Positions 1-64,000 of a DNA stretch of 64,000 nucleotides are shown here, piece by piece. The stretch is from an uncultured Gammaproteobacteria bacterium. Lineage in GTDB: Bacteria > Patescibacteriota > Patescibacteriia > Veblenbacterales > UBA10138. Below the pieces are notes generated by a model. It searched no databases and was not told the DNA's origin. It saw only the letters and a list, made by a program, of their open reading frames with translations. Positions within the stretch are counted from its first letter, which is position 1; every line of letters begins with the position of its first letter. The stretch covers positions 175,463 to 239,462 of the forward strand of contig CAYGDX010000001.1 of NCBI GenBank assembly GCA_964348825.1, written 5' to 3'. The translations under genes and the position numbers were made by a program.

Positions 1-285
1 AACAAGGCAGCTGGAGTTATCTTAGATAAAGCGCAAGCTCAAGCTGAAACTGAACGACAAGCCACACTAGCACGAGTTAGAAATGAAGCTGAAAAAGTAA
101 TTGTTGAAGCTAAAGATAAATTAATGATTGAGCAAGAAGCCGCCCTGCAAGCCGTGCGTAAAGAAGCCGCCAAATTAATTACCCAGGGAGTTTTGAAAGT
201 AATTGGAAAATTGCCTAGCGATGTAGTGGATAAAAGTTTGGTAGACGAAGCGGTGGTGGAGCTAGGCAAAAAAGTGAAAAAATAA
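1..285 (+). CDS. atpF: ATP synthase Fo subunit b, C-terminal fragment (5' end lies outside the window)
   Basis: Open frame from position 1 to TAA at 283..285. The product is Ala/Lys/Glu-rich and helical (…AQAQAETERQATLARVRNEAEKVIVEAKDK…), as expected for the subunit b stalk. It sits immediately upstream of atpH-atpA-atpG-atpD-atpC. Confidence 0.65.
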   Translation, partial: NKAAGVILDKAQAQAETERQATLARVRNEAEKVIVEAKDKLMIEQEAALQAVRKEAAKLITQGVLKVIGKLPSDVVDKSLVDEAVVELGKKVKK

Positions 286-417
286 TGATTTAAAATTCGA
301 AATACGAAATTTTCGGATTTAGTGCTTCGGATTTCGGATTTTTAAAATTTATTATTGATTTATAATTTGAGTTTTAATTTTAATTTTTCAGTAGTTGTCC
401 ATTATTACTAAAATACC

Positions 418-819
418 ATGCGTCTAACTCCTACCAATTACGCTAAGCTTTATTTATCACTTACCCAAGGTGAGGCGAGTGCTCATTTATCAAATTTAAC
501 AAATAAATTTTGGGCGCTGGTGTGGCGTAAAAAACATTTTGGTTGGCGCCAGAAAATTATAGCCGAAATAATGCGCCTGTGGCATGAACAAAACGATATT
601 GTACCGGTAGCGGTTACGACCGGACGGTTACTAGGGCCAAAATTTATTACTTCGCTTCGGAGAACACTTACTACTAGTTTGAACCGTGAGGTTGATTTGC
701 AGGTAACAGTTAAACCACATTTATTAGCTGGGCTTACCGTGCAAGTGGGTGATAAAAAATATGATGCGAGTTTGAAAGGCCGGTTAGATCAGTTGTACAG
801 TAAGTTAAGTGGGGAGTAA
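418..819 (+). CDS. atpH: ATP synthase F1 delta subunit (OSCP), short form
   Basis: 133-aa ORF between atpF and atpA, the canonical atpH position. The C-terminal part (…GRLLGPKFITSLRRTL…VDLQVTVKPHLLAGLTVQVGDKKYDASLKGRL) resembles the delta/OSCP C-terminal domain. Confidence 0.7.
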   Translation: MRLTPTNYAKLYLSLTQGEASAHLSNLTNKFWALVWRKKHFGWRQKIIAEIMRLWHEQNDIVPVAVTTGRLLGPKFITSLRRTLTTSLNREVDLQVTVKPHLLAGLTVQVGDKKYDASLKGRLDQLYSKLSGE

Positions 820-957
820 TTTTAATCATTACAACACTAGAACACTTAAACATTAGAACATTATTAACAAAATTTTTGCTCTAGTGATCTAATGTTCTAA
901 TGAAACTTCTTTCTAAAAAATTCTTAATTCGTAATTCTTTATTCTAAATTCTAACAT

Positions 958-2454
958 ATGTCCACCATCACTAAAGATCATTTACTTAAAACATTGGAAG
1001 CTGAACTCAAAGGTTTCGAAGCGCGCGTTGGGGAAAGCGAAGTTGGTAATGTAATTGAAGTGGGCGATGGTATTGCCAAAGTTACCGGACTTTCCAAATG
1101 CATGGCTTCGGAAATGTTAGAATTTCAAAGTGGCGCGCGCGGCGTGGCACTTAATTTGGAAGAAACTCAAGTTGGTGTAATGATTTTGGGTGATTATTTG
1201 GCAGTTAAAGAAGGTGAAACAGTAAAAACTACTGGTAAAATTTTATCGGTGCCGGTGGGTGAAGGTGTGATTGGTCGGGTTCTTAATCCATTAGGCGAGC
1301 CAGTTGATGGACAAGGTGCCATTCGCGCATCCGATTACTATCCAGTAGAAAAAATTGCACCGCGTGTAATTGCTCGTCAGTCGGTTAACTCGCCACTCCA
1401 AACTGGTATTAAAGCAGTTGATGCCATGATTCCAATTGGTCGCGGTCAACGTGAGCTTATTATTGGCGACAGACAAACTGGTAAAACTGCGCTCGCAATT
1501 GACGCTATCATAAATCAAAAAGACCAAAATGTAATTTGTATTTATGTGGCGATCGGACAAAAGGAATCTAAAATAGCAAAAATTGTGGCCAAACTTCAAG
1601 CCGTCGGTGCAATGGAATATACTACTGTGGTACTCGCGGGCGCTTCAGAACCAGCGGCTATGTCATTTCTCGCACCGTATTCAGGTTGCGCGATGGGCGA
1701 ATATTTTATGGATAAAGGTAAAGATGTGTTGGTAATTTATGATGATCTTTCCAAACACGCGGTAGCTTACCGTCAAATTTCTTTACTCTTAAAACGTCCA
1801 CCTTCTCGTGAAGCGTACCCTGGTGATATTTTTTATTTACATTCTCGCCTGTTGGAGCGCGCTGCACGACTCAGCAAAGATTATGGCGGCGGCTCTTTAA
1901 CAGCTTTACCAATTATTGAAACACAAGCAGGCGATGTATCGGCTTATATTCCAACCAATGTAATTTCTATTACCGATGGTCAGATTTATTTGGAAAGTGA
2001 TTTGTTTTACCAAGGTATCAGGCCAGCTTTAAATATTGGTTTGTCAGTTTCGCGCGTGGGTAGTACAGCACAAATTAAAGCTATGAAAAAAGTGGCTGGA
2101 AAATTACGTTTAGATTTAGCACAATTTAGAGAACTGGCGGCCTTTGCCCAATTTGGTTCAGATTTGGACGAAGCCACTAAAAAACAAATCGAACGAGGGC
2201 GTAGGTTAACTGAAGTTTTAAAACAGGGTTTGTATGAACCAATGCCAGTGGAAAATCAAGTAGCTGTTCTTTACGCGGCAGTGAATGGTTATTTGGATGA
2301 CGTGCCAGTCGCAGAAGTTAAAGAATGGGAAAATAAATTCCATAATTATTTAAAACACCAAGCGATTTTGAAAGAGATAAAAGAAAAGAAAGAATTGACG
2401 GCTGAAGTGGAAGAAGGGTTGAAGAAAGCAATAGTAGAGTTTAAAAAAATATAA
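958..2454 (+). CDS. atpA: ATP synthase F1 alpha subunit
   Basis: 498 aa with Walker A GDRQTGKT. Strong alpha-subunit similarity throughout (…[22 protein letters not shown]…[16 protein letters not shown]…). Confidence 0.97.
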
Positions 2455-2557
2455 AATTAAAAAATAAAAAATCAAAATTATGGAGTGAAAAATTTTCAAA
2501 TTTTTCACGACATTCCTAAATTTTCCATTTTGATATTTAAATTTTAAATTATTTACC

Positions 2558-3484
2558 GTGCCTCAATCAACTCGAGAAATTAAGCGACGATTACGCTCCA
2601 TAAAAAATACGCGCCAAGTAACGCGCGCCATGGAGATGGTTTCGGCCGCCAAAATGCGGAAATCGGTACAAGCGGTGGTAGCGAGTCGCGCTTATGCGAG
2701 TTATGCTTGGGCGCTTGTTTCTGAGTTGTCGCTCCGAGTGGATCAGCGTCATCATCCGTTACTCGCTAAACGTGATAAAGTAAAAAATATTGGATTACTG
2801 GTGGTAAGTTCTAATCGCGGGCTGTGTGGCGGATTTAATTACCAATTAGCACAAAAGGTGGAAAAATATTATCAAAGTTTAGGTGAAAACGTATCAGTTA
2901 AATTAATTTCATTTGGCGTCAAAGCTCGCGACATATTGCTTCGTCAAGGTAAGGTGCTGGCAGCTGATTTCAGCAAACCTGATTTATTAAATGATGAAAC
3001 AATTATTAAGCCAATAGCCAAATTGTTGCTCGAGGAGTATTTATCTGGTAATTATGATAAAGTTGTATTGGCTTATACTGATTTTATTTCAGCGTTATCA
3101 CAAAAACCAAAAATTAAACAACTACTGCCAATTGAAAAAGTAATTGATAATGATTTGGGTGGTGTTAAGAATGCGTCAGTCGATACTACACCCTACACCC
3201 TACACCCTCACCCCTCAAACTACGAATACAAATTTGAACCAACACCTGCCACAGTATTAAATGAATTGTTGCCACGACTTTTGGGACTTCAAATTTACCA
3301 AGCGACTCTTGAATCAACTGCTTCAGAACATTCGGCACGCATGCTCGCTATGCGCAATGCTTCATCGGCCGCTCGTGATATGTTGGATGACTTAACTTTA
3401 ACTTTCAATCAAGCTCGACAAGCATCTATCACCTCGGAGCTGGCAGAAATTATTGGTGGACGAACAGCGATTGAAGCGGTTTAG
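2558..3484 (+). CDS. atpG: ATP synthase F1 gamma subunit
   Basis: 308 aa. Conserved N-terminus (MPQSTREIKRRLRSIKNTRQVTRAMEMVSAAKMRK) and C-terminus (…RQASITSELAEIIGG). Contains an in-frame tandem heptamer insertion at 3185..3219. Confidence 0.9.
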   Translation: MPQSTREIKRRLRSIKNTRQVTRAMEMVSAAKMRKSVQAVVASRAYASYAWALVSELSLRVDQRHHPLLAKRDKVKNIGLLVVSSNRGLCGGFNYQLAQKVEKYYQSLGENVSVKLISFGVKARDILLRQGKVLAADFSKPDLLNDETIIKPIAKLLLEEYLSGNYDKVVLAYTDFISALSQKPKIKQLLPIEKVIDNDLGGVKNASVDTTPYTLHPHPSNYEYKFEPTPATVLNELLPRLLGLQIYQATLESTASEHSARMLAMRNASSAARDMLDDLTLTFNQARQASITSELAEIIGGRTAIEAV

Positions 3485-3540
3485 TAAATTAAAATCCGAA
3501 ATTCGAATATCGAAATTCTAAATAAATTAATTTTATAAAA

Positions 3541-5023
<1,483 letters not shown>

Positions 5024-5261
5024 TGAGCCACTGACAACTAGTTCCTAGCCACTAATTTGTCTGCCCCGCGAAGCTTTAGCGAAGTGGGGTCATTGCGAGG
5101 TCCGCCAGCTGGCGGAGAGTGAGGCGAGCGACGTGGCAATCTATCACAAAAATCGAAATTTATTCATTAGAACACTAGAACATTTAAACATTATTGATAA
5201 AAATTTTTTGTTATTATGATCTAGTGATTTAGTGATCTAGTGATATTTCTTACTTAATCCA

Positions 5262-5720
5262 ATGTCTAAATATATTAAATTCCAAATCATCACACCAGAA
5301 CGCGTTGTATTTGAAGCGCCCGAAGTGGAAGCCGTTTCTTTGCCGACCAAAATGGGGGAGATTACAATTTTACCTGATCACTTACCACTAGTTGCTTCAC
5401 TTGTGGCTGGTGAAACGCGAGTGAAAGTTTCCGGCCAAGAAATTTTAATGGCTGTTTCGGGCGGGTTTATTGAAGTAAAGCCCGGTGAGGTTACGGTACT
5501 AGCTGATTCAGCTGAACGAGCCGAAGAAATTGATATTACGCGAGCCGAAGAAGCAAGAGCGCGAGCTGAAAAATTAATGCAGGAAAAGAAATTTGGCGAG
5601 GCCGAGGATTATACATACTTGGTGGGTAAATTAGAAAAGGAATTAGCGCGGGTGAGAGTAGCACACAAACATCGTACGCATCGGTCGCCGCTGACACACA
5701 ACAATAATAAGCCCAATTAA
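5262..5720 (+). CDS. atpC: ATP synthase F1 epsilon subunit
   Basis: 152 aa following atpD. N-terminal beta-sandwich segment (KFQIITPERVVFEAPEVEAVSLPTKMGEITILPDHLP) followed by a C-terminal helical hairpin. Confidence 0.85.
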   Translation: MSKYIKFQIITPERVVFEAPEVEAVSLPTKMGEITILPDHLPLVASLVAGETRVKVSGQEILMAVSGGFIEVKPGEVTVLADSAERAEEIDITRAEEARARAEKLMQEKKFGEAEDYTYLVGKLEKELARVRVAHKHRTHRSPLTHNNNKPN

Positions 5721-5745
5721 TTTTTATTATTAGTTAGAATTTTTT

Positions 5746-6120
5746 ATGAGTTATTTAGATTTAGTATTTTTCTTAGGCCGAGTTTTATTTGGCGGATTTT
5801 TTATTTTAAACGGCATAAATCATTTTGCTAAACATGAAATGTTAGCGGGTTATGCGGGAAGTAAAGGCGTGCCAATGGCTAGTACGGCCGTGTATTTAAC
5901 TGGCTTGCTTTTAACTTTAGGCGGCTTGGGCGTGCTACTTGGTTTTTATGTTCAATGGGCGCTAGTGCTTTTGGTAGTATTTTTAGTGCCAGTAAGCTTT
6001 ATGATGCACGCCTTCTGGAAAGTTGCAGACGCTCAAGCTAAAATGATGGACAAAATTCAATTTCAAAAAAATATGGCACTGCTCGGCGCGGTTTTGATGT
6101 TGCTGGCATTGTGGAGTTAA
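5746..6120 (+). CDS. DoxX-family membrane protein
   Basis: 124 aa with four predicted TM helices. The signature (LGRVLFGGFFILNGINHF…) is typical of DoxX/DUF417-type small membrane proteins. Confidence 0.6.
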   Translation: MSYLDLVFFLGRVLFGGFFILNGINHFAKHEMLAGYAGSKGVPMASTAVYLTGLLLTLGGLGVLLGFYVQWALVLLVVFLVPVSFMMHAFWKVADAQAKMMDKIQFQKNMALLGAVLMLLALWS

Positions 6121-6201
6121 TAAGTTTTTTGTCATTCTGAGTCATCAGACGAAGAATCTTTAAGATTATTCGTTTCATTTGGGATAACAATTATTATACT
6201 T

Positions 6202-7011
6202 ATGCCTGTTCTACAAAACTTACGTACCGATGTAAATAAGTTAAAAAGTCCAGTCAAATCCAAGATTTTGCAAAGATTTTTTAAAACAGGTAAGGGTGAA
6301 TATGGAGCAGGGGATATATTTTTAGGATTAACTGTGCCAGAATCAAGATTAATTGCTAAAAAATACGCGTCTGTAATTAAAAATAGCGAATTAGAAAAAT
6401 TATTATCATCAAAGTATCATGAGGAGCGCTTGATTGCGCTCCTTATTTTAGTACAGAAGTTTAATTTGATATCAGCTGAGAGATTCCAATTGTCATCCCC
6501 GCGGAGGCGGGGATCCAGAAAAATAAGCCAGGTTAAATCAATTCTGGATTCCCACTTTCGTGGGAATGACAAAAACGCGGCTGTTAATCAGAAAAAAGTT
6601 GTGGATTTTTATTTAGCGCATCTCTCAGCCGTTAATAATTGGGATTTAGTTGATTTGTCGGCTGATAAAATTTTTGGACGATATTTGTTAGGCAAGTCAA
6701 CTAAAATTTTATACAAATTTATAAAGTCAAAAAATTTATGGGAGAGGCGGATTGCGATTGTATCTACTTTTGCTTTTATTAAACAAAATAAATTTACTGA
6801 CGCCTTACGTCTATCCAAAATATTATTAAAAGATAAACACGATTTAATTCACAAAGCGTGCGGTTGGATGCTCCGCGAAGTCGGCAAGCGTAATGTAGGC
6901 ATACTTTTAAAATTTTTAAATAAAAATAGTTCACAAATGCCTCGCACTATGCTCCGTTATGCAATTGAGCGACTACCGAAGAATAAAAAGAAATTTTATC
7001 TAGAAAAATAA
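6202..7011 (+). CDS. DNA alkylation repair enzyme (AlkD/AlkC-like HEAT-repeat protein) carrying a ~30-aa in-frame repeat-element insertion
   Basis: The N-terminus (…KLKSPVKSKILQRFFKTGKGEYGAGDIFLGLTVPESRLIAKKYAS…) and the C-terminal half (…WDLVDLSADKIFGRYLL…RRIAIVSTFAFIKQNKF…HDLIHKACGWMLREVGKRN) match the DNA_alkylation family. The central SSPRRRGSRKISQVKSILDSHFRGNDKNAAV is encoded by two inverted copies of the short palindromic repeat (6490..6520 and 6543..6572). Confidence 0.65.
   Translation: MPVLQNLRTDVNKLKSPVKSKILQRFFKTGKGEYGAGDIFLGLTVPESRLIAKKYASVIKNSELEKLLSSKYHEERLIALLILVQKFNLISAERFQLSSPRRRGSRKISQVKSILDSHFRGNDKNAAVNQKKVVDFYLAHLSAVNNWDLVDLSADKIFGRYLLGKSTKILYKFIKSKNLWERRIAIVSTFAFIKQNKFTDALRLSKILLKDKHDLIHKACGWMLREVGKRNVGILLKFLNKNSSQMPRTMLRYAIERLPKNKKKFYLEK
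6490..6572. repeat. Two inverted copies of the ~30 bp ATTCCC-N8-GGGAAT palindromic unit inserted in-frame in the alkylation-repair gene
   Basis: 6490..6520 reads tgtcatccccgcggaggcggggatccagaa. 6543..6572 reads ttctggattcccactttcgtgggaatgaca (reverse complement of the unit). Confidence 0.8.
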
Positions 7012-7147
7012 TTTAAGTGTTATGTACCAATGTGTTAACTCAGTACTACAAATAGTACTGGGCGTAGCACATCAATACAGTAATTTGTGGCGGCAAAAAT
7101 GAAGTGGTGGTGGTTGTAAGTTGGATTAAAAATGGTAAAATAAGTTC

Positions 7148-10100
7148 ATGATAAAACCTAACCAAAAGCAAGATTTGTTAAGGGATTTAAATGAAGCCCA
7201 AAGTTCGGCGGTTACACATACCACCGGTCCGCTTTTGATTGTGGCGGGTGCGGGCACTGGTAAAACTACAGTGATTACCCGTCGGATTGTTTGGTTAATT
7301 GAGCAAGGGTTAGCTTCCCACGACGAAATTTTAGCGCTTACTTTTACGGATAAAGCGGCTGGTGAAATGGAAGAGCGGGTGGATCGTTTACTGCCACTAG
7401 GGTACGTAAATTTATGGATTTCCACTTTTCACGCTTTTGCCGAGCGCGTGCTTAAAGATTGGGCCCTAGAAATTGGGCTACCAAATGATTTTAAATTAAT
7501 TACGCCAACCGAACAATGGTTACTGGTGAGACAGAATTTAGATAAATTTGATTTGGATTATTATCGACCGCTTGGTAATCCGACTAAATTTGTGCATGCG
7601 CTCCTCAGGCATTTTTCGCGTGCGAAGGATGAGGATGTGTGGCCCGAAGATTATTTGAAATTGGCGGAAGGGAAAGTTTTGGATACGGGGCGAGGAGAGT
7701 ATTTAAAGAAAAATTCGAAAAAGTCACGTAGTCAGAAAGTCAAGAAGTCAGACAGTGATTTAATGGATTTATCTGATGAAGTTGAAACAGAGGCGGGGCG
7801 GCTTTTGGAAATTGCTAAAGCGTATCACACTTATCAACAATTACTGCTTGAGAAAGGTGTTTTAGATTTTGGTGATTTAATAAATTATACCTTAAAACTT
7901 TTTCGTACTCGCCCCAAAGTTTTGAATCAGTATCGTAATCAATTTAAATATTTGTTAGTCGATGAATTTCAAGATACTAATTACGCGCAGTATGAATTGG
8001 TAAAAATGCTCGCCGCCCCACAAAATAATGTCACCGTGGTCGGCGACGATGATCAATCGGTTTACAAATTCCGCGGCGCCTCCATTTCTAATATTTTGGA
8101 ATTTAAGCAGGATTATCGAAAAGCAGCGCAAATTATTTTAACTCAAAACTATCGTTCCACGCAAAATATTTTAGATTTATCATATAAATTTATTCAGCTT
8201 AATAATCCTTATCGTTTGGAAGTTAAATTAAAAGACGATGAACACAAAATTTCTAAGCAGTTGTCGAGCAATTCCAAACTTACCGGCGAAGTTGATTTAA
8301 GTGTTTTTCCCAATATGCACCAAGAGGCGAGTGGTGTGATTAAAAAAATTATTGAGCTTAAAAATAAAGACAAATCAGCCACTTGGAATGATTTTGCGAT
8401 TCTAGCCCGCGCCAATGCCTCGGCTGAACCGTTTTTACAAGAATTAAAAAAATCTGGGATTCCTTATGAATATGTAGCGAGTAAGGGTTTGTATCAAGAA
8501 GATATTATTTTAGATATCGTTTCGTATCTTAAACTCTTAGATAATTATCACGAATCACAAGCCGTGTATCGTGTGCTAACTACACCGTATTTGGCTTTAC
8601 CAAATAATGATTTATCTAGCTTACTTTATTTTGCCAATCGTAAGGCGATGTCGCTTTACGAGGCCTTGCGTGAAGCGCCGATAATTCCTTTAAGTGAAGC
8701 GGGGCAAAAACAAGCTACGAAAATAATTTCTTTGATAGAAACACATTCCTCATTTGCGCGCGAACATACCGTAGCAGAAGTGTATTTAAAAGTAGTGCGG
8801 GAAATTGGTTTAACTGATTGGCTGACTAAACAAGCGGATGATTATGTAACAGTTAAACAAGCCAGCTACTTAAATGCGTTTTATCGGAAAATTCAAGAAT
8901 TTGAATTAGCTAGTCGCGAGAAAAAATTAAATAATTGGTTAGAAATTTTTGCGTTAGAATTGGAAGCCGGCGAAGAAGGCGTGATGCCTAGTTCGGCCGA
9001 AGAAGGACCAGAAATGGTAAAAGTAATTACCGTGCATTCGGCCAAGGGTTTGGAATTTAAATACGTGTTTATTGTGCATTTGGTAGATCGCCGGTTTCCT
9101 TCTACTGAACGGCGCGAGGCCATAGAACTGCCAACCGAACTGACCAAAGAAATTTTACCGGAAGGCGATGTGCATTTGCAAGAAGAGCGTCGACTTTTTT
9201 ATGTGGCGATGACACGCGCGAAATACGGTTTATATTTTTCTTATGCGGAAGATTATTTTGGCAAGCAACAGCGCAAACCCTCTCGCTTTTTATATGAATT
9301 GGGTTTAGTTGAAGGTGAGCCAAGTCGCGCTAAGTCAAATTTAGTTAGCTCTAGTCAGGAAGTCGCAAAAGTTAATTCAACTTCGGTTAATTATAAAATT
9401 CCGGAATCGTTTTCATTTTCATCTATTTCTAGTTATTTAAAATGTCCACTGGAATATAAATATCGATATCTACTTAAAATTCCGGCGCCGGGTAATGCTT
9501 ATTTGAGTTTTGGTTCAAGCATGCACAAAACTTTGGAGCTTTTTATGAAATTGTGGCAGGGAAAGCTTTCTTCGCGACAACTCGGTTTATTTGGTGATGC
9601 AAAATTAAGTGGGCAAATAGAACTTCCAACTTTTAAAGAGTTGTTAAAATTTTATGATGATTCGTGGATAGATGATTGGTATGATAATAAACCGGATCGT
9701 GAAAAATATAAAGAAAGAGGTAAAGAACAGTTAAAGAATTTTTATGAGAAATTCAAAGTTGATAATCCCCAGCCAAAATATTTGGAACAATTTTTTAAAT
9801 TACGTTTTGGAGATTATAAATTTTCGGGTAAGATTGATAGAATGGATGTAGGCACTTCTGGACTTACTATAATAGATTACAAAACTAGTGAAAAGCCGCC
9901 TAAAACTTTTGCCAAAGTAGATAAAGATCAGCTTTTAATTTATCAATTGGCGGCGCAGGAATTTTTTCGTGAGAAAGTAGCGGGCTGTAAATATTATTAT
10001 TTGCATCCCAATATTACTTCTGATTTATTTTTAGGTACACCCGAGGAGTTAGAGGATTTACGCGCGCGTTATTTAGCAGTAATTAAGGATATTGTGGAAT

Positions 10101-10174
10101 CTGTAAAGACTGATAATTTCGCGACTATTCACAAAGATGGTGGACATGAGTGTGAGTATAAGGGGATGAGATAA
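7148..10174 (+). CDS. UvrD/PcrA-family ATP-dependent DNA helicase fused to a C-terminal PD-(D/E)XK (RecB/Cas4-like) nuclease domain
   Basis: The N-terminal half has helicase motifs (Walker A AGAGTGKTT, LVDEFQDTN, TQNYRST, VHSAKGLEFKYVFIV, VAMTRAK). The C-terminal ~250 aa has nuclease-like motifs (…SYLKCPLEYKYRYLL…GSSMHKTLE…IDRMDV…IIDYKTSEKP…QLLIYQLAA). Confidence 0.85.
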   Translation: MIKPNQKQDLLRDLNEAQSSAVTHTTGPLLIVAGAGTGKTTVITRRIVWLIEQGLASHDEILALTFTDKAAGEMEERVDRLLPLGYVNLWISTFHAFAERVLKDWALEIGLPNDFKLITPTEQWLLVRQNLDKFDLDYYRPLGNPTKFVHALLRHFSRAKDEDVWPEDYLKLAEGKVLDTGRGEYLKKNSKKSRSQKVKKSDSDLMDLSDEVETEAGRLLEIAKAYHTYQQLLLEKGVLDFGDLINYTLKLFRTRPKVLNQYRNQFKYLLVDEFQDTNYAQYELVKMLAAPQNNVTVVGDDDQSVYKFRGASISNILEFKQDYRKAAQIILTQNYRSTQNILDLSYKFIQLNNPYRLEVKLKDDEHKISKQLSSNSKLTGEVDLSVFPNMHQEASGVIKKIIELKNKDKSATWNDFAILARANASAEPFLQELKKSGIPYEYVASKGLYQEDIILDIVSYLKLLDNYHESQAVYRVLTTPYLALPNNDLSSLLYFANRKAMSLYEALREAPIIPLSEAGQKQATKIISLIETHSSFAREHTVAEVYLKVVREIGLTDWLTKQADDYVTVKQASYLNAFYRKIQEFELASREKKLNNWLEIFALELEAGEEGVMPSSAEEGPEMVKVITVHSAKGLEFKYVFIVHLVDRRFPSTERREAIELPTELTKEILPEGDVHLQEERRLFYVAMTRAKYGLYFSYAEDYFGKQQRKPSRFLYELGLVEGEPSRAKSNLVSSSQEVAKVNSTSVNYKIPESFSFSSISSYLKCPLEYKYRYLLKIPAPGNAYLSFGSSMHKTLELFMKLWQGKLSSRQLGLFGDAKLSGQIELPTFKELLKFYDDSWIDDWYDNKPDREKYKERGKEQLKNFYEKFKVDNPQPKYLEQFFKLRFGDYKFSGKIDRMDVGTSGLTIIDYKTSEKPPKTFAKVDKDQLLIYQLAAQEFFREKVAGCKYYYLHPNITSDLFLGTPEELEDLRARYLAVIKDIVESVKTDNFATIHKDGGHECEYKGMR

Positions 10175-10213
10175 ATTTTAGTAAGAGTAAGAGCTTGGAG
10201 TAATATTAAATTT

Positions 10214-11683
10214 ATGCGGATAACTACAAAAAATATTAATGATTGGTATTTGGCTGTAAATCGGAATATGTCTTTTTTGCATCACTCACTCAGCAAGAAA
10301 GGCCATATTAAAGGTTTGAGGTTATTTGGTTTTAAACAGCCAAGTTTATTGGAATTTTCTATTAATAAAAAATTTGAATCATTTCTTTATTATTCTCACA
10401 CATCAGCTGGTTCATTAATGAAAGAAATGAGAATATTGGTACAATCCAAAAGTTGGTTGCAAAAATTAAAAAATGATTATAAAAAATACGGTGATGAACT
10501 TCTTCAAGCTACAAAATTACTTAGTGTATCGACTGGCAATAGCGTAGTCTTAATTAAGAATTTTGATAGATATTTTAAATGTTACGCAAGCTACACCCCA
10601 GCATTAAATATTACGGCTTTAGGAGGTCGTGTTTTAACTGATGATTTATATAAATCAATTCAAAACCAGTTGGATTGTTCGTGGGATAAAGCTGGAAAAA
10701 TTATTAGTACACTAACTTTTCCAGATTTACCAACCCCTAGTCAAGCAGAGGAATTAGATTTTTTAAAAATAGTTAGTAGTCGTCATTCATTATCGAAATT
10801 TCAAATAGTTGTCCGTTTGAAACGTCATTATGAATATTATTCAGTTATCCCGGCCAACTTTGTGGGTGAACCGTGGGACTATGATTATTTTTATAATAAA
10901 CTAATAAATTATTCGGGTTCAGCCGATAAAGCAAGACAAAAAATATTAAGGCGTAGAGAAAAAATGATAAAAGAACGCGACGTTCTTTATAAAAAATTAA
11001 ATTTGGATTTAAATTCACGTCGATTAATTGTTGCCTTACGTTTAATTTCTGAATTGAACGAATATCGTAAGTTTATTTTTAGTTATGCGAGCGTGGGAGT
11101 GCGTGAAGTTTTAAACAAAATTGCTTTGGATAATAATTTTAACAGCTGGCGCGATATGCATTATTTGACAGCTGATGAAATTAAATTATTAGTAAAAAAT
11201 AAATCCGTCGCCAGGGTGAAAAAAAATTATGAACGTAGGTTTAATAGTTATTCTGGGGTAATTACCGACCTTGATTTAAATACAGAACGTGAACTAACTG
11301 GCCAAGAAATTAAACTTGTAAAAAATAATTTGGCGCCCTTTATTAAGTCCGCGTCGGTGAAGGATGATTCATTGCGGGGTTTTATTGGTAATAAAGGTTA
11401 TGCCAAAGGGCCAGTTCGGTTGGTGCTAAAAGAATCAGATTTTGCTAAAGTAAAAACCGGTGATATTTTAATAGCTAGAATGACATCGGCTGATTATATT
11501 GTGGTTATGAAAAAAGCGGCGGCATTTGTAACTGATGAAGGTGGTATAACTAGTCACCCTGCAATAGTGGCAAGGGAAATGAATAAACCTGGAATTGTAG
11601 GTACAAAATATGCTACTCAAATTTTTAAAGACGGTGATATGGTGGAGGTAGATGCTAATAAGGGTATTGTAAGGAAGATTTAA
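10214..11683 (+). CDS. Hypothetical protein with C-terminal PEP-utilizing-enzyme mobile (phosphohistidine swivel) domain
   Basis: The last ~85 aa (GDILIARMTSADYIVVMKKAAAFVTDEGGITSHPAIVAREMNKPGIVGTK…GDMVEVDANKGIV) match the PEP-utilizers mobile domain, including the conserved phospho-His context (GGxTSH). The N-terminal ~400 aa are AT-rich, unrecognised and lysine-rich. The true start is uncertain. Confidence 0.6.
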   Translation: MRITTKNINDWYLAVNRNMSFLHHSLSKKGHIKGLRLFGFKQPSLLEFSINKKFESFLYYSHTSAGSLMKEMRILVQSKSWLQKLKNDYKKYGDELLQATKLLSVSTGNSVVLIKNFDRYFKCYASYTPALNITALGGRVLTDDLYKSIQNQLDCSWDKAGKIISTLTFPDLPTPSQAEELDFLKIVSSRHSLSKFQIVVRLKRHYEYYSVIPANFVGEPWDYDYFYNKLINYSGSADKARQKILRRREKMIKERDVLYKKLNLDLNSRRLIVALRLISELNEYRKFIFSYASVGVREVLNKIALDNNFNSWRDMHYLTADEIKLLVKNKSVARVKKNYERRFNSYSGVITDLDLNTERELTGQEIKLVKNNLAPFIKSASVKDDSLRGFIGNKGYAKGPVRLVLKESDFAKVKTGDILIARMTSADYIVVMKKAAAFVTDEGGITSHPAIVAREMNKPGIVGTKYATQIFKDGDMVEVDANKGIVRKI

Positions 11684-11687
11684 AAAT

Positions 11688-12614
11688 ATGCCACCAATTT
11701 TAATCACCTGTTATGTAAACCCTGATCTTGATGGTGTGGCGGGGGCAGTTGCCTATGTCGAGTTTTTACAAAAGACAGTCAAGAATGCCGTTGCTTCCAT
11801 TATTGGCGAAATACACGACGAAACAAAATATATTTTGGATCGTTTTGGTTTTGAGTATCCCCGGATAATACTGAATGCTAATAATTTTGACGAAGTTATT
11901 TTAGTAGATTCTAGCGACCTTAATGGTTTGGAAGGAAAAATTGCGCCACAAAAAGTTATTGAAATTATTGATCACAGAAAAGTTCACGAAGCAAATAAAT
12001 TTCCAAATGCCAAAGTACAAATAGAATTGGTTGGCGCGGCCGCAACCTTGGTGGCAGAAAAGTTTATACAAAATAAAATTGAGATTTCTAAACAATCAGC
12101 TACGCTTTTGTTGGGAGCAATTATTTCCAACACTTTAAATTTTAAAGGCAGTGTTACTACAGAGCGCGATAGGGTGGCGGCTACTTGGCTTAACCAAACT
12201 GCCGAATTACCTAATGATTTTTGGAAAGATTTGTTTATTGCCAAATCTGATTTATCTGGTAATAAGTTAGCTGAAAGAATTGAAGGCGATTTTGCTTGGT
12301 TTATAATGGGTGATAAAAAAGTTGGCATTGCTCAAATTGAAATGATTGGTGCGCAAAAGTTGATTAATGAAAGGAGCGCTGAAATTATTGAAGTTTTAGC
12401 CAAAATTACCAAAGAAATGAATTTGGATTTTGTGTTTCAAAATACGATTGAGCTTGAAAATGATAAAAATTTTTTTGTGACGCAAGATTCCGCTACTCAA
12501 AAATTATTAACCAAAGTTTTTCAAGTACAATTTAATGGTGTAATAGCCGAAGGGTCAAATTTAATTATGCGTAAGCAAATTGTGCCTTTATTAAAAAGTG
12601 AGTTAGAAAAATAA
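11688..12614 (+). CDS. ppaC: Manganese-dependent inorganic pyrophosphatase (family II, DHH/DHHA2)
   Basis: 308 aa. The DHH-family N-terminus (NPDLDGVAGAVAY…ILVDSS…IDHR) and the substrate-binding C-terminal region (GAIISNTLNFKGSVTT…IAQIEMIGAQKL) are characteristic of family II PPase. Confidence 0.75.
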   Translation: MPPILITCYVNPDLDGVAGAVAYVEFLQKTVKNAVASIIGEIHDETKYILDRFGFEYPRIILNANNFDEVILVDSSDLNGLEGKIAPQKVIEIIDHRKVHEANKFPNAKVQIELVGAAATLVAEKFIQNKIEISKQSATLLLGAIISNTLNFKGSVTTERDRVAATWLNQTAELPNDFWKDLFIAKSDLSGNKLAERIEGDFAWFIMGDKKVGIAQIEMIGAQKLINERSAEIIEVLAKITKEMNLDFVFQNTIELENDKNFFVTQDSATQKLLTKVFQVQFNGVIAEGSNLIMRKQIVPLLKSELEK

Positions 12615-12625
12615 AATAATTTTTT

Positions 12626-13168
12626 ATGGTTACAATAATTTTTGAATCCCATGCCACATCTTTAGATAATGAAGCGGATTTAGCTTCGGGAATTTATGAT
12701 GTTGAATTGTCAGATTTGGGTAGGAAACAAGCACAAGAATTAGGGGAGAGGTATAAAAATGAAAATTTTGATGCTATTTTTTGTTCGGATTTAAAACGTT
12801 CTTATAATACGGGAGAAATTGCTTTTAATAATCGAGAGCTTACTATAATTAAGGATAAGCGTTTGCGTGAAGTGGATTATGGTGAGTTAACACGACAACC
12901 ATCTGGCACTTATATACAAAAAGTTCGTGGTGATTTTATAGATAAGCCATTTCCTAGTGGGCAAAGTTATCAACAAACAACTGATTTGATGAAATTATTT
13001 TTACTGGAGTTATTAGAGAAATATAATGATAAAAAAGTTATGATTATTGGTTCTCGTGCTACGCAGTATGCTTTAGAAAACTTGATTAATAAATTATCAC
13101 TTAAAGATGTGGTGATGTCGCCTTGGCACTGGCAACCAGGATGGCAGTATAATTTAATGGTCATTTAA
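12626..13168 (+). CDS. Histidine phosphatase superfamily (phosphoglycerate-mutase-like) protein, divergent catalytic motif
   Basis: Branch-1 histidine phosphatase pattern (…IIFESHATS…LSDLGRKQAQELGERY…DAIFCSDLKRSYNTGEIA…). The usual RHG appears as SHA in my alignment, so catalytic competence is uncertain. Confidence 0.55.
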   Translation: MVTIIFESHATSLDNEADLASGIYDVELSDLGRKQAQELGERYKNENFDAIFCSDLKRSYNTGEIAFNNRELTIIKDKRLREVDYGELTRQPSGTYIQKVRGDFIDKPFPSGQSYQQTTDLMKLFLLELLEKYNDKKVMIIGSRATQYALENLINKLSLKDVVMSPWHWQPGWQYNLMVI

Positions 13169-13171
13169 TAT

Positions 13172-13465
13172 ATGTTTTTTAATTTTAAAAGTCTACTCAA
13201 AGATAGATTACAACAACAAGGGATTGATTCCTCAGTTGAAGCCGCGATGGTAGCGAGTGTTTTTCGTCGTTTGGTGGCGGAAAAATTTGGTAAATCCGCG
13301 GCCGATGGTTTAAGGAGAATTGCGCTCATCAACGACGATACGATTGAAGTAGCCACGTCGTCTGCCCCATTTGCTTCCGAGCTTAAAATGAATGAATTTG
13401 ATTTTAAAGATGCCTTAGCTCAGGAATTTAAAGGCAAACAGTTTAGGTTAAGGATTTTTGGGTAA
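13172..13465 (+). CDS. DUF721-like small protein
   Basis: 97 aa. The C-terminal pattern (…DDTIEVATSSAPFASELKMNEFDFKDALAQEF) resembles DUF721 proteins, a family of predicted RNA/DNA-binding proteins often found near gyrB/dnaA regions. Confidence 0.45.
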   Translation: MFFNFKSLLKDRLQQQGIDSSVEAAMVASVFRRLVAEKFGKSAADGLRRIALINDDTIEVATSSAPFASELKMNEFDFKDALAQEFKGKQFRLRIFG

Positions 13466-13719
13466 TACCCCACCTAACCCCGCCTCATCGGCGGACAAGC
13501 TCCCTATAATGTATTTTAGGAAGAAATTTTACTAAATTTGGCTATTAGTTAGCCATTTTTTAATATGTCTTTCCAACTTGTGGAATTATCTAAAAAATGT
13601 TAAACTAATAGTAGTTTTACAGTACTATTTTGGTTGTTTTTTATTTATATCTGGATTCCCGCTTTCGCGGGAATGACGGGTGTAAATGTTAACAGTTTTG
13701 AGTTTTAACTTTTTATATT

Positions 13720-14112
13720 GTGTCCTTAAAGTATTATCTATGGTGGATGACAGCCGGTACACTCGGGGCCTGGGCTGTTTTGTGGTTGGTAATGAAGTAT
13801 TTGGATCCTCAAAGTACTGGATTTTTAGGGCTTCTACTTTTTTACGTGGCAGTTTTTTTAAGTGTTACCGGCACCTTAACCATTTTCGGGTTTACTTGGC
13901 GCATGTTCCGATTTAAAGATGAAGTATTATTTCGTCATATGACACAGGCCTTCAGACAAGGCGCAATGTTGGCTCTTGTGGTAGTAGGTGCTTTATTTTT
14001 GGAAGCACAAAAACTTTTGACTTGGTGGAATTTGGGATTACTTATTTTAGGATTAACACTTTTGGAATTTTTTTGGTTGTCGGTTAAGAGAATGCCGCCG
14101 GCAGACGTTTAG
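13720..14112 (+). CDS. Hypothetical membrane protein
   Basis: 130 aa with 3 to 4 hydrophobic helices. No recognisable family. Confidence 0.4.
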   Translation: MSLKYYLWWMTAGTLGAWAVLWLVMKYLDPQSTGFLGLLLFYVAVFLSVTGTLTIFGFTWRMFRFKDEVLFRHMTQAFRQGAMLALVVVGALFLEAQKLLTWWNLGLLILGLTLLEFFWLSVKRMPPADV

Positions 14113-14199
14113 AAACATTAGAACATTAAATCATTTGAACATTAGAGCAAATTAATTTGTTTAAATGTTCTGATGTTCTAGTGTTAAAGTGATAAAATT

Positions 14200-15222
14200 A
14201 TGTTAGACGAATTAAAACAACTCCGCACTGATGCTTTAAGTGAATTGAAAAATTTGACTGATTTGCCATCCTTAGAAATTTGGCGGGTGAAGTATTTAGG
14301 TCGGAAAGGAATGCTTTCGCAAATTAGTGACGGCATAGAAAGTGTGCCAGCTGAAAGTAAACCACAGGTCGGACAATTATTAAATGAAGTAAAACAAGAA
14401 TTAACTAAAGCGTGGCAAGAAGCTTTAACTCAAAATTCATCGGAGGGTAGTGAAGTGTCATTGGATTTTAATTTGCCTAGCATAGTAAAAAATGAGCGTG
14501 GTCATTTGCATCCTATTTCTATTATTCAAAAAGAATTAGAAGAATTATTTATTTCTTTGGGTTTTATGGTGCTCGATGGGCCGGAACTAGAAAGCGAATA
14601 TTATAATTTTGAAGCGTTAAATATTCCGTCGTGGCATCCAGCGCGCGATACCCAAGATACATTTTTTGTGAAAGGTGGCGAAGCGGATAACCGCCTTGTG
14701 CTTCGTACGCACACTTCAAATATGCAAGTAAGGGCACTAGAAAAATATGGCGCGCCGCTTCAAGCAGTTGTGCCGGGGCGAGTATTTCGCTATGAAGCGA
14801 CCGACGCTTCGCACGAACACACTTTTTGGCAAATGGAAGGGATAGTGGTAGATAAAGGAATTACAGTGGCCAATTTAATTGCTGTAATGCAGAGGCTACT
14901 TCAAGGTATTTTTAAAAAAGAAGTAGAGGTACGCCTGCGGCCTGGGTATTTTCCATTTGTGGAACCAGGGTTTGAGCTGGATATGAAATGTTTGATTTGT
15001 AAGGGTAGTGGTTGTTCAGTGTGCAAGCAAAGTGGTTGGGTGGAAATGATGCCTTGTGGTTTGGTGCATCCGAAGGTTTTAGAATACGGTGGGCTTGATC
15101 CGAAAGTGTATTCTGGTTTTGCGTTTGGGCTTGGTTTGTCGCGACTCGCAATGATGAAGTATGGAATAGATGATGTCAGATTGTTTTTGAGTGGAGATTT
15201 AAAGTTTTTAGAAAAGTTTTAG
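14200..15222 (+). CDS. pheS: Phenylalanine--tRNA ligase alpha subunit
   Basis: 340 aa. Class II aaRS core (…FRYEATDASHEHTFWQMEG…GFAFGLGLSRLAMMKYGIDDVR). Lies upstream of pheT. Confidence 0.95.
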   Translation: MLDELKQLRTDALSELKNLTDLPSLEIWRVKYLGRKGMLSQISDGIESVPAESKPQVGQLLNEVKQELTKAWQEALTQNSSEGSEVSLDFNLPSIVKNERGHLHPISIIQKELEELFISLGFMVLDGPELESEYYNFEALNIPSWHPARDTQDTFFVKGGEADNRLVLRTHTSNMQVRALEKYGAPLQAVVPGRVFRYEATDASHEHTFWQMEGIVVDKGITVANLIAVMQRLLQGIFKKEVEVRLRPGYFPFVEPGFELDMKCLICKGSGCSVCKQSGWVEMMPCGLVHPKVLEYGGLDPKVYSGFAFGLGLSRLAMMKYGIDDVRLFLSGDLKFLEKF

Positions 15223-15242
15223 TAAATTAAAAAATTTATTTT

Positions 15243-15403
15243 GTTACTTTTTATAAAGTAACACAAAATCTCCGCCTCGGTCTTCGGGTTTGAACAGTGC
15301 TCGTCAAACGAGCTGGCTCAAGCTATGCTAAGCGACCACAGACACGCTTGAGCCGGACGCTCGTTTGACTTCCGCTCTGTACAAACCCTACGACAGGGCG
15401 GCA
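15243..15403 (-). mobile_element. MITE-like repeat family 1, copy 1 (between pheS and pheT), inverted relative to the 37538 copy
   Basis: About 160 bp. The core is >80% identical to the copies at 37538, 54935 and 58508. It has ~30 bp imperfect terminal inverted repeats (cgccgccYtgtcgtagggtttgtacag … ctgttcaaacccgaagaccgaggcggcg) and a terminal palindromic hairpin (gttactttttataaagtaac). Confidence 0.65.
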
Positions 15404-15426
15404 CAACGACTAATTTAAATTACCTT

Positions 15427-17559
15427 ATGAATTTTTCCTACAACATTCTTCGCGAGATGGTTAAAGCGCCGAAAGAGGTATCGGCTGATGTTTTGGCGCG
15501 CACTTTAACAATGAGTGTGGTGGAAGTAGAAGAAATAATTTCTCAAGCCGAAAGTTTAGATAAGGTTCTGTTAGGTGAAGTGATAGCTATAAATACTCAC
15601 CCTAATGCCGATAAGTTAAAGCTCGCCACTGTAGATATTGGTAATGAAAAAGTGGAAGTGGTTTGTGGTGGGGTGAATTTGTCTGAGGGGATGAAAGTAG
15701 CGTTTGCGCAAATTGGTGCGCGAGTAAAATGGCACGGGCAAGGTGAATTAATTACTTTAGAGAAAGCAGCTATCCGCGGTGTGGAATCAAATGGTATGAT
15801 TTGTGCAGCCGAAGAATTGGGTTTGGTTGATGCAAAAGCGACAGAGCACGGAATTATGGATTTATCGGAATATCCAGATAAAATTGGCACGCCACTAGCC
15901 CAAGTTTTAAAATATAATGATTTAATAATTGCCGTAGATAATAAATCGATTACTCATCGTCCGGATTTATGGGGACATTTAGGCCTCGCTCGGGAACTGG
16001 CAGCGCTTTGGCAAACAAAATTGGTAATTCCAAAATTAGCTGATATTAAATCAACTGACGGCGCTTCATTATCAGTTAAGATTCAAGAACCTAAATTTTG
16101 TCAGCGGTATTTAGGTATAATTTTAAATAATGTAAAAGTAGGCGAGTCGCCAATATGGCTTAAGAATCGTTTGCAAGCTTTGGGGTTTAGACCAATAAAT
16201 AATGTGGTAGATGTAGCTAATTTCGTGATGGCCGAAATTGGCCAACCGCTTCATACTTTTGATTTGAAAAAATTATCATCACCTGAAATTACTGTGCGCA
16301 AAGCGACAGCGGGCGAAATAATAAAAACTTTAGATGAAATAGAAAGAATGTTAGATGCCAATACTTTAGTGATAGCGGATAAAAAACAGGCAATTGCAAT
16401 TGCTGGTATAATTGGAGGTTTAAATAGTGCGGTTGATGAGAAAACAACCAGTTTAGTAATTGAGTCAGCTAATTTTGATGCTGTGTCGGTTCGTAAAACT
16501 GCTGGAAAGCTCGGGTTTCGTACCGAAGCAAGCTCCAGATTTGAAAAAGCATTGGATCCGAATTTAGCTGAAGTAGGTATCAAACGTTTTGTTTATTTAT
16601 TGCAGGAAATTTGTCCGGAAGTCACGGTAGGCAGTAATTTGGTTGATGAATATCCAAGCGTACCCCAGACAACAACTATTAAAGTTAGCCCAACTTGGCT
16701 TAATGAAAGATTGGGTACCAAGTTAGCTAGTAAAACTATCAAAGATATTTTAGAAAGTTTAGGATTTGCGGTTAATCCCTCCTCACCTCCCCTTGAAAGA
16801 GGAGGAAGTATAGAGTGGGAAGTTGCGGTGCCATCTTTCCGCGCGACGCGTGATATATCTATTCCTGAAGATTTGATTGAAGAAGTGGCGCGAATTTATG
16901 GTTATGACAAAATTAAACCTACACTGCCAAAGTTTGATGTTAAAAATCAGGTACAAGATAAAGCGCAGGAATTAAGATGGAAAATTAGAGAAATTTTAGT
17001 TGGCGTTGGTTTTACTGAAAATTTAAGCTATTCTTTTGTAAGCAAGCAAACATTAGCTGCTTTACCCAGTGAAGTTTTGGCAGTATTACCTATACCAGTC
17101 GATAAATTATTAGAGCTTAAAAATCCGGTTAATCAAGCTGAAAGTTTTTTGCGGCCGGGTTTAATACCAAATATGGCAACACAGCTAGTGCTTAATGCTT
17201 TACATTTACCACATCAACCTATACAAATATTTGAATTAGGGCGCGTGTTCACAAATTTAGAAGGTGAGTTCAAAGCTTCCACTGCTAAAAATAATTTACC
17301 AACCCAACCTTGGCATTTGGCGCTCGCGGTGCGACTGCCTGGTAACGAAGTAGCACTTACTTATCAAACTTTGCGTGGCGCGATCGAGGCGATTGGCAAA
17401 AATTTAGGTGTTACATTTCAATTTGTGCCAGTTGGTAAAATGTCAGCTAAGATTATGGTAAGTGGTAAGCCAGTGGGAGGATTGGCAATTACACAATTTA
17501 TGAAATCAAGTTTGAAGCCGCTAGTTGCTTTGGCGGAGATTGATTTGGAGCAGTTGTAA
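15427..17559 (+). CDS. pheT: Phenylalanine--tRNA ligase beta subunit (short form)
   Basis: N-terminal tRNA-binding OB domain (GEVIAINTHPNADKLKLATVDIG…VVCGGVN), followed by B3/4 and B5-like regions. 710 aa, so it lacks the long C-terminal extension of canonical PheT. Contains a small hairpin-encoded insertion at about 16777..16808. Confidence 0.92.
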   Translation: MNFSYNILREMVKAPKEVSADVLARTLTMSVVEVEEIISQAESLDKVLLGEVIAINTHPNADKLKLATVDIGNEKVEVVCGGVNLSEGMKVAFAQIGARVKWHGQGELITLEKAAIRGVESNGMICAAEELGLVDAKATEHGIMDLSEYPDKIGTPLAQVLKYNDLIIAVDNKSITHRPDLWGHLGLARELAALWQTKLVIPKLADIKSTDGASLSVKIQEPKFCQRYLGIILNNVKVGESPIWLKNRLQALGFRPINNVVDVANFVMAEIGQPLHTFDLKKLSSPEITVRKATAGEIIKTLDEIERMLDANTLVIADKKQAIAIAGIIGGLNSAVDEKTTSLVIESANFDAVSVRKTAGKLGFRTEASSRFEKALDPNLAEVGIKRFVYLLQEICPEVTVGSNLVDEYPSVPQTTTIKVSPTWLNERLGTKLASKTIKDILESLGFAVNPSSPPLERGGSIEWEVAVPSFRATRDISIPEDLIEEVARIYGYDKIKPTLPKFDVKNQVQDKAQELRWKIREILVGVGFTENLSYSFVSKQTLAALPSEVLAVLPIPVDKLLELKNPVNQAESFLRPGLIPNMATQLVLNALHLPHQPIQIFELGRVFTNLEGEFKASTAKNNLPTQPWHLALAVRLPGNEVALTYQTLRGAIEAIGKNLGVTFQFVPVGKMSAKIMVSGKPVGGLAITQFMKSSLKPLVALAEIDLEQL

Positions 17560-17576
17560 GTTTAGTAAGAGTTTTT

Positions 17577-17665
17577 ACTAGAACATTAAATCACTAGATC
17601 ATAAAAACAAAAAATTCTTTATTAATAATGTTCTAATGTTCTAATGTTTTAGTGTTCTAGTGAAT
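17577..17665. repeat. Intergenic word repeat family A (tagaacat / cactagatcat), ~90 bp inverted-repeat element upstream of gyrB
   Basis: About 90% identical to 26627..26715 upstream of nusG. Diverged members lie at 838..905 (upstream of atpA), 5165..5250 (upstream of atpC) and 14105..14195 (upstream of pheS). Each is organised as ctagaacattaaa … tttaatgttctag inverted arms. Confidence 0.75.
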
Positions 17666-17701
17666 AAAATTTCGATATTCGGATTTTAATAAATTATTTA
17701 A

Positions 17702-19753
<2,052 letters not shown>

Positions 19754-19848
19754 AGTTCTTGTCCGCCGAAGTTTTAACGAAGGTGGAAAGAATCTTGACA
19801 TCTAATAAATTATTTGTTTTAAATTTAAATAAGTAGTAAAGTTAAAAT

Positions 19849-20214
19849 ATGGATGATAAATCAGAAAAAAATATAATCGAAGGTGATACGATGCCAATAC
19901 TACCGGAGATAAAACTTTTTCTCACCAAATTAATGGCGGAAAAAGGCGTGGTTGATTTATCAACTGATTTACAAACTGATCTTTTAGAAAGCTTGCATCA
20001 GCGCTTGCAAGCTTTTTTGCTTTTAACTTTAACTAATAAATTATCAACCGAACAAGTTAAACAAATGGATGGGTTAATGGAAAGTGGGGAAATGGATATG
20101 ATAAAATCTTATGATTTTTTCCGTGCGAGTATTAAAGATGTTGATGAGGTAGTAGCCAAGGCGATGATGGATTTTAGGCAAGTGTATTTAACTGGTAGCC
20201 CTATACTTAAATAG
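19849..20214 (+). CDS. Hypothetical protein
   Basis: 121 aa, helical, no recognisable family. Confidence 0.35.
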   Translation: MDDKSEKNIIEGDTMPILPEIKLFLTKLMAEKGVVDLSTDLQTDLLESLHQRLQAFLLLTLTNKLSTEQVKQMDGLMESGEMDMIKSYDFFRASIKDVDEVVAKAMMDFRQVYLTGSPILK

Positions 20215-20371
20215 AATTTAAATTTTTATACATACCAAAGTATTTGACAATTAATACTTGCTAAATCAAAAGTTAAAACTTAAAAGTCAAAATACGATTT
20301 ACAAATCAAAGATTTTTATTTTTTAGTTGTAGTTTTTAGTTTTTACTTTTGCGTTTTGAGTTAAGAACTAT

Positions 20372-23300
20372 ATGGAACGTGAATCTCCACCCATCAATCC
20401 ACAATATGAAAAATACCGCGTGGCGCTCGAGCGGTATTTGGCGCAGGCCTCACCCGAAGCTAAGGCCGAGGCCAAACGTTTGATTGAAGAAGAGAGAAGA
20501 TTGGAGCGGGTTGAAATTTTGCAAAAATTGCAAGATGGTCTTTTAGTGCTTAAAAATATTTCGGAAAACCAAAGAACTGATCATCAAAAATGGGTAGTTG
20601 GTGCTGTAGAAGGCGCTTTAGGTAAAATTGGTGATGATGGTAAATACGAAATAAAGGCAGGGGAAAATAGTCAACGCGAAGGCGTACCAGTGGATGGATT
20701 AATTAAAGAGTTAGAAGATTTTTGGCATCAAGCGGGCGCCCGGGCGCGCGAACTAGAAAACGAAGTACGCAGGTTAAGACAAAAACATAGTGATGTTTTA
20801 GCCAATTGGGTACGTGAGGGTGCGACCGATATTACTTCAGAGCATCAAATCAAAATGGCTTGGCAAGAGGTGGCGAGTGGTAGTTCAGTTGAAATAAAAA
20901 ATCAAGTAGATGCTACTCGCAAAACTTGGGCTACGGCGGGCGGTATAGGAGATGATTATGATCCAGCGACTGGTGAATATAAATTACAAAGCGGTGAAGC
21001 AATGCGTCAGTTGGTGGAAAATAAATTAGTTGGTGAAGTTAGGCAAGCCAAGAATAAAACTGATGCTTTAGGTGGCACGCGAGATTTTTTGATTGGTAAA
21101 AGTAAGGGATATTTTGAAGCACATCCAGAAATGAAAGGTGATAAGCAACATTGGCGCACCGAATACGAAGCTAAGTTTATTTCTCGTGACTTCCGTTCTA
21201 CTGGTGCAGTACAAACTGATTATGATAAAGCTATGGTAGAAATGTCGGCCCGGCGTGAATTAGTGCTACCGAATTTGAAAGTTGAATTACCAGAAGTTGT
21301 GCCCGTGGTAGTTGAACCAACTCCGGCGTCAGTTGAGCCAATATCACTTCAACCGGAAAAGCCAGAAGCCAAACGAGCGTATCTTATTAATGTTTCTGAA
21401 GTAGTTAAGCAGTATGCTCACCGACAAGCTGAATTACGTTTGAATGAATTACAAAAAGCTGAGGTGAAGGGTTTTTTCAAAACAATTGGCAGTGGCTTTA
21501 AGAAAATGTGGCTTAATTTAGGAGAAGAAGGGTATCGCCGTAAATTTGAGAAGGAAATTTTAACAGAAATTACAAGCAATAAAAATTTATTAGCTGAAAT
21601 TGAAGCACGTTTGGGTAAAAGTAAAAGTGCCACTACTTTAGAAAGCAAGGGATTGAATGAAAAGGTTTTAAGTGATGTAATTGATCGGTATCAAAAAGAA
21701 GTAGCCGAGGCTGAAGAAAAAGGTGAAGTAGTGGTGGATGCGCGGGTGAATCAAGAAGCCACAAAGTTATTTGTAGAATACGCCCAAGGTGCAATTACTA
21801 CGCGCGAGGAATTTGATAAACAAGTAGAAGAAAAAATTCTGCCACTGCTTGCTGGTCGTAAATTTACACTTGATTCAAATTACGCTAAGGAAGCTGAAAA
21901 AAATAAAAAAGATAAGATTGAAATGTATGCTAATAATTATTTTGAATTAGCTAAGAATTATAAAACATACATTGATAAAAAATTAGCTGAATACCCACCA
22001 GATCAGCGCGGCAAATTAATTGAACACTTGAAAGGCGAATTAGGTTTGGATTTGCAACTCGGGTTTATGCGTCGCGATTTAGAGGAAACTAAACCGCAAG
22101 AAGTTTTGAAATGGTACGACAAACTAGTTGATTTTACACAAAGTATTCCAATCATTAATAAAATTGTGGCTAATCCACTAGCTTATGGCATACTCGGCGG
22201 AGTAGCTGGTACTTTTGTGGGGCGTGGTGTTAAACGTTTTGCTGTTGGCAAGGGATTAATCGGTATTGCTGGTATGGCGCCGTGGCTCGCGCCGATAATT
22301 TTAGGTATGGGTTTTGGTGGAGCATATCTTTCGGCCCGTCGTTCACGTAATTTACAATATGATCGCGGTATGGATTTGCGTCGTAGAGCACTAGGCGCAG
22401 AAAGTGGTGGCGAGCGGACTGACAAAATGCGTGAATTTAATTATGGAATTAAACGCGCCGATGAAATTGTTTCGGCCTTGCAAGCGGTGCGAGCTAAATC
22501 TGGCTTAACTGATGCCGATAAAGAAATTTTAGGAGAAGTAATCGCCCGTTTTAAAGTAGAAAAAGAAAGATCAGTTGATTTAATTGGGGCTAATATTGAG
22601 GAAGGGTCTAAACACAAAACTAGAATTAAGAGTGTGACAGATGTTAAGTATTCATTAAAACAATCTTTAGAAAAATTTGGTTTGAAAGAATCAGATATTC
22701 AATCTTTTGTTGATAAACATTATAAAATTTTTATTGATGATATAGATAATAAAGACAAGTTGTTTAATAAATTTAGACATTGGGAAATGGGTAAAGCTGG
22801 CGTGATTGGCGCGACAATGGGTTTGGCCGGAGGTGCAGCTGGACAATATTTATGGGAACAAGGACAAGAATTATTTGGATTTACGCCAAAAACTGAAAGT
22901 GCCATTACTCATTTGATGCACTATATGAAAGGTGAGGGTAGTACCGCTTATGCTGGTGCGATGCAAGAAATTCCAATTGCGGCCTTAGGTGAAGCGGCGC
23001 ATCACCCCACTATTAAAATTCCACAAGGTTGGAGTTTATCCTCAGCGGGGGAAAGCAATCATTACGATTTAATTAATGCTGATGGTAATAAAGTTAGCGA
23101 TATAATTTTGAATTCCGACGGCACTTTGGATCAAGGAAGTTTGGATGAATTATCGGCTTCTGGTTTTAAAGTGAGTGATCAAGTGGAAACTGTTAGAACT
23201 AGTGTGCCAGATGCCACAGTACCAGCGGGCAAGGTGAATCCACTTGAGGCGTTTAAAGATCAGTTGGGTACACACCCACGAACTGATTGGCATGATGAAT

Positions 23301-26284
23301 TGGGTACGCGTTATAGTAAATTCTTTAATAAGTTGATTGAGTTTGAAGGTAAACAGCAAATGTTATATTTGGAAAAAGGTGCCGATGGCACAGTTTATAT
23401 TAATGCTGATAAAATTGCCCAGAATTTAGTAAAGAATGTTAATGAAGCGTTTGCTAAATTTGGCACTAACCCTGATGGAAGTCACGATTCTAAGTTACTA
23501 CATCTTAAAGAACAGTTAACAATGTGGGCTAGAAGTGGGGAGTTGCATAAACATTTGCAAGCCGCGATTATTCCAACCGAAAGTGCAAATCGGCAGGGCT
23601 TAAGTATGTTGGTTGATGGTGCGAGCGGTAATCATAAAATCGCTTTGCCACCGGGAATTTCTCGCCTTTTTACTACGCCAGAAAGTTTAAAGTATTTACA
23701 TCACCCTTTGCGTTATATAGAGTTGCGTCTTAATGGTCATACTTTAGCTACCAGTGTTGGCGGCGATATGCAAGCTGTAGCGCCTACGCCGATTGAAAAA
23801 ATTATAGAAACTCCGGTTCATCACACTGAAATTATCCCCACCGCGCATGACTTCGACGCACCACCAGTGTTACCATTTTATCCGAGGAAGGCGTTGGAGA
23901 GAACTCCAGAAAATCCTATTATATTGCCATATTATTTATATGGCGAAACAATGACACCAGAAAAAGAAGAACAAATAAGAAAACAATTATCAGAAACATT
24001 AAGGAGTAATCCCGACGCAAATTTGGATCATTATAAAGAAATTGAGGAGTATATTGGCAAATGGAATAGTGATTACCGTCAGGAAATAGAAAAGTTTGTG
24101 AGAGAAGTTGGCCCAATGAATGAAAAATGTCGTGTATCTGTTTGTATACCTGTAGCTGGTCACCAAGAGGGTAATAGTATTTACAAAACACTGGAAAATT
24201 ATTTAAATCAAACAATTGAGAAAGGAAATTTTGAAATAGTGTTATTTGTTAATCATCCTGAAAATGATGTAAATGGTAATAAAATTAGGCCGGATAATAC
24301 GCTGGAAGAAATAGAGCGTTTTAAAAAAGATTACCCGGGATTAAATGTTGTGACTATGTATAAATCTTTACCCTTGGAAGAGGTAAAGATTGGTTACATC
24401 AGGAAATTACTTAATGACACTGTATTAATGAGACATCATCAAAGAGGTAAGAGTGTTGAAGATTTAATAATTATTAGTAATAATGCTGATAATAAAGGTG
24501 TGGCGCCTGAATATATTAAAAATTTTGTTAATAAGTTTGATGAAAATTCTAATATTGATTCATATCTTGGTCAAGTGGATTGGGATCCAGAGGTTTATAT
24601 TAAAAATCCATTAGCTCATGTAGGGACTAGACTATTTCAATATATTAATATTCAAAATAGAAGCAAGGGTAGACACATTGAATCATCGGGTTGTAATTTT
24701 GCTCTAAGATCGAGTGTATATGCGGCAGTAGGTGGTTATGACGGTGAGGCGACACTAGGTGAAGATAATGAATTAGGTGCCGCAATTAAATATGGAAGAA
24801 AAAATGCCAGGGTTCACAAAGGTGTTGAATATGCTGGGGCAAGAGTTTCCAGAATATATTCATCCGCTAGAAGGATAGAGTATTCCCTAAAAAATGGGCT
24901 TTCACCTATAGAACAATGGGATAATGGTTTTAGTGCCTTTGATGATGAGGTTAGAAAAGTTAAATGGAATCTTAAGGGGAAGGCAATTGATTATGAAGAT
25001 GTGGATCAGGTAAAGTCTTTAATTAATGAGTTAGAAAATATTATTAATAGGACCATTAATAGAATGTCTAGTTGGGGTTTAGTATCCGACAGTCTAGTTT
25101 TTAAAAAATCTTTAGGTTGGTTGGGTATTAAATACGAAATGGTTGGCGACAAAAGAATAAAGATAATTAATGCTGATCGTTTGATTAGAGATTTAAAGGT
25201 GTATCAGAGTGATGGTTTATTGATAAGAGATTTGAAATTAGGTAAATCAGATGCCAAAGAAAAGTTGTCTAAATTGAAGAGTGAACGTAATATTGTTGAA
25301 AGTTCTGCATTAGAAAACAGATTAGTTGATTTTTACAAAAACGATCAGTTGATTTTGCATACTAATAGTGTTATTCCAAATCTAGACAAAATTAAAATCT
25401 CAGCAAATAAAAAAAAGGTGGGAGATATTTTGGTGGCTGATGATTTATCTATTTATAATGGAGATGATTCAAAAGTGTTAGCCGGTTATAAAGAGGGGGA
25501 AGATAAGGTTGTTATTCTTAAAGAAGTTGGAAGTAACACAATGATTAATCGTTTAGAAGAACAGGGCTGGTCAGGATATGGGTTAGAAGTGTCTAGTTTT
25601 GATAGTTATTTAAAGAAGAAGGGATTTTCAAATAAAAATGTTCTTTTAGCTGATGATGAGTTTTATGAAGTTAGTAAAAGTGGTTCACCTAAATTAGCAA
25701 GAATATATGAGCCGGCACTATCTGATTTACAAGGATTTTTAAATCGCGGTGGTAAATTAAGTATCAAAGAATCATTGTCAGTAATGATAAGAAGTTGTGA
25801 TGGAATCAATGGATTACATAAAAATAATATAGCTAATATAGATTTAGCACCATTAAACATTTTGGTTTTTAAAGATGGTATTAAAATTACTGATCTTGAC
25901 GGCTCCAGTATTTCTTCGGACGGTAATAAATTTATTAGAAAATCATTGGGATTAAATAGATTTATTTGTGCTCCAGAATTGTTTGGTAAGAATAATACTT
26001 TTGATAAGACAGTTGATGTATATGCGGCTGGTGCAAATTTATATTATCTTTTAACTGGTAAATGGCCTTATGATATTGATGCAGAGACAACAGGAATGAG
26101 TCGTGAAGAGGTCATGGATAAATATAAACCACTTCATATGTCTGGAAATATTGATATACCCTCTAACATACCAGTTGAATTGGGGCGTGTAATTAAAAAG
26201 GCCATGAGTCCTAATCCCACAGACAGATATCAAACTATCGAGGAATTAAATAATGAATTATTAAATATATACGAAAGTATTTAA
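20372..26284 (+). CDS. Giant multidomain membrane protein: N-terminal coiled-coil region, TM helices, GT2-family glycosyltransferase domain and C-terminal Hanks-type protein-kinase-like domain
   Basis: 1970 aa, uninterrupted.
- aa ~1-560 are Glu/Lys-rich coiled coil.
- Hydrophobic helices lie at about aa 598-653 (IVANPLAYGILGGVAGTFVG…GLIGIAGMAPWLAPIILGMGFGGAYL) and at about aa 807-826.
- aa ~1230-1520 have GT-A fold features (CRVSVCIPVAGHQEGNSI…EIVLFVNHPEND…SSGCNFALRSSVYAAVGGYDGEATLGEDNELG).
- aa ~1740-1970 carry kinase subdomains VIb to IX (NIDLAPLNIL as the catalytic loop, KITDLDGSS as a DFG-like motif, FICAPE as the APE motif, DVYAAGANLYYLLTGKWPY as subdomain IX).
- A hairpin plus T-run terminator follows at about 26371..26396. 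Confidence 0.8.
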   Translation: MERESPPINPQYEKYRVALERYLAQASPEAKAEAKRLIEEERRLERVEILQKLQDGLLVLKNISENQRTDHQKWVVGAVEGALGKIGDDGKYEIKAGENSQREGVPVDGLIKELEDFWHQAGARARELENEVRRLRQKHSDVLANWVREGATDITSEHQIKMAWQEVASGSSVEIKNQVDATRKTWATAGGIGDDYDPATGEYKLQSGEAMRQLVENKLVGEVRQAKNKTDALGGTRDFLIGKSKGYFEAHPEMKGDKQHWRTEYEAKFISRDFRSTGAVQTDYDKAMVEMSARRELVLPNLKVELPEVVPVVVEPTPASVEPISLQPEKPEAKRAYLINVSEVVKQYAHRQAELRLNELQKAEVKGFFKTIGSGFKKMWLNLGEEGYRRKFEKEILTEITSNKNLLAEIEARLGKSKSATTLESKGLNEKVLSDVIDRYQKEVAEAEEKGEVVVDARVNQEATKLFVEYAQGAITTREEFDKQVEEKILPLLAGRKFTLDSNYAKEAEKNKKDKIEMYANNYFELAKNYKTYIDKKLAEYPPDQRGKLIEHLKGELGLDLQLGFMRRDLEETKPQEVLKWYDKLVDFTQSIPIINKIVANPLAYGILGGVAGTFVGRGVKRFAVGKGLIGIAGMAPWLAPIILGMGFGGAYLSARRSRNLQYDRGMDLRRRALGAESGGERTDKMREFNYGIKRADEIVSALQAVRAKSGLTDADKEILGEVIARFKVEKERSVDLIGANIEEGSKHKTRIKSVTDVKYSLKQSLEKFGLKESDIQSFVDKHYKIFIDDIDNKDKLFNKFRHWEMGKAGVIGATMGLAGGAAGQYLWEQGQELFGFTPKTESAITHLMHYMKGEGSTAYAGAMQEIPIAALGEAAHHPTIKIPQGWSLSSAGESNHYDLINADGNKVSDIILNSDGTLDQGSLDELSASGFKVSDQVETVRTSVPDATVPAGKVNPLEAFKDQLGTHPRTDWHDELGTRYSKFFNKLIEFEGKQQMLYLEKGADGTVYINADKIAQNLVKNVNEAFAKFGTNPDGSHDSKLLHLKEQLTMWARSGELHKHLQAAIIPTESANRQGLSMLVDGASGNHKIALPPGISRLFTTPESLKYLHHPLRYIELRLNGHTLATSVGGDMQAVAPTPIEKIIETPVHHTEIIPTAHDFDAPPVLPFYPRKALERTPENPIILPYYLYGETMTPEKEEQIRKQLSETLRSNPDANLDHYKEIEEYIGKWNSDYRQEIEKFVREVGPMNEKCRVSVCIPVAGHQEGNSIYKTLENYLNQTIEKGNFEIVLFVNHPENDVNGNKIRPDNTLEEIERFKKDYPGLNVVTMYKSLPLEEVKIGYIRKLLNDTVLMRHHQRGKSVEDLIIISNNADNKGVAPEYIKNFVNKFDENSNIDSYLGQVDWDPEVYIKNPLAHVGTRLFQYINIQNRSKGRHIESSGCNFALRSSVYAAVGGYDGEATLGEDNELGAAIKYGRKNARVHKGVEYAGARVSRIYSSARRIEYSLKNGLSPIEQWDNGFSAFDDEVRKVKWNLKGKAIDYEDVDQVKSLINELENIINRTINRMSSWGLVSDSLVFKKSLGWLGIKYEMVGDKRIKIINADRLIRDLKVYQSDGLLIRDLKLGKSDAKEKLSKLKSERNIVESSALENRLVDFYKNDQLILHTNSVIPNLDKIKISANKKKVGDILVADDLSIYNGDDSKVLAGYKEGEDKVVILKEVGSNTMINRLEEQGWSGYGLEVSSFDSYLKKKGFSNKNVLLADDEFYEVSKSGSPKLARIYEPALSDLQGFLNRGGKLSIKESLSVMIRSCDGINGLHKNNIANIDLAPLNILVFKDGIKITDLDGSSISSDGNKFIRKSLGLNRFICAPELFGKNNTFDKTVDVYAAGANLYYLLTGKWPYDIDAETTGMSREEVMDKYKPLHMSGNIDIPSNIPVELGRVIKKAMSPNPTDRYQTIEELNNELLNIYESI

Positions 26285-26370
26285 CTAGGGCGATCATTAA
26301 TGGTATAATTTTATAAAATATTTTTTACCTTGCTATATTTTTATCCATCTGCTATACTAATAAAGTAATA

Positions 26371-26396
26371 AAAGGCCCACTTAAGGGCCTTTTAAA
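26371..26396 (+). terminator. Intrinsic terminator after the giant ORF
   Basis: aaaggccc-actta-agggccttt followed by T/A-rich sequence. Confidence 0.5.
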
Positions 26397-26429
26397 AGAG
26401 AAAAAATTTATCTAATATTAGCCAAATAT

Positions 26430-26618
26430 ATGACAAACTTTTTAACCACTTACTTACGTGGGGCGTGGGAAGAGATGAAAAAAGTGGCTTGGCCCACCAA
26501 GCGTGAAATTACTCAACACACTATGTTGGTGATTGGTATTTCGGTGGTAGTGGCTTTGTTTTTAGGCGCGCTCGACTATATTTTTAACTTTGGGCTGGAA
26601 CAGTTGTTGTATAAGTAA
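26430..26618 (+). CDS. secE: Preprotein translocase subunit SecE
   Basis: 62 aa with a single TM helix, directly upstream of nusG. N-terminus MTNFLTTYLRGAWEEMKKVAWPTKRE is SecE-like. Confidence 0.8.
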   Translation: MTNFLTTYLRGAWEEMKKVAWPTKREITQHTMLVIGISVVVALFLGALDYIFNFGLEQLLYK

Positions 26619-26626
26619 TTAATATC

Positions 26627-26715
26627 ACTGGAACATTAGATCACTAGATCATAAGAACAAAAAATTCTTTATTAATAATGTTCTAATGTTTAAATGTTCT
26701 AGTGTTCTAATGAAT
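26627..26715. repeat. Intergenic word repeat family A copy upstream of nusG
   Basis: See 17577..17665. Confidence 0.75.
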
Positions 26716-26744
26716 AAGATTTAGAATTTAGGATTTAAACAACT

Positions 26745-27290
26745 ATGTCTCGACAAGAAACACAAACTAATAAACGTTGGTACGCAATTCATACCTATTC
26801 AGGTTATGAAGAAAATGTGTCGCGTAATTTAAAACAGCGTATTGAATCCATGGATATGGGTGATAAGATTTTTAATGTGCTAATTCCGACTGAAAAAAAA
26901 ATTCGCATTAAAAATGGTAAGCGCAAAGTAATGGAAGAAAAAATATTCCCGGGTTACGTACTGGTAGAAATGATGGTAACTGATGATTCTTGGTACGTGG
27001 TGCGTAATACCCCCAATGTTACCGGTTTTATTGGCTCGGGTACCACACCTACACCTATCGCAGAAGAGGAAATAAAATCCATTCAAAAACGCATGGGTAT
27101 TGAAGAACCGAAATATCAAATTGATGTTACCGAAGGTACGCCAGTGCGTATTACCGATGGACCATTTAGGGACTTCGAAGGTAAGGTGGCGGAAGTAGAT
27201 GAAGCTCGTGGTAAGATTAAAGTACTGGTTTCGGTATTCGGTCGCGAAACGCCAGTGGAACTTGATTCATTGCAGATTCAGAAACTTTAA
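26745..27290 (+). CDS. nusG: Transcription termination/antitermination factor NusG
   Basis: 181 aa. NGN domain (KRWYAIHTYSGYEENV) and C-terminal KOW (GTPVRITDGPFRDFEGKVAEVD). Conserved secE-nusG-rplK-rplA order. Confidence 0.92.
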   Translation: MSRQETQTNKRWYAIHTYSGYEENVSRNLKQRIESMDMGDKIFNVLIPTEKKIRIKNGKRKVMEEKIFPGYVLVEMMVTDDSWYVVRNTPNVTGFIGSGTTPTPIAEEEIKSIQKRMGIEEPKYQIDVTEGTPVRITDGPFRDFEGKVAEVDEARGKIKVLVSVFGRETPVELDSLQIQKL

Positions 27291-27392
27291 ATTAAGCTTG
27301 AAGTTCGAAGTCATTAGTTCGTAGTTTTTTGCTTCTAAATACTATGACTTATAAGCTTTGAATTATTGACTAATAACTAATAACTAAATTTT

Positions 27393-27818
27393 ATGGCCAA
27401 GAAAATTAAAACAGTTATCAAATTACAAATCCCAGGTGGCAAAGCCAATCCGGCGCCTCCAGTGGGTCCGGCTTTAGGTCAGCACGGTTTGAACATCCAA
27501 GATTTTTGTGTGAAATTCAATGCCGCGACTAAAGATAAAATGGGTGATATTACACCAGTAGAAATCACCGTGTATGAAGATCGTACTTATACTTTTATTT
27601 TAAAAACCGCACCAGCGGCTGAATTGTTAAAGAAAGCGGCTGGTATTACCAAAGGTTCAGGTAAACCATTGCAAGATAAGGTTGGTAAAGTAACCAAAAA
27701 ACAAATCGAAGAAATTGCTAAGGTTAAAATGCCAGATTTGAATGCCAATGATATTCCAGCGGCCATGAAAATTATTGAAGGCACAGCACGGCAGATGGGC
27801 ATCACGGTTGAGGGCTAA
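27393..27818 (+). CDS. rplK: 50S ribosomal protein L11
   Basis: 141 aa ([43 protein letters not shown]…). Confidence 0.95.
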
Positions 27819-28154
27819 AGCCCGAAAGTGAGTGAATAGTTTCACTCACGTGCCGTGAGGCGGGCAAGCCGATGCCTGTGGCCGGATTGCCCCGGGACGT
27901 AAATTTGGTATTAATTTAGAGCTCATGCGCCTAATGTCATTGCGAGTCCGAGCGTCAAGCACGAGGGCGAAGGAATCTACCAAAATCACTAATGGCTAAT
28001 TTCTAATTTCTAAAAAATTCCAATCCGCCAGCTGGCGGACCAATATCCAAAATTTAGTTATTAGACATTAGTCATTTTTAGAAATTATTTATTAGAGATT
28101 AGAAATTTATAGTTTTTAGGATTTTGACATTTGAAATTTTAATATAACTTAATC

Positions 28155-28200
28155 ATTATTGGTGGGAGGTGAAAAACCGTTTGCACCACCTAAGGAAAAT
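28155..28200 (+). promoter_or_regulatory. Possible L1 autoregulatory leader hairpin immediately upstream of the rplA start
   Basis: ggtgggaggtgaaaaaccgtttgcaccacc (28161..28190) forms a stem-loop with a GGGAGGUG-type internal motif, followed by Shine-Dalgarno aagga and ATG. L1 binds a 23S-rRNA-mimicking site on rplA/rplK mRNAs in many bacteria and archaea. Confidence 0.3.
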
Positions 28201-28205
28201 ATTTT

Positions 28206-28889
28206 ATGTCTAAACGAGGTAAGAAATATGTTGAAGCTGTGAAATTGGTTCAAGTGGGCAAGGCCTATGAACCGAGTGAGGCTGTGAAGTTACTCAAGCA
28301 AATGCCAGCACGAAAGTTTGATATGTCGGTGGAAGTGCATATGAAGCTGGGGGTAGATGTAAAACAAGCTAATCAACAAGTGCGTGGTAGCACAGTATTA
28401 CCACACGGTTTGGGTAAAACCAAGCGCGTGGCAGTTTTTTGTGAAGATGCCAAAGCTTCGGAAGCCAAAGCCGCTGGAGCAACTATTGTTGGCGGTGAAG
28501 AATTAATTAAAGAAATTCAAACTACCGGCAAATGTGATTTTGATGTCGCAGTAGCCACGCCTGAAATTATGAAAAAAATGGCACCGATTGCAAAAATTTT
28601 AGGTCAAAAAGGTTTAATGCCTAATCCTAAAACTGAAACTATCACGAATGATATTGCTAAAACAGTAGAAAATTTGAACAAAGGTAAGGTGAGTTTTAAA
28701 ACCGATGCCACTGCTAATATTCACCAAATGATTGGTAAAATTTCGTTTGATGAGCAGAAAATTTTGGAAAATTTTAATGCCTTGCTTGAAGTAGTGCGCC
28801 GCGTTAAACCAGCTGGCGCTAAGGGTATTTATATTCGCAGTTGTACTTTAAATGTTTCAATGGGACCGGGGATTAGAGTGAAAGTATAG
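28206..28889 (+). CDS. rplA: 50S ribosomal protein L1
   Basis: 227 aa (…KFDMSVEVHMKLGVDVKQANQQVRGSTVLPHGLGK…). Confidence 0.95.
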   Translation: MSKRGKKYVEAVKLVQVGKAYEPSEAVKLLKQMPARKFDMSVEVHMKLGVDVKQANQQVRGSTVLPHGLGKTKRVAVFCEDAKASEAKAAGATIVGGEELIKEIQTTGKCDFDVAVATPEIMKKMAPIAKILGQKGLMPNPKTETITNDIAKTVENLNKGKVSFKTDATANIHQMIGKISFDEQKILENFNALLEVVRRVKPAGAKGIYIRSCTLNVSMGPGIRVKV

Positions 28890-28920
28890 TTGGCAAATAG
28901 CTAATAGCAAATGGCAAATA

Positions 28921-28950
28921 GATAGGCGTCATTCCCGCGTAGGCGGGAAT
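28921..28950 (+). repeat. Short palindromic unit (gtcattcccgcgtaggcgggaatctagaa) just downstream of rplA
   Basis: One of about 10 copies. Others lie at 13651..13680 (inverted), 54889..54922, 56503..56531, 57344..57375, 58213..58278 (with an internal insertion), 62143..62172, 63643..63672 (inverted) and two inside 6490..6572. The stem is ATTCCCGC/GCGGGAAT with a variable 4-5 nt loop and compensatory changes (cccac/gtggg). Confidence 0.8.
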
Positions 28951-28954
28951 CTAG

Positions 28955-29085
28955 AAACTAAAATTTCAAATGACAAATGTCAAATTTCAAATCAAATCCA
29001 AAATTATAATGTTAAAATTTTTAATCATTTAGTCATTTGACATTGATTTGTTATTTGGATTTTGACATTTGAAATTAAATACTTC
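28955..29085. repeat. Intergenic word repeat family D (atttcaaatgtcaaat / tttgacatttgaaat) upstream of dcd
   Basis: Built from ttgacatttgaaat words in both orientations. Related copies lie at 28120..28140, 62225..62285 and 63560..63600. Confidence 0.7.
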
Positions 29086-29141
29086 TAAACAGTTGAATAT
29101 TTAGTCATAGTGTAATATCATTAAAATGCTTAAATATTTTA

Positions 29142-29717
29142 TTGACTAAACAAATGATTCTCTCTGATCGTGATATTAAAGTCGCCATTGCCGATGGCAA
29201 AATAAAAATTGAACCGCTTTATGATGGTGCACTTCAACCCGCTTCAGTCGATTTACATTTGGGTACGAAATTTTTGATTTTTAGAAATTCAGAGCACGCT
29301 TTTATTGATGTTCGTGAGCCAATTGCTAATTTAATGGAAGAAGTGGAAATCTCGGGTGATAAGCCATTTATTATTCATCCCGGTGAATTTGCTTTAGGTG
29401 TAACTGTAGAAAAAGTTACCTTATCAGCCGATATGGTGGGGCGACTAGAAGGTAAATCTTCGCTTGGCCGAATTGGTATTATTATTCATGCCACCGCTGG
29501 GTTTATTGACCCAGGTAATTCACTTAAGCCAACTTTAGAACTTCACAATATTGGGAGTTTACCAGTGAAGCTTTATGCAGATATGCCGATTGCGCAAATT
29601 GCTTTTATGCCGCTATCCTCACCAGCCGAAAATACTTATGGTAAGGGGCGAAAATATTTTGGCGCGGAAATTCCGCAGGCCAGTAAAATGCACGAGAATT
29701 TTAAAAAACCTAGCTAG
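29142..29717 (+). CDS. dcd: dCTP deaminase
   Basis: 191 aa (MILSDRDIKVAIADGKIKIEPLYDGALQPASVDLHLG…). Dcd/Dut superfamily with a Dcd-type N-terminus. Confidence 0.88.
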   Translation: MTKQMILSDRDIKVAIADGKIKIEPLYDGALQPASVDLHLGTKFLIFRNSEHAFIDVREPIANLMEEVEISGDKPFIIHPGEFALGVTVEKVTLSADMVGRLEGKSSLGRIGIIIHATAGFIDPGNSLKPTLELHNIGSLPVKLYADMPIAQIAFMPLSSPAENTYGKGRKYFGAEIPQASKMHENFKKPS

Positions 29718-29737
29718 TTACTAGGTTTTATTTTATT

Positions 29738-30295
29738 ATGAAAGGTGGAATGAAAATTATTAGTATAATTGGTGAACCGCTCTCGGGAAAAAAGACCGTT
29801 ACTGATTTTTTGGTAAAGAAATATGGATATAAACAGTTTACTTATTCTGATTTATTGACTAGTATTTTAAAGATTTTGAATTTACCGTTAATTCGTCCCA
29901 ATTATGCCAATTTAGCAATAGCACTAAGGGAAAGATTTGGCGGTAGTATTTTATCTCAAGTATTGTTAGATAAGGCTAAGAGTAAAAAATTGAAAAAGAT
30001 TATTTTAGATGGGGCTAGGCATCGAGCAGAGGTTGATTATCTAAGAAAGATGCCGGGTTTTATTTTAATTTATGTTACCGCCTCAACGAAGGTTAGGTAT
30101 TTGAGATCAATTAAGCGCAGGGAGAAATCGAATGAGGGTAAGATGACTTTTAAAGAATTTAAAAAGGAAGGCCGTTTGGCTACTGAACTAGAATTTAAAC
30201 ATATGAGTAAGGGAGCAATTAAAATTGTTAACAACGGCACATTGCGCGATTTAGAAAAACTGCTCAATCAAAAAATGTTAAATAATTTAAGATGA
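29738..30295 (+). CDS. P-loop nucleoside/(deoxy)nucleoside monophosphate kinase-like protein
   Basis: 185 aa. Walker A at the N-terminus (IISIIGEPLSGKKTVTDFLVKKYGYKQFTYSDL) and a later DGARH segment, reminiscent of dNMP-kinase/adenylate-kinase-like folds. Placed between dcd and dut. Ends in TGA. Confidence 0.5.
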   Translation: MKGGMKIISIIGEPLSGKKTVTDFLVKKYGYKQFTYSDLLTSILKILNLPLIRPNYANLAIALRERFGGSILSQVLLDKAKSKKLKKIILDGARHRAEVDYLRKMPGFILIYVTASTKVRYLRSIKRREKSNEGKMTFKEFKKEGRLATELEFKHMSKGAIKIVNNGTLRDLEKLLNQKMLNNLR

Positions 30296-30347
30296 TTAAT
30301 AAAACATAAGTAAAAAATTAGATCTAAAAAATCAAATTACTAAAATT

Positions 30348-30785
30348 ATGCTAGAAGCAATTGTTCTTGAAGTCAAAAAACTTGACCCCCGCGCCAAATT
30401 ACCCGCCTACGTTTACGAGGGTGATGCAGGGTTGGATTTTTTTTGCTTAGATGATTGTACTGTGCCGGCGGGCAAGCGTTTGGCCGGAATTCGCACTGGC
30501 ATGGCCATTGCCATTCCGGAAGGGTATGTAGGCCTATTTTGGGATAAATCAGGCCTAGCGGCTAATTTTGGGCTTAAGGTAATGGCTGGCGTGATAGATG
30601 CAGGTTACAGAGGTGAAATTAAGCTAACGTTATTTAATACTAGTACCGAGGATTACAATTTCAAAGCCGGTGATAAAGTAATGCAAATGTTGGTGCAAGC
30701 TGTGGAAAGAGTGGAAGTAGAAGAAGTAAAAGTGTTATCTCCCTCAATCCGTGGCGAGGGTGGTTTTGGGAGTACTGGAAAATAA
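30348..30785 (+). CDS. dut: dUTP diphosphatase
   Basis: 145 aa with the five Dut motifs (AGLDFF…, GLFWDKSGLA, VIDAGYRGEI, C-terminal GGFGSTG). Confidence 0.9.
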   Translation: MLEAIVLEVKKLDPRAKLPAYVYEGDAGLDFFCLDDCTVPAGKRLAGIRTGMAIAIPEGYVGLFWDKSGLAANFGLKVMAGVIDAGYRGEIKLTLFNTSTEDYNFKAGDKVMQMLVQAVERVEVEEVKVLSPSIRGEGGFGSTGK

Positions 30786-30838
30786 AAATCCCCTCTGACG
30801 TTAAAAGGGGATTTGTTGTTTTTAATGATTCAACAATT

Positions 30839-31735
30839 TTATGATGGAGATACAAGATCTTTATAACAAAGAAACCGTTGGATAATTTTAGCCAAATTTA
30901 ACCCGACTTTTTCCGCTTCTTCAGTGACTTCGTTTTCGGTTGCCGGATTTAATTTTCCACTATTTGATAAGATATTAGTGATTATAGAAAATCCAACTAC
31001 TGGTATTTTGAAACTGGCAGCAACCTTGGCTTCTGGTATGACTGACATTCCAACTGCGTCGCAACCACTTTGTTTCAAGAATTCTATTTCGGTTTGATTT
31101 TCATAGCATGGTCCGGTTACAGCGACTAAGATACCTTGTTGAAGTATAAATCCTAGTTCTTTAGCAGATATGTAAGCAATACCGCTTAGGTGATAGTTAT
31201 ACAGATTTGAAGTATCAGGGAACCTTACAGTGTTGGGAAAAAGAGGGCCAATTAATGGGTCGGGTATGAAAAATGAATTATGGTTACGGACCAACATTAT
31301 ATCGCCGACTTTGTAGTTAGGGTTGATACCACCAGTGGCATTAGTGGTTACGACAAGTTTGACGCCCAACCAAAGTAGTGTTCGGAGTAAAAAGGTAACT
31401 TCAAACATTGAGTAACCTTCGTAACAATGAAACCGTCCGACCATGGCCACCACATTTTTTTCACCCAATTGACCGAAAACTAATTTTCCATTTTCGTGTT
31501 GTGGTGCGGTTGGTGTAGGGCAGTGTGGGATATCTTTATAAAAGATTTCCAGTGGATTTTTAATTTCATTAGCTAATACACTTAATCCTGTGCCACAGAT
31601 GATGACTATATTAGGCAGAGGAAGTGCCACTCTTAATTCACAGTGGGTTTCAAGTTCAGGATCAAGCTGTTTTTTTATAAATAAACCCGCTTCTCCAACC
31701 TTTGTTAATTGTTCTTTAGAAGATAAATATTGCAT
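30839..31735 (-). CDS. Purine nucleoside phosphorylase / MTA phosphorylase family (trimeric PNP-I type)
   Basis: 298 aa. Trimeric-PNP signature GRFHCYEGY, plus VTTNATGGIN and AVGMSVIPEA. Confidence 0.8.
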   Translation of the reverse strand: MQYLSSKEQLTKVGEAGLFIKKQLDPELETHCELRVALPLPNIVIICGTGLSVLANEIKNPLEIFYKDIPHCPTPTAPQHENGKLVFGQLGEKNVVAMVGRFHCYEGYSMFEVTFLLRTLLWLGVKLVVTTNATGGINPNYKVGDIMLVRNHNSFFIPDPLIGPLFPNTVRFPDTSNLYNYHLSGIAYISAKELGFILQQGILVAVTGPCYENQTEIEFLKQSGCDAVGMSVIPEAKVAASFKIPVVGFSIITNILSNSGKLNPATENEVTEEAEKVGLNLAKIIQRFLCYKDLVSPS

Positions 31736-31832
31736 TGTTAAGTTCCTATATTGTGATTTGTGGTTTTATTGATTTTTTAGTATCTTATAACTAGCTGGTT
31801 TAATTGTCAATCTTTCAATTTACGAAGCTAAT

Positions 31833-32705
31833 ATGAAAACCTATTTAGATATTGTAAAAAACGTTTTGGAAAATGGAGAAAAAGTTGCCACACGGCAAGG
31901 TACTCCCGCCTATACCATTGCTGGTGCTATGTTTGAACACGACATGTCAAAAGGTTTTCCACTACTCACCACAAAAAAAGTGCCGTTTCGTTTGATTGCC
32001 ACAGAATTAGAATTTTTTATAAATGGTATTACTGATAAAAAATGGCTTATCGATCGTAATAATCATATCTGGGATGAATGGGCTAGTCCTACCAAAGCGC
32101 CTTATGGACATGATGAAATTTCAAAACAGAGAATGCTTGCCGAGCGCGACTTAGGGCCGATTTATGGTTTTCAGTGGCGACATTTTAATGCGCCTTACGA
32201 AAATTATGATTCAGATTATACAGGTAAGGGAATAGATCAATTAAAAAAAATAGTTGAAACATTAAAAACAAATCCACGCGATAGGCGAATGATTGTAAAT
32301 GCTTGGAACCCTCTACAGCTAGCAGAAATGGGTTTGCCACCATGCCATTACTCTTTTCAAATTACAACCATAGGCAATAAACTTAATTTAATGTGGAACC
32401 AGCGTTCAGTGGATACTATGCTCGGACTACCTTTTAATATAGCAAGCTATGCTTTGCTCCTGCATCTTCTAGCCAAAGAAACTGGTTTTGAAGAAGGTAA
32501 GTTGGTTGGCTTTTTGGCTGATGTGCATATTTTTGAAAATCATACAGATGGTGCCAAAGAACAGCTATCTCGGGATCCTGTCAAATACCCATTACCAAAA
32601 ATAGAAACTACTAATTGGGAATCAATTTATAATTGGAAGGCCGAGAATACAAAACTTTTAGATTACCAAAGTTATGATAAAATTCCATTTCAAATAGCTA
32701 TTTAG
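31833..32705 (+). CDS. thyA: Thymidylate synthase (ThyA-type)
   Basis: 290 aa. R…TGT motif, DLGPIYGFQWRHF, catalytic PPCHYSFQ and LGLPFNIASYALL (Asn at the dUMP-specificity position). Carries an insertion relative to E. coli ThyA. Confidence 0.9.
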   Translation: MKTYLDIVKNVLENGEKVATRQGTPAYTIAGAMFEHDMSKGFPLLTTKKVPFRLIATELEFFINGITDKKWLIDRNNHIWDEWASPTKAPYGHDEISKQRMLAERDLGPIYGFQWRHFNAPYENYDSDYTGKGIDQLKKIVETLKTNPRDRRMIVNAWNPLQLAEMGLPPCHYSFQITTIGNKLNLMWNQRSVDTMLGLPFNIASYALLLHLLAKETGFEEGKLVGFLADVHIFENHTDGAKEQLSRDPVKYPLPKIETTNWESIYNWKAENTKLLDYQSYDKIPFQIAI

Positions 32706-32713
32706 CCATTACT

Positions 32714-33235
32714 ATGACTTTTTCAATTATTGCCGCGGTGGATAAGAATATGGGGATTGGGCTTAAAAATGCTCTGCCGTGGCGCCTAAAGGGCGATATG
32801 GATCATTTTAAGCAGATTACGGTAAATACTGCCTCGGGTAAGCAAAACGCGGTTATAATGGGGAGCAATACTTGGGCTTCATTACCGGAAAAATTTAGAC
32901 CACTGCCCGAACGTTTAAATTTAGTATTAAGCTTCCAACCACTTGATTTACCAGCGGGAGTTTTGTTTGGTAGTTCGCTTGATAATGCGCTTGAACAATT
33001 AAGTAGTCGCTCTGATATTAATGAAATTTTTGTGATTGGTGGTGCTCGAGTTTATGCCGAAGCAATTAATCATCCAGCTTGCGTAAAAATTTATTTAACT
33101 GAGATTGATAAGGTCTTTGAATGTGATACTTTTTTTTCAAAATTGCCTGATAAATTTAAATTAGTGGAATCATCTGCGTTAGTAAAAGAGGGTGATATAT
33201 CATACTTATTTAATCGTTACGATTTGATTAATTAA
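32714..33235 (+). CDS. folA: Dihydrofolate reductase
   Basis: 173 aa (IIAAVDKNMGIGLKNALPWRLKGDMDHFKQIT…VIMGSNTWASLP…VIGGARVY). Confidence 0.88.
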   Translation: MTFSIIAAVDKNMGIGLKNALPWRLKGDMDHFKQITVNTASGKQNAVIMGSNTWASLPEKFRPLPERLNLVLSFQPLDLPAGVLFGSSLDNALEQLSSRSDINEIFVIGGARVYAEAINHPACVKIYLTEIDKVFECDTFFSKLPDKFKLVESSALVKEGDISYLFNRYDLIN

Positions 33236-33384
33236 AAATATTTAATGTTAAGTCCACCGTTGGGCTTTTTTTGTTATGTTGACAGAAAAAATTAGAATTG
33301 CTAACATCCGTTTATAATTAAAATTGTACAAAAAAATAAACATAAATTCAAGATATTTAACAATCAAAATAAAGGATAAAAACA

Positions 33385-33915
33385 ATGGATGTTTTAACTA
33401 ATGTTCACGCTGTATCAGTCACGAGTGTTGGCTCAGCAAGCAAAACACAACACGCGCTTGATTTGTTATTTGAATATCAAAAAAGAGAAGAGAAAATTGA
33501 AATTATGGTTTTTGATATTTCTCCCCAAAAAGAAATCCCTTCTGATTTATTAGATTATGAACAAAAGCCATTTTTTAAATCAGTGCCAAGTTTAGCCGAT
33601 GTATTAGTACACGTTGAGGAAATTCAACCCTCAGGTATTGTGATTAATAATATTCACTTTGCTTGTAAAAAAGAAAATTCGTATCAAAAGGTTATGCGTC
33701 AGCTTTATGCAATTGCCGAAAAATTAGATGCGTTTGGTTTTTTGCGGGCGAATTTTTCATTGATGATTATTACCGGTCGCGAAGAAACAGAAGACGCTCA
33801 CAACAACGAAGCCACTCAAGCCGTGATTGGTTTTTGTGGGAAAAGAATAACCTTGGGCTCTGATTTTCCGAGAACATTTTTAGTGCCGGAGGAATTTAAA
33901 ATACCAAAAAAATAA
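33385..33915 (+). CDS. Hypothetical protein
   Basis: 176 aa, no recognisable family. Followed by a hairpin plus T-run terminator (33942..33976). Confidence 0.4.
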   Translation: MDVLTNVHAVSVTSVGSASKTQHALDLLFEYQKREEKIEIMVFDISPQKEIPSDLLDYEQKPFFKSVPSLADVLVHVEEIQPSGIVINNIHFACKKENSYQKVMRQLYAIAEKLDAFGFLRANFSLMIITGREETEDAHNNEATQAVIGFCGKRITLGSDFPRTFLVPEEFKIPKK

Positions 33916-33941
33916 ATGATCAAATAATTTTTTAATATACC

Positions 33942-33976
33942 GAAGTCCGCAAAAATCAAGTGGACTTCTTTTTTTA
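33942..33976 (+). terminator. Intrinsic terminator
   Basis: gaagtcc-gcaaaaatcaagt-ggacttc followed by T7. Confidence 0.6.
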
Positions 33977-34000
33977 TTATTTTTTTGCTATTATCAAGCT

Positions 34001-34687
34001 ATGCTAAAATCAAGTAAATTTATCTTAATTGAAGGTACCGACGGTTCGGGTAAGGGTACACAGGTGGGATTATTGCGTAGGGCCTTGAAGCGCCAAGGTT
34101 ATAAAGTGGAAGTGATTGATTTTCCACAATACAATAAACCATCAGCTTATTTTGTGGCTAAGTATTTAAATGGTGGTTACGGTACGTCGGTTGAGGTGGG
34201 TGCTTACCGTGCGTCATTATTTTATGCTTTAGATAGATACGACGTTGTGCCACAAATAAAAAAATATTTAACTGAAGGTAAAATTGTAATTGCTAATCGT
34301 TTAACTTTGTCTAGCGCAGCGCATCAAGGTGGTAAAATAAAATCAAGTCGTGAACGTAAAAATTTTTGGCGATGGTTATTTGATTTAGAGTATAATTTAC
34401 TAGGCATTCCACGCCCTAACTTAACAATTGTTTTGCATATGCCGGCGAAAGTAGCTCAAAAATTAGTAGATAAAAAAGCTGCGCGGCGGTATTTAAAAAA
34501 AGGTAAACGTGATATTCACGAAGCGGATATCAAGCATCTTAAAGCGGCTGAGAAAACTTATTTAGAGTTAGCTAAATTACAAAAGGCGCAGCTAGTGGAG
34601 TGTGTGGAAAAGGGGCAACTATTGACACCAAATGAAATTCATAATAAAATAATAAAAATAATTCACAAAAATAAAATCATAAAATAA
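34001..34687 (+). CDS. tmk: Thymidylate kinase
   Basis: 228 aa. P-loop FILIEGTDGSGKGTQ, a DRY motif (LDRYDVV) and a lid region. Confidence 0.88.
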   Translation: MLKSSKFILIEGTDGSGKGTQVGLLRRALKRQGYKVEVIDFPQYNKPSAYFVAKYLNGGYGTSVEVGAYRASLFYALDRYDVVPQIKKYLTEGKIVIANRLTLSSAAHQGGKIKSSRERKNFWRWLFDLEYNLLGIPRPNLTIVLHMPAKVAQKLVDKKAARRYLKKGKRDIHEADIKHLKAAEKTYLELAKLQKAQLVECVEKGQLLTPNEIHNKIIKIIHKNKIIK

Positions 34688-34698
34688 AGGGTCACAAC

Positions 34699-35052
34699 AT
34701 GCAAGAATCTATTAACTCACTATTTTCTTTGTTAAAAGAAGGCAATATTGATGGTTTTAAAGATCATCTAAGAAATATGTTTAGTTGTGAAGAGTTGGAC
34801 GACAATGAAAGACATTTTACAGTTTTTCGCGAGGAATGTAAAAAATTGTTTTCCAAAAAAAACCACACTACTTGTCAGGAGATTAAAAACGTACTTCAAA
34901 AGATTAATACTAAATTTTCTGAATTTACCAGCAACAGATTTGCCAAGTGTTTTATTCGTACTTTGGTAGAGCATGTTAACTCTGGTTGTAGGAATGGGTG
35001 CTACACTGCAGTACATTCCGCAGCATTCAATGCTGGGATATTTAGTAATTAA
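34699..35052 (+). CDS. Hypothetical protein
   Basis: 117 aa, Cys-containing, no recognisable family. A terminator-like hairpin follows (about 35080..35115). Confidence 0.3.
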   Translation: MQESINSLFSLLKEGNIDGFKDHLRNMFSCEELDDNERHFTVFREECKKLFSKKNHTTCQEIKNVLQKINTKFSEFTSNRFAKCFIRTLVEHVNSGCRNGCYTAVHSAAFNAGIFSN

Positions 35053-35152
35053 TGAATCAAATTCAGGATGGTGTTTAACCGGTCGTTTCATACAAACGTC
35101 CGGTTTTTTATCCAACTGTATTTTTAGCTTAATTTTGCTATAATATTAAGGT

Positions 35153-36604
35153 ATGAAGCTTACACCAGTAATCGGGCTGGAAATACATGTTCAGCTCAAA
35201 ACCAAATCCAAAATGTTTTGCACCTGTGATAATGCGGGTGAGAACCAACCAGCAAATACTACTATTTGTCCGGTGTGTTTGGCGCACCCCGGTACTTTGC
35301 CAGTGCCCAACCGTGCGGCCATTGAACTAGGGGTTAAAGCGGCTTTGGCTTTGAATTTACAAATTAATTTACATTCTAAATTTGATCGCAAAAATTATTT
35401 TTATCCTGATTTACCAAAAGGGTATCAAATATCACAATACGATGAGCCCTTGGCGCAGAATGGTTATTTGGATATTCAAGTGGGTGATGAAGCTAGGCGA
35501 GTTGGTTTGGAGCGGTTGCATTTAGAAGAAGATACTGCCAAATTACTTCACGTGGCAGGGAAGTCGCTGGTAGATTTTAATCGAGCTGGCACACCACTGG
35601 CTGAAATTGTTACTAAGCCGGAAATTAAAAGTCCAACTGAGGCCAAAGTATTTTTACAAGAATTACGTTTAATAATGCGCACTTTGGGGGTAAGCGACGC
35701 TGATATGGAAAAAGGTCATTTGCGCTGTGATGCTAATATCTCATTGCGACCTGAAGGTGATAATAAATTTTATCCTAAAACTGAAATTAAAAATTTAAAT
35801 TCTTTCCGGAGTGTGGAAAAAGCTTTGCATTATGAAATTGAGCGACAAACAAAATTATGGGCCGAGGGCGGTGCGCCACAAATTACTTCCACGCGTGGTT
35901 TTGATGATAAAAAAGGTATAACAGTTTTACAACGTACCAAAGAAGCAATTCATGATTATCGTTATTTTCCCGAGCCCGATATTCCACCGCTTGAAATAAC
36001 ATCCGAGCAAATTGAAGAGTGGCGCGCTTCCTTACCAGAATTACCAAGCGTAAAACGTTTACGTTTGGTTAATGATTTTGGATTATCTCCCAAAGAAGCT
36101 GAATTATTACTTGATGATGAGAGTTTGGGATGTTTAGTAGGAAAAGTGTCAGCCGAACTTGCGCCTGAATTGGAAGGTGATGTAAAAGCGGCTTCAAAAT
36201 TAACTTTTAATTGGTTGGCTAATAAATTGACCGCGATTTTGCGAGAGAAAAATTTGAGTTTAGAACAAGTTGATTTTGATACTAAAAAATTAGTAAGTTT
36301 TTTACTTTTGATTGCACGGCGCCAAGTGAATTCTACTAACGGGCAAGTGCTCTTACGTAAAATGATTGAAACGGGTAAAGAACCGTTGCAAATTATAGCG
36401 GATGACGATTTGGGGCAGAATGAAACAGGGGATTTGGAAACAGTAGTTTCTGACGTGATTGTCCAATTCCCAGATCAAGTGGCGCAATTTAAAGCCGGTA
36501 AAGAACCAGTGATAAAATTTTTACTCGGTGCGGTAATAAAGGCCACGCGTGGTAAAGCCGATCCAATTTCAGCGGAAGAAGTTTTGCGTAAAATGTTGAA
36601 GTAA
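35153..36604 (+). CDS. gatB: Aspartyl/glutamyl-tRNA(Asn/Gln) amidotransferase subunit B
   Basis: 483 aa (MKLTPVIGLEIHVQLKTKSKMFCTCDN…CDANISLRP…) with a C-terminal YqeY-like tail. Confidence 0.95.
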   Translation: MKLTPVIGLEIHVQLKTKSKMFCTCDNAGENQPANTTICPVCLAHPGTLPVPNRAAIELGVKAALALNLQINLHSKFDRKNYFYPDLPKGYQISQYDEPLAQNGYLDIQVGDEARRVGLERLHLEEDTAKLLHVAGKSLVDFNRAGTPLAEIVTKPEIKSPTEAKVFLQELRLIMRTLGVSDADMEKGHLRCDANISLRPEGDNKFYPKTEIKNLNSFRSVEKALHYEIERQTKLWAEGGAPQITSTRGFDDKKGITVLQRTKEAIHDYRYFPEPDIPPLEITSEQIEEWRASLPELPSVKRLRLVNDFGLSPKEAELLLDDESLGCLVGKVSAELAPELEGDVKAASKLTFNWLANKLTAILREKNLSLEQVDFDTKKLVSFLLLIARRQVNSTNGQVLLRKMIETGKEPLQIIADDDLGQNETGDLETVVSDVIVQFPDQVAQFKAGKEPVIKFLLGAVIKATRGKADPISAEEVLRKMLK

Positions 36605-36768
36605 TTTAAAGTATTAGTATCATTTATATTTTTATTTTTGTACTAATGTGCCGCGCCCAGTACTCTCTGTAGTGCTGGGTTAACACGTTGATACAAAGAA
36701 AATTGACAATTTTACTAGTGGTGGTAGAATGGGTGAAATTGTTATTTAGAAAAAATGTATATTAAAAA

Positions 36769-37437
36769 ATGAAAAGGTGGTGTAATGAAATGAAATGTTA
36801 TATATATGAAAATAAAGAATTAAGAAATTATATTTGTAAATGTGATGGCACTTCTAATATTTTATTGTATTTAGTTGTAAATGCCAAAATAGTGAGTGTT
36901 TGTCGAAACTGTGCGGTGGGCAATAATTACTATTGCGATAAACACGAATGTGTGACGCATGACTTAGACGATGGGAAAATTTGCCCACAGTGTGTATCTA
37001 ATTTAGCGGAACGTGAATACAATCAAGTAATAATTCGTCGCGTTTATCGGTTAATGAAAAGAATTCTTTCAGTTGATCAATTTGAATCTTTATCTAGTTG
37101 GGTGCAACTTGCTTGTGGAATTGAGCCACGTTCTACATCTTGGGCTATTTGGTGGATTTTTCAAGCTAAAGTACTACGTAGTGGACTTGAATTGCAGATA
37201 GTAATAGATAAATTTAAAATCAATCGTTCACTTTTATATCTTATTCCATTTAATGATAATATTTCCCCACAAGATTTATTGGAGTTAAAAGCTTTTATTT
37301 TTGGAAGAGCTTTGCATGATGAACCGATATCGCTAACTGAAGCAAAATGGCGTTTGACAATATCGCAGTTGAAACGAAATAAAATTACAATAGCTGAAAT
37401 TGCGCATGAATTTTCAAGCGCTAAAATAACAGATTAA
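36769..37437 (+). CDS. Cys-rich hypothetical protein (putative zinc-binding N-terminus)
   Basis: 222 aa. The N-terminal 80 aa contain about 12 Cys in CxC / CxxC arrangements (…YICKCDG…CRNCAVGNNYYCDKHECVTHDLDDGKICPQCV…). The block is conspicuously AT-rich, bounded by a terminator (37440..37477) and a MITE copy. Confidence 0.45.
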   Translation: MKRWCNEMKCYIYENKELRNYICKCDGTSNILLYLVVNAKIVSVCRNCAVGNNYYCDKHECVTHDLDDGKICPQCVSNLAEREYNQVIIRRVYRLMKRILSVDQFESLSSWVQLACGIEPRSTSWAIWWIFQAKVLRSGLELQIVIDKFKINRSLLYLIPFNDNISPQDLLELKAFIFGRALHDEPISLTEAKWRLTISQLKRNKITIAEIAHEFSSAKITD

Positions 37438-37537
37438 TACCCAGTTTTTTGCGAGGCAAAACTGGGTTTATTTTTATTTTGTCATTTCCATGTCATTCGA
37501 CATCAAGCTCATAACCTAGAGGAAAACGGGGAACCGT

Positions 37538-37698
37538 GCCGCCCTGTCGTAGGGTTTGTACAGAGCGCAAGGCAGACGAACGTCCGACTCGCCCGTGTTT
37601 GTGGTCGCTTGGCATAGGGCGAGTCAGTTCGTCTGACGAGCACTGTTCAAACCTGGAGACCGAGGCGGCGATTTTGTGTTACTTTATAAAAAGTAACA
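37538..37698 (+). mobile_element. MITE-like repeat family 1, copy 2 (between the Cys-rich ORF and miaA)
   Basis: Same element. It generates the spurious ORF 37536..37781, whose translation MPPCRRVCTERKA… recurs in the 58508 copy. Confidence 0.65.
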
Positions 37699-37806
37699 AA
37701 ATAAAAAATAATCTTAATTCCCACCATAGCGGGGCAAGTTGGATTCTCGTTTCTCTCCTTCGTTATAAAGTTACGGAGTGACAAGTTGTGAATACGGCAG
37801 TGCAGT

Positions 37807-38700
37807 TCACTTTAAGAAGTTATTAGCGTATTTTTGTGCTTTGCTGGCATTATCACACCAATTAACATTTGACATTTTTTTAAACCAAGTCATTTGTCTT
37901 TTGGCATAATGCCAACTAGCTATACTTAATTCATTAATCATTTCATCTTTAGTTAATTTGCCTTGCAGATATTTAGCAATAAAACGATATTCCAAACCAA
38001 AATTTTCAAGTCGTCTCCAAGACAATCCATTGCGATGTAAGCCGGCTACTTCTTTAATCATACCTTGGTGCAGGCGCTTTAAGATTCGTTTTTTAATAAG
38101 CTGTTTAAGTTTATTATCGTTGGGTTTTAAACCGATGATTAAAATGTTGGCCGCGAGTGGATTAGTTTTTACTTCCGGTACTTTACCCAGTTTGTGAATA
38201 ATTTCTAAAGCGCGAATTAATCGGCGTTTGTTTTCTTTTTGAATTGTAGTAGCACGTTTGGGATCAAGTTTTTTTAATTTATTAAATAATTGTTCGGCTG
38301 TGAGTTTTTCTAAAGCACGTCGCAATTTTAAATTTGGTTTGACCGACGGATAGCTTGTGCCACTAAGCACAGCTTGCACGTAAAAACCAGTACCACCACA
38401 AAGAATTGGCAATTTCTTTTTCTGCCAAATTTTACTAAGTGCGATGCTGGCTAATTTTTGATATTGGGTTACGGTAAATGTTTTTTTAGGCGAAGCAACG
38501 TCAAGCAAATAATGTGGCACGTTTTTCATTTCTCGTTTAGTAATTTTTCCACTGCCAATATCAAGGCCTTTATAAACTTGCCTTGAATCAGCGGAAATTA
38601 CTTCGCCTTGGTATTTTTGAGCAAGTTTAACCGCTAGCGCACTTTTCCCGCTTCCCGTGGGGCCAATGATAACTATTAATGGTGGATTGACAAAATTCAT
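37807..38700 (-). CDS. miaA: tRNA dimethylallyltransferase
   Basis: 297 aa. P-loop (IVIIGPTGSGKSALAVKLAQ), ISADSRQVYKGLDIGSGK. Confidence 0.92.
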   Translation of the reverse strand: MNFVNPPLIVIIGPTGSGKSALAVKLAQKYQGEVISADSRQVYKGLDIGSGKITKREMKNVPHYLLDVASPKKTFTVTQYQKLASIALSKIWQKKKLPILCGGTGFYVQAVLSGTSYPSVKPNLKLRRALEKLTAEQLFNKLKKLDPKRATTIQKENKRRLIRALEIIHKLGKVPEVKTNPLAANILIIGLKPNDNKLKQLIKKRILKRLHQGMIKEVAGLHRNGLSWRRLENFGLEYRFIAKYLQGKLTKDEMINELSIASWHYAKRQMTWFKKMSNVNWCDNASKAQKYANNFLK

Positions 38701-38773
38701 ATTTTTTGTTAGGATTCAGCCAGTTAAAAAATAAATGAATTAAAACAAAAACAAGAAAAGAGAAAAATAAAAA

Positions 38774-39265
38774 ATGAATCTTTTACAAATTATCAAGTTT
38801 TTACTAGAGTTTTTAACTGTGATTGAGCTTACACCTAGCGCTTGGTTTGAACAAGGTTTAAATTTGTTTGAGGTCTTGTTTATTTCTTGGGGTTTAACTT
38901 TCCTGCGGGTGATGATTGAAATTGGTTTGGTGCGTTTAGGTTTTGGCGTTGGTGAATTAATTTTAGGGTGGTTGATGAAATTAATAAAGTTAATGTCACC
39001 TAATTTAGCCGAAAGATTAAATAATTTTTATGAACGAGGCGATGGTAAACGAACGAGATTTATGAGTTGGCTTAAAAGTTTAGGTAATGTTGGGTTATTT
39101 ATGCTTGGTTTATTACCCTTGCCATATTCTGGCGCTTTGGGGGCAATTATCTACAATCTAGAGCAGATTCACAAACCTTGGTACAATATTGCGAATTTAA
39201 GTTTTGTATGTTTACTTGGTGGTTGGTTGGTTAAAATGACCGTGTTTGTTTGGTTGGCTTCATAA
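38774..39265 (+). CDS. Hypothetical integral membrane protein
   Basis: 163 aa, four hydrophobic helices. Confidence 0.45.
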   Translation: MNLLQIIKFLLEFLTVIELTPSAWFEQGLNLFEVLFISWGLTFLRVMIEIGLVRLGFGVGELILGWLMKLIKLMSPNLAERLNNFYERGDGKRTRFMSWLKSLGNVGLFMLGLLPLPYSGALGAIIYNLEQIHKPWYNIANLSFVCLLGGWLVKMTVFVWLAS

Positions 39266-39333
39266 GTTGCAGTAAAAATTTAGTAAGAAAAAAAGTTTAA
39301 AAAACAAAAATAATTATTTTAAGGAATTTTGAG

Positions 39334-39744
39334 ATGGAAACAGAAGAAAAGAAAACAGTACTTTTAGTTGATGACGAAGAGTCAATATTGAATTTATTGG
39401 CGCAGCTTTTAGAAATGTTTGGTCATAAGGTTATTACGGCAATAGATGGGGCAAATGGGATTCAAATTTTGAAGGAGAATCTTTCTAAATCAAATTCAAT
39501 AGATTTGGTAATTACTGATCTTAAAATGCCTATAATCGATGGCATCACAATGGCTCAAAAAATAAAATCGGTTGTGCCTGACATGCAAATTATTTTTATG
39601 TCGGGTATGATTGACCAAAAAACAAAAGCATCTTTGCAAAATTTAGGGTTTGATTTATTTTTAAACAAACCAGTCAATCTTAAAGAATTAGAAGATATGG
39701 TTAATTTGGCATTGAGTCGCCCTAGGTTTATAGCACAGGAGTAA
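39334..39744 (+). CDS. Standalone response regulator receiver (CheY-like) protein
   Basis: 136 aa. LLVDDEES, phospho-acceptor context (LVITDLKMP) and the conserved Lys region (IIFMSGMIDQK). No output domain. A terminator hairpin follows (39763..39800). Confidence 0.8.
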   Translation: METEEKKTVLLVDDEESILNLLAQLLEMFGHKVITAIDGANGIQILKENLSKSNSIDLVITDLKMPIIDGITMAQKIKSVVPDMQIIFMSGMIDQKTKASLQNLGFDLFLNKPVNLKELEDMVNLALSRPRFIAQE

Positions 39745-39858
39745 TAGTTTAATATTTTTTGTCAAACGCATTTCTACAATTGAAGTGCGTTTTTTATTTT
39801 TACAATTTGTCCATCACAAACATTCCGCGGCCGCTGACACTTTGTGATGTTGTGTTTT

Positions 39859-41604
39859 TTAATTATGTTTGTTGGTTATTTCTTCTAGAATATTGGTTAT
39901 AAATTCAGCTTTATTAATATTTACAATTTCTCTTTGTCCGCGCTTGCGTACGGCTAGGTCGCCACTGGCTATTTCTTTATCACCCACCACCAACATATAG
40001 GGTACTTTTTCTTGCTCCGCAGTCCGGATTTTTTTACCAATTGATTCATTTGCGCTATCTACTTCCAAGCGGATATTTTGGGCTTTAAGTTCTACGCCAA
40101 GTTTATAACAATATTCTTGATGAGCTTCACCAACGGGTAAGATTTTTATTTGCACTGGTGCGAGCCAAGTTGGAAAAGCCCCGGCGAAATGCTCAATGAT
40201 TACCGACATAAATCTTTCAATTGATCCGGTGATAGCCGCGTGAATCATAACAATTCTTTCTTTTTCACCTTTTTCATTTATGCAGGTGAGATCGAATCGT
40301 TCGGGCATATTTACATCAAGCTGAATGGTTGCTACTTGCCATTCGCGTCCAATTGAGTCTTTGGCAATAAAATCAAGTTTTGGTGCGTAAAAAGCTGCTT
40401 CGCCCAAAGCTTCATGGTATTCAGTTTTATTTTCTTTTGCCACTTCTCTTAAAATTTGTTCAGCCTTGTCCCAATGGTCTTTGTTGCCAAGATATTTTTC
40501 AGGATGTTTTGGATCTCTTAAAGACAATCTTAACTTCAACGGAAAATTGAAAGCTTTGTAAAATATATGAACTATTTCCCAAATTTTTTGTATTTCTTCT
40601 TTGGTTTGAGAAATACGACAAAAATCATGAGCGTCATCTTGTGTAATACACAACACTCGAGATAAGCCAGAAAGTTCGCCTGATTGTTCATCGCGATAAA
40701 CCATGGTTGTATTAGCGTAACATTGAGGCATTTCTTTATAACTATGAGGTTTGCGTGTAAATATTTGCGTATGGTGCGGACAATTCATTGGTTTCATAGC
40801 ATATTCATGCCCTTCGCGAGTTGTTATTTTAAATAAATCGTCTTTATACTTATCCCAATGACCGCTTGTTATATAAAGTTCTTTTTTGGTGATGTGCGGG
40901 ATTTCAACTTTAACGTAACCACGTTCGCTTCGTAATTTCCACACAAATTCATCAATTAAATTGCGCATCAAAGTTCCTTTGGGTGTCCAAAGTGGAAGCC
41001 CACTTCCAACTAATTCAGAAAATACAAAAAGATCCAACTCTTTACCTAATTTTTTATGATCTCTTTTTTTTGCCTCCTCTCGTATTTTTAAATAATCAGC
41101 TAGTTCAACTTTAGTATCAAAAGCCAAACCATAAATACGTGTGAGCATTTTATTTTTTTCATTACCGCGCCAATATGCACCGGCGATTCGATCTAGTTGC
41201 CACGAACCAGTTTCAATCTCTTTCATATTTTCAATATGCCCACCACGACAAAGATCGGTAAATTCGCCAGAAGTGTAAGTGGTAAGATTTTGTCCGTCGC
41301 TGGCAAATTCAGAAATTAGTTCCAATTTGTATTCATTATCAGCGAACATTTTTTTGGCACTTTCGGCAGGTATTTCTTGACGCTCAAAAGTTGTCCAAGT
41401 TTTAAAAATCTCACGCATTTTTTGTTCTATTTTAGATAAGTCGCTGTCAGAAATTTTTACTGCGCCAAAATCAAAATCATAATAAAAACCATCATCAATA
41501 CTTGGGCCAATGGTGCGTTTAGCATCAGGCCAAATGGCAAGTACCGCGGCGGCGAGTAAATGGGCGAGAGAATGACGCTTGGCGTCGAGAGTAGGAGTAG
41601 ACAT
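39859..41604 (-). CDS. thrS: Threonine--tRNA ligase (N-terminally short form)
   Basis: 581 aa. Starts at the second additional domain (HSLAHLLAAAV), then the class II catalytic core (…HRD…FMSVIIEHFAGAFP…) and anticodon-binding domain. Lacks the TGS/N1 region. Confidence 0.95.
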   Translation of the reverse strand: MSTPTLDAKRHSLAHLLAAAVLAIWPDAKRTIGPSIDDGFYYDFDFGAVKISDSDLSKIEQKMREIFKTWTTFERQEIPAESAKKMFADNEYKLELISEFASDGQNLTTYTSGEFTDLCRGGHIENMKEIETGSWQLDRIAGAYWRGNEKNKMLTRIYGLAFDTKVELADYLKIREEAKKRDHKKLGKELDLFVFSELVGSGLPLWTPKGTLMRNLIDEFVWKLRSERGYVKVEIPHITKKELYITSGHWDKYKDDLFKITTREGHEYAMKPMNCPHHTQIFTRKPHSYKEMPQCYANTTMVYRDEQSGELSGLSRVLCITQDDAHDFCRISQTKEEIQKIWEIVHIFYKAFNFPLKLRLSLRDPKHPEKYLGNKDHWDKAEQILREVAKENKTEYHEALGEAAFYAPKLDFIAKDSIGREWQVATIQLDVNMPERFDLTCINEKGEKERIVMIHAAITGSIERFMSVIIEHFAGAFPTWLAPVQIKILPVGEAHQEYCYKLGVELKAQNIRLEVDSANESIGKKIRTAEQEKVPYMLVVGDKEIASGDLAVRKRGQREIVNINKAEFITNILEEITNKHN

Positions 41605-41708
41605 AGTGGTAAAATTAAAATTTAAATATCAAAAATAAAAATGAGAATGAATGCTTGGCTTTCACCCCGCTTAGCGGGGTAATTGCTAAAACAATTAAAA
41701 TGTAAAAT

Positions 41709-42293
41709 TTAGGAGGTTTTATTTGGTAACGCATCCCATTCGTTCCAATTGATTTCTATTCCCGGGTATCCGATTTTTGAAAATGGCCACGAATTAGTAA
41801 GCCAATCGTTTATGTTTTTATATAAATCTTGCGTTGTTAAAATTCCATTTGAATTGACCCATAAAAAAACCATAGCGCTGTACTCTTTTTTGTCAGAGGG
41901 GAAAATGTATACACAGCCTAAACATTGTAGGTTATCTAAACTTAGTACAGTGTAAGCAAAAGAAGTTCGCCGTTCAAATTCTTGGTAGTGCCAGTTTAAA
42001 TCGAACAAATCGTCCTCTAGGGTTAAATCGTTTGATGGCCAATTTGGTTCATAAGAGCCAAAAACGCCTTTGATTTTTTTAATGCTTTCCATTACCGCTT
42101 TATAATCTAGTAGTAGATGATTTTTATTCAATATTTCTAATTTAAAGTTATCGAAATTTTTTGATGTGGATACGATAAAATTATCGGGTACAATTGGCAA
42201 GGTATTTTGTGTTAAATTTTTGAGCATAAAAATAAAAAAACCAAACAATCTAAAATGATCGTTTGGGGTCCGATGAACATCGGACGGTTCCAC
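41709..42293 (-). CDS. Hypothetical protein (first codon is GTG; an internal ATG at about 42229 is an alternative start)
   Basis: 194 aa, no recognisable family. Confidence 0.35.
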   Translation of the reverse strand: MEPSDVHRTPNDHFRLFGFFIFMLKNLTQNTLPIVPDNFIVSTSKNFDNFKLEILNKNHLLLDYKAVMESIKKIKGVFGSYEPNWPSNDLTLEDDLFDLNWHYQEFERRTSFAYTVLSLDNLQCLGCVYIFPSDKKEYSAMVFLWVNSNGILTTQDLYKNINDWLTNSWPFSKIGYPGIEINWNEWDALPNKTS

Positions 42294-42478
42294 CCAAGTT
42301 TCCAGCCTTCGCTTTAGAGCTATGGCGGACTCTTAAAATTGTCTGTACGTTTAGGTTTGCCTAAGCAAACTTCGCTTATTATAGCGATTAATGGTTGGTA
42401 GTCATTACGATAGCGTACGTTATTAGATTATATTTAAAGAGAATATTTGTCAATTTTTAGAAGCTGGAAGATAGAATA

Positions 42479-42594
42479 CCCGCCTGCCGAAGCTATTTAA
42501 CTTAGTTACGGCAAGGTGATTATTAAGCTTAAGTTAATTATTGAAAGTTATAAAATTAAGTTGCGGCTAGCGGCGGGCAGGTAGAAACTAGAAT
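42479..42594 (+). mobile_element. MITE-like repeat family 2, standalone copy
   Basis: About 115 bp, AT-rich interior, GC-rich imperfectly inverted termini (cccgcctgccgaagct … gctagcggcgggcaggtag). A second copy is nested at 60205..60312. Confidence 0.5.
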
Positions 42595-42696
42595 TTGAAC
42601 TGTACCTAATCTAGATTCTATATTCTAAATTCTAGATTCAAAACAATTTTTATTTCACTGAATACAAAGTATTTACTTATAAATTAAATTAGTAAA

Positions 42697-43860
42697 TTAT
42701 TCCTTCACCTTAATCGTAATATACTTTTCAATTTGTGGAACTGTCTTAACCCAAAATGGCGAAAGTGTGGTTTCGGCACTTTTAACACCCGGCATACTTT
42801 CGAAGTATTGCTTAACTTCTTCTGGGCTGCGGCCGATTAGCTCCACTTTATTGATAGCTTGATCGGGGTCAGCTAGTACTACTTGGGCTAGGGCTTTAAC
42901 TTTAATTTGTACATTACTGAGGTCGTTCGCTACAGTATCCAAAGTTAATGACAAACTCTCATCTTCTAATTTTAATACTTGACGGCCAAGTGGTGTTTCG
43001 TCAGTTAATTTATTAAGCACAAATTCTCGCAAAGTGTCGGCTTGATAAAATACAGCAGTCACTTTGATTTTTATACTTTCCGTAAATTCTGGTACGGCCG
43101 TGCCCGCTTCCACACTGGATTTATCTTCGGTTACCTCAGTTTTGTAAATTACCGCTTGGCTTTTTAAATCAGCGGGTAGCGATTCTCGTAATTTAGATAG
43201 AGCTTGTGGCGTAAGTGAGTCACTTAAATTTTTTCGCGCCGCTTCAATATCAAGTTGCCGTACTAAATTGCCAGATTTTTCAGCTTGTTTCATTGGCTCA
43301 CTTGATTCTGCATAAACCTTTTTTTGTTGTGCTGGTTTAAGACCGGGGATTGAAAATTTACTAGCAGGTATAGCACTAGCTTCGCCAGTTTGGTCAGCTA
43401 TTACATCAGCGGTGATTTTACCACTTGCCGGAATGGTGGTAGTTTTTTTTAAACGAAATAAAATATTATCGGACGATAATAGGCGAGTAGTGGCGATTAA
43501 AGTTTGTGAAGTGTTTTGATTATTAAATAATGTTACCTGACCCGAGGCACGATCTTCTTTGTCACCTGAAGGCGAGGCCGGAAATTTTTTTTCACCCGCG
43601 AGTTCAGTTTGGAGAATTTTACCAATCATGCCGCCAAGTGGTGCTGGATCACCCATATTTAATTCGGTTTCAACCACAGTATTGGTTGGCGCAGTTTCTA
43701 AAATAATTTCCGCGCGTTGCAAAGCGTAGTAGCTAACTAAAGCAGTTATAGCGACCACTGCAACTAAGAAACTCAAAACTACCCGCCGCACAGGCGAAGA
43801 GCCGGGTTCAAAGGGTTCATCAAGACGGGTGGGATTGGAAGGATAGTGAGTGCGAGGCAT
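42697..43860 (-). CDS. Hypothetical membrane-anchored protein
   Basis: 387 aa with an N-terminal TM anchor (VVLSFLVAVVAITALVSYYAL) and a large extracytoplasmic domain. Unrecognised. Adjacent to dnaE. Confidence 0.45.
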   Translation of the reverse strand: MPRTHYPSNPTRLDEPFEPGSSPVRRVVLSFLVAVVAITALVSYYALQRAEIILETAPTNTVVETELNMGDPAPLGGMIGKILQTELAGEKKFPASPSGDKEDRASGQVTLFNNQNTSQTLIATTRLLSSDNILFRLKKTTTIPASGKITADVIADQTGEASAIPASKFSIPGLKPAQQKKVYAESSEPMKQAEKSGNLVRQLDIEAARKNLSDSLTPQALSKLRESLPADLKSQAVIYKTEVTEDKSSVEAGTAVPEFTESIKIKVTAVFYQADTLREFVLNKLTDETPLGRQVLKLEDESLSLTLDTVANDLSNVQIKVKALAQVVLADPDQAINKVELIGRSPEEVKQYFESMPGVKSAETTLSPFWVKTVPQIEKYITIKVKE

Positions 43861-44004
43861 AAAATTTAAAATCCTAAATTCTAATATCTAAATCCTAAAA
43901 AATTATAAACCATAATGATCAAAAATTCTTATAGACTAGGTATTAGATATTTTTAGAAATTAGTGATTAGATATTATTAATTTTATCACACTTAGTATTT
44001 TTCG

Positions 44005-47000
44005 TCACATTGTTGATTTATTTAATAATTCATTGATCTCAATTTTCAACTCTGCTATGTCCGTCACTTTATATGGTGTGAGGATTTTTTTAATCAAGCC
44101 ATTCTGGTTAAATTCACACACCACTGAATTTTCGCCGGGATATTTTTGAATAATAATTTTTAATTTATCCATTATTTCTGGCGCAATACCAATTGGTAGT
44201 TTAATAATAAAATTGGCGCTGGTAGTCGTGTTCGTTACTGTATTTGTCTTAACTTCCGGCTGAGGTGTAGCTGGTGTGGAAGTTTTTGGTGGATTGTTTT
44301 TAGTACGGAATTTTGACCAATCTTTTTTAAAACTATCAGCCCGTGAGTTTTTTGAAATTATGGGTTGTAAATTTTGCCAAGCATCGCTCGGTGAATTTAA
44401 AGTACACGCTCCTTCCATAATTAAACTGTAACTATCATTGCGTGCGGTCCACTTCCCACACAAGCCAATAATAGTATCCGAATTCAAAATATTTTTATAG
44501 GTACGATAGGTTTCGGGGAAAATTACCACTTCAATATTTGAGGTTGTATCTTCTAAGGTTAAAAAAGCCATGGCCTCACCTTTTTTAGTGTTGATTTGTT
44601 TTATTTGAGTGACGTAACCTGCCACCACAATATTTTTATTAACTTGTTCAGCCGATAATAGATTAAGTGGAGTAATTTTGTTAATTAAAGCTTGGGCGTA
44701 TTCACTAAAAGGATGGGCGGTAACATAAAGCCCGAGCAATTCTTTTTCCCAGAGTAATTTTTCTGCTTGATTAATTGAAGCGGTACTTACCTCTGGTAAT
44801 TTTAATTTTAATTCTGGTGCACCTAAAATGCCACCAAATAAACTAGATTGATTAGTGGTGCGTTCGGAAGCTCCACGCCGCGCAAAATTAAGCAAGGTTT
44901 CTATACTATCAACTAGTTGTCTACGTTCATAACCAAAACTATCTAAAGCACCAGTTTTAATCAAGCTTTCTAAAGATTTTTTATTTAATTCATGGCCAGC
45001 CACACGTTTTATAAAATTTTCCAAATTAGCAAACAAGCCACTCTTTTTTCGTTCGCGAATAATAACTTCAATAGTATTCTCACCTAAGTTTTTTATCGCT
45101 CCCATGCCAAAACGAATTCGGGCATCATCTACCACCGTGAAAGTCGACAAACTTTCATTGATATCAGGTGGCAAAACTTGAATACCAAGACGAGTACATT
45201 CGGCCACGGCTTGAGCAATTGTTTCCAAATTAGCTGATTCAGCGGTCATTAAGGCCGCCATAAATTCCGTGGGGTAACTAGCTTTTAGATATGCAGTTTG
45301 ATAAGCCACCATGCCGTACGAGGCGGCGTGAGCTTTACCAAAGCCATAAGCCGCGAATGGTTCAATAAGTTCCCATAGTTCGCGCGCCTTGTCTTCTGAC
45401 AATCCATTAGTAATACAACCAGAAATAAATTTTTCTTTTTGTCTGGCCATCTCTTTAACAATTTTTTTACCCATAGCTTTGCGCAATTTATCGGCCTCTT
45501 CCCAAGAATAACCAGCGAGCTCAATGGCAATCAAAAGTACATCATCTTGATAGGTAATAATGCCATAGGAAGATTTCAAAATTCCTTTCAAGCGTGGATC
45601 AAGATAAGTAATGGTTTTTGGGTTGTGCTTTCGTTTAATAAATTCTGGAATAGAATTCATTGGGCCGGGTCGAAAAAGTGCCACCATCGCCATAATGTCG
45701 GTGATAGCGGCAGGTTTTAATTCTTTTAAATACCGAGTCATGCCACTGCCACCAAGTTGGAACATGCCCATTGTTTCACCACGCGCCATTAATTCAAAAG
45801 TTGGTGCATCCTCAAGTGGTAAATTATTTAAATCAATGGTGATGTTTTTGGTTTTTTGAATAATTTTAATAGCACTGCCCATAATTGATAAGTTGCGAAT
45901 GCCCAAAAAATCCATTTTTACAAGGCCCGCTTCTTCGCAAGAAAACATATCATACTGAGTAATGACCGCTTTGCCATCACTATCGTATTGTAGTGGTACG
46001 TAATTGGTTAATGGTTCGGGGGAGATAACAATACCGGCGGCATGCACCGAAGCGTGGCGGGCGCAACCTTCTACTTTGCGTGCTAAATCTAATAATTTTT
46101 TAACTTGTGGATCAGTGTTGGTTAAATCTTTAAGTTCAGCATTTTCATTAAGTGCGCGATCAATTGTCATATGAAAACCTTGACTGCCGATTGGAATCAT
46201 TTTAGCCACCTTATCGCACAAACTATATGGATAGCCCAAGGCCCGGCCCACATCGCGAATGGCGGCGCGGGCTTGCATCGTACCGAAAGTAACAATTTGG
46301 GCCACACGATCTAAACCGTATTTGGCAGTCACATAGGCAATTACATCATCGCGTCGGTCATCAGCAAAATCCATATCAATATCAGGGGGCGAGGGACGTT
46401 CTGGATTTAAAAATCTTTCAAATGGTAAGCCGTATTCAAGTGGATTTAAATTAGTAATACCAATTAAATAAGAAACCAAACTGCCGGCCGCACTGCCACG
46501 AGTAGTAGCAATAATAGCTTGTTCTTTGGACCAATTTACAAAATCAGCTACTACTAAAAAGTAGCTAGCATAACCTTTTTTCATAATAATGCCGAGCTCG
46601 TATTCTAGTCGTTCGCGCACAGTATCGGGCACGCCGGTTGTGTAATGTTTAGTTAACCCCTGTTCAGTCAGTAATCGTAAATAGGCCTCTGGGGTTTCGT
46701 TTTCCGGCGTAGGGAAGCCAGGGAAAAATCTTTGTCCCAAAGGCAATTCCACATTTAATTCTGCCGCAAGTTTTTCAGTATTTTCAATTGCTTCAGTAAA
46801 ATCGGGTAAGTCGCGACGCATTTCAACTTCATTTTTTAGTGACGTATCTACACCGCGCATATCCAAGCGTTTGGCGTCGTTCACAGTTTTACCAGTTTGT
46901 ACGCAAACTAAAATATCTTGTGCTTCAGCATCTTCACTGCGCAAATAATGGCTGTCATTGGTCGCAACCAATGGTAGATAAAATTCCTTGCTTAAAATTT

Positions 47001-47571
47001 TAAGTTCATCATTAACTTTAATTTGGTCAGGTAGTTCAGGATGCGATTGCACTTCCAAATAAAAATTATCCGGTCCAAAAATAGTTTGATATTTTTTAAT
47101 TAGTTCGCGAGCAGATTTTGCATCTCCTTTTAAAATGGCTTGTGGAATTTCACCTTTGAGACAAGCGGAAAGGGCTACGATTCCTTCGTGATACTGAAGT
47201 AGTGCTTCGTGATCCACTCGCGGTTTGTAATAAAAACCTTGCAGATGAGCCAGCGAAATTAATTTAAGTAAATTTTTATAACCAGCGAGATTTCTAGCCA
47301 GTAAAATTAAATGACAATTTTGATCATCAATTTTAGTTTGTTTATCAGTTAATTTGCGTGGCGCCACATATGTTTCTACACCTAAAATTGGTTTAATACC
47401 TTGTGCTGTACACTCTTTATAAAATTCAATAGCACCATGCATTATGCCATGATCAGTTAGAGCGAGTGCGGGGAAACCTTGATTTTTCGCAAACCCAACC
47501 AAATCCGGAATTTTAGGTAGTCCGTCTAATAATGAATAGTGAGAATGGACGTGAAGAGGGACGAATGACAT
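44005..47571 (-). CDS. dnaE: DNA polymerase III alpha subunit
   Basis: 1188 aa. PHP domain (FVPLHVHSHYSLLDG), polymerase core, and OB fold. Confidence 0.97.
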   Translation of the reverse strand: MSFVPLHVHSHYSLLDGLPKIPDLVGFAKNQGFPALALTDHGIMHGAIEFYKECTAQGIKPILGVETYVAPRKLTDKQTKIDDQNCHLILLARNLAGYKNLLKLISLAHLQGFYYKPRVDHEALLQYHEGIVALSACLKGEIPQAILKGDAKSARELIKKYQTIFGPDNFYLEVQSHPELPDQIKVNDELKILSKEFYLPLVATNDSHYLRSEDAEAQDILVCVQTGKTVNDAKRLDMRGVDTSLKNEVEMRRDLPDFTEAIENTEKLAAELNVELPLGQRFFPGFPTPENETPEAYLRLLTEQGLTKHYTTGVPDTVRERLEYELGIIMKKGYASYFLVVADFVNWSKEQAIIATTRGSAAGSLVSYLIGITNLNPLEYGLPFERFLNPERPSPPDIDMDFADDRRDDVIAYVTAKYGLDRVAQIVTFGTMQARAAIRDVGRALGYPYSLCDKVAKMIPIGSQGFHMTIDRALNENAELKDLTNTDPQVKKLLDLARKVEGCARHASVHAAGIVISPEPLTNYVPLQYDSDGKAVITQYDMFSCEEAGLVKMDFLGIRNLSIMGSAIKIIQKTKNITIDLNNLPLEDAPTFELMARGETMGMFQLGGSGMTRYLKELKPAAITDIMAMVALFRPGPMNSIPEFIKRKHNPKTITYLDPRLKGILKSSYGIITYQDDVLLIAIELAGYSWEEADKLRKAMGKKIVKEMARQKEKFISGCITNGLSEDKARELWELIEPFAAYGFGKAHAASYGMVAYQTAYLKASYPTEFMAALMTAESANLETIAQAVAECTRLGIQVLPPDINESLSTFTVVDDARIRFGMGAIKNLGENTIEVIIRERKKSGLFANLENFIKRVAGHELNKKSLESLIKTGALDSFGYERRQLVDSIETLLNFARRGASERTTNQSSLFGGILGAPELKLKLPEVSTASINQAEKLLWEKELLGLYVTAHPFSEYAQALINKITPLNLLSAEQVNKNIVVAGYVTQIKQINTKKGEAMAFLTLEDTTSNIEVVIFPETYRTYKNILNSDTIIGLCGKWTARNDSYSLIMEGACTLNSPSDAWQNLQPIISKNSRADSFKKDWSKFRTKNNPPKTSTPATPQPEVKTNTVTNTTTSANFIIKLPIGIAPEIMDKLKIIIQKYPGENSVVCEFNQNGLIKKILTPYKVTDIAELKIEINELLNKSTM

Positions 47572-47702
47572 TGGTTTGAGTAAATAGTTTATAATTATTC
47601 CGCCTTTACTTTAGCATTTGTTTTAAGTATTGACAAAATTGTTATAAAGGGTAAGATAGACTAAATAATAGTAACAAAGTTTTTTAAAAAAGGAGATAAA
47701 AA

Positions 47703-48110
47703 GTGAAAAAAGAAAATAGTAAAATTGTATTGTGGGTAGTACACCAAAATATTGATATAGTAAACAATACGAATGAAATAATTAAGCCAGCCGGTTTGGA
47801 AGTCATAGCACTTAAGAGTTTTAGGGTTTTGTTTAATAGATACAATCGACAGAGATATGATTATACTAAAGTCGATGTGATTTTGATAGATTACCCTATA
47901 ATTAAAACTCGAAAAAATAACATAAGAAGGTTAATTCAATGTGCACCCCAAGCTAAAATAATTTTATTATCCGATTATAATGATGTAAGTTTTGTAGCTA
48001 ATGAATTAGGTGTGGATTATATGTATCGAGGATTGGCAGCATTAAATGATTTTTTGAAAATATTCTACACACATTCCAGTTATATTAAAGAGAAGCATAG
48101 TAATTGTTAA
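47703..48110 (+). CDS. Hypothetical protein with degenerate receiver-like fold
   Basis: 135 aa, very AT-rich. Its pattern (KIVLWVVHQN…VDVILIDYPI…AKIILLSDYND) resembles a receiver domain that lacks the acidic pocket. GTG start. Confidence 0.3.
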   Translation: MKKENSKIVLWVVHQNIDIVNNTNEIIKPAGLEVIALKSFRVLFNRYNRQRYDYTKVDVILIDYPIIKTRKNNIRRLIQCAPQAKIILLSDYNDVSFVANELGVDYMYRGLAALNDFLKIFYTHSSYIKEKHSNC

Positions 48111-48176
48111 CAATAATGACAAAATTTTGATGCTGAAAAAGTATTTTAAGTTTTGTCATTTTTTATTTGATGATTT

Positions 48177-48212
48177 AAAAACACCCTTCGGTAAACTCAG
48201 GGTGTTTTTAAG
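48177..48212. terminator. Bidirectional intrinsic terminator between convergent genes
   Basis: aaaacaccct-tcggtaaactc-agggtgttttt: a 7-bp stem flanked by A-run and T-run on either side. Confidence 0.55.
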
Positions 48213-48223
48213 TGTTGGTAAAA

Positions 48224-48553
48224 TTACATAACATTTTTCTTTATTGGTGGTGGACGTTTTGATTTTTGATTGTTAGTAGCTTTAGTTTTATTAGTGAAAA
48301 AGCTGATTAATTCTTTGGCGCCGGAGGCAAGTACCGAAAGATAAGTGGCGGAATGAGTTAGTTTTTCTTTAACGATGGTAAAAAAATTATTCAAACTTTC
48401 TAACGTTGCTTCAATTTTATTCATAATTTTTACCATTCGCCGTACAATTAATATAAAATAGATAAGTAGCCAACCTAAAAGAAAAGCCAACCCTAAAGCG
48501 GATAGGGCAAGAGATAAGTTTAAAACATCTTGGCTAGTTTGAAGTAGAGGCAT
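48224..48553 (-). CDS. Small membrane-anchored protein (DUF948-like)
   Basis: 109 aa with an N-terminal TM helix followed by a helical region. Confidence 0.4.
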   Translation of the reverse strand: MPLLQTSQDVLNLSLALSALGLAFLLGWLLIYFILIVRRMVKIMNKIEATLESLNNFFTIVKEKLTHSATYLSVLASGAKELISFFTNKTKATNNQKSKRPPPIKKNVM

Positions 48554-48689
48554 AGTAGTTAAATATAATCTATAGTTTAGAATAGCATATTTTTATAAAA
48601 GAGGCGAGGGTGGTATAATATAGTTAGTAAAAATTCGAATATCGAAATTCGAAATACTAAAGTTTCGGATTTAGGATTTTAATTTTATT

Positions 48690-49559
48690 ATGTTATTCAA
48701 CAGCTCTCCAATTTTAGATGCTCCAACACCACCCGGTGAATTAACCGGTCAGGAGTTGGAACTCGGGTATTGGTATTTTATTCACAAGCCTTTGTTTCGT
48801 AAAATTATTACGATTAGTTTAATCGTGGTTACAGTGGCGGTATGGGGAAATTTGGTTTGGCGGTTGACTGATTATTTAATGTCCACGAAACAGTATGAAG
48901 AAATGTTAAGTCGCCTAGCTACTGACCCAGTTGATTTGGGTGGGCGAGAAAATTATAAACCACAGGCCATGGAAATTGGTACGGTACAAATTGCCCAAGC
49001 TTCAGCTGACACTTATGATTTAACAGTATTAATAAAAAATCCCAATACCAAATGGGGACTATCGGAATTTGGTTATAAATTTATAGTTGATGGTGAAGAA
49101 TTTACTGGGCAGAGTTTTTTATTGCCAGAAGAAAGTAAATACATTTCAGTTTATGGTGTAAGACAAAATAGTGTGCCAACTAGTAGTTCTTTAGTGATTG
49201 ATAATTCAGCTTGGGTTAAGGTTTTACCATCCGATATTGTGGTGCGCGTACCGGAGTTTAAAATTAATCAGGAGGAGGTGGAGTCAGTTGTAATTGGTAA
49301 TGCGCAAGGTTTACGACTGCGAGCTAATTTAGAAAACAATAGTCCGTATAATTTTTGGGAAGTAAAAACCACAGCTTTGCTTTTCCGCGCCGGCAAACTT
49401 GTGGCGGTAGCTGATCAAAAAATCAAGCAGATGAACGCTGGGAGTAGTAGAGTGGTAGAGTTTACTTGGTTAAATAGTTTCGGCGTACCCGATGCTATGA
49501 AAATTGTAGCTGAGGCAAATACTTTTGAGCCATCAAATATTAGTGCGAAGAGGTTTTAG
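48690..49559 (+). CDS. Hypothetical membrane-anchored protein
   Basis: 289 aa with one TM helix near aa 40-60, then a beta-rich domain. Confidence 0.45.
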   Translation: MLFNSSPILDAPTPPGELTGQELELGYWYFIHKPLFRKIITISLIVVTVAVWGNLVWRLTDYLMSTKQYEEMLSRLATDPVDLGGRENYKPQAMEIGTVQIAQASADTYDLTVLIKNPNTKWGLSEFGYKFIVDGEEFTGQSFLLPEESKYISVYGVRQNSVPTSSSLVIDNSAWVKVLPSDIVVRVPEFKINQEEVESVVIGNAQGLRLRANLENNSPYNFWEVKTTALLFRAGKLVAVADQKIKQMNAGSSRVVEFTWLNSFGVPDAMKIVAEANTFEPSNISAKRF

Positions 49560-49560
49560 T

Positions 49561-49638
49561 GATGATTAGCCACTAGTAACTAGTTCCTAGCCACTAGATA
49601 AAACTAGTGGCTATTGGCTAGGAACTAATGGGTAAATT
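49561..49638. repeat. Long palindromic element (agccactagtaactagttcctagccactag … ctagtggctattggctaggaactaat) between the 48690 ORF and ftsW/rodA
   Basis: A near-perfect ~30 bp inverted repeat. A half copy (agccactgacaactagttcctagccactaat) lies at 5030..5060, downstream of atpD. Confidence 0.6.
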
Positions 49639-49678
49639 GGAATCGTTTTGTAATTCGGATTTAGAATTTTGAATAACC

Positions 49679-50797
49679 ATGTTGAAACGTTTATTTTTAA
49701 ACCTAAGAACCTGGGACGGAGCCCTACTTACCATCACTTTATGCTTACTTGGGTTGGGGTTGGCTGAGATTTTATCAAGCGGGCTTGCGCAAGGCACGGG
49801 CTTGGGTTTATTTTGGCGGCAACTTTTGGGGGCTATTTTGGGATTAATTGCTTTATTTTTTACAGCCAGTATTGATTATAGAATACTGCGGTCATGGTCG
49901 CGTTTGGTTTATTTTGGGGGAATTTTATTATTGATTTTGGTATTAATTTTTGGTGTGACTATTCGAGGAACTACCGGCTGGTTTAATTTTGGCTTACTAA
50001 CTTTTCAACCAGTAGAATTAGTAAAAATTGCCTGGATTATTACTTTAGCGGCTTATTTAACAATGGTGGGGCCGCCGCTCACTTGGCTTAAAACTGCAAA
50101 TGCTACTTTTTTACTTTTACCGCTTGTGGGTTTGATTTTGTGGCAACCTGATTTTGGTTCGGCTTTTTTATTGATTGCGGTTTGGGGGGCAATGCTTTGC
50201 GCTATGCCTAAACCAAAAAAATGGTGGTTGGTGATGGCTTCGCTCGCGGTAGTAGTTGTATTGGTGGGGGCTTTGTTTTTAAAGCCCTATCAAAAAGATC
50301 GTTTAATGGTATTTTTAAATCCCCAAGCTGATCCTTTGGGTAGTGGTTATAATGTTCGTCAATCAATTATTGCAGTTGGTGCAGGGAAAATTTTAGGGCG
50401 GGGCTTAGGGCTTGGCACACAAAGTCAACTACGGTTTTTACCCGAGCAGCATTCGGATTTTATATTTGCTTCAATTACTGAAGAGCTTGGGTTAGTCGGT
50501 GGTATTTTAATACTTGGCCTGTGGTTTGGATTTTTTTATAGAATATATTTTTTAATGCGACGCGCACGTGATGATTTTGCGGTGCTCTTGGCGCTTGGAA
50601 TTTTTAGTTTATTCGCGGTGCAAGTGGTTTTAAATATTGGAATGAATTTAGGACTCGCCCCAGTGGTTGGTATTACTTTACCGTTTATGAGCTCGGGCAG
50701 TTCATCACTTTTTGTTAGCTTATTAATGGTTGGGGTACTGCAGAATTTAGCCAAACATTACGGTAAACGCGCCCCGGCGATAGAAGTGGAGAGTTAG
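49679..50797 (+). CDS. SEDS-family peptidoglycan glycosyltransferase (FtsW/RodA)
   Basis: 372 aa and multi-TM. Conserved motifs (…WQPDFGSAFLL…, …SGYNVRQSIIAVGAGKILGRGLGLGTQSQLRFLPEQHSDFIFASITEELGLVGG…). Confidence 0.88.
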   Translation: MLKRLFLNLRTWDGALLTITLCLLGLGLAEILSSGLAQGTGLGLFWRQLLGAILGLIALFFTASIDYRILRSWSRLVYFGGILLLILVLIFGVTIRGTTGWFNFGLLTFQPVELVKIAWIITLAAYLTMVGPPLTWLKTANATFLLLPLVGLILWQPDFGSAFLLIAVWGAMLCAMPKPKKWWLVMASLAVVVVLVGALFLKPYQKDRLMVFLNPQADPLGSGYNVRQSIIAVGAGKILGRGLGLGTQSQLRFLPEQHSDFIFASITEELGLVGGILILGLWFGFFYRIYFLMRRARDDFAVLLALGIFSLFAVQVVLNIGMNLGLAPVVGITLPFMSSGSSSLFVSLLMVGVLQNLAKHYGKRAPAIEVES

Positions 50798-50960
50798 TTT
50801 TAAAATCCGAAATCCGAATATCGAAATCAAAAATTTAAAAATTTTAATATTTAAATTAGTGATAGACATCATTGCTTGACATTTGTGGATAACCGGGTGT
50901 AAGCTGTAGCCAAATAAAATAAATACAAATTACAAATCACAAACTATTTTGGAGTAACGA

Positions 50961-51464
50961 ATGAAACAGTTTTTTAATAAAATCAATCCTTTTTACTGGA
51001 AAAATAAAGATAATTTCCTAGATTATCAGTTACCAGTGTTGGTAATAGCATTTGCAATTATTGGTGTTGGAATTTGGTTAACAAGCGCTTATTTCCAAGA
51101 AAAGAAAATTTACGACGAGCAACAATTATCCGGATTGGTCGTTAATAATTTTCAAGTGATAGACGGTGCCGTTGCTTCCATTTTTAGTGAAGCATTGCAT
51201 GAACAATTTACTAAAGCTGGTGCTATTTTTAACAAAGATGAAGTGAACGCTGTTGCTGTAATAGGTATAGTTAAAAAAGCTGGTGGCGGGCACTCTATTT
51301 CCGTTACAGTATTGTCTGATGGCAAAACAATGATTTTAGAATCAATTGACGCTGATCCAGATGGCACTGATGATATAAAAACAAATGCTCAACATGTGGT
51401 CAGCGGAATTACATCACAGTTAGCCAAATGGCATCAACAAAACAAACAAAAAGAATTTTTATAA
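50961..51464 (+). CDS. Hypothetical membrane-anchored protein
   Basis: 167 aa with an N-terminal TM helix. A terminator follows (51489..51518: ggcaag-tg-cttgcc plus T6). Confidence 0.4.
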   Translation: MKQFFNKINPFYWKNKDNFLDYQLPVLVIAFAIIGVGIWLTSAYFQEKKIYDEQQLSGLVVNNFQVIDGAVASIFSEALHEQFTKAGAIFNKDEVNAVAVIGIVKKAGGGHSISVTVLSDGKTMILESIDADPDGTDDIKTNAQHVVSGITSQLAKWHQQNKQKEFL

Positions 51465-51562
51465 TTCAATTGGTATTTTCTTTTATGTGGGGTAGGCAAG
51501 TGCTTGCCCTTTTTTATTTCCAGTCAGGTTGACCAAAGCATTATATTTGCTACAATAATAAT

Positions 51563-51913
51563 ATGAACTCCAAACGTAAATCACAATCATTGCCTCATGA
51601 AAGTTTACGTCTTATTGCGTATTGTCCTTTGTGCGAGGCACCATTCAACCCATTGCGCGCGCGATTATTAGAAGAACAAGATGGCGCGCAACTCATGCAC
51701 ATTGAATGTGCTAAGTGTTCTGGCGCTATGGTAGCACTAATTATGAGCTCTCCACTTGGAATTACTTCCTTTAGTTTACTTACCGACCTTACTTCTGAAG
51801 ATGTAATTCATTTTAAAGATGAAACAGCTTTATCAGCTGACGAGGTATTGGCTTTTCATGGGCTCTTGCACAAAAACAGTATTTCCGCTAAGATAAACAG
51901 AGCCGAAGTTTAA
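51563..51913 (+). CDS. Hypothetical protein (possible zinc ribbon: CPLC…CAKC)
   Basis: 116 aa containing two CxxC pairs. Confidence 0.35.
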   Translation: MNSKRKSQSLPHESLRLIAYCPLCEAPFNPLRARLLEEQDGAQLMHIECAKCSGAMVALIMSSPLGITSFSLLTDLTSEDVIHFKDETALSADEVLAFHGLLHKNSISAKINRAEV

Positions 51914-51972
51914 TCTTAATTTTTTATGTAAAAACGGCTTAATTAGACGTTTTTTTAATTACAAATTATCGT

Positions 51973-52647
51973 ATGGAAATATTAAATGCTACAACTCGTT
52001 TAACTGAGCAAACTACCAATAATTTGCGTTCTAGCGGTCAAATTCCAGGAGTACTTTATGGGCATGGTATAAAACCAGTTTCACTTGCAGTTGAAAAAAT
52101 TATTTTTGGTAAAATTTGGCGTAGCGCTGGCGAAAGTACTTTAGTTGATTTAATGCTTGATAATAAAGAAGCGGTTAAAGTATTAATTCAAAGTGTGCAG
52201 AAAGATCCAGTTAAAGGTACGATTGATCATGTTGATTTTCATCAAATTAGAATGGATGAAAAGTTAACTACTGAAATTCCTTTGAAATTTATTGGTGAAG
52301 CGCCAGCCGTCAAAGAATTTGGTGGTATTTTGGTACGCAATTTAGATCACTTGAAGGTAGAATGTTTACCTAAAGATTTGGTGCATGAAATTGAGGTAGA
52401 TACCGCGCTACTTAAAGAATTGAATCACAACTTGCTTGTAAAAGATATTAAATTACCAGCCGGTATTAAAGTTTTAATGAAAGACGATGAAATGATAGCC
52501 ACTGTAATTCCACCGCGTACTGAAGCAGAACTTGATTCTATTAAGTCAGAAGTTAAGGAAGATGTTAGCCAAATTCAGAAAGTAGAAACCAAGAAAGCCG
52601 ATGAAGAAGCGGGGGCTGATGACAAAAAATCAGAAGCTAAAAAATAA
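51973..52647 (+). CDS. rplY: 50S ribosomal protein L25 / general stress protein Ctc (long form)
   Basis: 224 aa. N-terminal L25 domain (…RSSGQIPGVLYGHG…) and an acidic C-terminal tail. A bidirectional terminator lies at 52661..52695. Confidence 0.85.
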   Translation: MEILNATTRLTEQTTNNLRSSGQIPGVLYGHGIKPVSLAVEKIIFGKIWRSAGESTLVDLMLDNKEAVKVLIQSVQKDPVKGTIDHVDFHQIRMDEKLTTEIPLKFIGEAPAVKEFGGILVRNLDHLKVECLPKDLVHEIEVDTALLKELNHNLLVKDIKLPAGIKVLMKDDEMIATVIPPRTEAELDSIKSEVKEDVSQIQKVETKKADEEAGADDKKSEAKK

Positions 52648-52660
52648 TATATATTTTTAA

Positions 52661-52695
52661 AAACTCTCTCGCTATACGGCGAGGGAGTTTTTAGT
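52661..52695. terminator. Bidirectional intrinsic terminator between rplY(+) and prmC(-)
   Basis: aaactctctcgc-tatac-ggcgagggagttttt with an A-run upstream and a T-run downstream. Confidence 0.6.
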
Positions 52696-52715
52696 TTGCA
52701 AATTTTTGTAGTACG

Positions 52716-53564
52716 TTATGATAATTCAAGTCTTAAAACTCTGGGGCGGCCTGTGAGGTCGTTTATTATCTCAATTCGGCTGTTAGGAAATAATTCAGTA
52801 GCGTGGTTTTTTAATTGTTCAGCTGTAGGTGGATGTAGTTCTAGGAATATAGCTTGAGGTTTAACTGGATAATTCTTGATTTGTTTAAGCAGTTTTTGGT
52901 AGTGATAAAGACCGTCTACCCCGCTCACTAAGGCCGCATGAGGTTCGTGTTTTATATTGGGTGTAATATCATCAGGCCTTAAGTAGGGTAGGTTGGCTAT
53001 AATTATAGAATTTATAATTTCATTAGGCCATAATGGTTCTAACAAATCGCCTTGGAGTAGTTGTACTTGTTTATTCACTTTGTGTTTTTTAGAATTTTGA
53101 CTGGCTACCTTGAGGGCGCGTTTGGAAATATCACTGGCTAAAATTTTAAGTTTTGGAAATTCTAAAGCTAGGGTGATAGCAATACAGCCACTGCCTGTGC
53201 CAATATCGATCGCTGTAGTTATGGTACTATTCGCGCGAATAGTGCTCATAGCGATTTCAATAAGCAGTTCAGTTTCGGGGCGGGGGATTAATACATTTTT
53301 GTTAACTAAAAAATTATGACCATAAAATTCTTGATTGCCAGTTAAATAAGCAATTGGAATATGGTGGCGACGTTTAAAAATTAACCACCAAAATCGACCA
53401 GAAGTTAAATAAGAAATTATTTTGTTGGTTTGGGCAAATAGGGAAGCGCGATTGATTTTTAAAATATATGATAATAAAATTTCAGCGTCGAGTTCTGGCG
53501 AATTCGACGCTTTATGTAGTGATTTAGCTCCTAGTTTAAGAAGATTTTGAACAGTAAATAGCAT
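52716..53564 (-). CDS. prmC: Release factor glutamine N5-methyltransferase (HemK/PrmC)
   Basis: 282 aa. SAM motif (IDIGTGSGCIAITLA) and NPPY-type motif (IIANLPY). Lies downstream of prfA on the same strand. Confidence 0.88.
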   Translation of the reverse strand: MLFTVQNLLKLGAKSLHKASNSPELDAEILLSYILKINRASLFAQTNKIISYLTSGRFWWLIFKRRHHIPIAYLTGNQEFYGHNFLVNKNVLIPRPETELLIEIAMSTIRANSTITTAIDIGTGSGCIAITLALEFPKLKILASDISKRALKVASQNSKKHKVNKQVQLLQGDLLEPLWPNEIINSIIIANLPYLRPDDITPNIKHEPHAALVSGVDGLYHYQKLLKQIKNYPVKPQAIFLELHPPTAEQLKNHATELFPNSRIEIINDLTGRPRVLRLELS

Positions 53565-53620
53565 AATAATCTAGATTTTAACTTATAATCAGAGTTAATA
53601 TCAAATTAGTGCCGCCCTTG

Positions 53621-53813
53621 TCTCCGGGTTTGTACAGAGCGCCTGCCTACCGGTAGGCAGGCAAGGCAAATGAGCGTTCGGTCAGGCCGTGCTGTGGTCG
53701 CTGTGCATAGGCCGAGCCAGCTCGTTTGACGAGCACTGTTCAAACCCGAAGACCGACCTGCCTACCGGCAGGCAGGGGCGGCGACTCTTGCACCACTTCT
53801 CTAGAGAAGTGGT
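53621..53813 (+). mobile_element. MITE-like repeat family 1, copy 3 (prmC-prfA spacer), subfamily with a ...cttctctagagaagtggt terminal hairpin and two cctgcctaccggtaggcagg palindromes
   Basis: Terminal inverted repeats and core shared with the other copies. It carries the 20-bp palindrome cctgcctaccggtaggcagg at about 53648 and 53760. That palindrome also occurs alone at about 56640. Confidence 0.6.
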
Positions 53814-53827
53814 AAAATAAATTAAAA

Positions 53828-54892
53828 TTAATGATTCTCTTTTTTTAGCTCTTCAATCACAAGCTCTAAACCACCTTCCATAATATTCGGTAAATTGTGG
53901 AAGTTTTGATTTATTCGATGATCAGTTAGGCGGTCTTGCGGGAAGTTGTAAGTGCGGATTTTTTCAGAGCGCTCACCACTGCCAATTTGAGAGCGGCGTG
54001 AGGCGTCGCGTGCACTATGTAATTGCTCTTGCTTGAGCGCGAGTAATCGTGAACGTAGAACAATCATAGCTTTTTCTTTATTTTGTTTTTGGGAACGTTC
54101 GTCTTGACATTGTACTGTTAAACCAGTTGGCAAGTGTACAATACGAATGGCCGAGTAAGTAGTATTAACTGATTGTCCGCCGTGTCCTGAAGCAGTGTTG
54201 GCTTCAATTTTTAAATCTTCTGGTTTAATTTCCATATCTATTTCATCGGCTTCGGGGAGTACTGCCACCGTCACAGTTGAAGTGTGTACTCGACCATTTT
54301 TTTCAGTATCAGGCACACGTTGTACGCGGTGCACGCCGCTTTCGTATTTTAAATCAGAGTATACGCGGCGTCCGGTTATTTCCAAAGTAATATCTTTAAA
54401 ACCGCCGACATCATTACGGCTGGAATCAATAATTTGCACTTGCCATTTTTTACTTTCAGCGTACCGTGTATACATACGATACAAATCAGCCGCGAAAAGC
54501 GCGGCTTCGTCGCCACCAGTGCCACCGCGTATTTCCATAATGATATTTTTACCGTCCATTGGATCAGATGGTTCAAGGAGCTCCCTTAACTCGGCGTTTA
54601 TTTTGGCTAAATGAGTGGTGGTTTTTATATTTTCTTCAACAATCATATTTTTCATTTCAGCTTCAGTTTCGTTTTTAGCAGATGATTCCAAATGTTCAAG
54701 CTCTTGCATTAAATTTTTTCTTTTTTCTGCCAAATCCAAAATCTCCCGTACCGAGGTGTACTCGCGGTTTAGTTGGGTCAGCAAGGGTTGGTTGGTAAGC
54801 GTATCGGCTTGTGCAAGTTTGGCTTCTAGTTCAGCTTGCCTTTCCTCTAGGGTGATAAGTTTTTGGTCGATATTGGTCATAATCGTTGTCAT
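53828..54892 (-). CDS. prfA: Peptide chain release factor 1
   Basis: 354 aa. GGQ motif ([11 protein letters not shown]) plus RF1-type domains. Confidence 0.95.
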
Positions 54893-54922
54893 TCCCGCGT
54901 AGGCGGGAATCCAGAAAATTAA
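54889..54922 (+). repeat. Short palindromic unit immediately upstream of the prfA start
   Basis: ttgtcattcccgcgtaggcgggaatccagaaaat. Confidence 0.8.
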
Positions 54923-54934
54923 ATTTATTTGTTA

Positions 54935-55101
54935 TTTTGTCACTTCTTTAATAGAAGTAACCAAGAATCGCCGCCTCGGTCTTCGGGTTTGAACAGTGCT
55001 CGTCAAACGAGCTGGTTCGGGCTATGCACAACTACCACAGACACGCCCGAACCGGACGCTCATTTGCCTTGCGCTCTGTACAAACCCTACGACAGGGCGG
55101 C
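54935..55101 (-). mobile_element. MITE-like repeat family 1, copy 4 (upstream of prfA)
   Basis: Inverted orientation. Preceded by an acttct-ttaat-agaagt hairpin. Generates the spurious ORF 54929..55111. Confidence 0.6.
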
Positions 55102-55300
55102 ACTGTTTTAGGAATTGGGATTTTTAATAATTTGGATTTATTTAGGATTTAGGGTTTTAGATTTAGGATTTTTAGAAACAAAACTCTTTCTAAACCCTTG
55201 TCCTTACTAATTAACTCTACCATATTTATAGTGATAAAAGCGAAACCAAATACAATACTCCCGCTCGCAATTAAAAAAAGGAGCGGGAGTAGAATAGTGC

Positions 55301-55561
55301 TTAATTGTCAGCTTTAACAACTTCAGCTTTGGACTTTATTTTCTTGGCTGTGGTTACCGAGGTTTTTGTAGCGCGCTTTTTGAAGCGATCCACGCGACCA
55401 GCGGCGTCAAGCACTTTTTGTTTGCCTGTGAAAAATGGGTGACAAGCAGCACAAATTTCCACATGGAGTTCCTTGACGGTAGAGCCAGTGGTAAAGCTAT
55501 TACCGCAGGCACAAGTGACTACGGCATCGGAATAATATTTTGGATGGGTATCTTTTTTCAT
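55301..55561 (-). CDS. rpmE: 50S ribosomal protein L31 (Zn-binding type)
   Basis: 86 aa. [10 protein letters not shown]…CACGNSF…[10 protein letters not shown]. Confidence 0.9.
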
Positions 55562-55774
55562 ACAGAATGATTGTAGTATACTATGGGATTTTTGGCAAGG
55601 GGCTTGCCAATTTTATTAATTTAATATATACTATATTCACTTATTATTTATCAATCCTACTGTAGTTTTGGCTGTTTCCTTGTCCGCCGATGAGGCGAGA
55701 TTTTCAGCCGTTAAGAGCTATGGTAGCAGGTCTTATCAAAATATCTGATAAGGCGTAAAGGAAGGTATTTTTTT

Positions 55775-56491
55775 ATGTCTAAAATCCAAATTCCATCTCT
55801 ACTCGAGATGTTAAAGTCAGGTGTACATTTTGGCCATCAAACTGCCAAATGGCATCCTAAAATGAAAGAGTTTATTTATGGCTCACGCGCTGGCGTGCAT
55901 ATTATTGATTTAGAAAAAACTCGCGCTTCACTGGAAAAGGCGTTAGGGTTTATTAAAGAAATTGCGGCCGCAGGTGGCGTAGTTTTATTTGTAAGCTTGA
56001 AAGAACAAAGTCATACCATTGTGCGTGAAGCCGCTATAAGTTGCAGTATGCCTTATATTACCGAACGTTGGTTGGGCGGAGTGTTCACTAATTTTTCTGT
56101 GATAGTAAAATTATTGCGCCGACTTGATCAATTAGAAGGTGAAAAAACTAGAGGTGAATGGGAAAAATATTCCAAGAAAGAGCAATTGGATAAACAAAAA
56201 GATTTTGATAAACTTAATGACAGTGTAGGTGGTATTCGAACATTAACCAAATTACCCCAAGTAGTTTTCTTAATTGGTACACGTGAAGGCAAACACGCTA
56301 TTCGTGAATCAGTGAAAGCCAAAGTGCCGGTGGTAGCGGTAGTAGATTCAAATACCAACCCTAAAATGGTTGATTACATAATTCCCGCCAACGATGATGC
56401 TTTGCATTCTATTCAAATGATTGTTGGTTTGGTGGCCGAGGCGGTGAAAGAAGGAAAAGATGTAGCTAGCGCGCCAGTGGTTAAGGCCTAG
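55775..56491 (+). CDS. rpsB: 30S ribosomal protein S2
   Basis: 238 aa (…LLEMLKSGVHFGHQTAKWHPKM…). Confidence 0.95.
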   Translation: MSKIQIPSLLEMLKSGVHFGHQTAKWHPKMKEFIYGSRAGVHIIDLEKTRASLEKALGFIKEIAAAGGVVLFVSLKEQSHTIVREAAISCSMPYITERWLGGVFTNFSVIVKLLRRLDQLEGEKTRGEWEKYSKKEQLDKQKDFDKLNDSVGGIRTLTKLPQVVFLIGTREGKHAIRESVKAKVPVVAVVDSNTNPKMVDYIIPANDDALHSIQMIVGLVAEAVKEGKDVASAPVVKA

Positions 56492-56502
56492 TTTTATAAC
56501 TG

Positions 56503-56531
56503 TCATTCCCGCGGAGGCGGGAATCCAGAAA
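56503..56531 (+). repeat. Short palindromic unit downstream of rpsB
   Basis: tgtcattcccgcggaggcgggaatccagaa. Confidence 0.8.
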
Positions 56532-56710
56532 CATAAATCCTAAATCCTAATATCTAAACTCTAAATAAATCCCAATAACTAAAATCCAAAAAAGTTTTAA
56601 ACATTTGAATTTTAGATTTATTTCGGATTTCGCCTGCCTGCCGGTAGGCAGGGATTTAGTGCTTCGGATTTAAACACCATTGATTTAAAATTATAAATTT
56701 AAAATTTAAT

Positions 56711-57325
56711 ATGAGTATTTCTATCAACGATATCCAAAATCTAAGGAATATTACCGGTGCTGGCATGATGTCAGCCAAGCGTGCATTAGAAGAAGCGGGT
56801 GGTGATGTGCAAAAAGCCGTTGATTTATTGCGTCAAAAGGGGGTAAAAGTAGCGGCCGGCAAAAGCGATCGTACCACTAGCCAAGGTTTGATTGAATCAT
56901 ATATTCACGGCGAGGGAACACTTGGTGTTTTAGTGGAAGTGGCTTGTGAAACAGATTTTGTGGCGCGCACCGATAATTTTAAAAATTTGGCGCATGATTT
57001 AGCTATGCAAATTGCGGCTTCCGCGCCGCAGTATATTCAAGCGGAAGATGTGCCAGCCGAAGTAGTTGAGCGTGAAAAGGCGGTTTATGTGGCGCAACTC
57101 GCTGAACAAGGCAAGAGCGGTGAAATGGCCGAAAAAATAATTATCGGCAAGCTGGAAAAGTTTTACGCCGAAGTTTGTTTGCTAAAACAACCGTTTTTTA
57201 AAGATGATAAAAAAACCGTGGGTGATGTAGTTACTGAAATGATTGCGACTTTAGGGGAAAATATTAAAGTAAAGAGGTTTGCGAGGTTTGGTTTGAGTGG
57301 AGGTGCGAGTGTTTGTAGTAAGTAA
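56711..57325 (+). CDS. tsf: Elongation factor Ts (short form)
   Basis: 204 aa. N-terminal UBA-like region (IQNLRNITGAGMMSAKRALEEAGGDVQKAVDLLRQKG) and dimerisation core. Confidence 0.9.
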   Translation: MSISINDIQNLRNITGAGMMSAKRALEEAGGDVQKAVDLLRQKGVKVAAGKSDRTTSQGLIESYIHGEGTLGVLVEVACETDFVARTDNFKNLAHDLAMQIAASAPQYIQAEDVPAEVVEREKAVYVAQLAEQGKSGEMAEKIIIGKLEKFYAEVCLLKQPFFKDDKKTVGDVVTEMIATLGENIKVKRFARFGLSGGASVCSK

Positions 57326-57478
57326 GAGTCTAGAGTAAGAGTATTGTGTCATTCCCGCGTAGGTGGGAAGCTATTAATTTAAAAATTAAAAATCAAAATG
57401 GAAAATGACAATGTAAAATGAAAAATTTTAAATTTTAATTTGTCATTTTTATTTTTGATATTTACATTTTGATTTTTT

Positions 57479-58186
57479 ATGCCAATCAAACCACACTACC
57501 GTCGTATCCTATTAAAGTTATCCGGCGAGTCACTTGGTAATTCCGGTACCGGTATTGATTTAAGTAAATTAAAAGAAGTAGTTGATGTTATTCGAGCTCT
57601 ACGCGCTTTACGCGTTGAGCTCGCTATTGTAATTGGCGGCGGAAATATTTGGCGGAAGCGCAATCAAGGCGGGGGAATGGACGAAGTTACCGCTGATTTT
57701 ATGGGCATGGTGGCCACAGTGATAAATGCTTTAGCTTTACGGCAAGGATTGTTTAAAAGTAAAATTAAAGTAGTTGTGCAATCGCCAATTTGTTTTGATT
57801 TGCCCGGAGTTGATAAATTAAATCCCAGTCAAGCACAAAAGTTTTTGAAATCAGGAGTGGTTATTTTTGCGGGCGGTACAGGCAAGCCATTTTTTACCAC
57901 TGATACCTCAGCCGTAAATCGCGCTTTGGATATTAAGGCCGATTTAATTATTAAAGCTGGCCCAGCTGATGGCGTGTACACTGCTGATCCAAAAATAAAT
58001 AAATCAGCTGTCAAATATTCAGTGCTTAGTTTTAAAGAGGCGATTAATAAAAAATTAGGTGTAATGGATATGTCCGCCCTTAAATTCTGCCAAAAACACG
58101 GCCTTAAAGTTCTAGTTTGCAAATGGAATAAGGCCAACGTTTTGAGCGCCGCCACTGGTCAAAAAGTCGGAACATTGGTGAGTTAA
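57479..58186 (+). CDS. pyrH: UMP kinase
   Basis: 235 aa. RILLKLSGESL…IVIGGGNIWR. The rpsB-tsf-pyrH order is conserved. Confidence 0.93.
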   Translation: MPIKPHYRRILLKLSGESLGNSGTGIDLSKLKEVVDVIRALRALRVELAIVIGGGNIWRKRNQGGGMDEVTADFMGMVATVINALALRQGLFKSKIKVVVQSPICFDLPGVDKLNPSQAQKFLKSGVVIFAGGTGKPFFTTDTSAVNRALDIKADLIIKAGPADGVYTADPKINKSAVKYSVLSFKEAINKKLGVMDMSALKFCQKHGLKVLVCKWNKANVLSAATGQKVGTLVS

Positions 58187-58212
58187 TTTTTGATAAATTG
58201 TTACATTATAAA

Positions 58213-58278
58213 TGTCATCCTCGCGGCTTGTCCTGCCGTAGCTTGTAGCGAAGGAGGAAGGCGGGAATCCAGAAGACT
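58213..58278 (+). repeat. Short palindromic unit variant with a ~30 bp internal insertion, downstream of pyrH
   Basis: tgtcatcctcgcgg…[cttgtcctgccgtagcttgtagcgaaggaggaa]…ggcgggaatccagaag. Confidence 0.6.
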
Positions 58279-58507
58279 AAGCGATTTTTGTTATTAAATT
58301 ATTTTCTTAAAAGCGTTCATTTTGAACCGCTTTGTTTTTTATGTTATTATTAAACCATAATATAAAATAAATTGCCCTTTTAGTTAAAATCGGTCCGGAA
58401 GACCAAACCCTGCCTTAAGCATATTTGCCAATCTTACAACGTCGTAGTGGATTAGTTGATTGAGCATTTTTGTTACCTCGCAGGGTTTTTTATTTAACCA
58501 AAAGTTT

Positions 58508-58669
58508 TGCCGCCCTGTCGTAGGGTTTGTACAGAGCGCAAGGCAAATGAGCGTCCGGCTTGGGCGTGTCTGTGGTCGCTTCGCATAGCCCAAGCCAGCT
58601 CGTTTGACGAGCACTGTTCAAATCCGAAGACCGAGGCGGCGATTTTATGTTACTTTATAAAAAGTAACA
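58508..58669 (+). mobile_element. MITE-like repeat family 1, copy 5 (downstream of pyrH)
   Basis: About 90% identical to copy 2, including the gttactttataaaaagtaac terminal hairpin. Generates the spurious ORFs 58507..58734 and 58384..58614. Confidence 0.65.
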
Positions 58670-58834
58670 AAAGAAGAGTTATCCACACCCTTGACATAAA
58701 AAACAGCCGGAGTATATTATGTATTATCCACTAAAGTTAGGAAAAAGAACGACCTATCTGAAACATTTACAAATAATCGTAATGAGTGGAATAATCAACA
58801 ATCGTTCTTTAACAAATAATATAGGAGATTTGTT

Positions 58835-59698
58835 ATGAAGAAATTCATAGCCCTTATTCTTTGTTTATTCGTCGCGGTGGTATTTGCAAAGCCACCAACA
58901 ACCACAATCGGTATTGTTGTTGCGTCTGAGCCGGCGATAGTTGTTAGTAACGTCAATTCACAACCAAGCGAGAAATGTTTGGATCAAGCAGTGAATTGCG
59001 GCGTTAGTAATTCAAGCGTTATTCAGGATAATTTAAATGTATCAAACACAGCCGGAGGTCTGACGCAAAATAGCATCAAGCTCGGTTTAGTTGATAATTT
59101 AAAAATTTCCCATTATCCTACCCAAAACAATACAGGAGGTATGGCGATTTTCGCCCCGATTGTAGGTTTTGGTGGTAATAATTTTAATGAAGTTATTCAA
59201 TTGCAAACGTCGGTTAACATAGCCGAAGGTATATTGCGCAATGGTGTTGGTGTGGTTTCCACAAAAACAAACGCACCCATGATGGTTATAAATAGCTTAA
59301 AAATCAGCGGACTAATGAACGACGTAACCTATGCATCCAATTACAACAACTCGTTTGACGGTGGGTATGTTGCTACTGCGGTCGGAGTGAAAATAAGAAG
59401 TCACACATCCACTATGGCCAGCTCTTGCAATTATTTAACTGCAGCGGCGGTGACCAATTCGACGAAAATGGCGGTCACCCAACAAGATAAAGCGGATAAC
59501 ACAACAACGGCGACCATTTCCGGGTCCACAGTGATGAATTCAACAACCAACGAACAAATGAGCATGGAAGTTTACAATTCAATCACCGGCAATAACTCGT
59601 ATTATTCCAATCCAATCGTAATCAACAGTCGTAGCGGTAAATTTGAAACGTCACTTTCGTACCTCAATTCAACCGCAGGAACAACAAATCCGTGCTAA
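58835..59698 (+). CDS. Secreted hypothetical protein, Ser/Thr/Asn-rich
   Basis: 287 aa. N-terminal signal peptide (MKKFIALILCLFVAVVFA). The mature part is about 40% S/T/N/G with no recognisable domain. Sits in the MITE-bracketed island. Confidence 0.5.
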   Translation: MKKFIALILCLFVAVVFAKPPTTTIGIVVASEPAIVVSNVNSQPSEKCLDQAVNCGVSNSSVIQDNLNVSNTAGGLTQNSIKLGLVDNLKISHYPTQNNTGGMAIFAPIVGFGGNNFNEVIQLQTSVNIAEGILRNGVGVVSTKTNAPMMVINSLKISGLMNDVTYASNYNNSFDGGYVATAVGVKIRSHTSTMASSCNYLTAAAVTNSTKMAVTQQDKADNTTTATISGSTVMNSTTNEQMSMEVYNSITGNNSYYSNPIVINSRSGKFETSLSYLNSTAGTTNPC

Positions 59699-60066
59699 AA
59701 TCATTTCGGTGACTTTACCATTAAGCGCGGTTTAAAATTTTTTATAGGGTAAAGTCAAATTGCTGGCTCGGGATGTGTTGGTTGTCGTTATATTTAAAAT
59801 TCTACACAGTCAAAACGACATATGACGTTAGTTAATTAATAACGCATTCCGGGCTGGTCTTATTAAATCACAAACAAAAATTACACATCACATTGTGAAG
59901 GGAACAAAAATTATGATTTTTTCTTCATTACTACTGTCATTAGTTCCTTATCATCCGGCGTCTGCAAAAAATTCTGCCAGTAGTCGGTCACCCTAAATAT
60001 TTTTCACCATTTAGATGTGTGATAGATTAGCGATAGCGGTATCTCCAAAATTTTCTAAAACATATC

Positions 60067-60105
60067 AGCGGGTGTTGTTCACAAAGAACCACCCGTCTTT
60101 TTTTA
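60067..60105 (+). terminator. Intrinsic terminator-like hairpin upstream of MITE copy 6
   Basis: gcgggtg…cacccgt followed by T7. Confidence 0.45.
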
Positions 60106-60124
60106 CTTAAAATAATTCAAACAA

Positions 60125-60390
60125 CTGCCGCCTTGTCGTAGGGTTTGTACAGAGCGCAAGTCAAACGAGCGTCCGGCTTGGACGTGTCTGTGGTCGCTCG
60201 GCACCCGCCTGCCGAAGCTGTTTCCCCAAGTTAACGTACGATGATTAGTATACTTTAGTTCATTATTAGAAATACTGAAACCAAGTTGGGCTAGCGGCGG
60301 GCAGGTAGTCCAAGCCAGCTCATTTGACGAGCACTGTTCAAACCCTATACCCGCGCGGCGACTCTTGCACAACTTCTCTAGAGAAGTGGT
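60125..60390 (+). mobile_element. MITE-like repeat family 1, copy 6, carrying a nested family-2 element
   Basis: The family-1 left arm (60125..60204) and right arm (60313..60390) are interrupted by about 108 bp. The interrupting piece runs cccgcctgccgaagct … gctagcggcgggcaggtag, the same termini as the standalone element at 42479..42594. Confidence 0.6.
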
Positions 60391-60796
60391 AAAAATACTA
60401 TTTTGACCAATTTTTACTTTAGTGTTAAGTTTAAATCAAATTGCACCTAAATAAAATGAGCTTAAATTGATATCAACTCCCACCTCAAAAACATCTCTAA
60501 AAATGTTACGATGGATTTTATCGTACACATTAATTGCTATGGTAATGGATTAGTACGTGCTTTCTCCTTAGGAGATTGTTGACTCGGCCTGCCTATATCA
60601 CAATATAGTGAAAATTATCACGGCAATTTGTCAATTTTTGTTCAAACGAACCCAGCTACTAAGAGTTTAATTATATTTGTTAGCAAGATTAGAATTAGTT
60701 AGAGTAAGATACTTGGGGGAGGTGAAGCCCGGTACTGTGCTATCAAGCTCTAGTACTGGGCGAAGCCAAAATGCTCTTTCAAATTAAATTTATTTT

Positions 60797-60838
60797 CAAG
60801 CCAATTTGTAAGTTCTGCAAATTGGCTTCGTTTTTTAA
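60797..60838 (+). terminator. Intrinsic terminator in the non-coding island, possible 3' end of a small RNA
   Basis: aagccaatttg-taagttctg-caaattggctt followed by cgtttttt. Confidence 0.5.
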
Positions 60839-61103
60839 AATTATTACAAAATGTAACGATCGTTACATTTTGTAATAATTTAAAATTAATAATGACTATA
60901 AATTTGTTTAGCTTAAACAAAGACGGCAATTAATTTATCTCATCATTTCTAGTGTGTCGTAGCAGTTGGGATTTGCCCCTAGCACTTAACTACCGGTAAC
61001 CCCTTGAGTTTAGTCTATCTAGATAGGCAAAATTTTGAGGGTCTTTTTTTATTCTGTAGAAATAGTATAATTAGATTGTATTTACCCTTAATTTCACTAG
61101 CTT

Positions 61104-62120
61104 ATGTCAGTTAAAATAGCAATCAATGGGTTTGGTCGAATTGGCCGCGCCGCTTTTCGCGTTGCCCTAACTAAATCAAATGTAAAAGTCGTGGCGATTA
61201 ACGATTTAATGCCACCAGATGTACTAGCTCATCTACTTCAATATGATACGGTTTATGGTGTTTTTAATGGCAAAGTTTCATTTGATGATAAAAATTTAAT
61301 TGTGAATGGTAAAAAATATCCGGTGTTAGCAGAAAAAGAACCGGAGTTACTACCGTGGAAAAAGTTAGGTGTAGAAGTGGTGCTGGAATGTACTGGTCGT
61401 TTTACTAAAAAAGAAGAGGCGGCCTTACATATTAAAGCCGGCGCTAAAAAAGTTGTTTTGTCAGCACCAGCTAAGGGTGGTGGCGTGGCTACCAATATTT
61501 TAGGTGTGAGTGATTCAAGTAAAATAAAGGATAATGTAATTTCTAATGCTTCGTGTACAACTAATTGTATTTCACCAATCGCACAAGTAATGGTGAGTGC
61601 TTTTGGCGTAAAAAAAGCCATGATGACAACTATTCATTCTTATACAGCGGAGCAGAATTTAGTAGATGGCCCACCACCATCACTCCATAAAGATTTGCGT
61701 CGTGCTCGAGCCGCGGCACAAAATATTGTACCAACTACTACTGGCGCCGCCATTGCTACAGCTGAAGTTATCCCCGAACTTAAAGGTTTGTTTGATGGTT
61801 TAGCAATTCGCGTGCCCACGATTTGTGTATCGCTATCGGATTTTACTTTTGTACTTAAAAAATCAGTAAACAAAGAAGAGGTAAATAAGGTTTTTATTAA
61901 AGCGTCACAGAGTCCGCGTTATAAAGGAATTATGGCAGTGACGAACGAACCGCTAGTATCATCAGATTTTATTGGCAATCCACATTCAGTGATTGTTGAT
62001 TTATCGTTAACGCAAGTGGTTAGCGGCGATTTAGTGAAAGTTGTTGGTTGGTATGATAATGAATGGGGTTATGCCAATCGGTTGGTGGAGATGGCGGGTA
62101 TGGTGGCAAGTAGCAAATAG
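61104..62120 (+). CDS. gap: Glyceraldehyde-3-phosphate dehydrogenase (type I)
   Basis: 338 aa. NGFGRIGR, catalytic SNASCTTNC, and WYDNEWGY. Confidence 0.95.
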   Translation: MSVKIAINGFGRIGRAAFRVALTKSNVKVVAINDLMPPDVLAHLLQYDTVYGVFNGKVSFDDKNLIVNGKKYPVLAEKEPELLPWKKLGVEVVLECTGRFTKKEEAALHIKAGAKKVVLSAPAKGGGVATNILGVSDSSKIKDNVISNASCTTNCISPIAQVMVSAFGVKKAMMTTIHSYTAEQNLVDGPPPSLHKDLRRARAAAQNIVPTTTGAAIATAEVIPELKGLFDGLAIRVPTICVSLSDFTFVLKKSVNKEEVNKVFIKASQSPRYKGIMAVTNEPLVSSDFIGNPHSVIVDLSLTQVVSGDLVKVVGWYDNEWGYANRLVEMAGMVASSK

Positions 62121-62142
62121 CGAATGGCAAATAGCACGATTG

Positions 62143-62172
62143 TCATTCCCGCGAAAGTGGGAATCTAGAAAT
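62143..62172 (+). repeat. Short palindromic unit downstream of gap
   Basis: ttgtcattcccgcgaaagtgggaatctagaaa. Confidence 0.8.
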
Positions 62173-62294
62173 AAATCGTTTAAATCCTAAATCCGAATAT
62201 CGAAATCCGAAATAAATCACAAATTCTAAAATTTAGTCATTTGGATTTGATTTGACATTTGGATTTTGAAATTTGAAATTATACAACTCAGGTT

Positions 62295-63467
62295 ATGTCA
62301 AATAAATTCAAATCCATTGCTGAACATTATAATATCAAAGGCAAAACCGCCTTGGTTCGCATTGGTTGCGACGTGCCGATGCAAGGTAAAAAAATTGTCG
62401 ACGATAGTCGTCTGCGAGAAATTTTACCGACTATAAGATTTTTAGAAAAGCATGGCGCATATATTATTTTAGTAGGTCATTTAGGTCGACCGGGTGGAAA
62501 AGTTGTGTCGTCGCTATCATTAAAACCAATTGGTTATCATTTAGGAAAATTATTGCGTCAACCAGTAAAAGTAATACCAATTAATTATGGTTATAAAAAA
62601 ATAATCAGTGAAGCCAAAAGTGGCGTGGTGCTACTTGAAAATATTCGTTTCGAAGTCGGGGAAGATTCTAATGATAATAATTTAGCTAAAAATTTAGCGC
62701 GACTAGCTGATTTTTTTGTAAACGAGGCCTTCTCTGTTTCCCATCGCGAGTCAGCTTCTTTGTGTGGTGTGGCTAAATATTTACCGTCGTTTGCGGGGCT
62801 GACTTTATACCATGAAATCACGACGCTTAAAAAATTTATGTCGCCGCGTAGAAAAATTAAGTCAGTAGCGATTATTGGTGGTGCAAAAGTAGCTGATAAA
62901 TTGCCAGTGATAAAGTCACTGCTTAAAAAAGTAGATTATGTTTTAACTGGTGGTGCAGTAGCCAATACTTTACTTAAAGCTAAAGGTAGGGAAGTTGGCG
63001 TATCGTTAATTGATAAAGATGATTTGTCAATTGCTCGTGTTTTGGTTCGAGGTTCAGCCCGCGTTTTGGTTTTACCTAAAGATGTTGTAGTATCTAAGGG
63101 CGCGCGAGGCCTAATTAAATTCGCCACAAAATTATCGGTTCGTGATAAAATTATTGATTTAGGACCACTTACCACCGCTTTATATTTAAAGTATTTAAAA
63201 ACAGCTCGTATTATTTTTTGGGCTGGTAGTTTAGGAATTACCGAACATAAAGTTGGTAGTCAAAGCACTTTAGCAATTGGTAAGTTTTTATCTAAAATGT
63301 CGCATGGCAGTACCCAAGTGTTGGTAGGTGGCGGCGATACTGGTAGTTTTTTAATAAATCAAGGTTTAAAAGTCACTCATATTTCAACCGCTGGTGGAGC
63401 ACTGCTTGAATTTTTAGCGGGACATAAACTTCCAGCATTAATGGCGTTAGGTTATTACGAAAGGTAA
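62295..63467 (+). CDS. pgk: Phosphoglycerate kinase
   Basis: 390 aa (…ILVGHLGRPGG…, FVNEAFSVSHR, GGGDTGSF). Confidence 0.93.
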   Translation: MSNKFKSIAEHYNIKGKTALVRIGCDVPMQGKKIVDDSRLREILPTIRFLEKHGAYIILVGHLGRPGGKVVSSLSLKPIGYHLGKLLRQPVKVIPINYGYKKIISEAKSGVVLLENIRFEVGEDSNDNNLAKNLARLADFFVNEAFSVSHRESASLCGVAKYLPSFAGLTLYHEITTLKKFMSPRRKIKSVAIIGGAKVADKLPVIKSLLKKVDYVLTGGAVANTLLKAKGREVGVSLIDKDDLSIARVLVRGSARVLVLPKDVVVSKGARGLIKFATKLSVRDKIIDLGPLTTALYLKYLKTARIIFWAGSLGITEHKVGSQSTLAIGKFLSKMSHGSTQVLVGGGDTGSFLINQGLKVTHISTAGGALLEFLAGHKLPALMALGYYER

Positions 63468-63629
63468 AATTAAATATTAATTTATATTTAAATCCATAAT
63501 GTCTAAATCCTAATATCTAATTTCTAAACTCTAAATAAATTCAAAATATATAAATCAGAAAAGTTTAAATTTTAGTCATTTGGATTTTAAAATTTATTTA
63601 GGATTTAGTGCTTCGGATTTCGGATTTAA

Positions 63630-64000
<371 letters not shown>

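Follow-up and report, generated by a model that had tools for sequence, protein, structure and literature searches.

The window, by which we mean the whole 64,000-nucleotide stretch of DNA analysed here, carries within 5.5 kb the genes for making thymidine nucleotides together with a kinase gene that has no obvious place among them. This raises two questions: whether the cluster is an acquired island or a resident operon, and what the additional kinase does. The reading that we favour, and hold to be reasonably probable, is that the stretch is a vertically inherited thymidine-nucleotide supply operon in which the extra gene would encode a deoxynucleoside monophosphate (dNMP) kinase and from which parts have been exchanged among CPR lineages.

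Gene content and conserved gene order

An ORF check found every reading frame named in the earlier note where it had been placed, and profile HMMs back the identities of dcd, dut, the trimeric-type purine nucleoside phosphorylase (PNP), thyA, folA and tmk. On the plus strand, nusG, rplK (L11) and rplA (L1) (26745..28889) mark the operon's conserved upstream limit. They are followed on the same strand by dcd, encoding dCTP deaminase (29142..29717; TIGR02274, 187 bits against a cut-off of 92.8; PF22769, E 1e-44), for which an independent gene call gave an alternative start at 29154 and a product of 187 aa, then by the 185-aa kinase gene (29738..30295) and by dut for dUTPase (30348..30785; TIGR00576, 133 bits against 102.55). 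The PNP gene, of the PNPH/PunA/XapA type, lies on the minus strand (30839..31735; NF006054, 242 bits against 218), and between the convergent dut and PNP genes is a terminator-like, GC-rich hairpin with T-runs (30786..30814), whose 11-pair stem is a prediction from a consensus match only. The plus strand continues with thyA for a 290-aa thymidylate synthase (31833..32705; TIGR03284, 265 bits against 108), folA for DHFR (32714..33235; PF00186, 124.5 bits against 25) and tmk for thymidylate kinase (34001..34687; PF02223, 80 bits against 27; NF005923, 115 bits), the last scoring slightly under the TIGR00041 cut-off (78.2 against 83.25). Two orphan plus-strand ORFs, of 176 aa (33385..33915) and 117 aa (34699..35052), found no counterpart among the related loci, the PDB sequences or the Pfam, NCBIfam and PHROG models; ahead of the first, a consensus scan placed two sites, one terminator-like (33250-33267) and one promoter-like (33279-33307). 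The plus-strand gene gatB (35153..36604) is the conserved downstream boundary.

Among 20 distinct kinase-bearing loci, drawn from various Patescibacteria lineages, 18 show the same linkage, with the recurring backbone order nusG–L11–L1–dcd–(dut)–kinase–tmk/thyA–folA–gatB; the clustering far exceeds chance. Syntenic loci come from MAGs labelled Saccharibacteria, Doudnabacteria, Peregrinibacteria, Parcubacteria and Moranbacteria and from unlabelled CPR. By tblastn, nusG, rplK and rplA lie directly upstream of dcd in L005, L006, L008, L010-L014, L018, L021 and L024, and gatB lies downstream of the cluster in L002, L020, L021 and L025. We conclude that the cluster, set between nusG-rplK-rplA and gatB, is a standard supply operon of tiny-genome CPR/Patescibacteria; the earlier view that such clustering is unusual is contradicted by its synteny across related genomes.

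Fold, residues and family of the extra kinase

The N-terminus of the kinase is as the earlier note described it, and the product is confirmed as a P-loop protein. Its AF2 model (pLDDT 85) predicts a short-LID NMP-kinase fold: Foldseek ranks AMP-bound SSO1041 first (TM 0.68-0.75), with AK1 and UMP/CMP kinases next. Shikimate and gluconate kinases come far below the NMP kinases, and the protein does not match a non-nucleotide kinase. The family profile matches SSO1041 over its full length (E 2e-26), and the kinase itself scores 68 bits against NF006226; among the curated models, only catch-all ones match it (AAA_17, 36 bits). By score it is none of dephospho-CoA, adenylate, shikimate or gluconate kinase.

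The family is large (5,295 representatives at E <= 1e-3, 1,855 at E <= 1e-10) and unnamed, its members being called in public records only hypothetical protein, AAA family ATPase or, by an automatic label, dephospho-CoA kinase. Closest to it are uncharacterised archaeal proteins of the UPF0200/SSO1041 and PRK08356-like kinds; SSO1041, the closest solved relative, binds AMP and not a deoxypyrimidine. Conserved across the family are G12 and G92 together with G17, K18, R53, N55, R64, R94, R120, R123, R127 and N165, all of the latter invariant or nearly so. The P-loop (GxxxxGK) is of adenylate-kinase style, phosphate binding is assigned to a DGxR motif, and the LID is short and rich in arginine (R120, R123, R127); the phosphotransfer-type residues are all kept in both kinase subtypes. 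In contrast to adenylate kinase, the window kinase lacks the Arg of the GDxxR NMP-binding motif (YSDLLT at this place), so its acceptor site differs from that of classical NMP kinases.

The likeness to phage-type dNMP kinases proposed in the earlier note stands at the level of profile and fold. PHROG 139 (deoxynucleoside monophosphate kinase) matches the window kinase with E 1.9e-11 and family members over their full length with E 8e-19 to 5e-20, and the BFVD fold matches are mostly proteins annotated as dNMP kinases. By profile the family is further related to the kinase domain of anti-phage dCTP deaminases (NF041025), another link to deoxynucleotides. However, the Pfam DNMK (T4 gp1) model covers the P-loop only and stays below its cut-off (24.5 against 27.1), and T4 gp1 itself (1DEK) aligns with the family profile only at positions 5-44.

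Gene context and candidate substrates

The kinase immediately adjoins tmk in 10 distinct loci and stands next to dcd or a dCMP deaminase gene in at least 10, and this linkage holds whether dUMP is reached through dcd plus dut or through dCMP deaminase, and with thyA or thyX. A YfbR-like 5′-deoxynucleotidase is divergently transcribed from the kinase in L003 and L005, and one protein (P0024) is a kinase–dUTPase fusion. Two family members are without linkage to dNTP genes, one in Gracilibacteria (L017) and one in a DPANN archaeon (L016). From the adjacency to tmk, dcd, dCMP deaminase and thyA/thyX, the YfbR-like enzymes and the fusion, we infer that the substrate is a deoxynucleotide, probably a deoxypyrimidine dNMP; this specificity, and the physiological role that would go with it, are deduced from gene context and remote homology. 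In L006, an ORF of the same size occupies the divergent position that corresponds to the YfbR-like gene. With a dCMP-deaminase route or dCTP supplied by RNR, dTMP synthesis would not depend strictly on a dCMP kinase.

An unlikely alternative is that the kinase phosphorylates (d)NDPs such as dTDP or dCDP to the triphosphate, or is a general adenylate/NMP kinase, and so replaces an Ndk or Cmk missing from these minimal genomes. Since tmk is its commonest immediate neighbour, with the kinase directly upstream in those 10 loci, consecutive steps from dTMP through dTDP to dTTP would fit the arrangement; the dCTP that Dcd uses also needs kinase steps on dCMP and on dCDP, AK1-type enzymes and AMP-bound SSO1041 have the most similar folds, and Thermotoga maritima NMP kinases are reported to accept (d)NDPs (PMC10248530). 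Yet the adenylate-kinase, UMP/CMP-kinase and Cmk models all remain far below their cut-offs (TIGR01351, 15.7 against 168; TIGR02173, 25 against 102), and the loss of ndk or cmk is a presumption; among cmk, ndk, adk, gmk, RNR and pyrH, only pyrH (57479..58186) is visible within the window. Such an activity is compatible with our main explanation.

We consider it very improbable that the protein is instead a nucleotide-sensing or regulatory partner controlling Dcd, Dut or dCMP deaminase, in the manner of the kinase-like domain of an anti-phage dCTP deaminase. The N-terminal kinase domain of that protein (NF041025, model positions ~2-206) is matched by 48 of 63 family members, but weakly (best E 2e-10, far under the 400-bit cut-off). 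Enzymes of dUTPase fold and deaminases are physically joined to the family or lie next to it, and the kinase gene was replaced between strains otherwise 93-99% identical, a pattern common for conflict genes; its rapid turnover would reflect phage or host conflict. Against this, both subtypes keep all the phosphotransfer-type residues, most CPR lineages carry the family within a housekeeping operon, and the one adjacent defence gene is an AbiEii fragment where locus L020 ends.

A dephospho-CoA kinase (CoaE) that completes CoA salvage, its operon position being incidental, is very improbable. JGI automatic annotation gives many members this name, 45 of 63 match TIGR00152 weakly (best E 4e-10) and DPCK structures appear in the fold list (TM 0.50-0.58), but the window protein reaches 14.3 bits against a cut-off of 65.55 and the CoaE matches span mostly the P-loop. 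CoA-pathway neighbours occur at 0 of 20 loci, and a role in CoA synthesis would leave the steady dTMP-pathway linkage and the dUTPase fusion unexplained. Furthermore, TK1334 and TK2192, archaeal P-loop kinases that resemble DPCK (arCOG01045), showed no DPCK activity when purified (PMC6650551); their primer-encoded N-termini and UPF0200/PRK08356 matches suggest that they are relatives of the family.

A stable scaffold with exchanged parts

Comparison with L021, a near-identical strain, locates the changes gene by gene. NusG, L11 and L1 are 98.6-99.4% identical between the two, and amino acid identity is 96% for dcd, 93% for dut, 87% for tmk, 85% for folA and 46% for the kinase; over precisely the kinase slot, DNA similarity is absent. 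With the distant L002, the window shares 67% identity in the kinase and 74% in dcd, and tmk is 47-59% identical across related loci. The kinase has been swapped between near-identical strains. ThyA shares 84-90% identity with its counterparts in L022 and L023, where NusG and L11 reach only 60-63%; with L025 and L002, which are closer relatives, it shares only 36%. A Paceibacteria-type allele has replaced thyA in situ. For folA, identities of 54% to L025, 51% to L002 and 36-39% to L022/L023 mark the native lineage allele.

At the PNP site the window holds 1045 bp where L021 runs directly from dut to thyA. PNP is absent from all related loci, its best metagenome relatives are at most 44% identical, and none of 51 loci carrying such relatives has other cluster genes; we therefore reject PNP as part of the module. 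The 176-aa ORF lies inside a strain-specific insertion of about 820 bp between folA and tmk, which abut or overlap in L021 and L002. The 117-aa ORF occupies a variable slot between tmk and gatB, filled in L021 by a 310-aa NAD-binding-like protein and a thymidine kinase (PF00265), in L025 by a 121-aa ORF and in L002 by a 76-aa ORF. PNP and both small ORFs are thus strain-specific insertions; cargo at such junctions elsewhere includes thymidine kinase, an ArsR-type regulator, a PurK-like gene and a possible deoxyribosyltransferase.

That the whole 5.5-kb cluster was co-transferred horizontally as a deoxynucleotide-supply island, as the earlier note suggested, is already contradicted and scarcely credible: single genes inside it did move, but the backbone order and the rplA/gatB position are kept from near-identical strains to other CPR classes, between the window and L021 the divergence of dcd, dut, folA, tmk and gatB parallels that of the ribosomal proteins, GC is ordinary (0.29-0.41 inside, 0.32-0.41 across the window), the flanks are housekeeping genes without mobile-element genes, and integrase, transposase and tRNA genes are absent. 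Between rplA and dcd (28891..29077) there is indeed a diverged member of dispersed intergenic repeat family 1, with copies also downstream of gatB and orf222, but the repeats occur in about 20 intergenic regions across the window and so are not specific boundaries. By self-blastn, the copy upstream of dcd is 74% identical to 62104-62281 and partially matches 54888-54926 and 56502-56606.

Individual genes (the kinase, thyA, PNP and the small ORFs) were replaced or inserted horizontally inside a fixed scaffold. The earlier note's pathway logic, leading from dCTP through dUTP, dUMP and dTMP to dTDP, is sound: Dcd deaminates dCTP to dUTP, Dut yields dUMP, ThyA with FolA converts this to dTMP, and Tmk produces dTDP. 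Its view of the extra kinase as the interesting piece was borne out. As a dNMP kinase within the supply operon, the extra gene product is predicted to be an active ATP-dependent enzyme of NMP-kinase fold, its acceptor most likely a deoxypyrimidine, for example dCMP, or, as with the phage enzymes, several dNMPs. Through it, dNMPs recovered by salvage would enter the dNDP/dNTP pool, whose members Dcd, Dut, ThyA and Tmk then interconvert. The scaffold around it stays stable while CPR lineages exchange its parts, and strain-specific cargo accumulates at the core-gene junctions.

Setting and synteny of the thymidylate gene cluster

Every ORF named in the earlier note lies where that note had placed it, and curated profiles confirmed dcd, dut, a trimeric-type purine nucleoside phosphorylase gene (PNP, minus strand), thyA, folA and tmk within the cluster (29142-34687). 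Dcd scored 187 bits with TIGR02274 (cut-off 92.8), Dut 133 bits with TIGR00576 (cut-off 102.6), ThyA 265 bits with TIGR03284 (cut-off 108), FolA 124.5 bits with PF00186 (cut-off 25) and PNP 242 bits with NF006054 (cut-off 218). Tmk passed PF02223 with 80 bits against a cut-off of 27 and fell marginally under that of TIGR00041 (78.2 vs 83.25). The remaining member is a 185-aa P-loop kinase (29738-30295, plus strand), here called the window kinase. The cluster is flanked by nusG, rplK (L11), rplA (L1), gatB and miaA, and the window also holds an atp operon, an AlkD-like gene, an AddA-like helicase-nuclease, pheST, gyrB, thrS, dnaE, ftsW, prmC, prfA, rpsB-tsf-pyrH, gap and pgk. The DNA is low in GC, with values of 0.32-0.41 for the whole window (2-kb windows) and 0.29-0.41 across the cluster (600-bp windows). 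No tRNA genes were found in the window, and the window ORFs that were scanned contain no integrase or transposase domain.

Other features of the same DNA were recorded. Apart from the kinases of the cluster, the one nucleotide kinase visible in the 64-kb window is a UMP kinase of the amino-acid-kinase fold, encoded by pyrH (57479-58186) in its usual rpsB-tsf-pyrH order. A 1970-aa ORF (20372-26284) has a C-terminal Ser/Thr protein kinase (residues 1784-1959) as its sole recognisable domain, and its first ~1780 residues gave no Pfam match; in the stretch 24001-26000, GC falls to the minimum of the window (0.319) and GC skew rises to its maximum (0.38). The only domain of a 489-aa protein (10214-11683) is a C-terminal PEP-utilising-enzyme mobile domain, and in a Saccharibacteria-labelled locus (L008) dut and the kinase gene are separated by three paralogs built in the same way (4376-9256), within the dTMP cluster.

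Related loci were reached through the closest relatives of the kinase in CPR/Patescibacteria assemblies and by tblastn with the window proteins. The order nusG-L11-L1-dcd-(dut)-kinase-tmk, with thyA-folA nearby, recurs in L005-L014, which come from MAGs labelled Saccharibacteria and Doudnabacteria. Variants include kinase-dcd-kinase in L015 (Peregrinibacteria), L1-kinase-dCMP deaminase-second kinase in L018 (Parcubacteria), dCMP deaminase-thyX-kinase-tmk in L019 and kinase-dCMP deaminase-thyA-folA-dcd-gatB in L020 (Moranbacteria). The layout of the window itself, dcd-kinase-dut-(slot)-thyA-folA-tmk-(slot)-gatB, is matched exactly in L002, L021 and L024/L025, where the backbone occupies the same position, as it does more loosely in L005-L014, L018 and L020. 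The kinase is tied to dTMP-pathway genes in 18 of the 20 distinct kinase-bearing loci; the other two belong to one member of the Gracilibacteria and one of the archaeal DPANN, the latter having a YchF-like GTPase and GlmS as neighbours, a setting that says little about function.

The earlier note had read the cluster as a co-transferred module and its clustering as unusual for a reduced genome. Because the cluster is syntenic across relatives and ordinary in composition, the idea of co-transfer is refuted, and a genomic island fails as well on the housekeeping flanks and the shared position in relatives. Such clustering is the norm in the CPR lineage, and we conclude that the genes form a conserved operon of the ordinary CPR kind. 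The intuition of transfer does not hold for the entire cluster but does for several of its single parts, which have been replaced or inserted. PNP, which had been counted as part of the module, is found in none of the related loci, and no other gene of the cluster occurs in any of the 51 loci with PNP relatives.

Inserted and replaced genes within the operon

The junctions of the operon differ from strain to strain in what they carry, and in relatives they include other nucleotide-related genes. Between dut and thyA, the window has PNP in a 1045-bp insertion, and no PNP relative in the metagenome collection exceeds 44% identity. The same junction holds nothing in L021, the locus of a near-identical strain, a PurK-like ATP-grasp gene in L002 (2301-3497, minus strand) and a 175-aa protein in L024/L025 (L024 5607-6134, minus strand), whose match to nucleoside 2-deoxyribosyltransferase is non-significant (E 0.059). 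An ArsR-type regulator lies between thyA and folA in L021 only, and orf176 (33385-33915) lies between folA and tmk in the window only, in an insertion of ~820 bp. The tmk-gatB junction contains orf117 (34699-35052) in the window, and a 310-aa protein and a thymidine kinase (PF00265; 11568-12212) in L021. Neither orf176 nor orf117 had a match in Pfam, NCBIfam, PHROGs, PDB or the related loci, and both are missing even from the 99%-identical strain represented by L021. After gatB, the cysteine-rich 222-aa product of orf222 (36769-37437) had no match in Pfam, NCBIfam or PHROGs; since it is kept in L021 at 91% identity, orf222 is likely a real lineage-specific gene.

A consensus scan suggested a hairpin between the convergent dut and PNP genes (30786-30814), a terminator-like site after folA (33250-33267) and a promoter-like site ahead of orf176 (33279-33307). 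Shuffles contain promoter-like sites just as often (33 in the window vs 32.2), and the boundaries of transcription units are therefore only suggested. No known RNA families were found in the window at Rfam gathering thresholds.

L021 was found by a search with ThyA and represents a nearly identical organism, with protein identities to the window of 98.6-99.4% for NusG, L11 and L1, 96% for Dcd, 95% for GatB, 94% for ThyA, 93% for Dut, 87% for Tmk and 86% for FolA. The kinases in the same slot share 46% amino acid identity and no DNA similarity. The two loci are otherwise colinear at 84-92% DNA identity, and similarity ends at 29703 and restarts at 30326 (L021 6512-7523), which delimits exactly the kinase gene. 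The window kinase is 67% identical to that of L002, where L1 is only 61% identical, and the L021 kinase groups with the protein representatives P0006 and P0154 at 55-58%. All conserved residues of the family are kept in both subtypes. Judged from these alignments, the kinase swap is a cassette-like xenologous replacement.

A comparable pattern was found for thyA (31833-32705). The 290-aa window ThyA shares 90% identity with that of L022 and 84% with that of L023 (Nomurabacteria-labelled ThyA, P0343), loci whose NusG and L11 are only 60-63% and whose FolA is 36-39% identical to those of the window. It is only 36% identical to the ThyA of the closer relatives L025 (NusG 87%) and L002, whose own ThyA proteins, sharing 64% identity, belong to another type. 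Hundreds of Patescibacteria ThyA sequences are 81-94% identical to the window protein, and the named ones are labelled Nomurabacteria or Paceibacterota. The adjacent folA carries a native phylogenetic signal that follows organismal relationships. ThyA thus lies near distant lineages and far from closer relatives while folA follows the organism, a distribution which indicates that thyA alone was replaced in situ.

Dispersed repeats are also present in the intergenic DNA. The first family has about 12 copies of ~170-190 bp in 64 kb, including 15235-15407, 28891-29077, 37532-37719, 42478-42584, 53661-53817, 54887-55130, 56476-56619, 58504-58675, 60103-60394, 62104-62281 and 63504-63696; a copy in L021 (7310-7543) directly follows the swapped kinase gene. 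The repeat folds into an imperfect hairpin of ~150 nt and a small 3′ hairpin, with compensatory changes between copies in 13 of 54 predicted pairs, and the copy at 60103-60394 has an apical-loop insertion of ~100 nt. It had no Rfam match; a MITE/REP-like element and a multicopy structured RNA are both possible identities. A second family of ~100-147 bp has 5 copies in both orientations (818-917, 5149-5257, 14119-14191, 17546-17692 and 26596-26742). The third repeat is a 57-bp pair in inverted orientation (7023-7079 and 36639-36695), the latter copy just after gatB.

Family and fold of the kinase

The window kinase passes Pfam cut-offs only for catch-all models (AAA_17, 36 bits). Its best curated model is NF006226 (PRK08356, 'hypothetical protein'), matched over its full length (residues 3-178 vs model positions 3-188 of 195) with 68 bits; as this is under the equivalog cut-off of 189, by profile score the kinase is a relative of NF006226 and not a member. 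The same model was matched full length by all 63 sampled family members (best E 2e-30). A word-indexed search with the kinase returned only four clusters, and an exhaustive HMMER search recovered 5,295 representatives with E <= 1e-3; of these, 1,855 reached E <= 1e-10 and 137 reached E <= 1e-30. Their source annotations read 'hypothetical protein', 'AAA family ATPase' or, from automatic annotation, 'dephospho-CoA kinase', and the lineages represented are Magasanik-, Uhr-, Doudna-, Moran-, Gracili-, Buchanan- and Parcubacteria. No second paralog was found within the window. Two paralogs, side by side or flanking dcd or a dCMP deaminase gene, occur in L007 (2606-3712), L015 (355-2208) and L018 (5977-7683), and their presence in three lineages suggests subfunctionalisation, for example toward different dNMP substrates.

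We defined the NMP-kinase fold by a five-stranded parallel sheet core, a GxxxxGK P-loop, an NMP-binding helical insert and a LID with arginines. An AlphaFold (AF2) model of the window kinase (pLDDT 85) has strands and helices in the order of adenylate kinase (AK), and the protein has the GxxxxGK P-loop (G12...G17-K18), the motif D-G92-x-R94 and the LID arginines R120, R123 and R127, all of them conserved, as are R53, N55, R64 and N165. These residues are those expected for a phosphotransferase acting on a phosphate acceptor. Foldseek gave a probability of 1.00 to Sulfolobus SSO1041, AK1 and UMP/CMP kinases, the best solved match being the AMP-bound crystal of SSO1041 (UPF0200; TM 0.68-0.75). 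The window kinase is accordingly modelled as a classical short-LID NMP kinase fold. Shikimate and gluconate kinases, which the earlier note had named as families that would speak against a nucleotide kinase, gave no Pfam or NCBIfam match and rank only 38th-47th in Foldseek (TM 0.47-0.53).

By both sequence and fold, the best match is SSO1041 of Sulfolobus solfataricus (PDB 3LW7 and 3H0K; deposited as adenylate kinase-related, AdkA-like), which a profile of the 63 family sequences finds over its full length at E 2e-26, compared with 6e-9 for AK1. The CPR kinase and SSO1041 share a length of ~180 aa, the P-loop, a DGxRxxxE motif and a short Arg-rich LID. They differ in that SSO1041 is archaeal, is only ~23% identical and has an Arg after its SD motif (SDVVRKR), which the CPR family does not have. 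Two archaeal P-loop kinases of ~21-22 kDa that resemble dephospho-CoA kinase (DPCK), TK1334 and TK2192 (arCOG01045), were purified by Shimosaka et al. and had no DPCK activity, and their function was left open (PMC6650551). Since the N-termini encoded by the primers in that study (PMC6650551) resemble SSO1041 in the case of TK1334 (MIVIVTGMP...) and the PRK08356/CPR family in that of TK2192 (MEAGKMIIG...), we infer that the two are putative archaeal counterparts of the UPF0200/PRK08356/CPR kinase family. The literature searched had no mention of UPF0200 or SSO1041 and nothing linking Patescibacteria with cytidylate kinase; arCOG01045 appeared only in PMC6650551 and in no later paper.

The likeness to phage-type dNMP kinases proposed in the earlier note stands in part. 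PHROG 139 (deoxynucleoside monophosphate kinase), a profile without a curated cut-off, matched the window kinase at E 1.9e-11 in two stretches, the best covering residues 4-46 only, and matched full length the two kinases of L018 (kin1, E 8e-19; kin2, 3e-16) and the fusion protein P0024 (5e-20). Viral fold matches annotated as dNMP kinases reached TM 0.65-0.73. Against this, the T4 gp1-type model PF21448 (DNMK) gave 24.5 bits vs a cut-off of 27.1 over residues 6-44, that is the P-loop only, and the T4 gp1 structure 1DEK aligns only at positions 5-44 of the family profile. The gene encoding T4 gp1 is located beside the dNTP-synthesis genes of T4, and the phage and CPR genes are alike in lying beside genes for dCMP deaminase, thymidylate synthase, DHFR and dUTPase. 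Unlike T4 gp1, the window kinase is cellular, is encoded in a housekeeping operon and is shorter (185 aa vs 241 aa). A viral origin is disfavoured by a lack of BLAST-level relatives in a tblastn search of 50,697 phage genomes and a pattern scan of IMG/VR.

A further relative is the N-terminal kinase domain of the anti-phage dCTP deaminase NF041025, matched by 48 of the 63 family members with profile-level homology that spans the domain (for example, residues 1-178 of an L015 kinase vs model positions 3-205, E 2e-11). Each of the two kinases is paired with a deaminase of deoxycytidine nucleotides. In NF041025 the kinase is fused to a domain of the cytidine-deaminase fold in a defence locus, whereas the CPR kinase is a stand-alone protein encoded in a housekeeping operon beside a dUTPase-fold Dcd or, in other lineages, a dCMP deaminase.

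The named cellular families fit less well. Short-LID eukaryote-type AK1 and UMP/CMP kinase have the same fold and motif order (P-loop GxxxxGK, then DGxR, then the R...R...(K/R)xDD LID), but E-values were only 6e-9 to 1e-5 and curated models scored far under cut-off. For adenylate kinase these were PF00406 (15.7 vs 26.8), TIGR01351 (15.7 vs 168) and TIGR01360 (23 vs 284), and the NMP-site arginine of the adenylate kinase GDxxR motif is missing (YSDLLT vs TGDMLR in AK). For (d)CMP kinase, the archaeal model TIGR02173 gave 25 bits vs 102.1, and the bacterial TIGR00017 was matched, weakly, by just 3 of the 63 members. The automatic dephospho-CoA kinase label is disfavoured, as TIGR00152 gave 14.3 bits (E 0.028 vs a cut-off of 65.55 bits) with no stretch passing, PF01121 (CoaE; cut-off 27) was not reported for the window kinase, no CoA-pathway genes neighbour the kinase in the 20 loci examined, and TK1334 and TK2192 have no DPCK activity. 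We conclude that the kinase is a putative member of the NMP/dNMP-kinase class and not a new kind of system.

A candidate deoxynucleotide role for the kinase

We considered the genes that accompany the kinase. It directly adjoins tmk in 10 distinct loci and dcd or a dCMP deaminase gene in at least 10, and the linkage persists whether dUMP is made by way of dcd and dut or by dCMP deaminase, and whether the synthase gene is thyA or, as in L019, thyX. In L003 and L005 its divergent neighbour encodes a YfbR-like HD-domain 5′-deoxynucleotidase, and L006 has an ORF there that corresponds in size and position. E. coli YfbR acts on dNMPs. P0024, on a 1.3-kb Logan contig, is a natural kinase-dUTPase fusion of 376 aa, with the kinase at ~3-180 and the dUTPase at ~200-340. 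The neighbourhood, the opposing YfbR-like enzyme, the dUTPase fusion, the phage relatives and the defence relatives are five independent lines, each of them indirect, on which we propose a deoxynucleotide role. The family is genuinely uncharacterised, and the contextual evidence for this role is unusually coherent.

Most likely, the kinase would act alongside Tmk as an ATP:(d)NMP phosphotransferase, and we infer its substrate from sequence and context. A dependence on salvaged nucleotides is generally assumed for CPR bacteria. Dcd requires dCTP, and a dCMP kinase or broad dNMP kinase could bring salvaged dCMP into dCDP and dCTP, after which Dcd, Dut, ThyA with FolA, and Tmk would convert part of the dCTP pool into dTDP. 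A dCMP kinase would also fit the dCMP branch point in the dCMP-deaminase lineages, and in the P0024 fusion it would avoid the futile cycling expected if a dUMP kinase were joined to the dUTPase. A serious alternative is that the kinase is NDP-kinase-like or broader in specificity, in which case kinase and tmk would encode consecutive steps.

Beyond the proposed dNMP kinase of this operon, we tentatively suggest, as a possibility that we hold to be rather unlikely, that the CPR kinase and archaeal UPF0200/PRK08356/arCOG01045 form a very widespread and so far unrecognised class of cellular deoxynucleotide kinase. Such enzymes would be related to the dNMP kinases of phages and would serve as a non-orthologous counterpart to Cmk and/or Ndk, with their gene exchanged between strains as a cassette in a fixed operon. 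The archaeal relatives (UPF0200, PRK08356 and arCOG01045) are reported in nearly all archaea and without dephospho-CoA kinase activity. If this suggestion is true, 'dephospho-CoA kinase' in many CPR and archaeal reconstructions would be a misannotation, and the CPR operon context would be the missing functional clue.

Our results correct a tempting misreading, in that a tight dTMP cluster is the norm of the CPR lineage and not an acquired island. They also show xenologous displacement in situ as a clean natural case within ultra-small genomes, with kinases only 46% identical between strains whose ribosomal proteins are 99% identical and a thyA that is 90% identical to that of a distant class. 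A concrete and testable function, that of a dNMP kinase in deoxypyrimidine supply, is proposed for a large family labelled hypothetical, AAA ATPase or dephospho-CoA kinase, and by homology the clue extends to the archaeal P-loop kinases whose function was left open by the authors of PMC6650551. Given the presumed dependence of CPR bacteria on salvaged nucleotides, kinases that feed dNTP pools matter for metabolic models of these uncultured organisms.

Follow-up and report, generated by a model that had tools for sequence, protein, structure and literature searches.

A GC-rich, non-coding element that folds as a long rod occurs six times in the 64-kb stretch of Patescibacteria (candidate phyla radiation) chromosome analysed here (hereafter the window). 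The copies were inserted independently, at intergenic sites that are unrelated to one another and in either orientation, and the rod is maintained by compensatory change. We regard the rods as probably mobile DNA of the hairpin type, a non-autonomous family specific to this lineage and REPIN-like rather than a MITE with terminal inverted repeats (TIRs) and a target-site duplication (TSD). The REPIN-like assignment rests on two conserved inverted boxes, a co-varying spacer and the absence of a TSD. The family is previously undescribed, and the kind to which it belongs, the bacterial interspersed palindromic repeat, is well known. In the literature that we searched there is no description of such repeats in Patescibacteria, nor any link between this group and REPINs or RAYTs.

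Copies and their genomic setting

The window has a GC content of 37% and is packed with housekeeping genes, including the ATP synthase operon, pheS/pheT, gyrB, nusG-rplK-rplA, thyA/folA, gatB, miaA, thrS, dnaE, prmC/prfA, rpmE, rpsB-tsf-pyrH and gap-pgk; a tRNA/tmRNA scan of the window returned none. Six copies of the element were delineated by repeat search, multiple alignment and a covariance model (R1), and a filter-free search of the whole 64 kb with this model found no seventh copy or relic. The initial annotation had listed six copies in intergenic positions. All six are real, all are intergenic, and they lie at or within a few nucleotides of the coordinates proposed there, except that the third had been started at 53621, whereas its TGCCGCC end is at 53610, ~11 nt further out. 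The copies, as bounded here, are as follows.

15236..15406, minus strand: copy in the pheS-pheT spacer, antisense to both genes; covariance model score 205 bits
37534..37704, plus strand: index copy, between a hypothetical gene (36769-37437, plus) and miaA (37807-38700, minus); 202.9 bits
53607..53820, plus strand: copy in the prmC-prfA spacer, antisense to both genes (model R1)
54932..55105, minus strand: copy in the rpmE-prfA spacer, sense; rpmE at 55301-55561 (minus), prfA at 53828-54892 (minus)
58505..58675, plus strand: copy between pyrH and a hypothetical gene, sense orientation (model R1)
60123..60396, plus strand: copy upstream of gap, in the spacer between a hypothetical gene and gap (model R1)

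The four uninterrupted copies measure 171-174 nt and share 91% identity per alignment column, and the extra length of the two longer ones (53607-53820 and 60123-60396) consists of insertions. That the copies are parts of a segmental duplication, or an assembly artefact, would account for the repeated sequence itself and for nothing more, and is refuted: the flanks have no similarity to one another, the copies occur in both orientations, and the family is found in independent assemblies from other samples. The element is therefore, as first described, short, non-coding, dispersed and multi-copy, with independent flanks. The open reading frames within copies (e.g. 54929-55111 and 60103-60372) had been dismissed as repeat artefacts, and we agree, because the copies are set apart by insertions of 20 nt and ~102 nt and by stem substitutions that come in pairs. 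The family accounts for 1.8% of the 64 kb, a region of core housekeeping genes, and its GC content is 50-60% compared with 37% for the genome; an element so GC-rich and asymmetric needs recent spread, GC-biased conversion or selection.

The rods lie next to assorted, mutually unrelated housekeeping genes and show no preference for a gene class. Nor is there an orientation bias relative to genes, with three sense and four antisense copies in tandem contexts and the rest in convergent or divergent ones. A weak pattern, in small numbers, is that copies within tight operons are antisense (pheS-pheT, where the spacer is 204 bp and the element lies 14 and 21 bp from the genes; prfA-prmC; and two in a related Patescibacteria MAG), and that sense copies are mostly found 15-60 nt behind what we read as intrinsic terminators, GC hairpins with a T-run after them. 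Such a placing would make sense if the transcription of a sense rod were disruptive. Two window copies lie behind such hairpins: copy 58505-58675 lies just 3' of a hairpin-plus-T-run that is conserved in L004, a contig of another assembly, and is read as a terminator (a promoter-like strong site, 58691-58720, lies downstream of the copy), and copy 60123-60396 starts 19 bp past a GC hairpin and T-run, likewise read as an intrinsic terminator.

Since the 5' flanks of the copies are unrelated, there is no shared promoter. One antisense promoter-like match inside the element (58670-58642, in copy 58505) was rejected, as it is not conserved across hairpin subtypes. The GC-rich closing stem of the rod is followed by AUUUUGUG in subtype 1 of the 3' hairpin (see below) but by ACUCUUGC in subtype 3; the rods go uncalled in a scan for the terminator consensus, which does not accommodate loops of their length. 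A hammerhead-like CUGANGA motif was also discarded: one copy has CTGACGAG, the consensus is TTGACGAG, and there is no Rfam match.

Anatomy, covariation and strand asymmetry of the rod

The unit totals ~170 bp and comprises a ~134-nt interrupted GC-rich rod, a linker (GAYTYTKG), a short AT-rich 3' hairpin and an A-rich tail; the sequence that follows the hairpin is AAAATAA. It is asymmetric, as the 3' hairpin stands outside the inverted repeat formed by the rod. In the index copy, the parts are arranged as follows.

37537-37670, plus strand: rod, followed by the linker
37552..37567, plus strand: left conserved box GGGTTTGTACAGAGCG, the pairing partner of the right box; a T·T mismatch between them is conserved
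37594..37617, plus strand: conserved apical region CGTGTYTGTGGTCGCTNNGCATAG, folding as a short helix in which two G·U pairs are conserved and an A is bulged
37637..37654, plus strand: right conserved box CGAGCACTGTTCAAACC
37678..37697, plus strand: AT-rich 3' hairpin of subtype 1, GTTACTTTATAAAAAGTAAC
up to 37704, plus strand: A-rich tail

The rod ends TGCCGCCCTGTCGTAGGGTTTGTACAG and CTGTTCAAACCCGAAGACCGAGGCGGCG pair with each other, the apical helix closes a loop of ~13 nt, and GTTACTTTATAAAAAGTAAC together with the flanking ATTTT/AAAAT forms an extended hairpin. The earlier description of imperfectly inverted ends, a self-complementary interior and transcripts folding as a long rod holds (-79 kcal/mol, z = -7.8 versus shuffles), and no alternative ‘clover’ fold appeared among the predicted folds. 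Two of its details need revision. The ends do pair, but the proposed ~30-bp TIRs of a MITE-like element are only the outer part of a full-length hairpin with co-varying stems. Similarly, an AT-rich 3' hairpin is present in every copy, but in three subtypes rather than two: GTTACTTTATAAAAAGTAAC, GGTTACTTCTATTAAAGAAGTGAC (copy 54932-55105) and CCACTTCTCTAGAGAAGTGG (copy 60123-60396). The subtypes are related by compensatory changes (TTAC/GTAA, CCAC/GTGG, CTAC/GTAG, TCAC/GTGA).

Covariation, the check suggested in the initial annotation, was assessed in an alignment of 19 copies, six from the window and 13 from the related Patescibacteria MAG, and it is pronounced. Pairing is canonical in 98.2% of 741 pair cells, and double-sided changes occur in 18 of the 39 pairs (55 cells). 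None of 500 column shuffles reached any of five measures, and in a control with the partners slid by 1-3 columns pairing was 24-43%. The variation is concentrated in the two inner helices (5 and 6), with covariation in 14 of 16 pairs; for one 9-bp helix there are ~10 compensated versions, including GGCTTGGGC/GCCCAAGCC, GGCTCAAGC/GCTTGAGCC, GACTCGCCC/GGGCGAGTC, GGTTCGGGC/GCCCGAACC and GGTCAGGCC/GGCCTGACC. The outermost helix co-varies too (GCCGCC/GGCGGC versus GCGGCC/GGCCGC). Sequence conservation resides in the two inverted boxes, the basal internal loops, the apical region of ~24 nt and the 3' hairpin module. The boxes GGGTTTGTACAGAGCG and CGAGCACTGTTCAAACC are invariant in 19 of 19 close copies, T·T mismatch included, and in helix 3 eight of 11 pairs never vary, covariation there being confined to a distant copy (L020, see below).

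The fold is not equivalent on the two strands. Three wobble pairs are conserved on the sense strand, namely a terminal U·G (13 of 13 copies), an apical G·U at 63-84 (13 of 13) and an apical U·G at 66-81 (11 of 13), and the same three pairs would be A·C mismatches on the opposite strand. The remaining stems contain 11 G·U against five A·C, and in 18 of 20 copies the rod folds better as the sense strand, the mean difference being 4.7 kcal/mol. These asymmetries indicate that the fold belongs to one strand, as RNA or as single-stranded DNA.

Turnover, nested palindromes and distribution of the family

Contigs of two other assemblies (L004/L019 and L018) are syntenic with the window between 48 and 64 kb; identity is 85-94% over most of the prmC-to-pyrH core and 78-87% in the outer blocks. 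Copies are present or absent between these close relatives, which are ~92-94% identical over the syntenic part, as had been thought worth checking. The prfA-prmC copy is common to all three, copies 54932 and 58505 are absent from the orthologous spacers of L004/L018, and copy 60123 is absent from the corresponding region of L018; copies thus come and go. Further out among the relatives, prfA and prmC share a 4-nt overlap, which makes the 264-bp prfA-prmC spacer with its element a derived state. The orthologous spacers of L004/L018 are too rearranged to offer a clean empty site of the rod, so the exact rod ends, the target and the absence of a TSD rest on inspection of flanks. By this inspection, a direct repeat of the sort expected from the earlier MITE-like description is not visible in the 45-nt flanks of any of the 19 copies.

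Copies also appear to exchange parts. The orthologous prfA-prmC copies of the window and L004 share the same flanks, an unusual 5' end and outer rod, and both nested palindromes, yet their inner ~70 nt come from different subfamilies, and the right arm of the window copy is a hybrid. Rod variants and 3' hairpin subtypes are likewise re-assorted among copies, for example between L011 and L013a. We read this module mosaicism as gene conversion between copies.

Smaller palindromes are nested in some rods, only in their loops, and these inserts are tiny and without coding capacity. Copy 53607-53820 has two loops that each contain a 20-nt palindrome, CCTGCCTACCGGTAGGCAGG or a near-identical sequence (53642-53661 and 53757-53776), and copy 60123-60396 carries an element of ~102 nt (60204-60305) inside its apical loop. 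Both kinds also occur alone in the window:

42479..42581, plus strand: solo ~102-103-nt hairpin element, CCCGCCTGCCGAAGC...GCTAGCGGCGGGCAGG, the same as that nested in copy 60123-60396
56633..56652, no strand: solo 20-nt GC palindrome CCTGCCTGCCGGTAGGCAGG, the same palindrome as that nested in rods

A near-identical repeat copy in L004 lacks exactly the palindrome at 56633-56652 and so constitutes a clean empty site. Most other spacers in the window also carry long palindromes. Very small dispersed repeats (SDR) were reportedly described by Elhai et al. in 2008 in heterocyst-forming cyanobacteria, a study cited in PMC3116915 as reference 43. SDR are comparable with the nested palindrome CCTGCCTGCCGGTAGGCAGG, not with the rod, as tiny, palindromic, precise insertions that often lie inside other repeats, at positions that leave the host hairpin intact; sequence and phylum differ. 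A cyanobacterial origin of the window itself, suspected from heptamer repeats, was rejected, as HIP1 (GCGATCGC) has 0 copies in the window and the matches are Patescibacteria MAGs.

Only three or four genomes, related to one another, are known to carry the family, and its copy-number dynamics are thinly sampled. A pattern search of 185,579 species-representative genomes gave 12 matches, all in a single one (MAG H52-bin160_1, JBBTZY01), whose contig name ‘Hain_H52_02um’ suggests Hainich groundwater. The family is otherwise found in one related assembly (L018) and as one distant copy (L020). Four pattern matches among JGI metagenome contigs are all due to chance according to the covariance model, and neither a scan of viral contigs nor BLAST against plasmids and phages gave a match to the rod. 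There is no match in Rfam 15 at the gathering score for either the window or L020, and at E <= 10 one copy gave chance-level matches only (E >= 1.5). Independent short-read assemblies break at the rod element.

The distant member L020 (GCA_039739015.1), whose RF-1 is 70% identical, has one copy (101 bits), in the rpmE-prfA spacer and in sense orientation. The closest RF-1 proteins outside the small cluster are 65-70% identical and belong to Kerfeld-, Veblen-, Komeili- and Uhrbacteria-type MAGs. The L020 copy has the same architecture (-80.9 kcal/mol), with recognisable basal loops, apical region and 3' hairpin, and rewrites even the box helices compensatorily, with GGCTTAG/CTAAGCC for GGGTTTG/CAAACCC. 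It is thus the structure, not the stem sequence, that persists. Spacer and orientation are those of window copy 54932, and closer relatives lack a copy there; the agreement could be a coincidence, for which, with so few spacers shared, our rough estimate is p of 0.1-0.2.

Mobile DNA or structured RNA

REPINs are REP doublets that form hairpins and are mobilised by RAYT tyrosine transposases; they have two invariant inverted boxes and a hairpin-forming spacer in which compensatory changes are common (PMC3116915). The rod shares with them its extragenic location, a non-coding length of ~100-170 bp, two conserved inverted regions of ~16 nt, and a less conserved spacer that is constrained only to form a hairpin and commonly changes in a compensatory manner. 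Also common to both are the lack of a reported TSD, the insertion of copies beside or within one another, and populations that differ among close relatives. The rod differs in that its boxes are not imperfect palindromes of the REP type (the sole palindrome in GGGTTTGTACAGAGCG is the 6-nt TGTACA, and there is none in the right box), in that the extra AT-rich 3' hairpin and A-rich tail make the unit asymmetric, in the lack of a RAYT in the available sequence, and in its host, a Patescibacteria lineage with small genomes.

Elements derived from IS200/IS605 carry sub-terminal hairpins, one per end, and their insertion point lies 3' of a fixed sequence of four or five nucleotides. Like the ends of these HUH-type elements, the rod has hairpins on one strand, no TIR-dependent cleavage, no visible TSD and a strand-asymmetric fold; unlike them, it has one long rod and one small hairpin, the latter at the 3' side only. 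The 5' flanks of 19 copies contain no fixed tetra- or pentanucleotide target, and A-rich sequence is common there.

If the rods are mobile DNA, their propagation would need the folded single-stranded form of one particular strand, whose fold a structure-specific enzyme encoded in trans would recognise via the conserved boxes and loops. The most likely kind of enzyme would be a single-strand HUH/Y1 (RAYT/IS200-type) transposase. Insertion would occur into AT-rich intergenic DNA without target duplication, and a co-transcribed rod would be a very stable RNA, probably shaping which sites and orientations are tolerated. As for the enzyme itself, Y1_Tnp has no match among 48 of the 53 main ORFs of the window or among the 18 neighbours of the 13 MAG copies. 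These neighbours are housekeeping or unknown genes and include no transposase of any kind. An autonomous IS or transposase with rod ends was likewise not found in ~190 kb of the window and related loci, or in plasmids and phages. Against the mobile-element reading stand the lack of a transposase in the 64-kb window or beside the 13 MAG copies, the lack of a clean empty site of the rod, the boxes that are not REP-like palindromes, the asymmetry and GC-richness of the element, the thin sampling of its copy-number dynamics, and the fact that covariation and conserved wobbles are equally expected of a functional RNA.

The main competing explanation, distinctly less probable in our judgement yet a serious one, is that the rods are multi-copy functional structured RNAs, either trans-acting small RNAs or cis modules such as terminators or insulators, RNase III processing sites or mRNA stabilisers, whose spread would be secondary or host-selected. 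Strong covariation combined with sequence-conserved loops is what such RNAs would display. The three conserved G·U pairs exist only on the sense strand, the 11 G·U versus five A·C in the other stems and the better sense fold of 18 of 20 copies point the same way, and the distant L020 keeps the architecture in the same rpmE-prfA spacer and orientation as the window copy. Also in favour of this explanation are the GC-rich closing stem followed by AUUUUGUGUU in subtype 1 and the placement of the copies, the sense ones behind hairpin-plus-T-run terminators and those in tight operons (pheS-pheT, prfA-prmC) antisense. However, there is no conserved promoter, no canonical U-tract past the 3' hairpin, no gene-class association, no orientation rule and no matching Rfam family, and subtype 3 has a poor tail behind the rod. 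Close relatives do without copies at orthologous sites, and G·T wobbles with strand asymmetry are also expected of single-strand DNA recognition. The more specific proposal that the rod is an expressed structured RNA with a particular function in its loops, as a scaffold or guide-like RNA for a nucleic-acid enzyme whose gene lies elsewhere in the genome, or as a mobile terminator or RNase III module that punctuates operons, appears rather improbable.

Bacterial MITEs such as Correia/NEMIS, ERIC, RUP, BOX and Nezha have TIRs and a defined TSD (TA for Correia) and are related to IS families, and their rod-folding transcripts can affect the termination, processing and stability of neighbouring mRNAs. 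The rod resembles them in being short, non-autonomous, intergenic and multi-copy, with inverted-repeat ends, and a classical DDE-transposase MITE, that is, an IS deletion derivative with TIRs and a TSD, would explain these mutually inverted ends as well as the lack of coding capacity and the polymorphism between relatives. We nevertheless consider it quite unlikely. Compared with these MITEs, the rod has no visible TSD or parental IS, its whole interior co-varies, and its terminal pairs are variable. There is no direct repeat beside any of 19 copies, and no IS with these ends was found in the window, the related loci, plasmids or phages. The outermost pairs vary with compensation while the sub-terminal boxes are invariant, an enzyme recognising TIRs would not require pairing and covariation throughout the interior, and the extra 3' hairpin lies outside the inverted repeat. 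Least credible among the biological alternatives is that the rods are recombination or protein-binding sites that do not move themselves (attC-like sites, targets of IS110/IS1111-type elements, or sites of nucleoid proteins). Conserved mismatches and bulges are reminiscent of folded recombination sites, and the rod does have them within a co-varying hairpin (the T·T in helix 3 and the bulged A); other small palindromes do insert into rods. However, the copies are dispersed singly, with no arrays and no adjoining integrase, relatives differ by gains and losses of the rods themselves, and the nested inserts are tiny, non-coding palindromes.

Patescibacteria genomes are regarded as small and streamlined. 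If the reading of the rod as an RNA device were true, a streamlined symbiont-type genome of ~1 Mb would maintain and spread a GC-rich RNA device together with smaller mobile hairpins nested in it. In practical terms, rods break short-read assemblies of such organisms and create spurious ORFs. The rod family is a compact natural data set on how hairpin repeats spread and persist without an obvious transposase, with ~10 compensated versions of a single 9-bp helix, shuffling of modules, and 20-nt palindromes set into loops.

AT-rich palindromes and the adjoining GC hairpin

Long AT-rich palindromes are present in many intergenic spacers of the window, and they comprise several repeat families. 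The left arm consists of 7-8-mers in tandem (AAATCCG/AAATCCT, TAGAACAT, CAAAAGT and others) and the right arm of a run complementary to them, and the predicted folds have z values of -4.5 to -6.2. These palindromes could act as terminators in both directions or as arrays of protein-binding sites. A small GC hairpin, GTCATTCCCGCGNNGGCGGGAATC, occurs at least seven times in the window, in most cases directly 5' of such a palindrome.

Palindromes and GC hairpins in the window (further palindromes exist)
3545-3662, AT-rich palindrome
13655-13674, small GC hairpin
17574-17664, AT-rich palindrome
26596-26742, AT-rich palindrome
28931-28950, small GC hairpin
28963-29075, AT-rich palindrome
54891-54910, small GC hairpin
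56505-56524, small GC hairpin
56541-56672, AT-rich palindrome
57351-57368, small GC hairpin
57380-57475, AT-rich palindrome
62145-62164, small GC hairpin
62179-62281, AT-rich palindrome
63646-63665, small GC hairpin

A block of the same type as these palindromes occupies the prfA-prmC spacer (4432-4545) of L020, a locus from a distant relative (GCA_039739015.1) whose RF-1 is 70% identical, and a hairpin analogous to the small GC hairpin (GTCAT...CCCCCGCCGAGGCGGGGG...ATGAC, 3166-3207) follows the rod there, the rod being the interrupted GC-rich hairpin of the dispersed element.

Nested hairpins and small insertions

Three further repeats are dispersed in the window or in loci of related or independent assemblies.

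Positions of the three repeats
42479-42581, ~102-103-nt hairpin element, alone
60204-60305, ~102-103-nt hairpin element, nested in a rod apical loop with GCA/TAG on either side
53642-53661, 53757-53776 and 56633-56652, 20-nt GC palindrome
L003 3184-3203, L008 6497-6516 and L013 4475-4494, 20-nt GC palindrome
60644-60765, ~120-nt GC-richer repeat
L003 2387-2508, L004 4634-4755 and L018 9300-9421, ~120-nt GC-richer repeat

The ~102-103-nt element is GC-rich at its ends (CCCGCCTGCCGAAGC...GCTAGCGGCGGGCAGG) and AT-rich inside. Its two copies show 84% identity per alignment column, and its ends share a CCTGCC...GGCAGG motif with the 20-nt GC palindrome CCTGCCTRCCGGYAGGCAGG. The latter, perfect or near-perfect, behaves like a very small insert: a repeat copy in the syntenic locus L004 that is nearly identical in all other respects lacks exactly this palindrome (GGATTTC|GGATTTAG), and no target duplication was seen at it except one ambiguous G. 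It occupies two rod loops, in different copies, while a third loop holds a divergent 19-nt relative (CCTGCCTCGGCAAGGCGGG, L002). The ~120-nt repeat (…GGGGGAGGTGAAGCCCGGTACTGTGCTATCAAGCTCTAGTACTGGGCGAAGCC…) has no Rfam match, and its loci differ between the window and related genomes.

A promoter-like site and a large reading frame

A near-consensus promoter is predicted at 58691-58720, just 3' of the rod copy at 58505-58675(+) (TTGACA, 16-18 nt, TATATT/TATTAT; 11/12). The site is kept in L004 and lies about 115 nt upstream of the ORF at 58835, a spacing that would leave room for a long leader and may instead point to a small RNA. Elsewhere, an ORF of 1970 aa (20372-26284) matches only Ser/Thr protein kinases in NCBIfam, at its C-terminus (residues ~1785-1966); the other ~1780 residues have no match in that database.

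Repeats and assembly breaks

Short-read assemblies made independently from the same organism have contigs that break in or beside these repeats (L001, L023, L024). L001 ends at window position 37683, within the 3' hairpin of the rod copy at 37534-37704(+), and pgk stands alone on a 1.4-kb contig. MAGs of this clade therefore probably show fewer repeat copies than their genomes contain.

Follow-up and report, generated by a model that had tools for sequence, protein, structure and literature searches.

The spacer between pyrH and gap in a Patescibacteria genome (that of a small groundwater bacterium) raises the question of whether it is a dedicated small-RNA locus with a regulatory site, or whether its long stretches of noncoding DNA are better explained in some other way. 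We addressed this within a 64,000-nt stretch of the genome, referred to here as the window, and by comparison with the sister genome L083, in which the pyrH and gap products are 94% and 96% identical, respectively, at the amino acid level. The polarity of insertion versus deletion was deduced from repeat content, with one close sister genome and no outgroup. The explanation that we consider probable for the interval as a whole is a conserved backbone into which MITEs have been inserted, together with an orphan operator of the ChrB/PaaX type, rather than a dedicated small-RNA locus. All features of the original prediction for this interval were recovered at about the positions it gave (Table 1).

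Table 1. Features of the pyrH-gap spacer, in window coordinates
Feature	Position	Strand	Remarks
pyrH-gap spacer	58190-61103		Patescibacteria genome
REP-like palindromic unit	58213-58278	.	Directly after pyrH stop; ~33-nt internal insertion
MITE-A copy	about 58504-58683	+	Window-specific insertion, upstream of the secreted-protein gene promoter
Sigma-70-type promoter, TTGACA-16-TATATT	58691-58718 (region 58679-58731)	+	Scan score 11/12
Gene for 287-aa Ser/Thr/Asn-rich protein	58835-59698	+	ORF confirmed
Long hairpin	59763-59859	+	Between secreted-protein gene and micro-ORF
Micro-ORF, 27 aa, MIFSSLLLSLVPYHPASAKNSASSRSP	59913-59996	+	GGGAAC-type ribosome-binding site
Intrinsic terminator T1 of the secreted-protein/micro-ORF unit	60068-60105	+	Stem 60068-60096 plus T7
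Compound MITE-A	60126-60394	+	Two halves split by a nested palindromic element; window-specific insertion
AT-rich DNA	60395-60643	.	Window-specific
Truncated MITE-B	60644-60770	+	127-nt conserved internal module, hairpin 60727-60761
Terminator module T2	60780-60838	+	Stem 60798-60828 plus T-run; ancestral at locus
Perfect palindrome, 44 bp	60838-60881	.	After T2; 52 nt at 96%
gap upstream region	60886-61103	+	89% identical to L083
Terminator-like hairpin plus T-run	61001-61050		Within gap upstream region

A shared backbone with window-specific segments

The backbone common to the window and L083 consists of a promoter, a hypervariable gene for a Ser/Thr/Asn-rich protein with a putative signal peptide, a long hairpin, a 27-aa micro-ORF, and T1, followed in the 3' part by T2, a 24-bp palindrome core, and the gap upstream region. 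From 60886 to 64000 the two genomes are collinear at 86%, and the TATAAT box noticed earlier before gap lies at 61066-61071 and is kept in L083. On the synteny map, two segments (58506-58683 and 60106-60779) are present in the window only. The second, ~670 nt between T1 and T2, holds the compound MITE-A, 250 nt of unassigned DNA, and the truncated MITE-B; its counterpart in L083 is a 62-nt REP-like element. The suggestion that MITEs bracket the interval is borne out, and MITEs also invade it; both island copies are absent from L083. Much of the interval is lineage specific, namely, these two segments. As judged from these comparisons, the spacer is an apparent insertion hot spot for small mobile repeats around a fast-evolving gene for a putative secreted protein.

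REP-like units and MITE-A

The REP-like unit after pyrH reads TGTCATCCTCGCG...GGCGGGAATCCAG in the window; at the same place L083 has a simple unit, tgtcatcctcgcgaaggcgggg, without the ~33-nt insertion. The canonical unit, TCATTCCCGCGnAnGnGGGAAT, occurs at 9 window sites (11 matches, as two sites match on both strands), compared with 0 in shuffled sequence.

MITE-A is bounded by ~30-bp imperfect terminal inverted repeats and carries a 3' hairpin, GTTACTTTATAAAAAGTAAC. At 58506, alignment of the copies shows that this hairpin takes the unit to ~58683, not to 58669 as first delimited. The window contains five full copies and one variant, counting both island copies; the others lie at 15236-15407 (-), 37537-37704 (+), and 54932-55102 (-), with the variant at 53596-53817. 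In the compound copy, the nested palindromic element is ~102 nt long (60204-60305) and has a 78% copy at 42478-42584. The L083 segment corresponding to 58506-58683 (8005-8044) has no MITE-A, and we recognized no target duplication at the MITE-A copies. The element is short, multicopy, flanked by terminal inverted repeats, and polymorphic between close genomes, as is characteristic of MITEs.

MITE-B and the proposed small RNA

The segment 60718-60838 had been proposed as a small-RNA gene of ~120 nt, beginning in a GC-rich structured segment and ending at a strong terminator. The structure itself was confirmed as a hairpin at 60727-60761. It belongs, however, to a module that has two further copies in L083, at 4442-4568 (+) and 717-843 (-), detected by a covariance model with E values of 1e-30 and 3e-25. 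Both L083 copies are intact elements of ~245 nt with terminal inverted repeats CCAGAATATCAACTTCGC / GCGAAGTTGTATTGCTGG and flanking CATA(Y) duplications, neither is at the pyrH-gap locus, and both lie 2 nt from a ribosomal-protein start codon. The window has empty, uninterrupted sites matching these insertions at 55560 and 51919-51971. MITE-B thus combines target-site duplication with an empty site in a related genome, and its three copies in ~85 kb of the two genomes share no conserved ORF, as befits a multicopy element without coding capacity. In the window copy, both terminal inverted repeats are missing or diverged. We therefore assign 60644-60770 to a putative MITE-B fragment, an assignment made by homology to the two sister copies only.

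The terminator, by contrast, is older at this locus. T2 (13 pairs, -16.1 kcal/mol, z -5.2) has a 95% identical counterpart at L083 9278-9334, which lacks the MITE-B module and is preceded by the 62-nt REP-like element instead. The apparent 120-nt small RNA would thus consist of two unrelated pieces and arises because the MITE-B fragment adjoins the older T2; promoter, structured body, and terminator do not occur as one inherited unit at the orthologous locus. Rfam, proposed as a check, gave no match at gathering thresholds across the whole window, and an E-value search of 58100-61200 returned spurious miRNA matches only.

It is still conceivable, but very unlikely in our judgment, that 60718-60838 is a genuine small-RNA gene whose ~125-nt RNA starts from a promoter inside the module, carries a functional 5' hairpin, and ends at T2; MITE domestication may even have produced such an RNA. 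The segment folds well (-48 kcal/mol, z -4.7), and changes among the MITE-B hairpins preserve pairing (GCU/AGC to GUC/GAC, G-U to A-U, and C-G to U-G), with two stem G-U pairs that, read from the opposite strand, would become C-A mismatches and so favor the plus strand. By inspection, the module also contains a weak promoter-like sequence, TTGTTA-16-TAGAGT, which could drive a predicted transcript ending at T2, but this falls below the promoter-scan threshold. The second L083 copy has a terminator-like hairpin at a similar distance downstream of the module, while the third MITE-B copy has no terminator downstream. Hairpin and terminator are not coinherited, as T2 stands alone at this locus in L083 while the module occurs at two other loci there, and the hairpin lies within an element that has terminal inverted repeats, target duplications, and an empty site. 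The lack of an Rfam match and the absence of module copies from the JGI metagenome and viral collections also speak against a small-RNA gene. We thus retain the MITE-B fragment next to T2 as the reading of this segment.

Coding content of 59.7 to 61.1 kb

This stretch had been described as ORF free, which holds for long genes: the longest ORF in 59699-61103 has 89 aa and lies inside a MITE. It does not hold for the conserved 27-aa micro-ORF. Compared with L083 8977-9087, the micro-ORF keeps the C-terminal sequence VPY(H/Y)PASAKNSASS, with 5 synonymous and 3 nonsynonymous codon changes. For the AT-rich DNA at 60395-60643, comparison with the window, with the fetched loci, and with Rfam gave no repeat, ORF, or RNA-family match.

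We also considered whether the stretch might be a decayed protein gene, for example, a lost PaaX-like regulator. In the related genome L007, the pyrH-gap island does contain a PaaX_M gene, and L083 has ~350 extra nt after the palindrome that include a called 72-aa ORF. However, this ORF matched no family and has no conserved counterpart in the window, and ChrB_N, PaaX-like, and Patescibacteria PaaX_M queries matched nothing in the window or the L083 island by tblastn or HMM search. Identifiable repeats, moreover, account for most of the stretch. A decayed long gene, recognized from the start as the finding that would overturn the noncoding interpretation, is thus extremely improbable.

A 14-nt block that the original prediction found to be shared with 7048-7065 is real, but the similarity is at chance level: when the window is compared with a 2.9-kb query, we estimate that ~4 16-mers of this kind, allowing one mismatch, should occur. 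The MITE-B covariance model had no match at 7048-7065.

The putative secreted-protein gene and its proposed transcription unit

The promoter of the secreted-protein gene is kept in L083 and in strain L123. It is flanked by two direct TTATCCAC repeats (58679 and 58724), the only two on the plus strand of the whole window. The 287-aa protein begins with a signal-peptide-like N terminus, MKKFIALILCLFVAVVFA|KPP (by inspection), and shares only 35% identity with its L083 ortholog, versus the 94% and 96% of its neighbors. The gene is a mosaic with that of L123, and in L007, L008, and L087 the same slot is occupied by unrelated Ser/Thr/Asn-rich proteins, also with hydrophobic, signal-peptide-like N termini (by inspection). 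The protein had no match in Pfam or NCBIfam and only 2 matches among 5.8 billion proteins, and its AlphaFold model (pLDDT 27, with a helix at residues 2-16) was uninformative. These comparisons indicate a hypervariable, recombination-mosaic gene for a putative secreted protein. We considered a target of a diversity-generating retroelement and rejected it, as no part of 58835-59698 is repeated elsewhere in the window.

In our model, the sigma-70-type promoter would drive this fast-evolving gene, followed by the long hairpin, the micro-ORF, and T1. The hairpin keeps a 13- to 14-bp basal stem in L083, while its interior differs; the joint fold predicts 14 pairs, none broken by substitution and several showing G-U/G-C switches, with one predicted pair falling in an alignment gap in L083. 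T1 (-14.5 kcal/mol, z -3.8) is kept at L083 9178-9215, where differences are confined to the loop and bulge. Like T2, it joins a stable stem-loop to a T-run and is conserved in L083, as expected of an intrinsic terminator.

The palindrome and its conserved core

The perfect palindrome that had been noted after T2 is present and unique in the window, but it measures 44 bp rather than 42. Its 22-nt arm compares with 7 to 11 nt in twenty shuffles, and the perfect palindromes next in length reach 22 nt in the window. The 24-bp core, AAAATGTAACGATCGTTACATTTT (60848-60871), is 100% identical in L083 (9400-9424), whereas the outer arms, a 10-nt extension on each side, are specific to the window. This extension most likely arose by templated fold-back (quasipalindrome correction) together with local deletion. 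Because the distance from the palindrome to every neighboring feature differs between the window and L083, there is no conserved promoter-operator geometry.

Exact matches to the 20-bp core were found at 24 places in unrelated metagenomic contigs of 32 to 74% GC, and these copies are exact in an all-or-none manner. In L096 and L101 the exact core lies 1 to 26 nt upstream of ChrB_N genes, and in L106 (a 72%-GC genome) two copies bracket a PaaX-like gene, one of them 26 nt upstream of the ATG; the window core at 60848-60871 is identical to those of L096, L101, and the L106 PaaX-like gene. On plasmids of Agrobacterium, Sinorhizobium, Phyllobacterium, and Bosea, close variants of the form TGTWAC-N4-GWTACA precede short chrB genes by ~30 nt. 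Rhodococcus and Mycobacterium plasmids have similar variants within ~65 nt upstream of chrB, and a Burkholderia plasmid has one at -263; across these seven plasmid genes the sites have 1 to 4 mismatches. Our literature search turned up no published account of the TGTAAC-N4-GTTACA motif. ChrB has been shown experimentally to be a DNA-binding autoregulator, with N-terminal arginines implicated in DNA binding and an operator that is an AT-rich inverted repeat containing GTAACAT (PMC3817168).

The 24-bp core may thus be an operator of the type found upstream of genes for short ChrB (ChrB_N) or PaaX-like winged-helix regulators, and an orphan operator is the best reading that we infer for the palindrome. 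We call it orphan because the 64-kb window contains no ChrB_N or PaaX-like gene; by tblastn and HMM search, neither ChrB_N nor PaaX_M genes occurred in the window or in CPR loci of the clade and near relatives (~140 kb in total). The earlier view that the palindrome looks like an operator rather than a terminator is supported, in that it behaves like a site for protein binding.

An action at the level of RNA or DNA structure, as a bidirectional terminator, RNase III substrate, or cruciform without a dedicated sequence-specific protein, has in our view little chance of being correct. The palindrome does form a perfect hairpin with a 20-bp stem (-21.6 kcal/mol, z -8.8), and in several low-GC contexts A-runs and T-runs flank the core, with some copies directly after stop codons. 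Structure alone, however, cannot explain an identical 20-nt sequence across genomes of 32 to 74% GC, in the high-GC members of which so AT-rich a stem would be a weak terminator. The core also lies upstream of chrB-type genes, not after them, and in the window T2 already terminates immediately upstream of the palindrome.

A dispersed element deserves more weight, though we hold it to be unlikely. Under this explanation, the palindrome is a selfish or recombinogenic REP-like sequence, spread or maintained by a wHTH-Cas2-like (PaaX_M/ChrB_N) partner, or a rearrangement site, and the window copy is a solo relic at an indel junction. In one high-GC genome, an identical 38-mer containing the core recurs at 9 or more loci, a pattern closer to a dispersed repeat than to a degenerate regulon, and a PaaX-like gene is bracketed there in the manner of REP-associated transposase genes. 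In L007, the PaaX_M gene lies between a 42-bp perfect palindrome and a decayed copy, and related islands lack this cassette. The all-or-none exactness of the core copies points the same way, as does the rearrangement of both core flanks between the window and L083. On the other hand, ChrB and PaaX are characterized transcription factors, and the dispersed core copies show no flanking target-site duplication by inspection. The motif upstream of plasmid chrB shows the degeneracy of a normal operator; in Agrobacterium it lies directly against a TTGACA hexamer. A REP/RAYT-type dispersed palindrome was rejected for the 44-bp sequence itself, which has a single copy in 64 kb and no partner gene, the dispersed pattern being seen only in an unrelated high-GC genome.

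In favor of the operator reading, Patescibacteria also encode PaaX_M-type proteins flanked by 32- to 42-bp perfect palindromes, the L007 gene being one of these; against it, those palindromes have a different core, CCGGCCGG. It can be speculated, as a quite doubtful extension, that the 44-bp palindrome belongs to an undescribed cross-phylum class of long perfect palindromes. These would share a constant core, AATGTAACGATCGTTACATT (or one centered on CCGGCCGG in Patescibacteria), within lineage-specific perfect arms, would travel with small winged-helix/Cas2-like (PaaX_M/ChrB_N) proteins and bracket their genes, and would disperse as solo copies. If so, palindrome and protein would be partners in a REP/RAYT-like manner or would make up a mobile regulatory cassette, in place of an ordinary operator, and the window would hold a solo relic of the full cassette kept by L007 in the same pyrH-gap slot, beside the hypervariable secreted-protein gene.

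Comparison with known systems

The window REP-like units differ from enterobacterial REPs in sequence, and no RAYT-type transposase was seen, but they resemble REP/BIME elements in being 20- to 40-nt GC-rich imperfect palindromes directly after stop codons, at times joined to other repeats (e.g., 58213-58278). The MITEs likewise resemble no described family in sequence, no transposase was recognized as their partner, and their host is a Patescibacteria genome, a group for which our full-text literature search found no MITE description. MITE-B further differs from Correia, RUP/BOX, and ERIC elements in that it appears to duplicate CATA. In other respects the elements match known bacterial MITEs (Neisseria Correia, pneumococcal RUP/BOX, and enterobacterial ERIC, for example): they are 170 to 270 nt long, noncoding, and multicopy, with terminal inverted repeats, intergenic sites, nesting, and an internal hairpin. 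Their presence varies between close genomes, and they may have outward promoter activity.

The secreted-protein gene has no repeats, phase-variation tracts, or diversity-generating retroelement, in which it differs from hypervariable surface or secreted (contingency-type) loci. As in such loci, the slot is fixed, the sequence is rich in Ser/Thr/Asn, of low complexity, and preceded by a putative signal peptide, close strains diverge extremely, and the gene is a recombination mosaic.

In E. coli and phage T4, quasipalindrome correction by intramolecular template switching is well established as a mutational mechanism; it turns imperfect inverted repeats into perfect, longer ones. Here it is read from end products only, and it would explain both the lineage-specific arms around a constant core and the 10-nt extension in the window. 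Compared with ChrB/PaaX operators, the window site has no nearby cognate gene or evident downstream target and is a 44-bp perfect palindrome where theirs is a short imperfect repeat. The 20-bp core, or variants of it with one to a few mismatches, nonetheless lies just upstream of such genes in several phyla, and the inverted repeat of the chr promoter in Ochrobactrum tritici TnOtChr is likewise AT rich, with GTAACAT half-sites (PMC3817168).

Conserved and variable parts of the pyrH-gap interval

The pyrH-gap region is a variable spacer in which a conserved backbone is overlaid by lineage-specific miniature mobile elements. The window is bacterial, with ~38% GC, and a PyrH scan of species-representative genomes placed Patescibacteria MAGs as its nearest relatives (top match 94%, L003). 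Through Gap (96%), a 69-kb contig was reached of the sister genome to which L003 also belongs (L083, GCA_964360795.1); it spans the entire interval, and shared and window-specific DNA were sorted against it by BLAST and alignments. All features listed in the original prediction were found in the window, and the longest ORF within 59699-61103 (89 aa) lies inside the MITE.

Common to both genomes are a promoter (TTGACA-16-TATATT) with two TTATCCAC repeats around it, the gene of a putative secreted protein, a micro-ORF, a long hairpin that retains its 13-14-bp basal stem around a different interior, the strong terminator-like hairpins T1 and T2, and the core of the palindrome; from 60886 on, the window is shared throughout (86%). 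Two window segments, 58506-58683 (MITE-A) and 60106-60779, are missing from L083. The T1-T2 spacer of L083 holds only a 62-nt REP-like element with a window homologue at 13466-13528, and these different contents indicate that the spacer was hit independently in both lineages.

The two TTATCCAC copies (58679-58686 and 58724-58731), which carry the DnaA-box consensus, lie 45 nt apart, are the sole plus-strand copies in 64 kb, flank the promoter of the secreted-protein gene, and are both retained in L083 and in L123, a third allele of that gene. They prompted consideration of a replication origin or terminus; GC skew is positive throughout the 64 kb, and both possibilities were rejected on that ground. 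A tRNA/tmRNA scan found none. The gap leader contains an ORF of 13 aa, rejected because its codon changes are mostly non-synonymous. A sister-specific stretch of ~350 nt follows the palindrome in L083 (9425-9782); it includes a structured part closed by a stem (GTGCCACTGG...CCAGTGGCAT), after which comes a 33-aa ORF whose ribosome-binding site, AGGAG, is strong, and it matched no Rfam or protein family. A 72-aa ORF of L083 likewise had no match in Pfam or NCBIfam.

Features of the window and their counterparts in other sequences
Feature	Sequence	Position or contigs	Strand
tsf	window	56711-57325	+
pyrH	window	57479-58186	+
gap	window	61104-62120	+
pgk	window	62295-63467	+
AT-rich imperfect inverted repeats (third repeat family)	window	57376-57475, 62165-62290, 56532-56655, 63500-63640, 55106-55173, 43864-43975, 27936-28111	
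T1 counterpart	L083	9178-9215	
T2 counterpart (95%)	L083	9278-9334	
Palindrome core, 24 nt (100%)	L083	9400-9424	
Contigs of the ~72% GC genome	JGI metagenomes	L089-L093, L095, L097, L098, L100, L102, L105-L107, L111	

A fast-evolving putative secreted protein

By inspection, the N-terminus of the 287-aa protein resembles a signal peptide, and its structural model, predicted from only two sequences and uninformative overall (pLDDT 27), places a helix at residues 2-16. The putative secreted proteins matched no Pfam or NCBIfam family, and only one homologue (61%) was found among 5.8 billion proteins. Identity to the sister ortholog is 35%, versus 94-96% for the flanking genes. For the L123 allele, identity is 90-100% in the central and 3'-flanking parts and 37-62% in the 5' third, with a leader matching the sister genome, a patchwork that makes it a recombination mosaic. 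In three more distant relatives (L007, L008, and L087), the same slot holds unrelated Ser/Thr/Asn-rich ORFs with hydrophobic, signal-peptide-like N-termini. The gene for the 287-aa protein contains no internal repeat pointing to a diversity-generating retroelement. This is a fixed genomic slot with an extremely fast-evolving, recombining, putatively secreted protein, for which a role as a host- or phage-interaction factor is plausible.

It is also worth pointing out two smaller features nearby. Just ahead of the ribosome-binding site, the leader (58750-58812) contains a stem, AAGAACGA/TCGTTCTT; in L083 and L123 the stem reads AACGGA/TCCGTT, its two strands having changed as a pair. The helix was not selected by RNAalifold. 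A 27-aa ORF (59913-59996), with T1 downstream of it, retains VPY(H/Y)PASAKNSASS with 5 synonymous versus 3 non-synonymous changes.

The proposed small RNA is probably a mobile-element fragment beside a terminator

The segment 60718-60838 had been proposed as an sRNA gene of ~120 nt, an interpretation that is not supported: L083 keeps T2 without the upstream module, and the module sits elsewhere. Positions 60644-60765 share 86% identity with L083 4442-4563, a different locus between rpmE and rpsB, and a covariance model of this family, MITE-B, built from the two copies recovered a third at L083 717-843 (minus strand; E 3e-25) and nothing more in the 207 kb searched. Both L083 copies are ~245-nt elements bounded by terminal inverted repeats (CCAGAATATCAACTTCGC... 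/ ...GCGAAGTTGTATTGCTGG), with CATA duplicated on either side, and the window has clean empty sites for the two insertions at 55560 and 51919-51971. The window copy has lost both termini. Its hairpin at 60727-60761 forms the family's conserved internal module and stays paired through changes in the inner stem (GCU/AGC to GUC/GAC) and in the outer pairs (G-U to A-U and C-G to U-G). T2 was inherited at the gap locus without this module, so the apparent sRNA amounts to two separate pieces lying side by side. Rfam searches of the window and the sister island in gathering and E-value modes gave nothing meaningful, and no family matched the proposed sRNA. A transcript driven from the MITE and ending at T2 would fit a weak promoter-like TTGTTA-16-TAGAGT inside the module, and we regard it as very improbable.

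A coding reading of the hairpin was discarded by inspection, as its GTG-started 17-aa ORF is not kept between copies. The similarity claimed with 7048-7065 is at chance level, and the MITE-B covariance model fails to recover that site. The hairpin had 0 matches in a JGI metagenome scan and in a viral-contig scan, and the family is therefore characterized from two genomes only. More generally, in repeat-rich small genomes a mobile-element fragment lying by an existing terminator can mimic the "hairpin plus terminator" of an sRNA, which calls for caution in such predictions.

Both intact MITE-B copies (L083 4331-4576 and ~600-955) are inserted ahead of genes for ribosomal proteins, rpmE and the L25 gene, with 2 nt left before the start codon in each case, and the left terminal repeat carries a -10-like GATATT 7 nt ahead of the ATG. 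This arrangement suggests that MITE-B may now supply the promoter for leaderless transcription of these genes in the sister genome.

The palindrome as a candidate operator

The palindrome is the most informative piece of the region. It is real and perfect, as predicted, but spans 44 nt (60838-60881) rather than 42; its 22-nt arm compares with 7-11 nt in shuffles, and the next longest perfect palindromes in the window are 22 nt. What the palindrome shares with L083 is limited to its central 24 nt; L083 has ~65 nt extra before the core and ~350 nt extra after it, and the arms out to 44 nt are window specific. This perfect extension probably arose by templated fold-back repair (quasipalindrome correction) together with a deletion; flank alignments are too weak for reconstructing the event. 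A second, degenerate L083 palindrome, with the window deleting ~300 nt up to the first copy, was considered and dropped, the AT-rich matches being too weak.

The 20-mer within the core, AATGTAACGATCGTTACATT, has 24 exact matches in JGI metagenome contigs with GC contents of 0.32-0.74, against about 1-2 expected by chance on our estimate; viral contigs gave 0 matches. Core copies in the metagenomes are all-or-none exact, and in 12 of the contexts the core sits within a longer perfect palindrome with lineage-specific arms. A dif/Xer site, a protelomerase site, and a sequencing-adapter artifact were each rejected, given copies in many genuine gene contexts, several per genome.

Some of the gene contexts point to ChrB and PaaX-like regulators. 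In two metagenomic loci (L096 and L101), a ChrB_N gene with a ChrB_C gene behind it begins 1-26 nt downstream of the core, and plasmid BLAST found variants with one mismatch ahead of genes annotated as ChrB in Burkholderia and Agrobacterium, the Agrobacterium site adjoining a TTGACA hexamer. Variants of the form TGTWAC-N4-GWTACA lie ~30 nt upstream of chrB in Sinorhizobium, Phyllobacterium, and Bosea, and weaker ones precede the gene by 10-65 nt in Rhodococcus, Mycobacterium, and Salmonella. Six of eight further plasmid chrB loci that we fetched carry short ChrB_N-only genes. In a 72% GC genome, a PaaX-like gene (PaaX_M plus PaaX_C; L106 550-1434, minus strand) lies between two copies, one of them 26 nt ahead of the ATG. 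In O. tritici, autoregulation by ChrB has been demonstrated; the protein binds an AT-rich inverted repeat containing GTAACAT, with N-terminal arginines implicated in DNA binding (PMC3817168). These contexts and this precedent argue that the core may be an operator of the ChrB/PaaX-like winged-helix family. The window and sister loci contain no ChrB_N or PaaX_M gene, and the palindrome here is probably an orphan operator-type site.

Alternatively, the palindrome could be a REP-like or mobile-cassette element. Its dispersed identical copies (GTTGCATGA-core-TCATGCAAC at no fewer than nine distinct loci in the 72% GC genome) and the PaaX-type gene bracketed by copies would fit this reading, which we consider rather unlikely. 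We retain the operator reading as a candidate. The palindrome ties the window genome to a 20-bp motif that occurs in unrelated bacteria and is associated with short regulators of the ChrB and PaaX-like kinds, among them the chrB beside mcr-5 on enterobacterial plasmids, and this poorly studied family thereby gains a binding site that can be tested. A literature search found the palindrome string in no paper.

Several related observations deserve mention. In the ~72% GC genome (JGI contigs Ga01941xx), an identical 38-nt perfect palindrome, GTTGCATGAAATGTAACGATCGTTACATTTCATGCAAC, occurs at at least nine intergenic loci, and TTGCAT and TACATT in its arms are placed as in a promoter, on either strand. 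On the Salmonella plasmid pSE13-SA01718 (L115) and related E. coli/Enterobacter plasmids, a short chrB lies directly upstream of mcr-5; its product shares 72% identity with the short ChrB of Agrobacterium, and only a partial palindrome, AAACGGCCGTTACGTTA, is found upstream. Proteins of this kind do occur in Patescibacteria. The pyrH-gap island of the relative L007 itself contains a PaaX_M gene (PF20803, 2e-13; region 10737-11465), divergent from the Ser/Thr/Asn-rich gene; this 185-aa PaaX_M/Cas2-like winged-helix gene is "Cas2" by NCBI name. It lies between a perfect palindrome of 42 nt, CCCATCTCACTTTTTGTCCGGCCGGACAAAAAGTGAGATGGG, and a decayed copy of it, and a 37% homologue (L124) is preceded by a 32-nt perfect palindrome (754-785) at 86-117 nt from its start. 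The core of these palindromes differs, being centered on CCGGCCGG. A literature search found no paper linking PaaX to the Cas2-like domain and palindromes.

Nested miniature repeats

MITE-A is present in the window as five full copies and one variant. The copy reported at 58508-58669 is genuine, with its end misplaced, since in the alignment the unit takes in a 3' hairpin and runs on to ~58683. In the compound copy (60126-60394), a MITE-A is interrupted by a nested palindromic element of ~102 nt, itself found a second time at 42478-42584, and the "variant palindromic unit" is a member of a REP-like family (9 window sites) with an internal insertion. A further nesting layer is seen in the MITE-A variant (53596-53817), with two additional ~20-nt palindromic inserts of the GCCTGCCTACCGGTAGGCAGGC type, one per arm.

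Taken together, at least three miniature mobile repeat families are documented in a genome of the Patescibacteria, a group usually called streamlined. What appears to be new is these MITE families and an undescribed candidate operator motif for short ChrB/PaaX-like regulators. A third family of repeats is made up of inverted repeats that are long, AT-rich and imperfect, such as that between tsf and pyrH, whose 50-nt arms are 76% complementary. They are often placed after a REP-like unit directly behind a stop codon, and this combination of AT-rich inverted repeat and REP-like unit forms a BIME-like composite arrangement.

Follow-up and report, generated by a model that had tools for sequence, protein, structure and literature searches.

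A hairpin repeat nested in the apical loop of another in the intergenic DNA of a Patescibacteria chromosome

The intergenic DNA of a Patescibacteria (CPR) chromosome is a mosaic of several non-coding hairpin-repeat families, and in one place a repeat of one family lies inside a repeat of another. In the window analyzed here (the whole stretch of 64,000 nucleotides), positions 60126-60391 hold a complete copy of a ~165-nt repeat, family 1, which is split by a 102-bp element of a second repeat, family 2, within the intergenic space of two housekeeping genes. This nested arrangement is a real case of mobile repeats landing in one another, of a general kind that is already known. The insert sits at the apex of the host hairpin, and its junctions show no duplicated or lost host base.

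The window is a 64-kb segment of the chromosome with ~37% G+C, crowded with housekeeping genes: those for ATP synthase, pheST, gyrB, nusG-rplKA, thyA-folA, gatB, thrS, dnaE, prfA-prmC, rpsB-tsf-pyrH and gap-pgk. It contains no tRNA, and Rfam 15 at the gathering score gives no match anywhere along it. The closest homologs of its GAPDH are labelled Patescibacteria. The EF-Ts encoded in the window is short (204 aa), which we take to be consistent with this assignment. Within the 17% of the window that is intergenic we found at least five hairpin repeat families. Three repeats are described below: family 1 (six copies), family 2 (two copies) and a 20-bp palindrome that we call pal20 (three copies). 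All of these copies are intergenic; the repeats are non-coding and occur in both orientations.

Results

A family-2 element splits a family-1 copy at the apex of its hairpin

We modeled family 1 with a profile of 20 copies, six from the window and 14 from a sister MAG. With this profile, nhmmer assigns positions 60126-60203 to model positions 1-78 (E=5e-23) and positions 60306-60391 to model positions 79-165 (E=1e-18), both on the plus strand. The first segment is the 5' arm of a long hairpin and ends in an apical GCA. The second begins with the apical TAG of the 3' arm and continues through a second hairpin (CAACTTCTCT/AGAGAAGTGG) to the start of an A-rich tail, so that the host is split between GCA and TAG (model 78|79). 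A sequence-only reading of this stretch had proposed a family-2 element inside a family-1 copy at 60125..60390, and this is borne out, with the host at 60126-60391. The alignment that it proposed against the copy at 58.5 kb is continuous once the insert is excised in silico, running across the junction along positions 58508-58625 with 92.4% identity over 118 nt (E=1e-45).

The plus-strand segment between the two arms, positions 60204-60305, is a 102-bp family-2 element, as delimited by alignments, the profile and the predicted fold; in that fold it forms an extra stem atop the host hairpin. It aligns end to end with a stand-alone element at 42479-42581 (76.7% identity over 103 nt, E=1e-16; 78% in a global alignment), and the two are therefore homologous. 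They are identical in their first 16 nt (CCCGCCTGCCGAAGCT) and their last 17 nt (GGCTAGCGGCGGGCAGG). With up to 3 mismatches allowed, the window still contains exactly two occurrences of the 16-mer, where 0.13 would be expected by chance. The earlier reading had thus matched the insert termini to the right element but misjudged the extent, since its 60205..60312 (~108 bp), which overshoots the right end by a few bases, has to be replaced by 60204-60305. Each of the two repeats is also present separately elsewhere, and the composite consists, as had been claimed, of two unrelated non-coding repeats, one within the other. An 89-aa reading frame running through the composite has no match among 5.8 billion proteins. 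An assembly artefact is ruled out, as the composite is found in two independent assemblies with its junctions intact on both sides.

Family 1 folds into a conserved long hairpin

Profile searches place five further copies of family 1 in the window. Four are uninterrupted: 15239-15403 (minus strand), between pheS and pheT and antisense to both; 37537-37701 (plus strand), between convergent genes; 54938-55102 (minus strand), which is followed by an NTS-like hairpin; and 58508-58672 (plus strand), which best represents the empty apex GCATAG. The fifth, at 53611-53814 (plus strand; profile and alignment), carries two pal20 inserts at internal loops of its long hairpin. The two minus-strand copies were missing from the list of the sequence-only reading. 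Relative to the neighboring genes, four copies lie in sense and two in antisense orientation. The window also carries seven copies of the NTS motif, and family-1 copies are often followed by one.

A family-1 copy (~165 nt) comprises an imperfect hairpin of ~135 nt, a linker GAYTYT, a second small hairpin that occurs in three covarying versions, and an A-rich tail. To describe the fold we removed all inserts computationally from the 20 copies and aligned them. The consensus fold has 44 pairs, with standard pairing in 98.2% of cells and double (both-side) changes in 17 of the 44 pairs. None of 500 column shuffles reached any of five measures of this fold, and when the partners were slid by 1-3 columns as a control, pairing dropped to 26-39%.

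Several features are fixed within this variable hairpin. In the helix GGGTTTGTACAGAGC/GCACTGTTCAAACCC the core does not vary and two mismatches, T.T and A.A, are always kept; the apical GCATAG is invariant across all family-1 copies. Columns 60/80 form a G.U pair in every copy and columns 1/135 a U.G pair in 19 of 20; on the opposite strand, both would become A.C mismatches. Moreover, the plus strand is the more stably folded one in 17 of 20 copies. Taken with the strand-specific G.U pairs, this better folding shows that the family-1 structure is selected on one strand of single-stranded DNA or RNA. The outer ends of family 1 do not form terminal inverted repeats: the 5' TGCCGCC pairs with an internal GGCGGCG, and the 3' end is made up of the separate hairpin and the A-rich tail, which is not a partner of the 5' end.

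Family-2 and pal20 insertions are clean and lie at unpaired positions

In family 2 (102-103 bp) the two ends form a GC-rich stem (CCCGCCTGCCG/CGGCGGGCAGG) that encloses an interior rich in AT and poorly conserved. The ends are 11-nt imperfect terminal inverted repeats with nine Watson-Crick pairs and one G.T pair; they pair with each other, and neither end has a local hairpin. Three copies are known in all, two in the window and one at a locus of the sister genome (L022). The stand-alone copy (42479-42581, plus strand, 103 bp, delimited by alignments) lies between two minus-strand genes and has TA on each flank. TAG directly follows the 3' end of all three copies.

The second kind of insert, pal20 (CCTGCCTACCGGTAGGCAGG), of which no occurrence is expected by chance, is found exactly at 53642-53661 and with one mismatch at 53757-53776. 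Both positions lie in the family-1 copy at 53611-53814, in agreement with the earlier claim that this copy carries the palindrome twice. That reading had also noted the palindrome alone at about 56640, and we find it there at 56633-56652 (plus strand, one mismatch), in a low-complexity array of AAATCC/GGATTT. The pal20 sequence (CCTGCCTRCCGGYAGGCAGG) matches the two family-2 termini at 10 of 11 and 9 of 11 positions, so that, judged by this similarity, pal20 looks like the family-2 stem without its interior. GTAG is present inside pal20 (CCGGTAGGCAGG) and is formed at each family-2 3' junction (CAGG|TAG), in neither case as a canonical terminal tag.

The junctions of these inserts can be read to the nucleotide. 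In the composite the host reads GCA[family 2]TAG, with no host base duplicated or lost; the 18 uninterrupted copies all have GCATAG and so define the empty site exactly. The pal20 junctions within family 1 are equally clean (GAGCG^ and GACCGA^GGCGGCG). The same holds in the array, where ATTTCG[pal20]GATTTAGTGCTTCGGATTT at 56621-56675 can be compared with the pal20-free TTTCGGATTTAGTGCTTCGGATTT at 311-334. The pal20 insertions are therefore clean at three kinds of site, and we found no target-site duplication either at the nested family-2 insert or at the nested 20-bp palindromes. Such clean junctions exclude, for family 2 and pal20, any DDE mechanism that leaves a duplication, TA-targeting versions included. 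An IS630/mariner-like insertion at TA was rejected specifically, as the nested junction is GCA[insert]TAG and not GCATA[insert]TAG. In the predicted folds, every insert lies at an unpaired position of the host, in an apical or an internal loop, and adds one branch, so that the host hairpin is preserved. Inserts also recur at identical positions in different host copies.

Repeat content differs between closely related genomes

For the sister genome there are short MAG contigs and a contiguous 69-kb contig, L069 (GCA_964360795.1). In the region compared, its proteins are 94-99% identical to those of the window (GAPDH 96%) and its DNA is ~86-94% identical. Of the four family-1 copies between 53 and 61 kb, only the one at 53.6 kb is present in L069, with both of its pal20 inserts; the copies at 55 kb, 58 kb and 60 kb are absent from the orthologous sites of this contig, which has no family 2. 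In L069 (21 kb), pal20 occupies six positions, two inside the orthologous family-1 copy and four stand-alone. The stand-alone family-2 copy at 42 kb is missing from the sister genome as well, where the 239-bp segment of the window that contains it is replaced by 1.3 kb with a DUF559 gene. In an outgroup (GAPDH 81%), 21 syntenic kb contain no family-1 copy, and the intergenic regions are compact.

The copies missing from orthologous sites of the sister genome indicate that the repeats are mobile or turning over, in keeping with the earlier claim that both families are mobile, and the comparison points to gain and loss of repeats over a short evolutionary scale. No clean empty site for family 1 is alignable at the sister loci, where the intergenic DNA is too diverged or has been replaced. 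Because it was replaced rather than simply lacking the element, the boundaries of family 1, and any duplication next to them, are not readable from orthologous sites.

The copy at 53.6 kb has two orthologs in the sister genome, in L069 and in the short contig L003, both of which retain the two pal20 inserts; this doubly inserted copy is thus older than the split of the two genomes. The sequence-only reading had called the mobilization fairly recent, a view that is supported by the lineage-specific loci but not by the age of this copy, nor by the two family-2 copies of the window, which are only ~77% identical. These repeats also matter for genome assembly. L003 ends ~40 bp before the family-1 copy at 60 kb, and contigs of two read sets terminate at repeats (L001, L034), so that the repeats break up short-read assemblies; contigs retrieved beyond the window by exact-protein look-ups were ~1.4 kb long and likewise ended at the repeats. 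The repeats also act as hot spots where copies recombine.

A second composite shares the insertion point

A further composite is found in the sister genome at L022, a locus that is not orthologous to the one at 60 kb, with family 2 inserted at the identical profile position (78|79). That the same apex is occupied twice means either that insertion is site-specific or that the composite spreads as a unit or by recombination. Sequential insertion at the 60-kb locus, which the earlier reading had drawn from the nesting, is therefore not established, and the composite may have arrived there as a whole. Five host copies carry pal20 at one or both of the same two positions, in all combinations (both, 5' only and 3' only), and this pattern likewise may reflect targeting, unit movement or recombination.

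The divergence of the two composites bears on these readings. Their inserts are 89% identical and their host arms only 83.6%, and the arms of each composite have higher identity with uninterrupted copies (88.8% and 91.7%) than with those of the other composite, which favors repeated targeting of the apex. If the two repeats had instead formed a sub-family that transposes as one unit, 60126-60391 would have arrived in a single step. This would fit the absence of the whole composite from the orthologous sister site while another sits elsewhere in that genome, as well as the identity between the two nested inserts (89%), which exceeds that with the stand-alone copy (78%). In addition, the excess of divergence in the host arms (22 of 135 columns) over the inserts (11 of 102) is not significant. 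Movement as a unit sits poorly, however, with arms that differ in almost all of their variable modules (base, middle and apical stems and the type of the second hairpin) and resemble uninterrupted copies more closely, and we consider it possible but unlikely.

Alternatively, a single original insertion could have been spread by homologous recombination or gene conversion, with the 78- and 86-nt flanks as homology arms; conversion through the family-1 arms would place the insert at the same position in different hosts without a site-specific enzyme. The family-1 copies do bear marks of such exchange. The orthologous copies at 53.6 kb have different central stems, swapped as a whole with compensatory changes, between flanks that are 94% identical, the central stem of the sister copy being the one found in the copy of the window at 55 kb. 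The second hairpins, of three types, occur in shuffled combinations with the other family-1 modules, and at L022 the 5' and 3' strands of the base stem are of different types, giving a C.C mismatch, although this chimerism could be an artefact of a short-read MAG assembly. Recombination does not account for family 2 at 42479, or for pal20 at 56633 and at the four stand-alone positions in L069; these copies lie in unrelated contexts and require a real insertion mechanism, and we rate spread from one insertion as decidedly unlikely. Since the family-1 copies are mosaic, unit movement followed by conversion of the arms, or spread by recombination, could still account for the two composites, as could the repeated targeting that we favor.

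Distribution of the repeats and search for a cognate enzyme

We scanned public sequence collections with an invariant 17-mer of family 1. Among GTDB genomes, real copies were found only in Patescibacteria group bacterium H52-bin160_1, a MAG. JGI metagenomes gave 27 matches to the 17-mer, all due to chance, with the 5' motif of family 1 in none of the 27, and viral contigs gave none. The family-2 terminus had no match in metagenomes and four chance matches in viral contigs, all from GC-rich phages. Family 1 was thus found only in the source genome and one sister Patescibacteria MAG, and it is not in Rfam.

The sequence-only reading had predicted a trans-acting transposase elsewhere in the genome, and no candidate enzyme emerged from the genes scanned. 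Pfam searches detected no transposase, HUH or GIY-YIG domain in 50 ORFs of the window or in a selection of ten out of the 66 ORFs at 13 sister loci, and the Pfam annotation computed beforehand for four more related contigs includes no transposase. These three sets also contained no Y1/HUH, RAYT or IS110 gene, and an all-against-all comparison revealed no multi-copy ORFs. No cognate insertion sequence with matching ends was found in the window or in the sister loci retrieved, and the public scans gave no further copies.

Discussion

We think it somewhat probable that the repeats are non-autonomous and are mobilized in trans by an enzyme that acts on folded single-stranded DNA and inserts them without target duplication. 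The closest models would be HUH/Y1 tyrosine transposases, namely RAYT acting on REP/REPINs and TnpA of IS200/IS605 (PMC2817692, PMC3116915, PMC6006769). The inserts would land at nucleotides exposed in host loops, family 2 at A^TAG and pal20 mostly at CG^G. For family 1, the invariant helix with its two conserved mismatches and the strand-specific G.T pairs may be the features that are recognized. The A^TAG target is weakly supported, because only three family-2 copies are known, and two of these may share descent.

Two other identities for the elements can be weighed against this reading. Family 1 might be a functional structured RNA, either a multi-copy small RNA or a cis element, in which family 2 and pal20 are tolerated expansions of loops. 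Its strong covariation, the G.U pairs specific to one strand, the conserved GCATAG of the apical loop and the predicted confinement of inserts to loops would all be expected of such an RNA. Yet the elements correspond to no Rfam family at the gathering threshold and give only chance-level matches at relaxed thresholds (E up to 10), and we found neither a conserved promoter upstream nor a U-tract terminator after the second hairpin. The copies moreover lie in both orientations relative to neighboring genes and are present or absent between very close genomes, and family 2 and pal20 also occur alone. We therefore consider an RNA gene the less likely reading, and indeed a very unlikely one. Classical MITEs, that is, deletion derivatives of DDE insertion sequences with terminal inverted repeats and target duplications, were the identity assigned by the sequence-only reading. 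The 11-nt imperfect terminal inverted repeats of family 2 would suit them, as would the TA that happens to stand on both flanks of the copy at 42 kb. For family 2 and pal20 this identity is already contradicted: both nested family-2 copies split the invariant GCATAG into GCA and TAG with nothing duplicated, and pal20 inserts just as cleanly at its three kinds of site. The outer ends of family 1, for their part, lack terminal inverted repeats, and we regard the classical-MITE identity as scarcely tenable.

By their overall features, the elements resemble hairpin repeats of the REP, REPIN and ERIC type and are not classical MITEs. REPs are defined by the tetranucleotide GTAG (or CGTC) on one side of a palindrome and regularly sit in the center of other palindromes in several phyla (PMC3733652), and in REPINs conserved ends enclose a hairpin spacer that is variable and shows compensatory changes (PMC3116915). 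REPs are imperfect palindromes of 20-40 bp, and pal20 likewise is a short, GC-rich, imperfect palindrome in many copies. Family 1 resembles a REPIN in being a long hairpin whose paired ends are highly conserved and whose middle evolves by compensatory change (the 17 covarying pairs). Both repeats share with REPs and REPINs an intergenic, multi-copy, non-coding nature and the absence of target duplication, and their mosaic clusters resemble BIMEs. Unlike REPINs, however, family 1 has arms that are not REP palindromes, and beyond the long hairpin it continues into a further 3' hairpin and an A-rich tail; neither GTAG nor CGTC stands as a tag at a defined end, and no RAYT gene was seen in the scanned ORFs. 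We accordingly liken the elements to REP/REPIN and do not file them as members, since no HUH gene was found, the family-2 ends pair together, the family-1 arms are not REPs and the canonical GTAG tag is absent.

A similar picture is presented by the ERIC (IRU) elements of enterobacteria, which are intergenic imperfect palindromes of ~127 bp and are usually treated as a transcribed MITE. Wilson and Sharp (2006) reportedly described ERIC copies with ~70 bp of extra sequence at specific internal sites, much like family 1 with its family-2 or pal20 inserts, although sequence and host are unrelated. The PATEs derived from IS200/IS605 share with family 2 insertion without duplication and, on the mechanism proposed here, dependence on folded single-stranded DNA. 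Read on the minus strand, all three family-2 copies stand directly 3' of CTA (n=3), as IS608 stands 3' of TTAC. Family 2 differs from PATEs in that its ends pair with each other, whereas IS200/IS605 ends carry separate sub-terminal hairpins; in addition, three copies are known and TnpA was not found in the ORFs scanned.

Neisseria genomes contain intergenic mosaic elements and NTS/dRS3 hairpins associated with the single-strand nuclease Ssn (PMC11893778). The window resembles them in its seven NTS motifs and in intergenic regions that are mosaics of hairpin modules. It differs in that the CGTCAT-hairpin-ATC signature is missing from family 1, family 2 and pal20, and no GIY-YIG gene was seen in the window. 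The placement of one small non-autonomous element within another is also shared with nested MITEs (Correia/NEMIS, RPE and Nezha, and Stowaway/Tourist in plants), where nesting is taken as evidence of successive activity. Those elements, in contrast, are bounded by terminal inverted repeats and duplicate their target (TA for Correia), while insertion here is duplication-free and confined to hairpin loops.

A further reading, to which we give a slim chance, is that family 1 represents the folded, single-stranded recognition module of an undescribed Patescibacteria system, mobile or nuclease-based and specific for hairpins, its loops acting as dedicated landing pads for family 2 and pal20, or that it is a new multi-copy structured RNA whose expansion domains are modular. 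If such a system exists, it would amount to hierarchical transposition of hairpins into hairpin loops, possibly with an enzyme family not yet tied to repeats in reduced genomes.

Patescibacteria genomes are streamlined to ~1 Mb and are usually considered poor in selfish DNA, and our literature searches found no description of such repeats for this group. The nested copies described here provide unusually clean mechanistic evidence, in the form of duplication-free insertion directed at unpaired loop bases. The enzyme, if found, would extend repeat-enzyme partnerships of the REP/RAYT or Ssn type to Patescibacteria.

Divergence of family-1 and family-2 sites between genomes

We compared the family-1 hairpin repeat at 53611-53814 with its orthologous copies in two related contigs, L003 (6401-6604) and the sister 69-kb contig L069 (2593-2796). 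The flanks of these orthologous copies are 94% identical, and a block of compensatory changes across the entire central stem separates the window copy from the sister orthologues. The central-stem block of the sister copy equals that of the window's 55k family-1 copy, suggesting that gene conversion between family-1 copies lies behind the difference.

Two sites of the family-2 hairpin element also differ between the genomes. Window segment 42456-42695, which carries family 2 as a stand-alone copy, is matched in the sister genome by 1.3 kb of sequence (1383-2685 of the related contig L075) with a DUF559/MTES_1575 gene (Vsr-like endonuclease fold) and a 196-aa ORF. At the site matching the 60k composite (60126-60391), in which family 2 splits a family-1 copy at its apex, the sister genome instead holds a hairpin of the small GC-rich family CCGCCGATGAGGCGG(GG), found in the window at 13478-13497 and 55684-55700 and in L069 at about 9140-9160.

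Further hairpins, palindromes and dispersed repeats

Two more hairpin repeats, at 5089-5141 and 27935-27977, follow the pattern GTCATTGCGAG...GCAATC. Within the 5089 copy lies the palindrome TCCGCCAGCTGGCGGA, also found by itself at 28026 (in 28024-28044); the 5089 copy looks like another case of a palindrome within a palindrome. A 122-bp segment in the long intergenic region upstream of gap (60644-60765) is 86% identical to L069 4442-4563, which lies at a different position, near the rpmE-rpsB spacer, and is another dispersed repeat or small RNA-like element.

Most intergenic regions of the window are packed with palindromic arrays of low complexity, made up of AAATCC[G/T]AAAT and the complement GGATTT... 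(families D1, D7, D13, D16 and D19), examples being 3489-3535, 19417-19463, 43866-43983, 50800-50846, 56532-56680, 62179-62281 and 63502-63636. Within these arrays the 20-bp palindrome pal20, also found nested in family-1 loops, has constant surroundings. The window copy reads GGATTTCG-pal20-GATTTAG. L069 has four stand-alone copies: three share this context, and the fourth reads ATATTCG-pal20-GTTTTAG.

NTS-like hairpins

A further hairpin repeat in the window, GTCATTCCCGCG.A.GCGGGAATCYAG, fits CGTCATTCCCGCGMAVGCGGGAATCYRG, the "NTS" motif of Neisseria, which the GIY-YIG nuclease SsnA targets in single-stranded DNA (PMC11893778). Allowing up to three mismatches, we found seven matches in the window (one of them perfect) against zero expected by chance: 28927-28954, 54887-54914, 56501-56528 and 62141-62168 on the plus strand, and 6544-6571, 13651-13678 and 63642-63669 on the minus strand. 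Several family-1 copies are followed by such a hairpin. The window ORFs of at least 100 aa showed no GIY-YIG gene.

Neighbouring genes and signals

A stretch conserved in the sister genome (58679-58735) lies directly downstream of the 58.5k copy of family 1; in it, a perfect DnaA-box-like 9-mer, TTATCCACA (58679), and TTATCCAC (58724) flank a near-consensus promoter, TTGACA-16/18-TATATT. The gene at 58835-59698 (plus strand) encodes a 287-aa protein, predicted to be secreted and with no Pfam domain, that shares only 35% identity with the sister-genome protein at the corresponding position; adjacent proteins are 94-99% identical. A fast-evolving surface protein is one possibility. Elsewhere, a 1970-aa ORF (20372-26284, plus strand), very large given so small a genome, has a single Pfam match, over residues 1784-1959, to a Ser/Thr protein kinase domain at its C-terminus.

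Repeats and assembly breaks

Contig ends of four related short-read contigs from two read sets (L001, L003, L034 and L068) fall at or beside repeats: L001 and L034 terminate within copies of family 1, and L003 breaks off some 40 bp before the position of the 60k composite. Since short-read contigs stop at these repeats, the repeats could create chimeric joins, for example at the mismatched base stem of the related contig L022, and they break up MAG assemblies.
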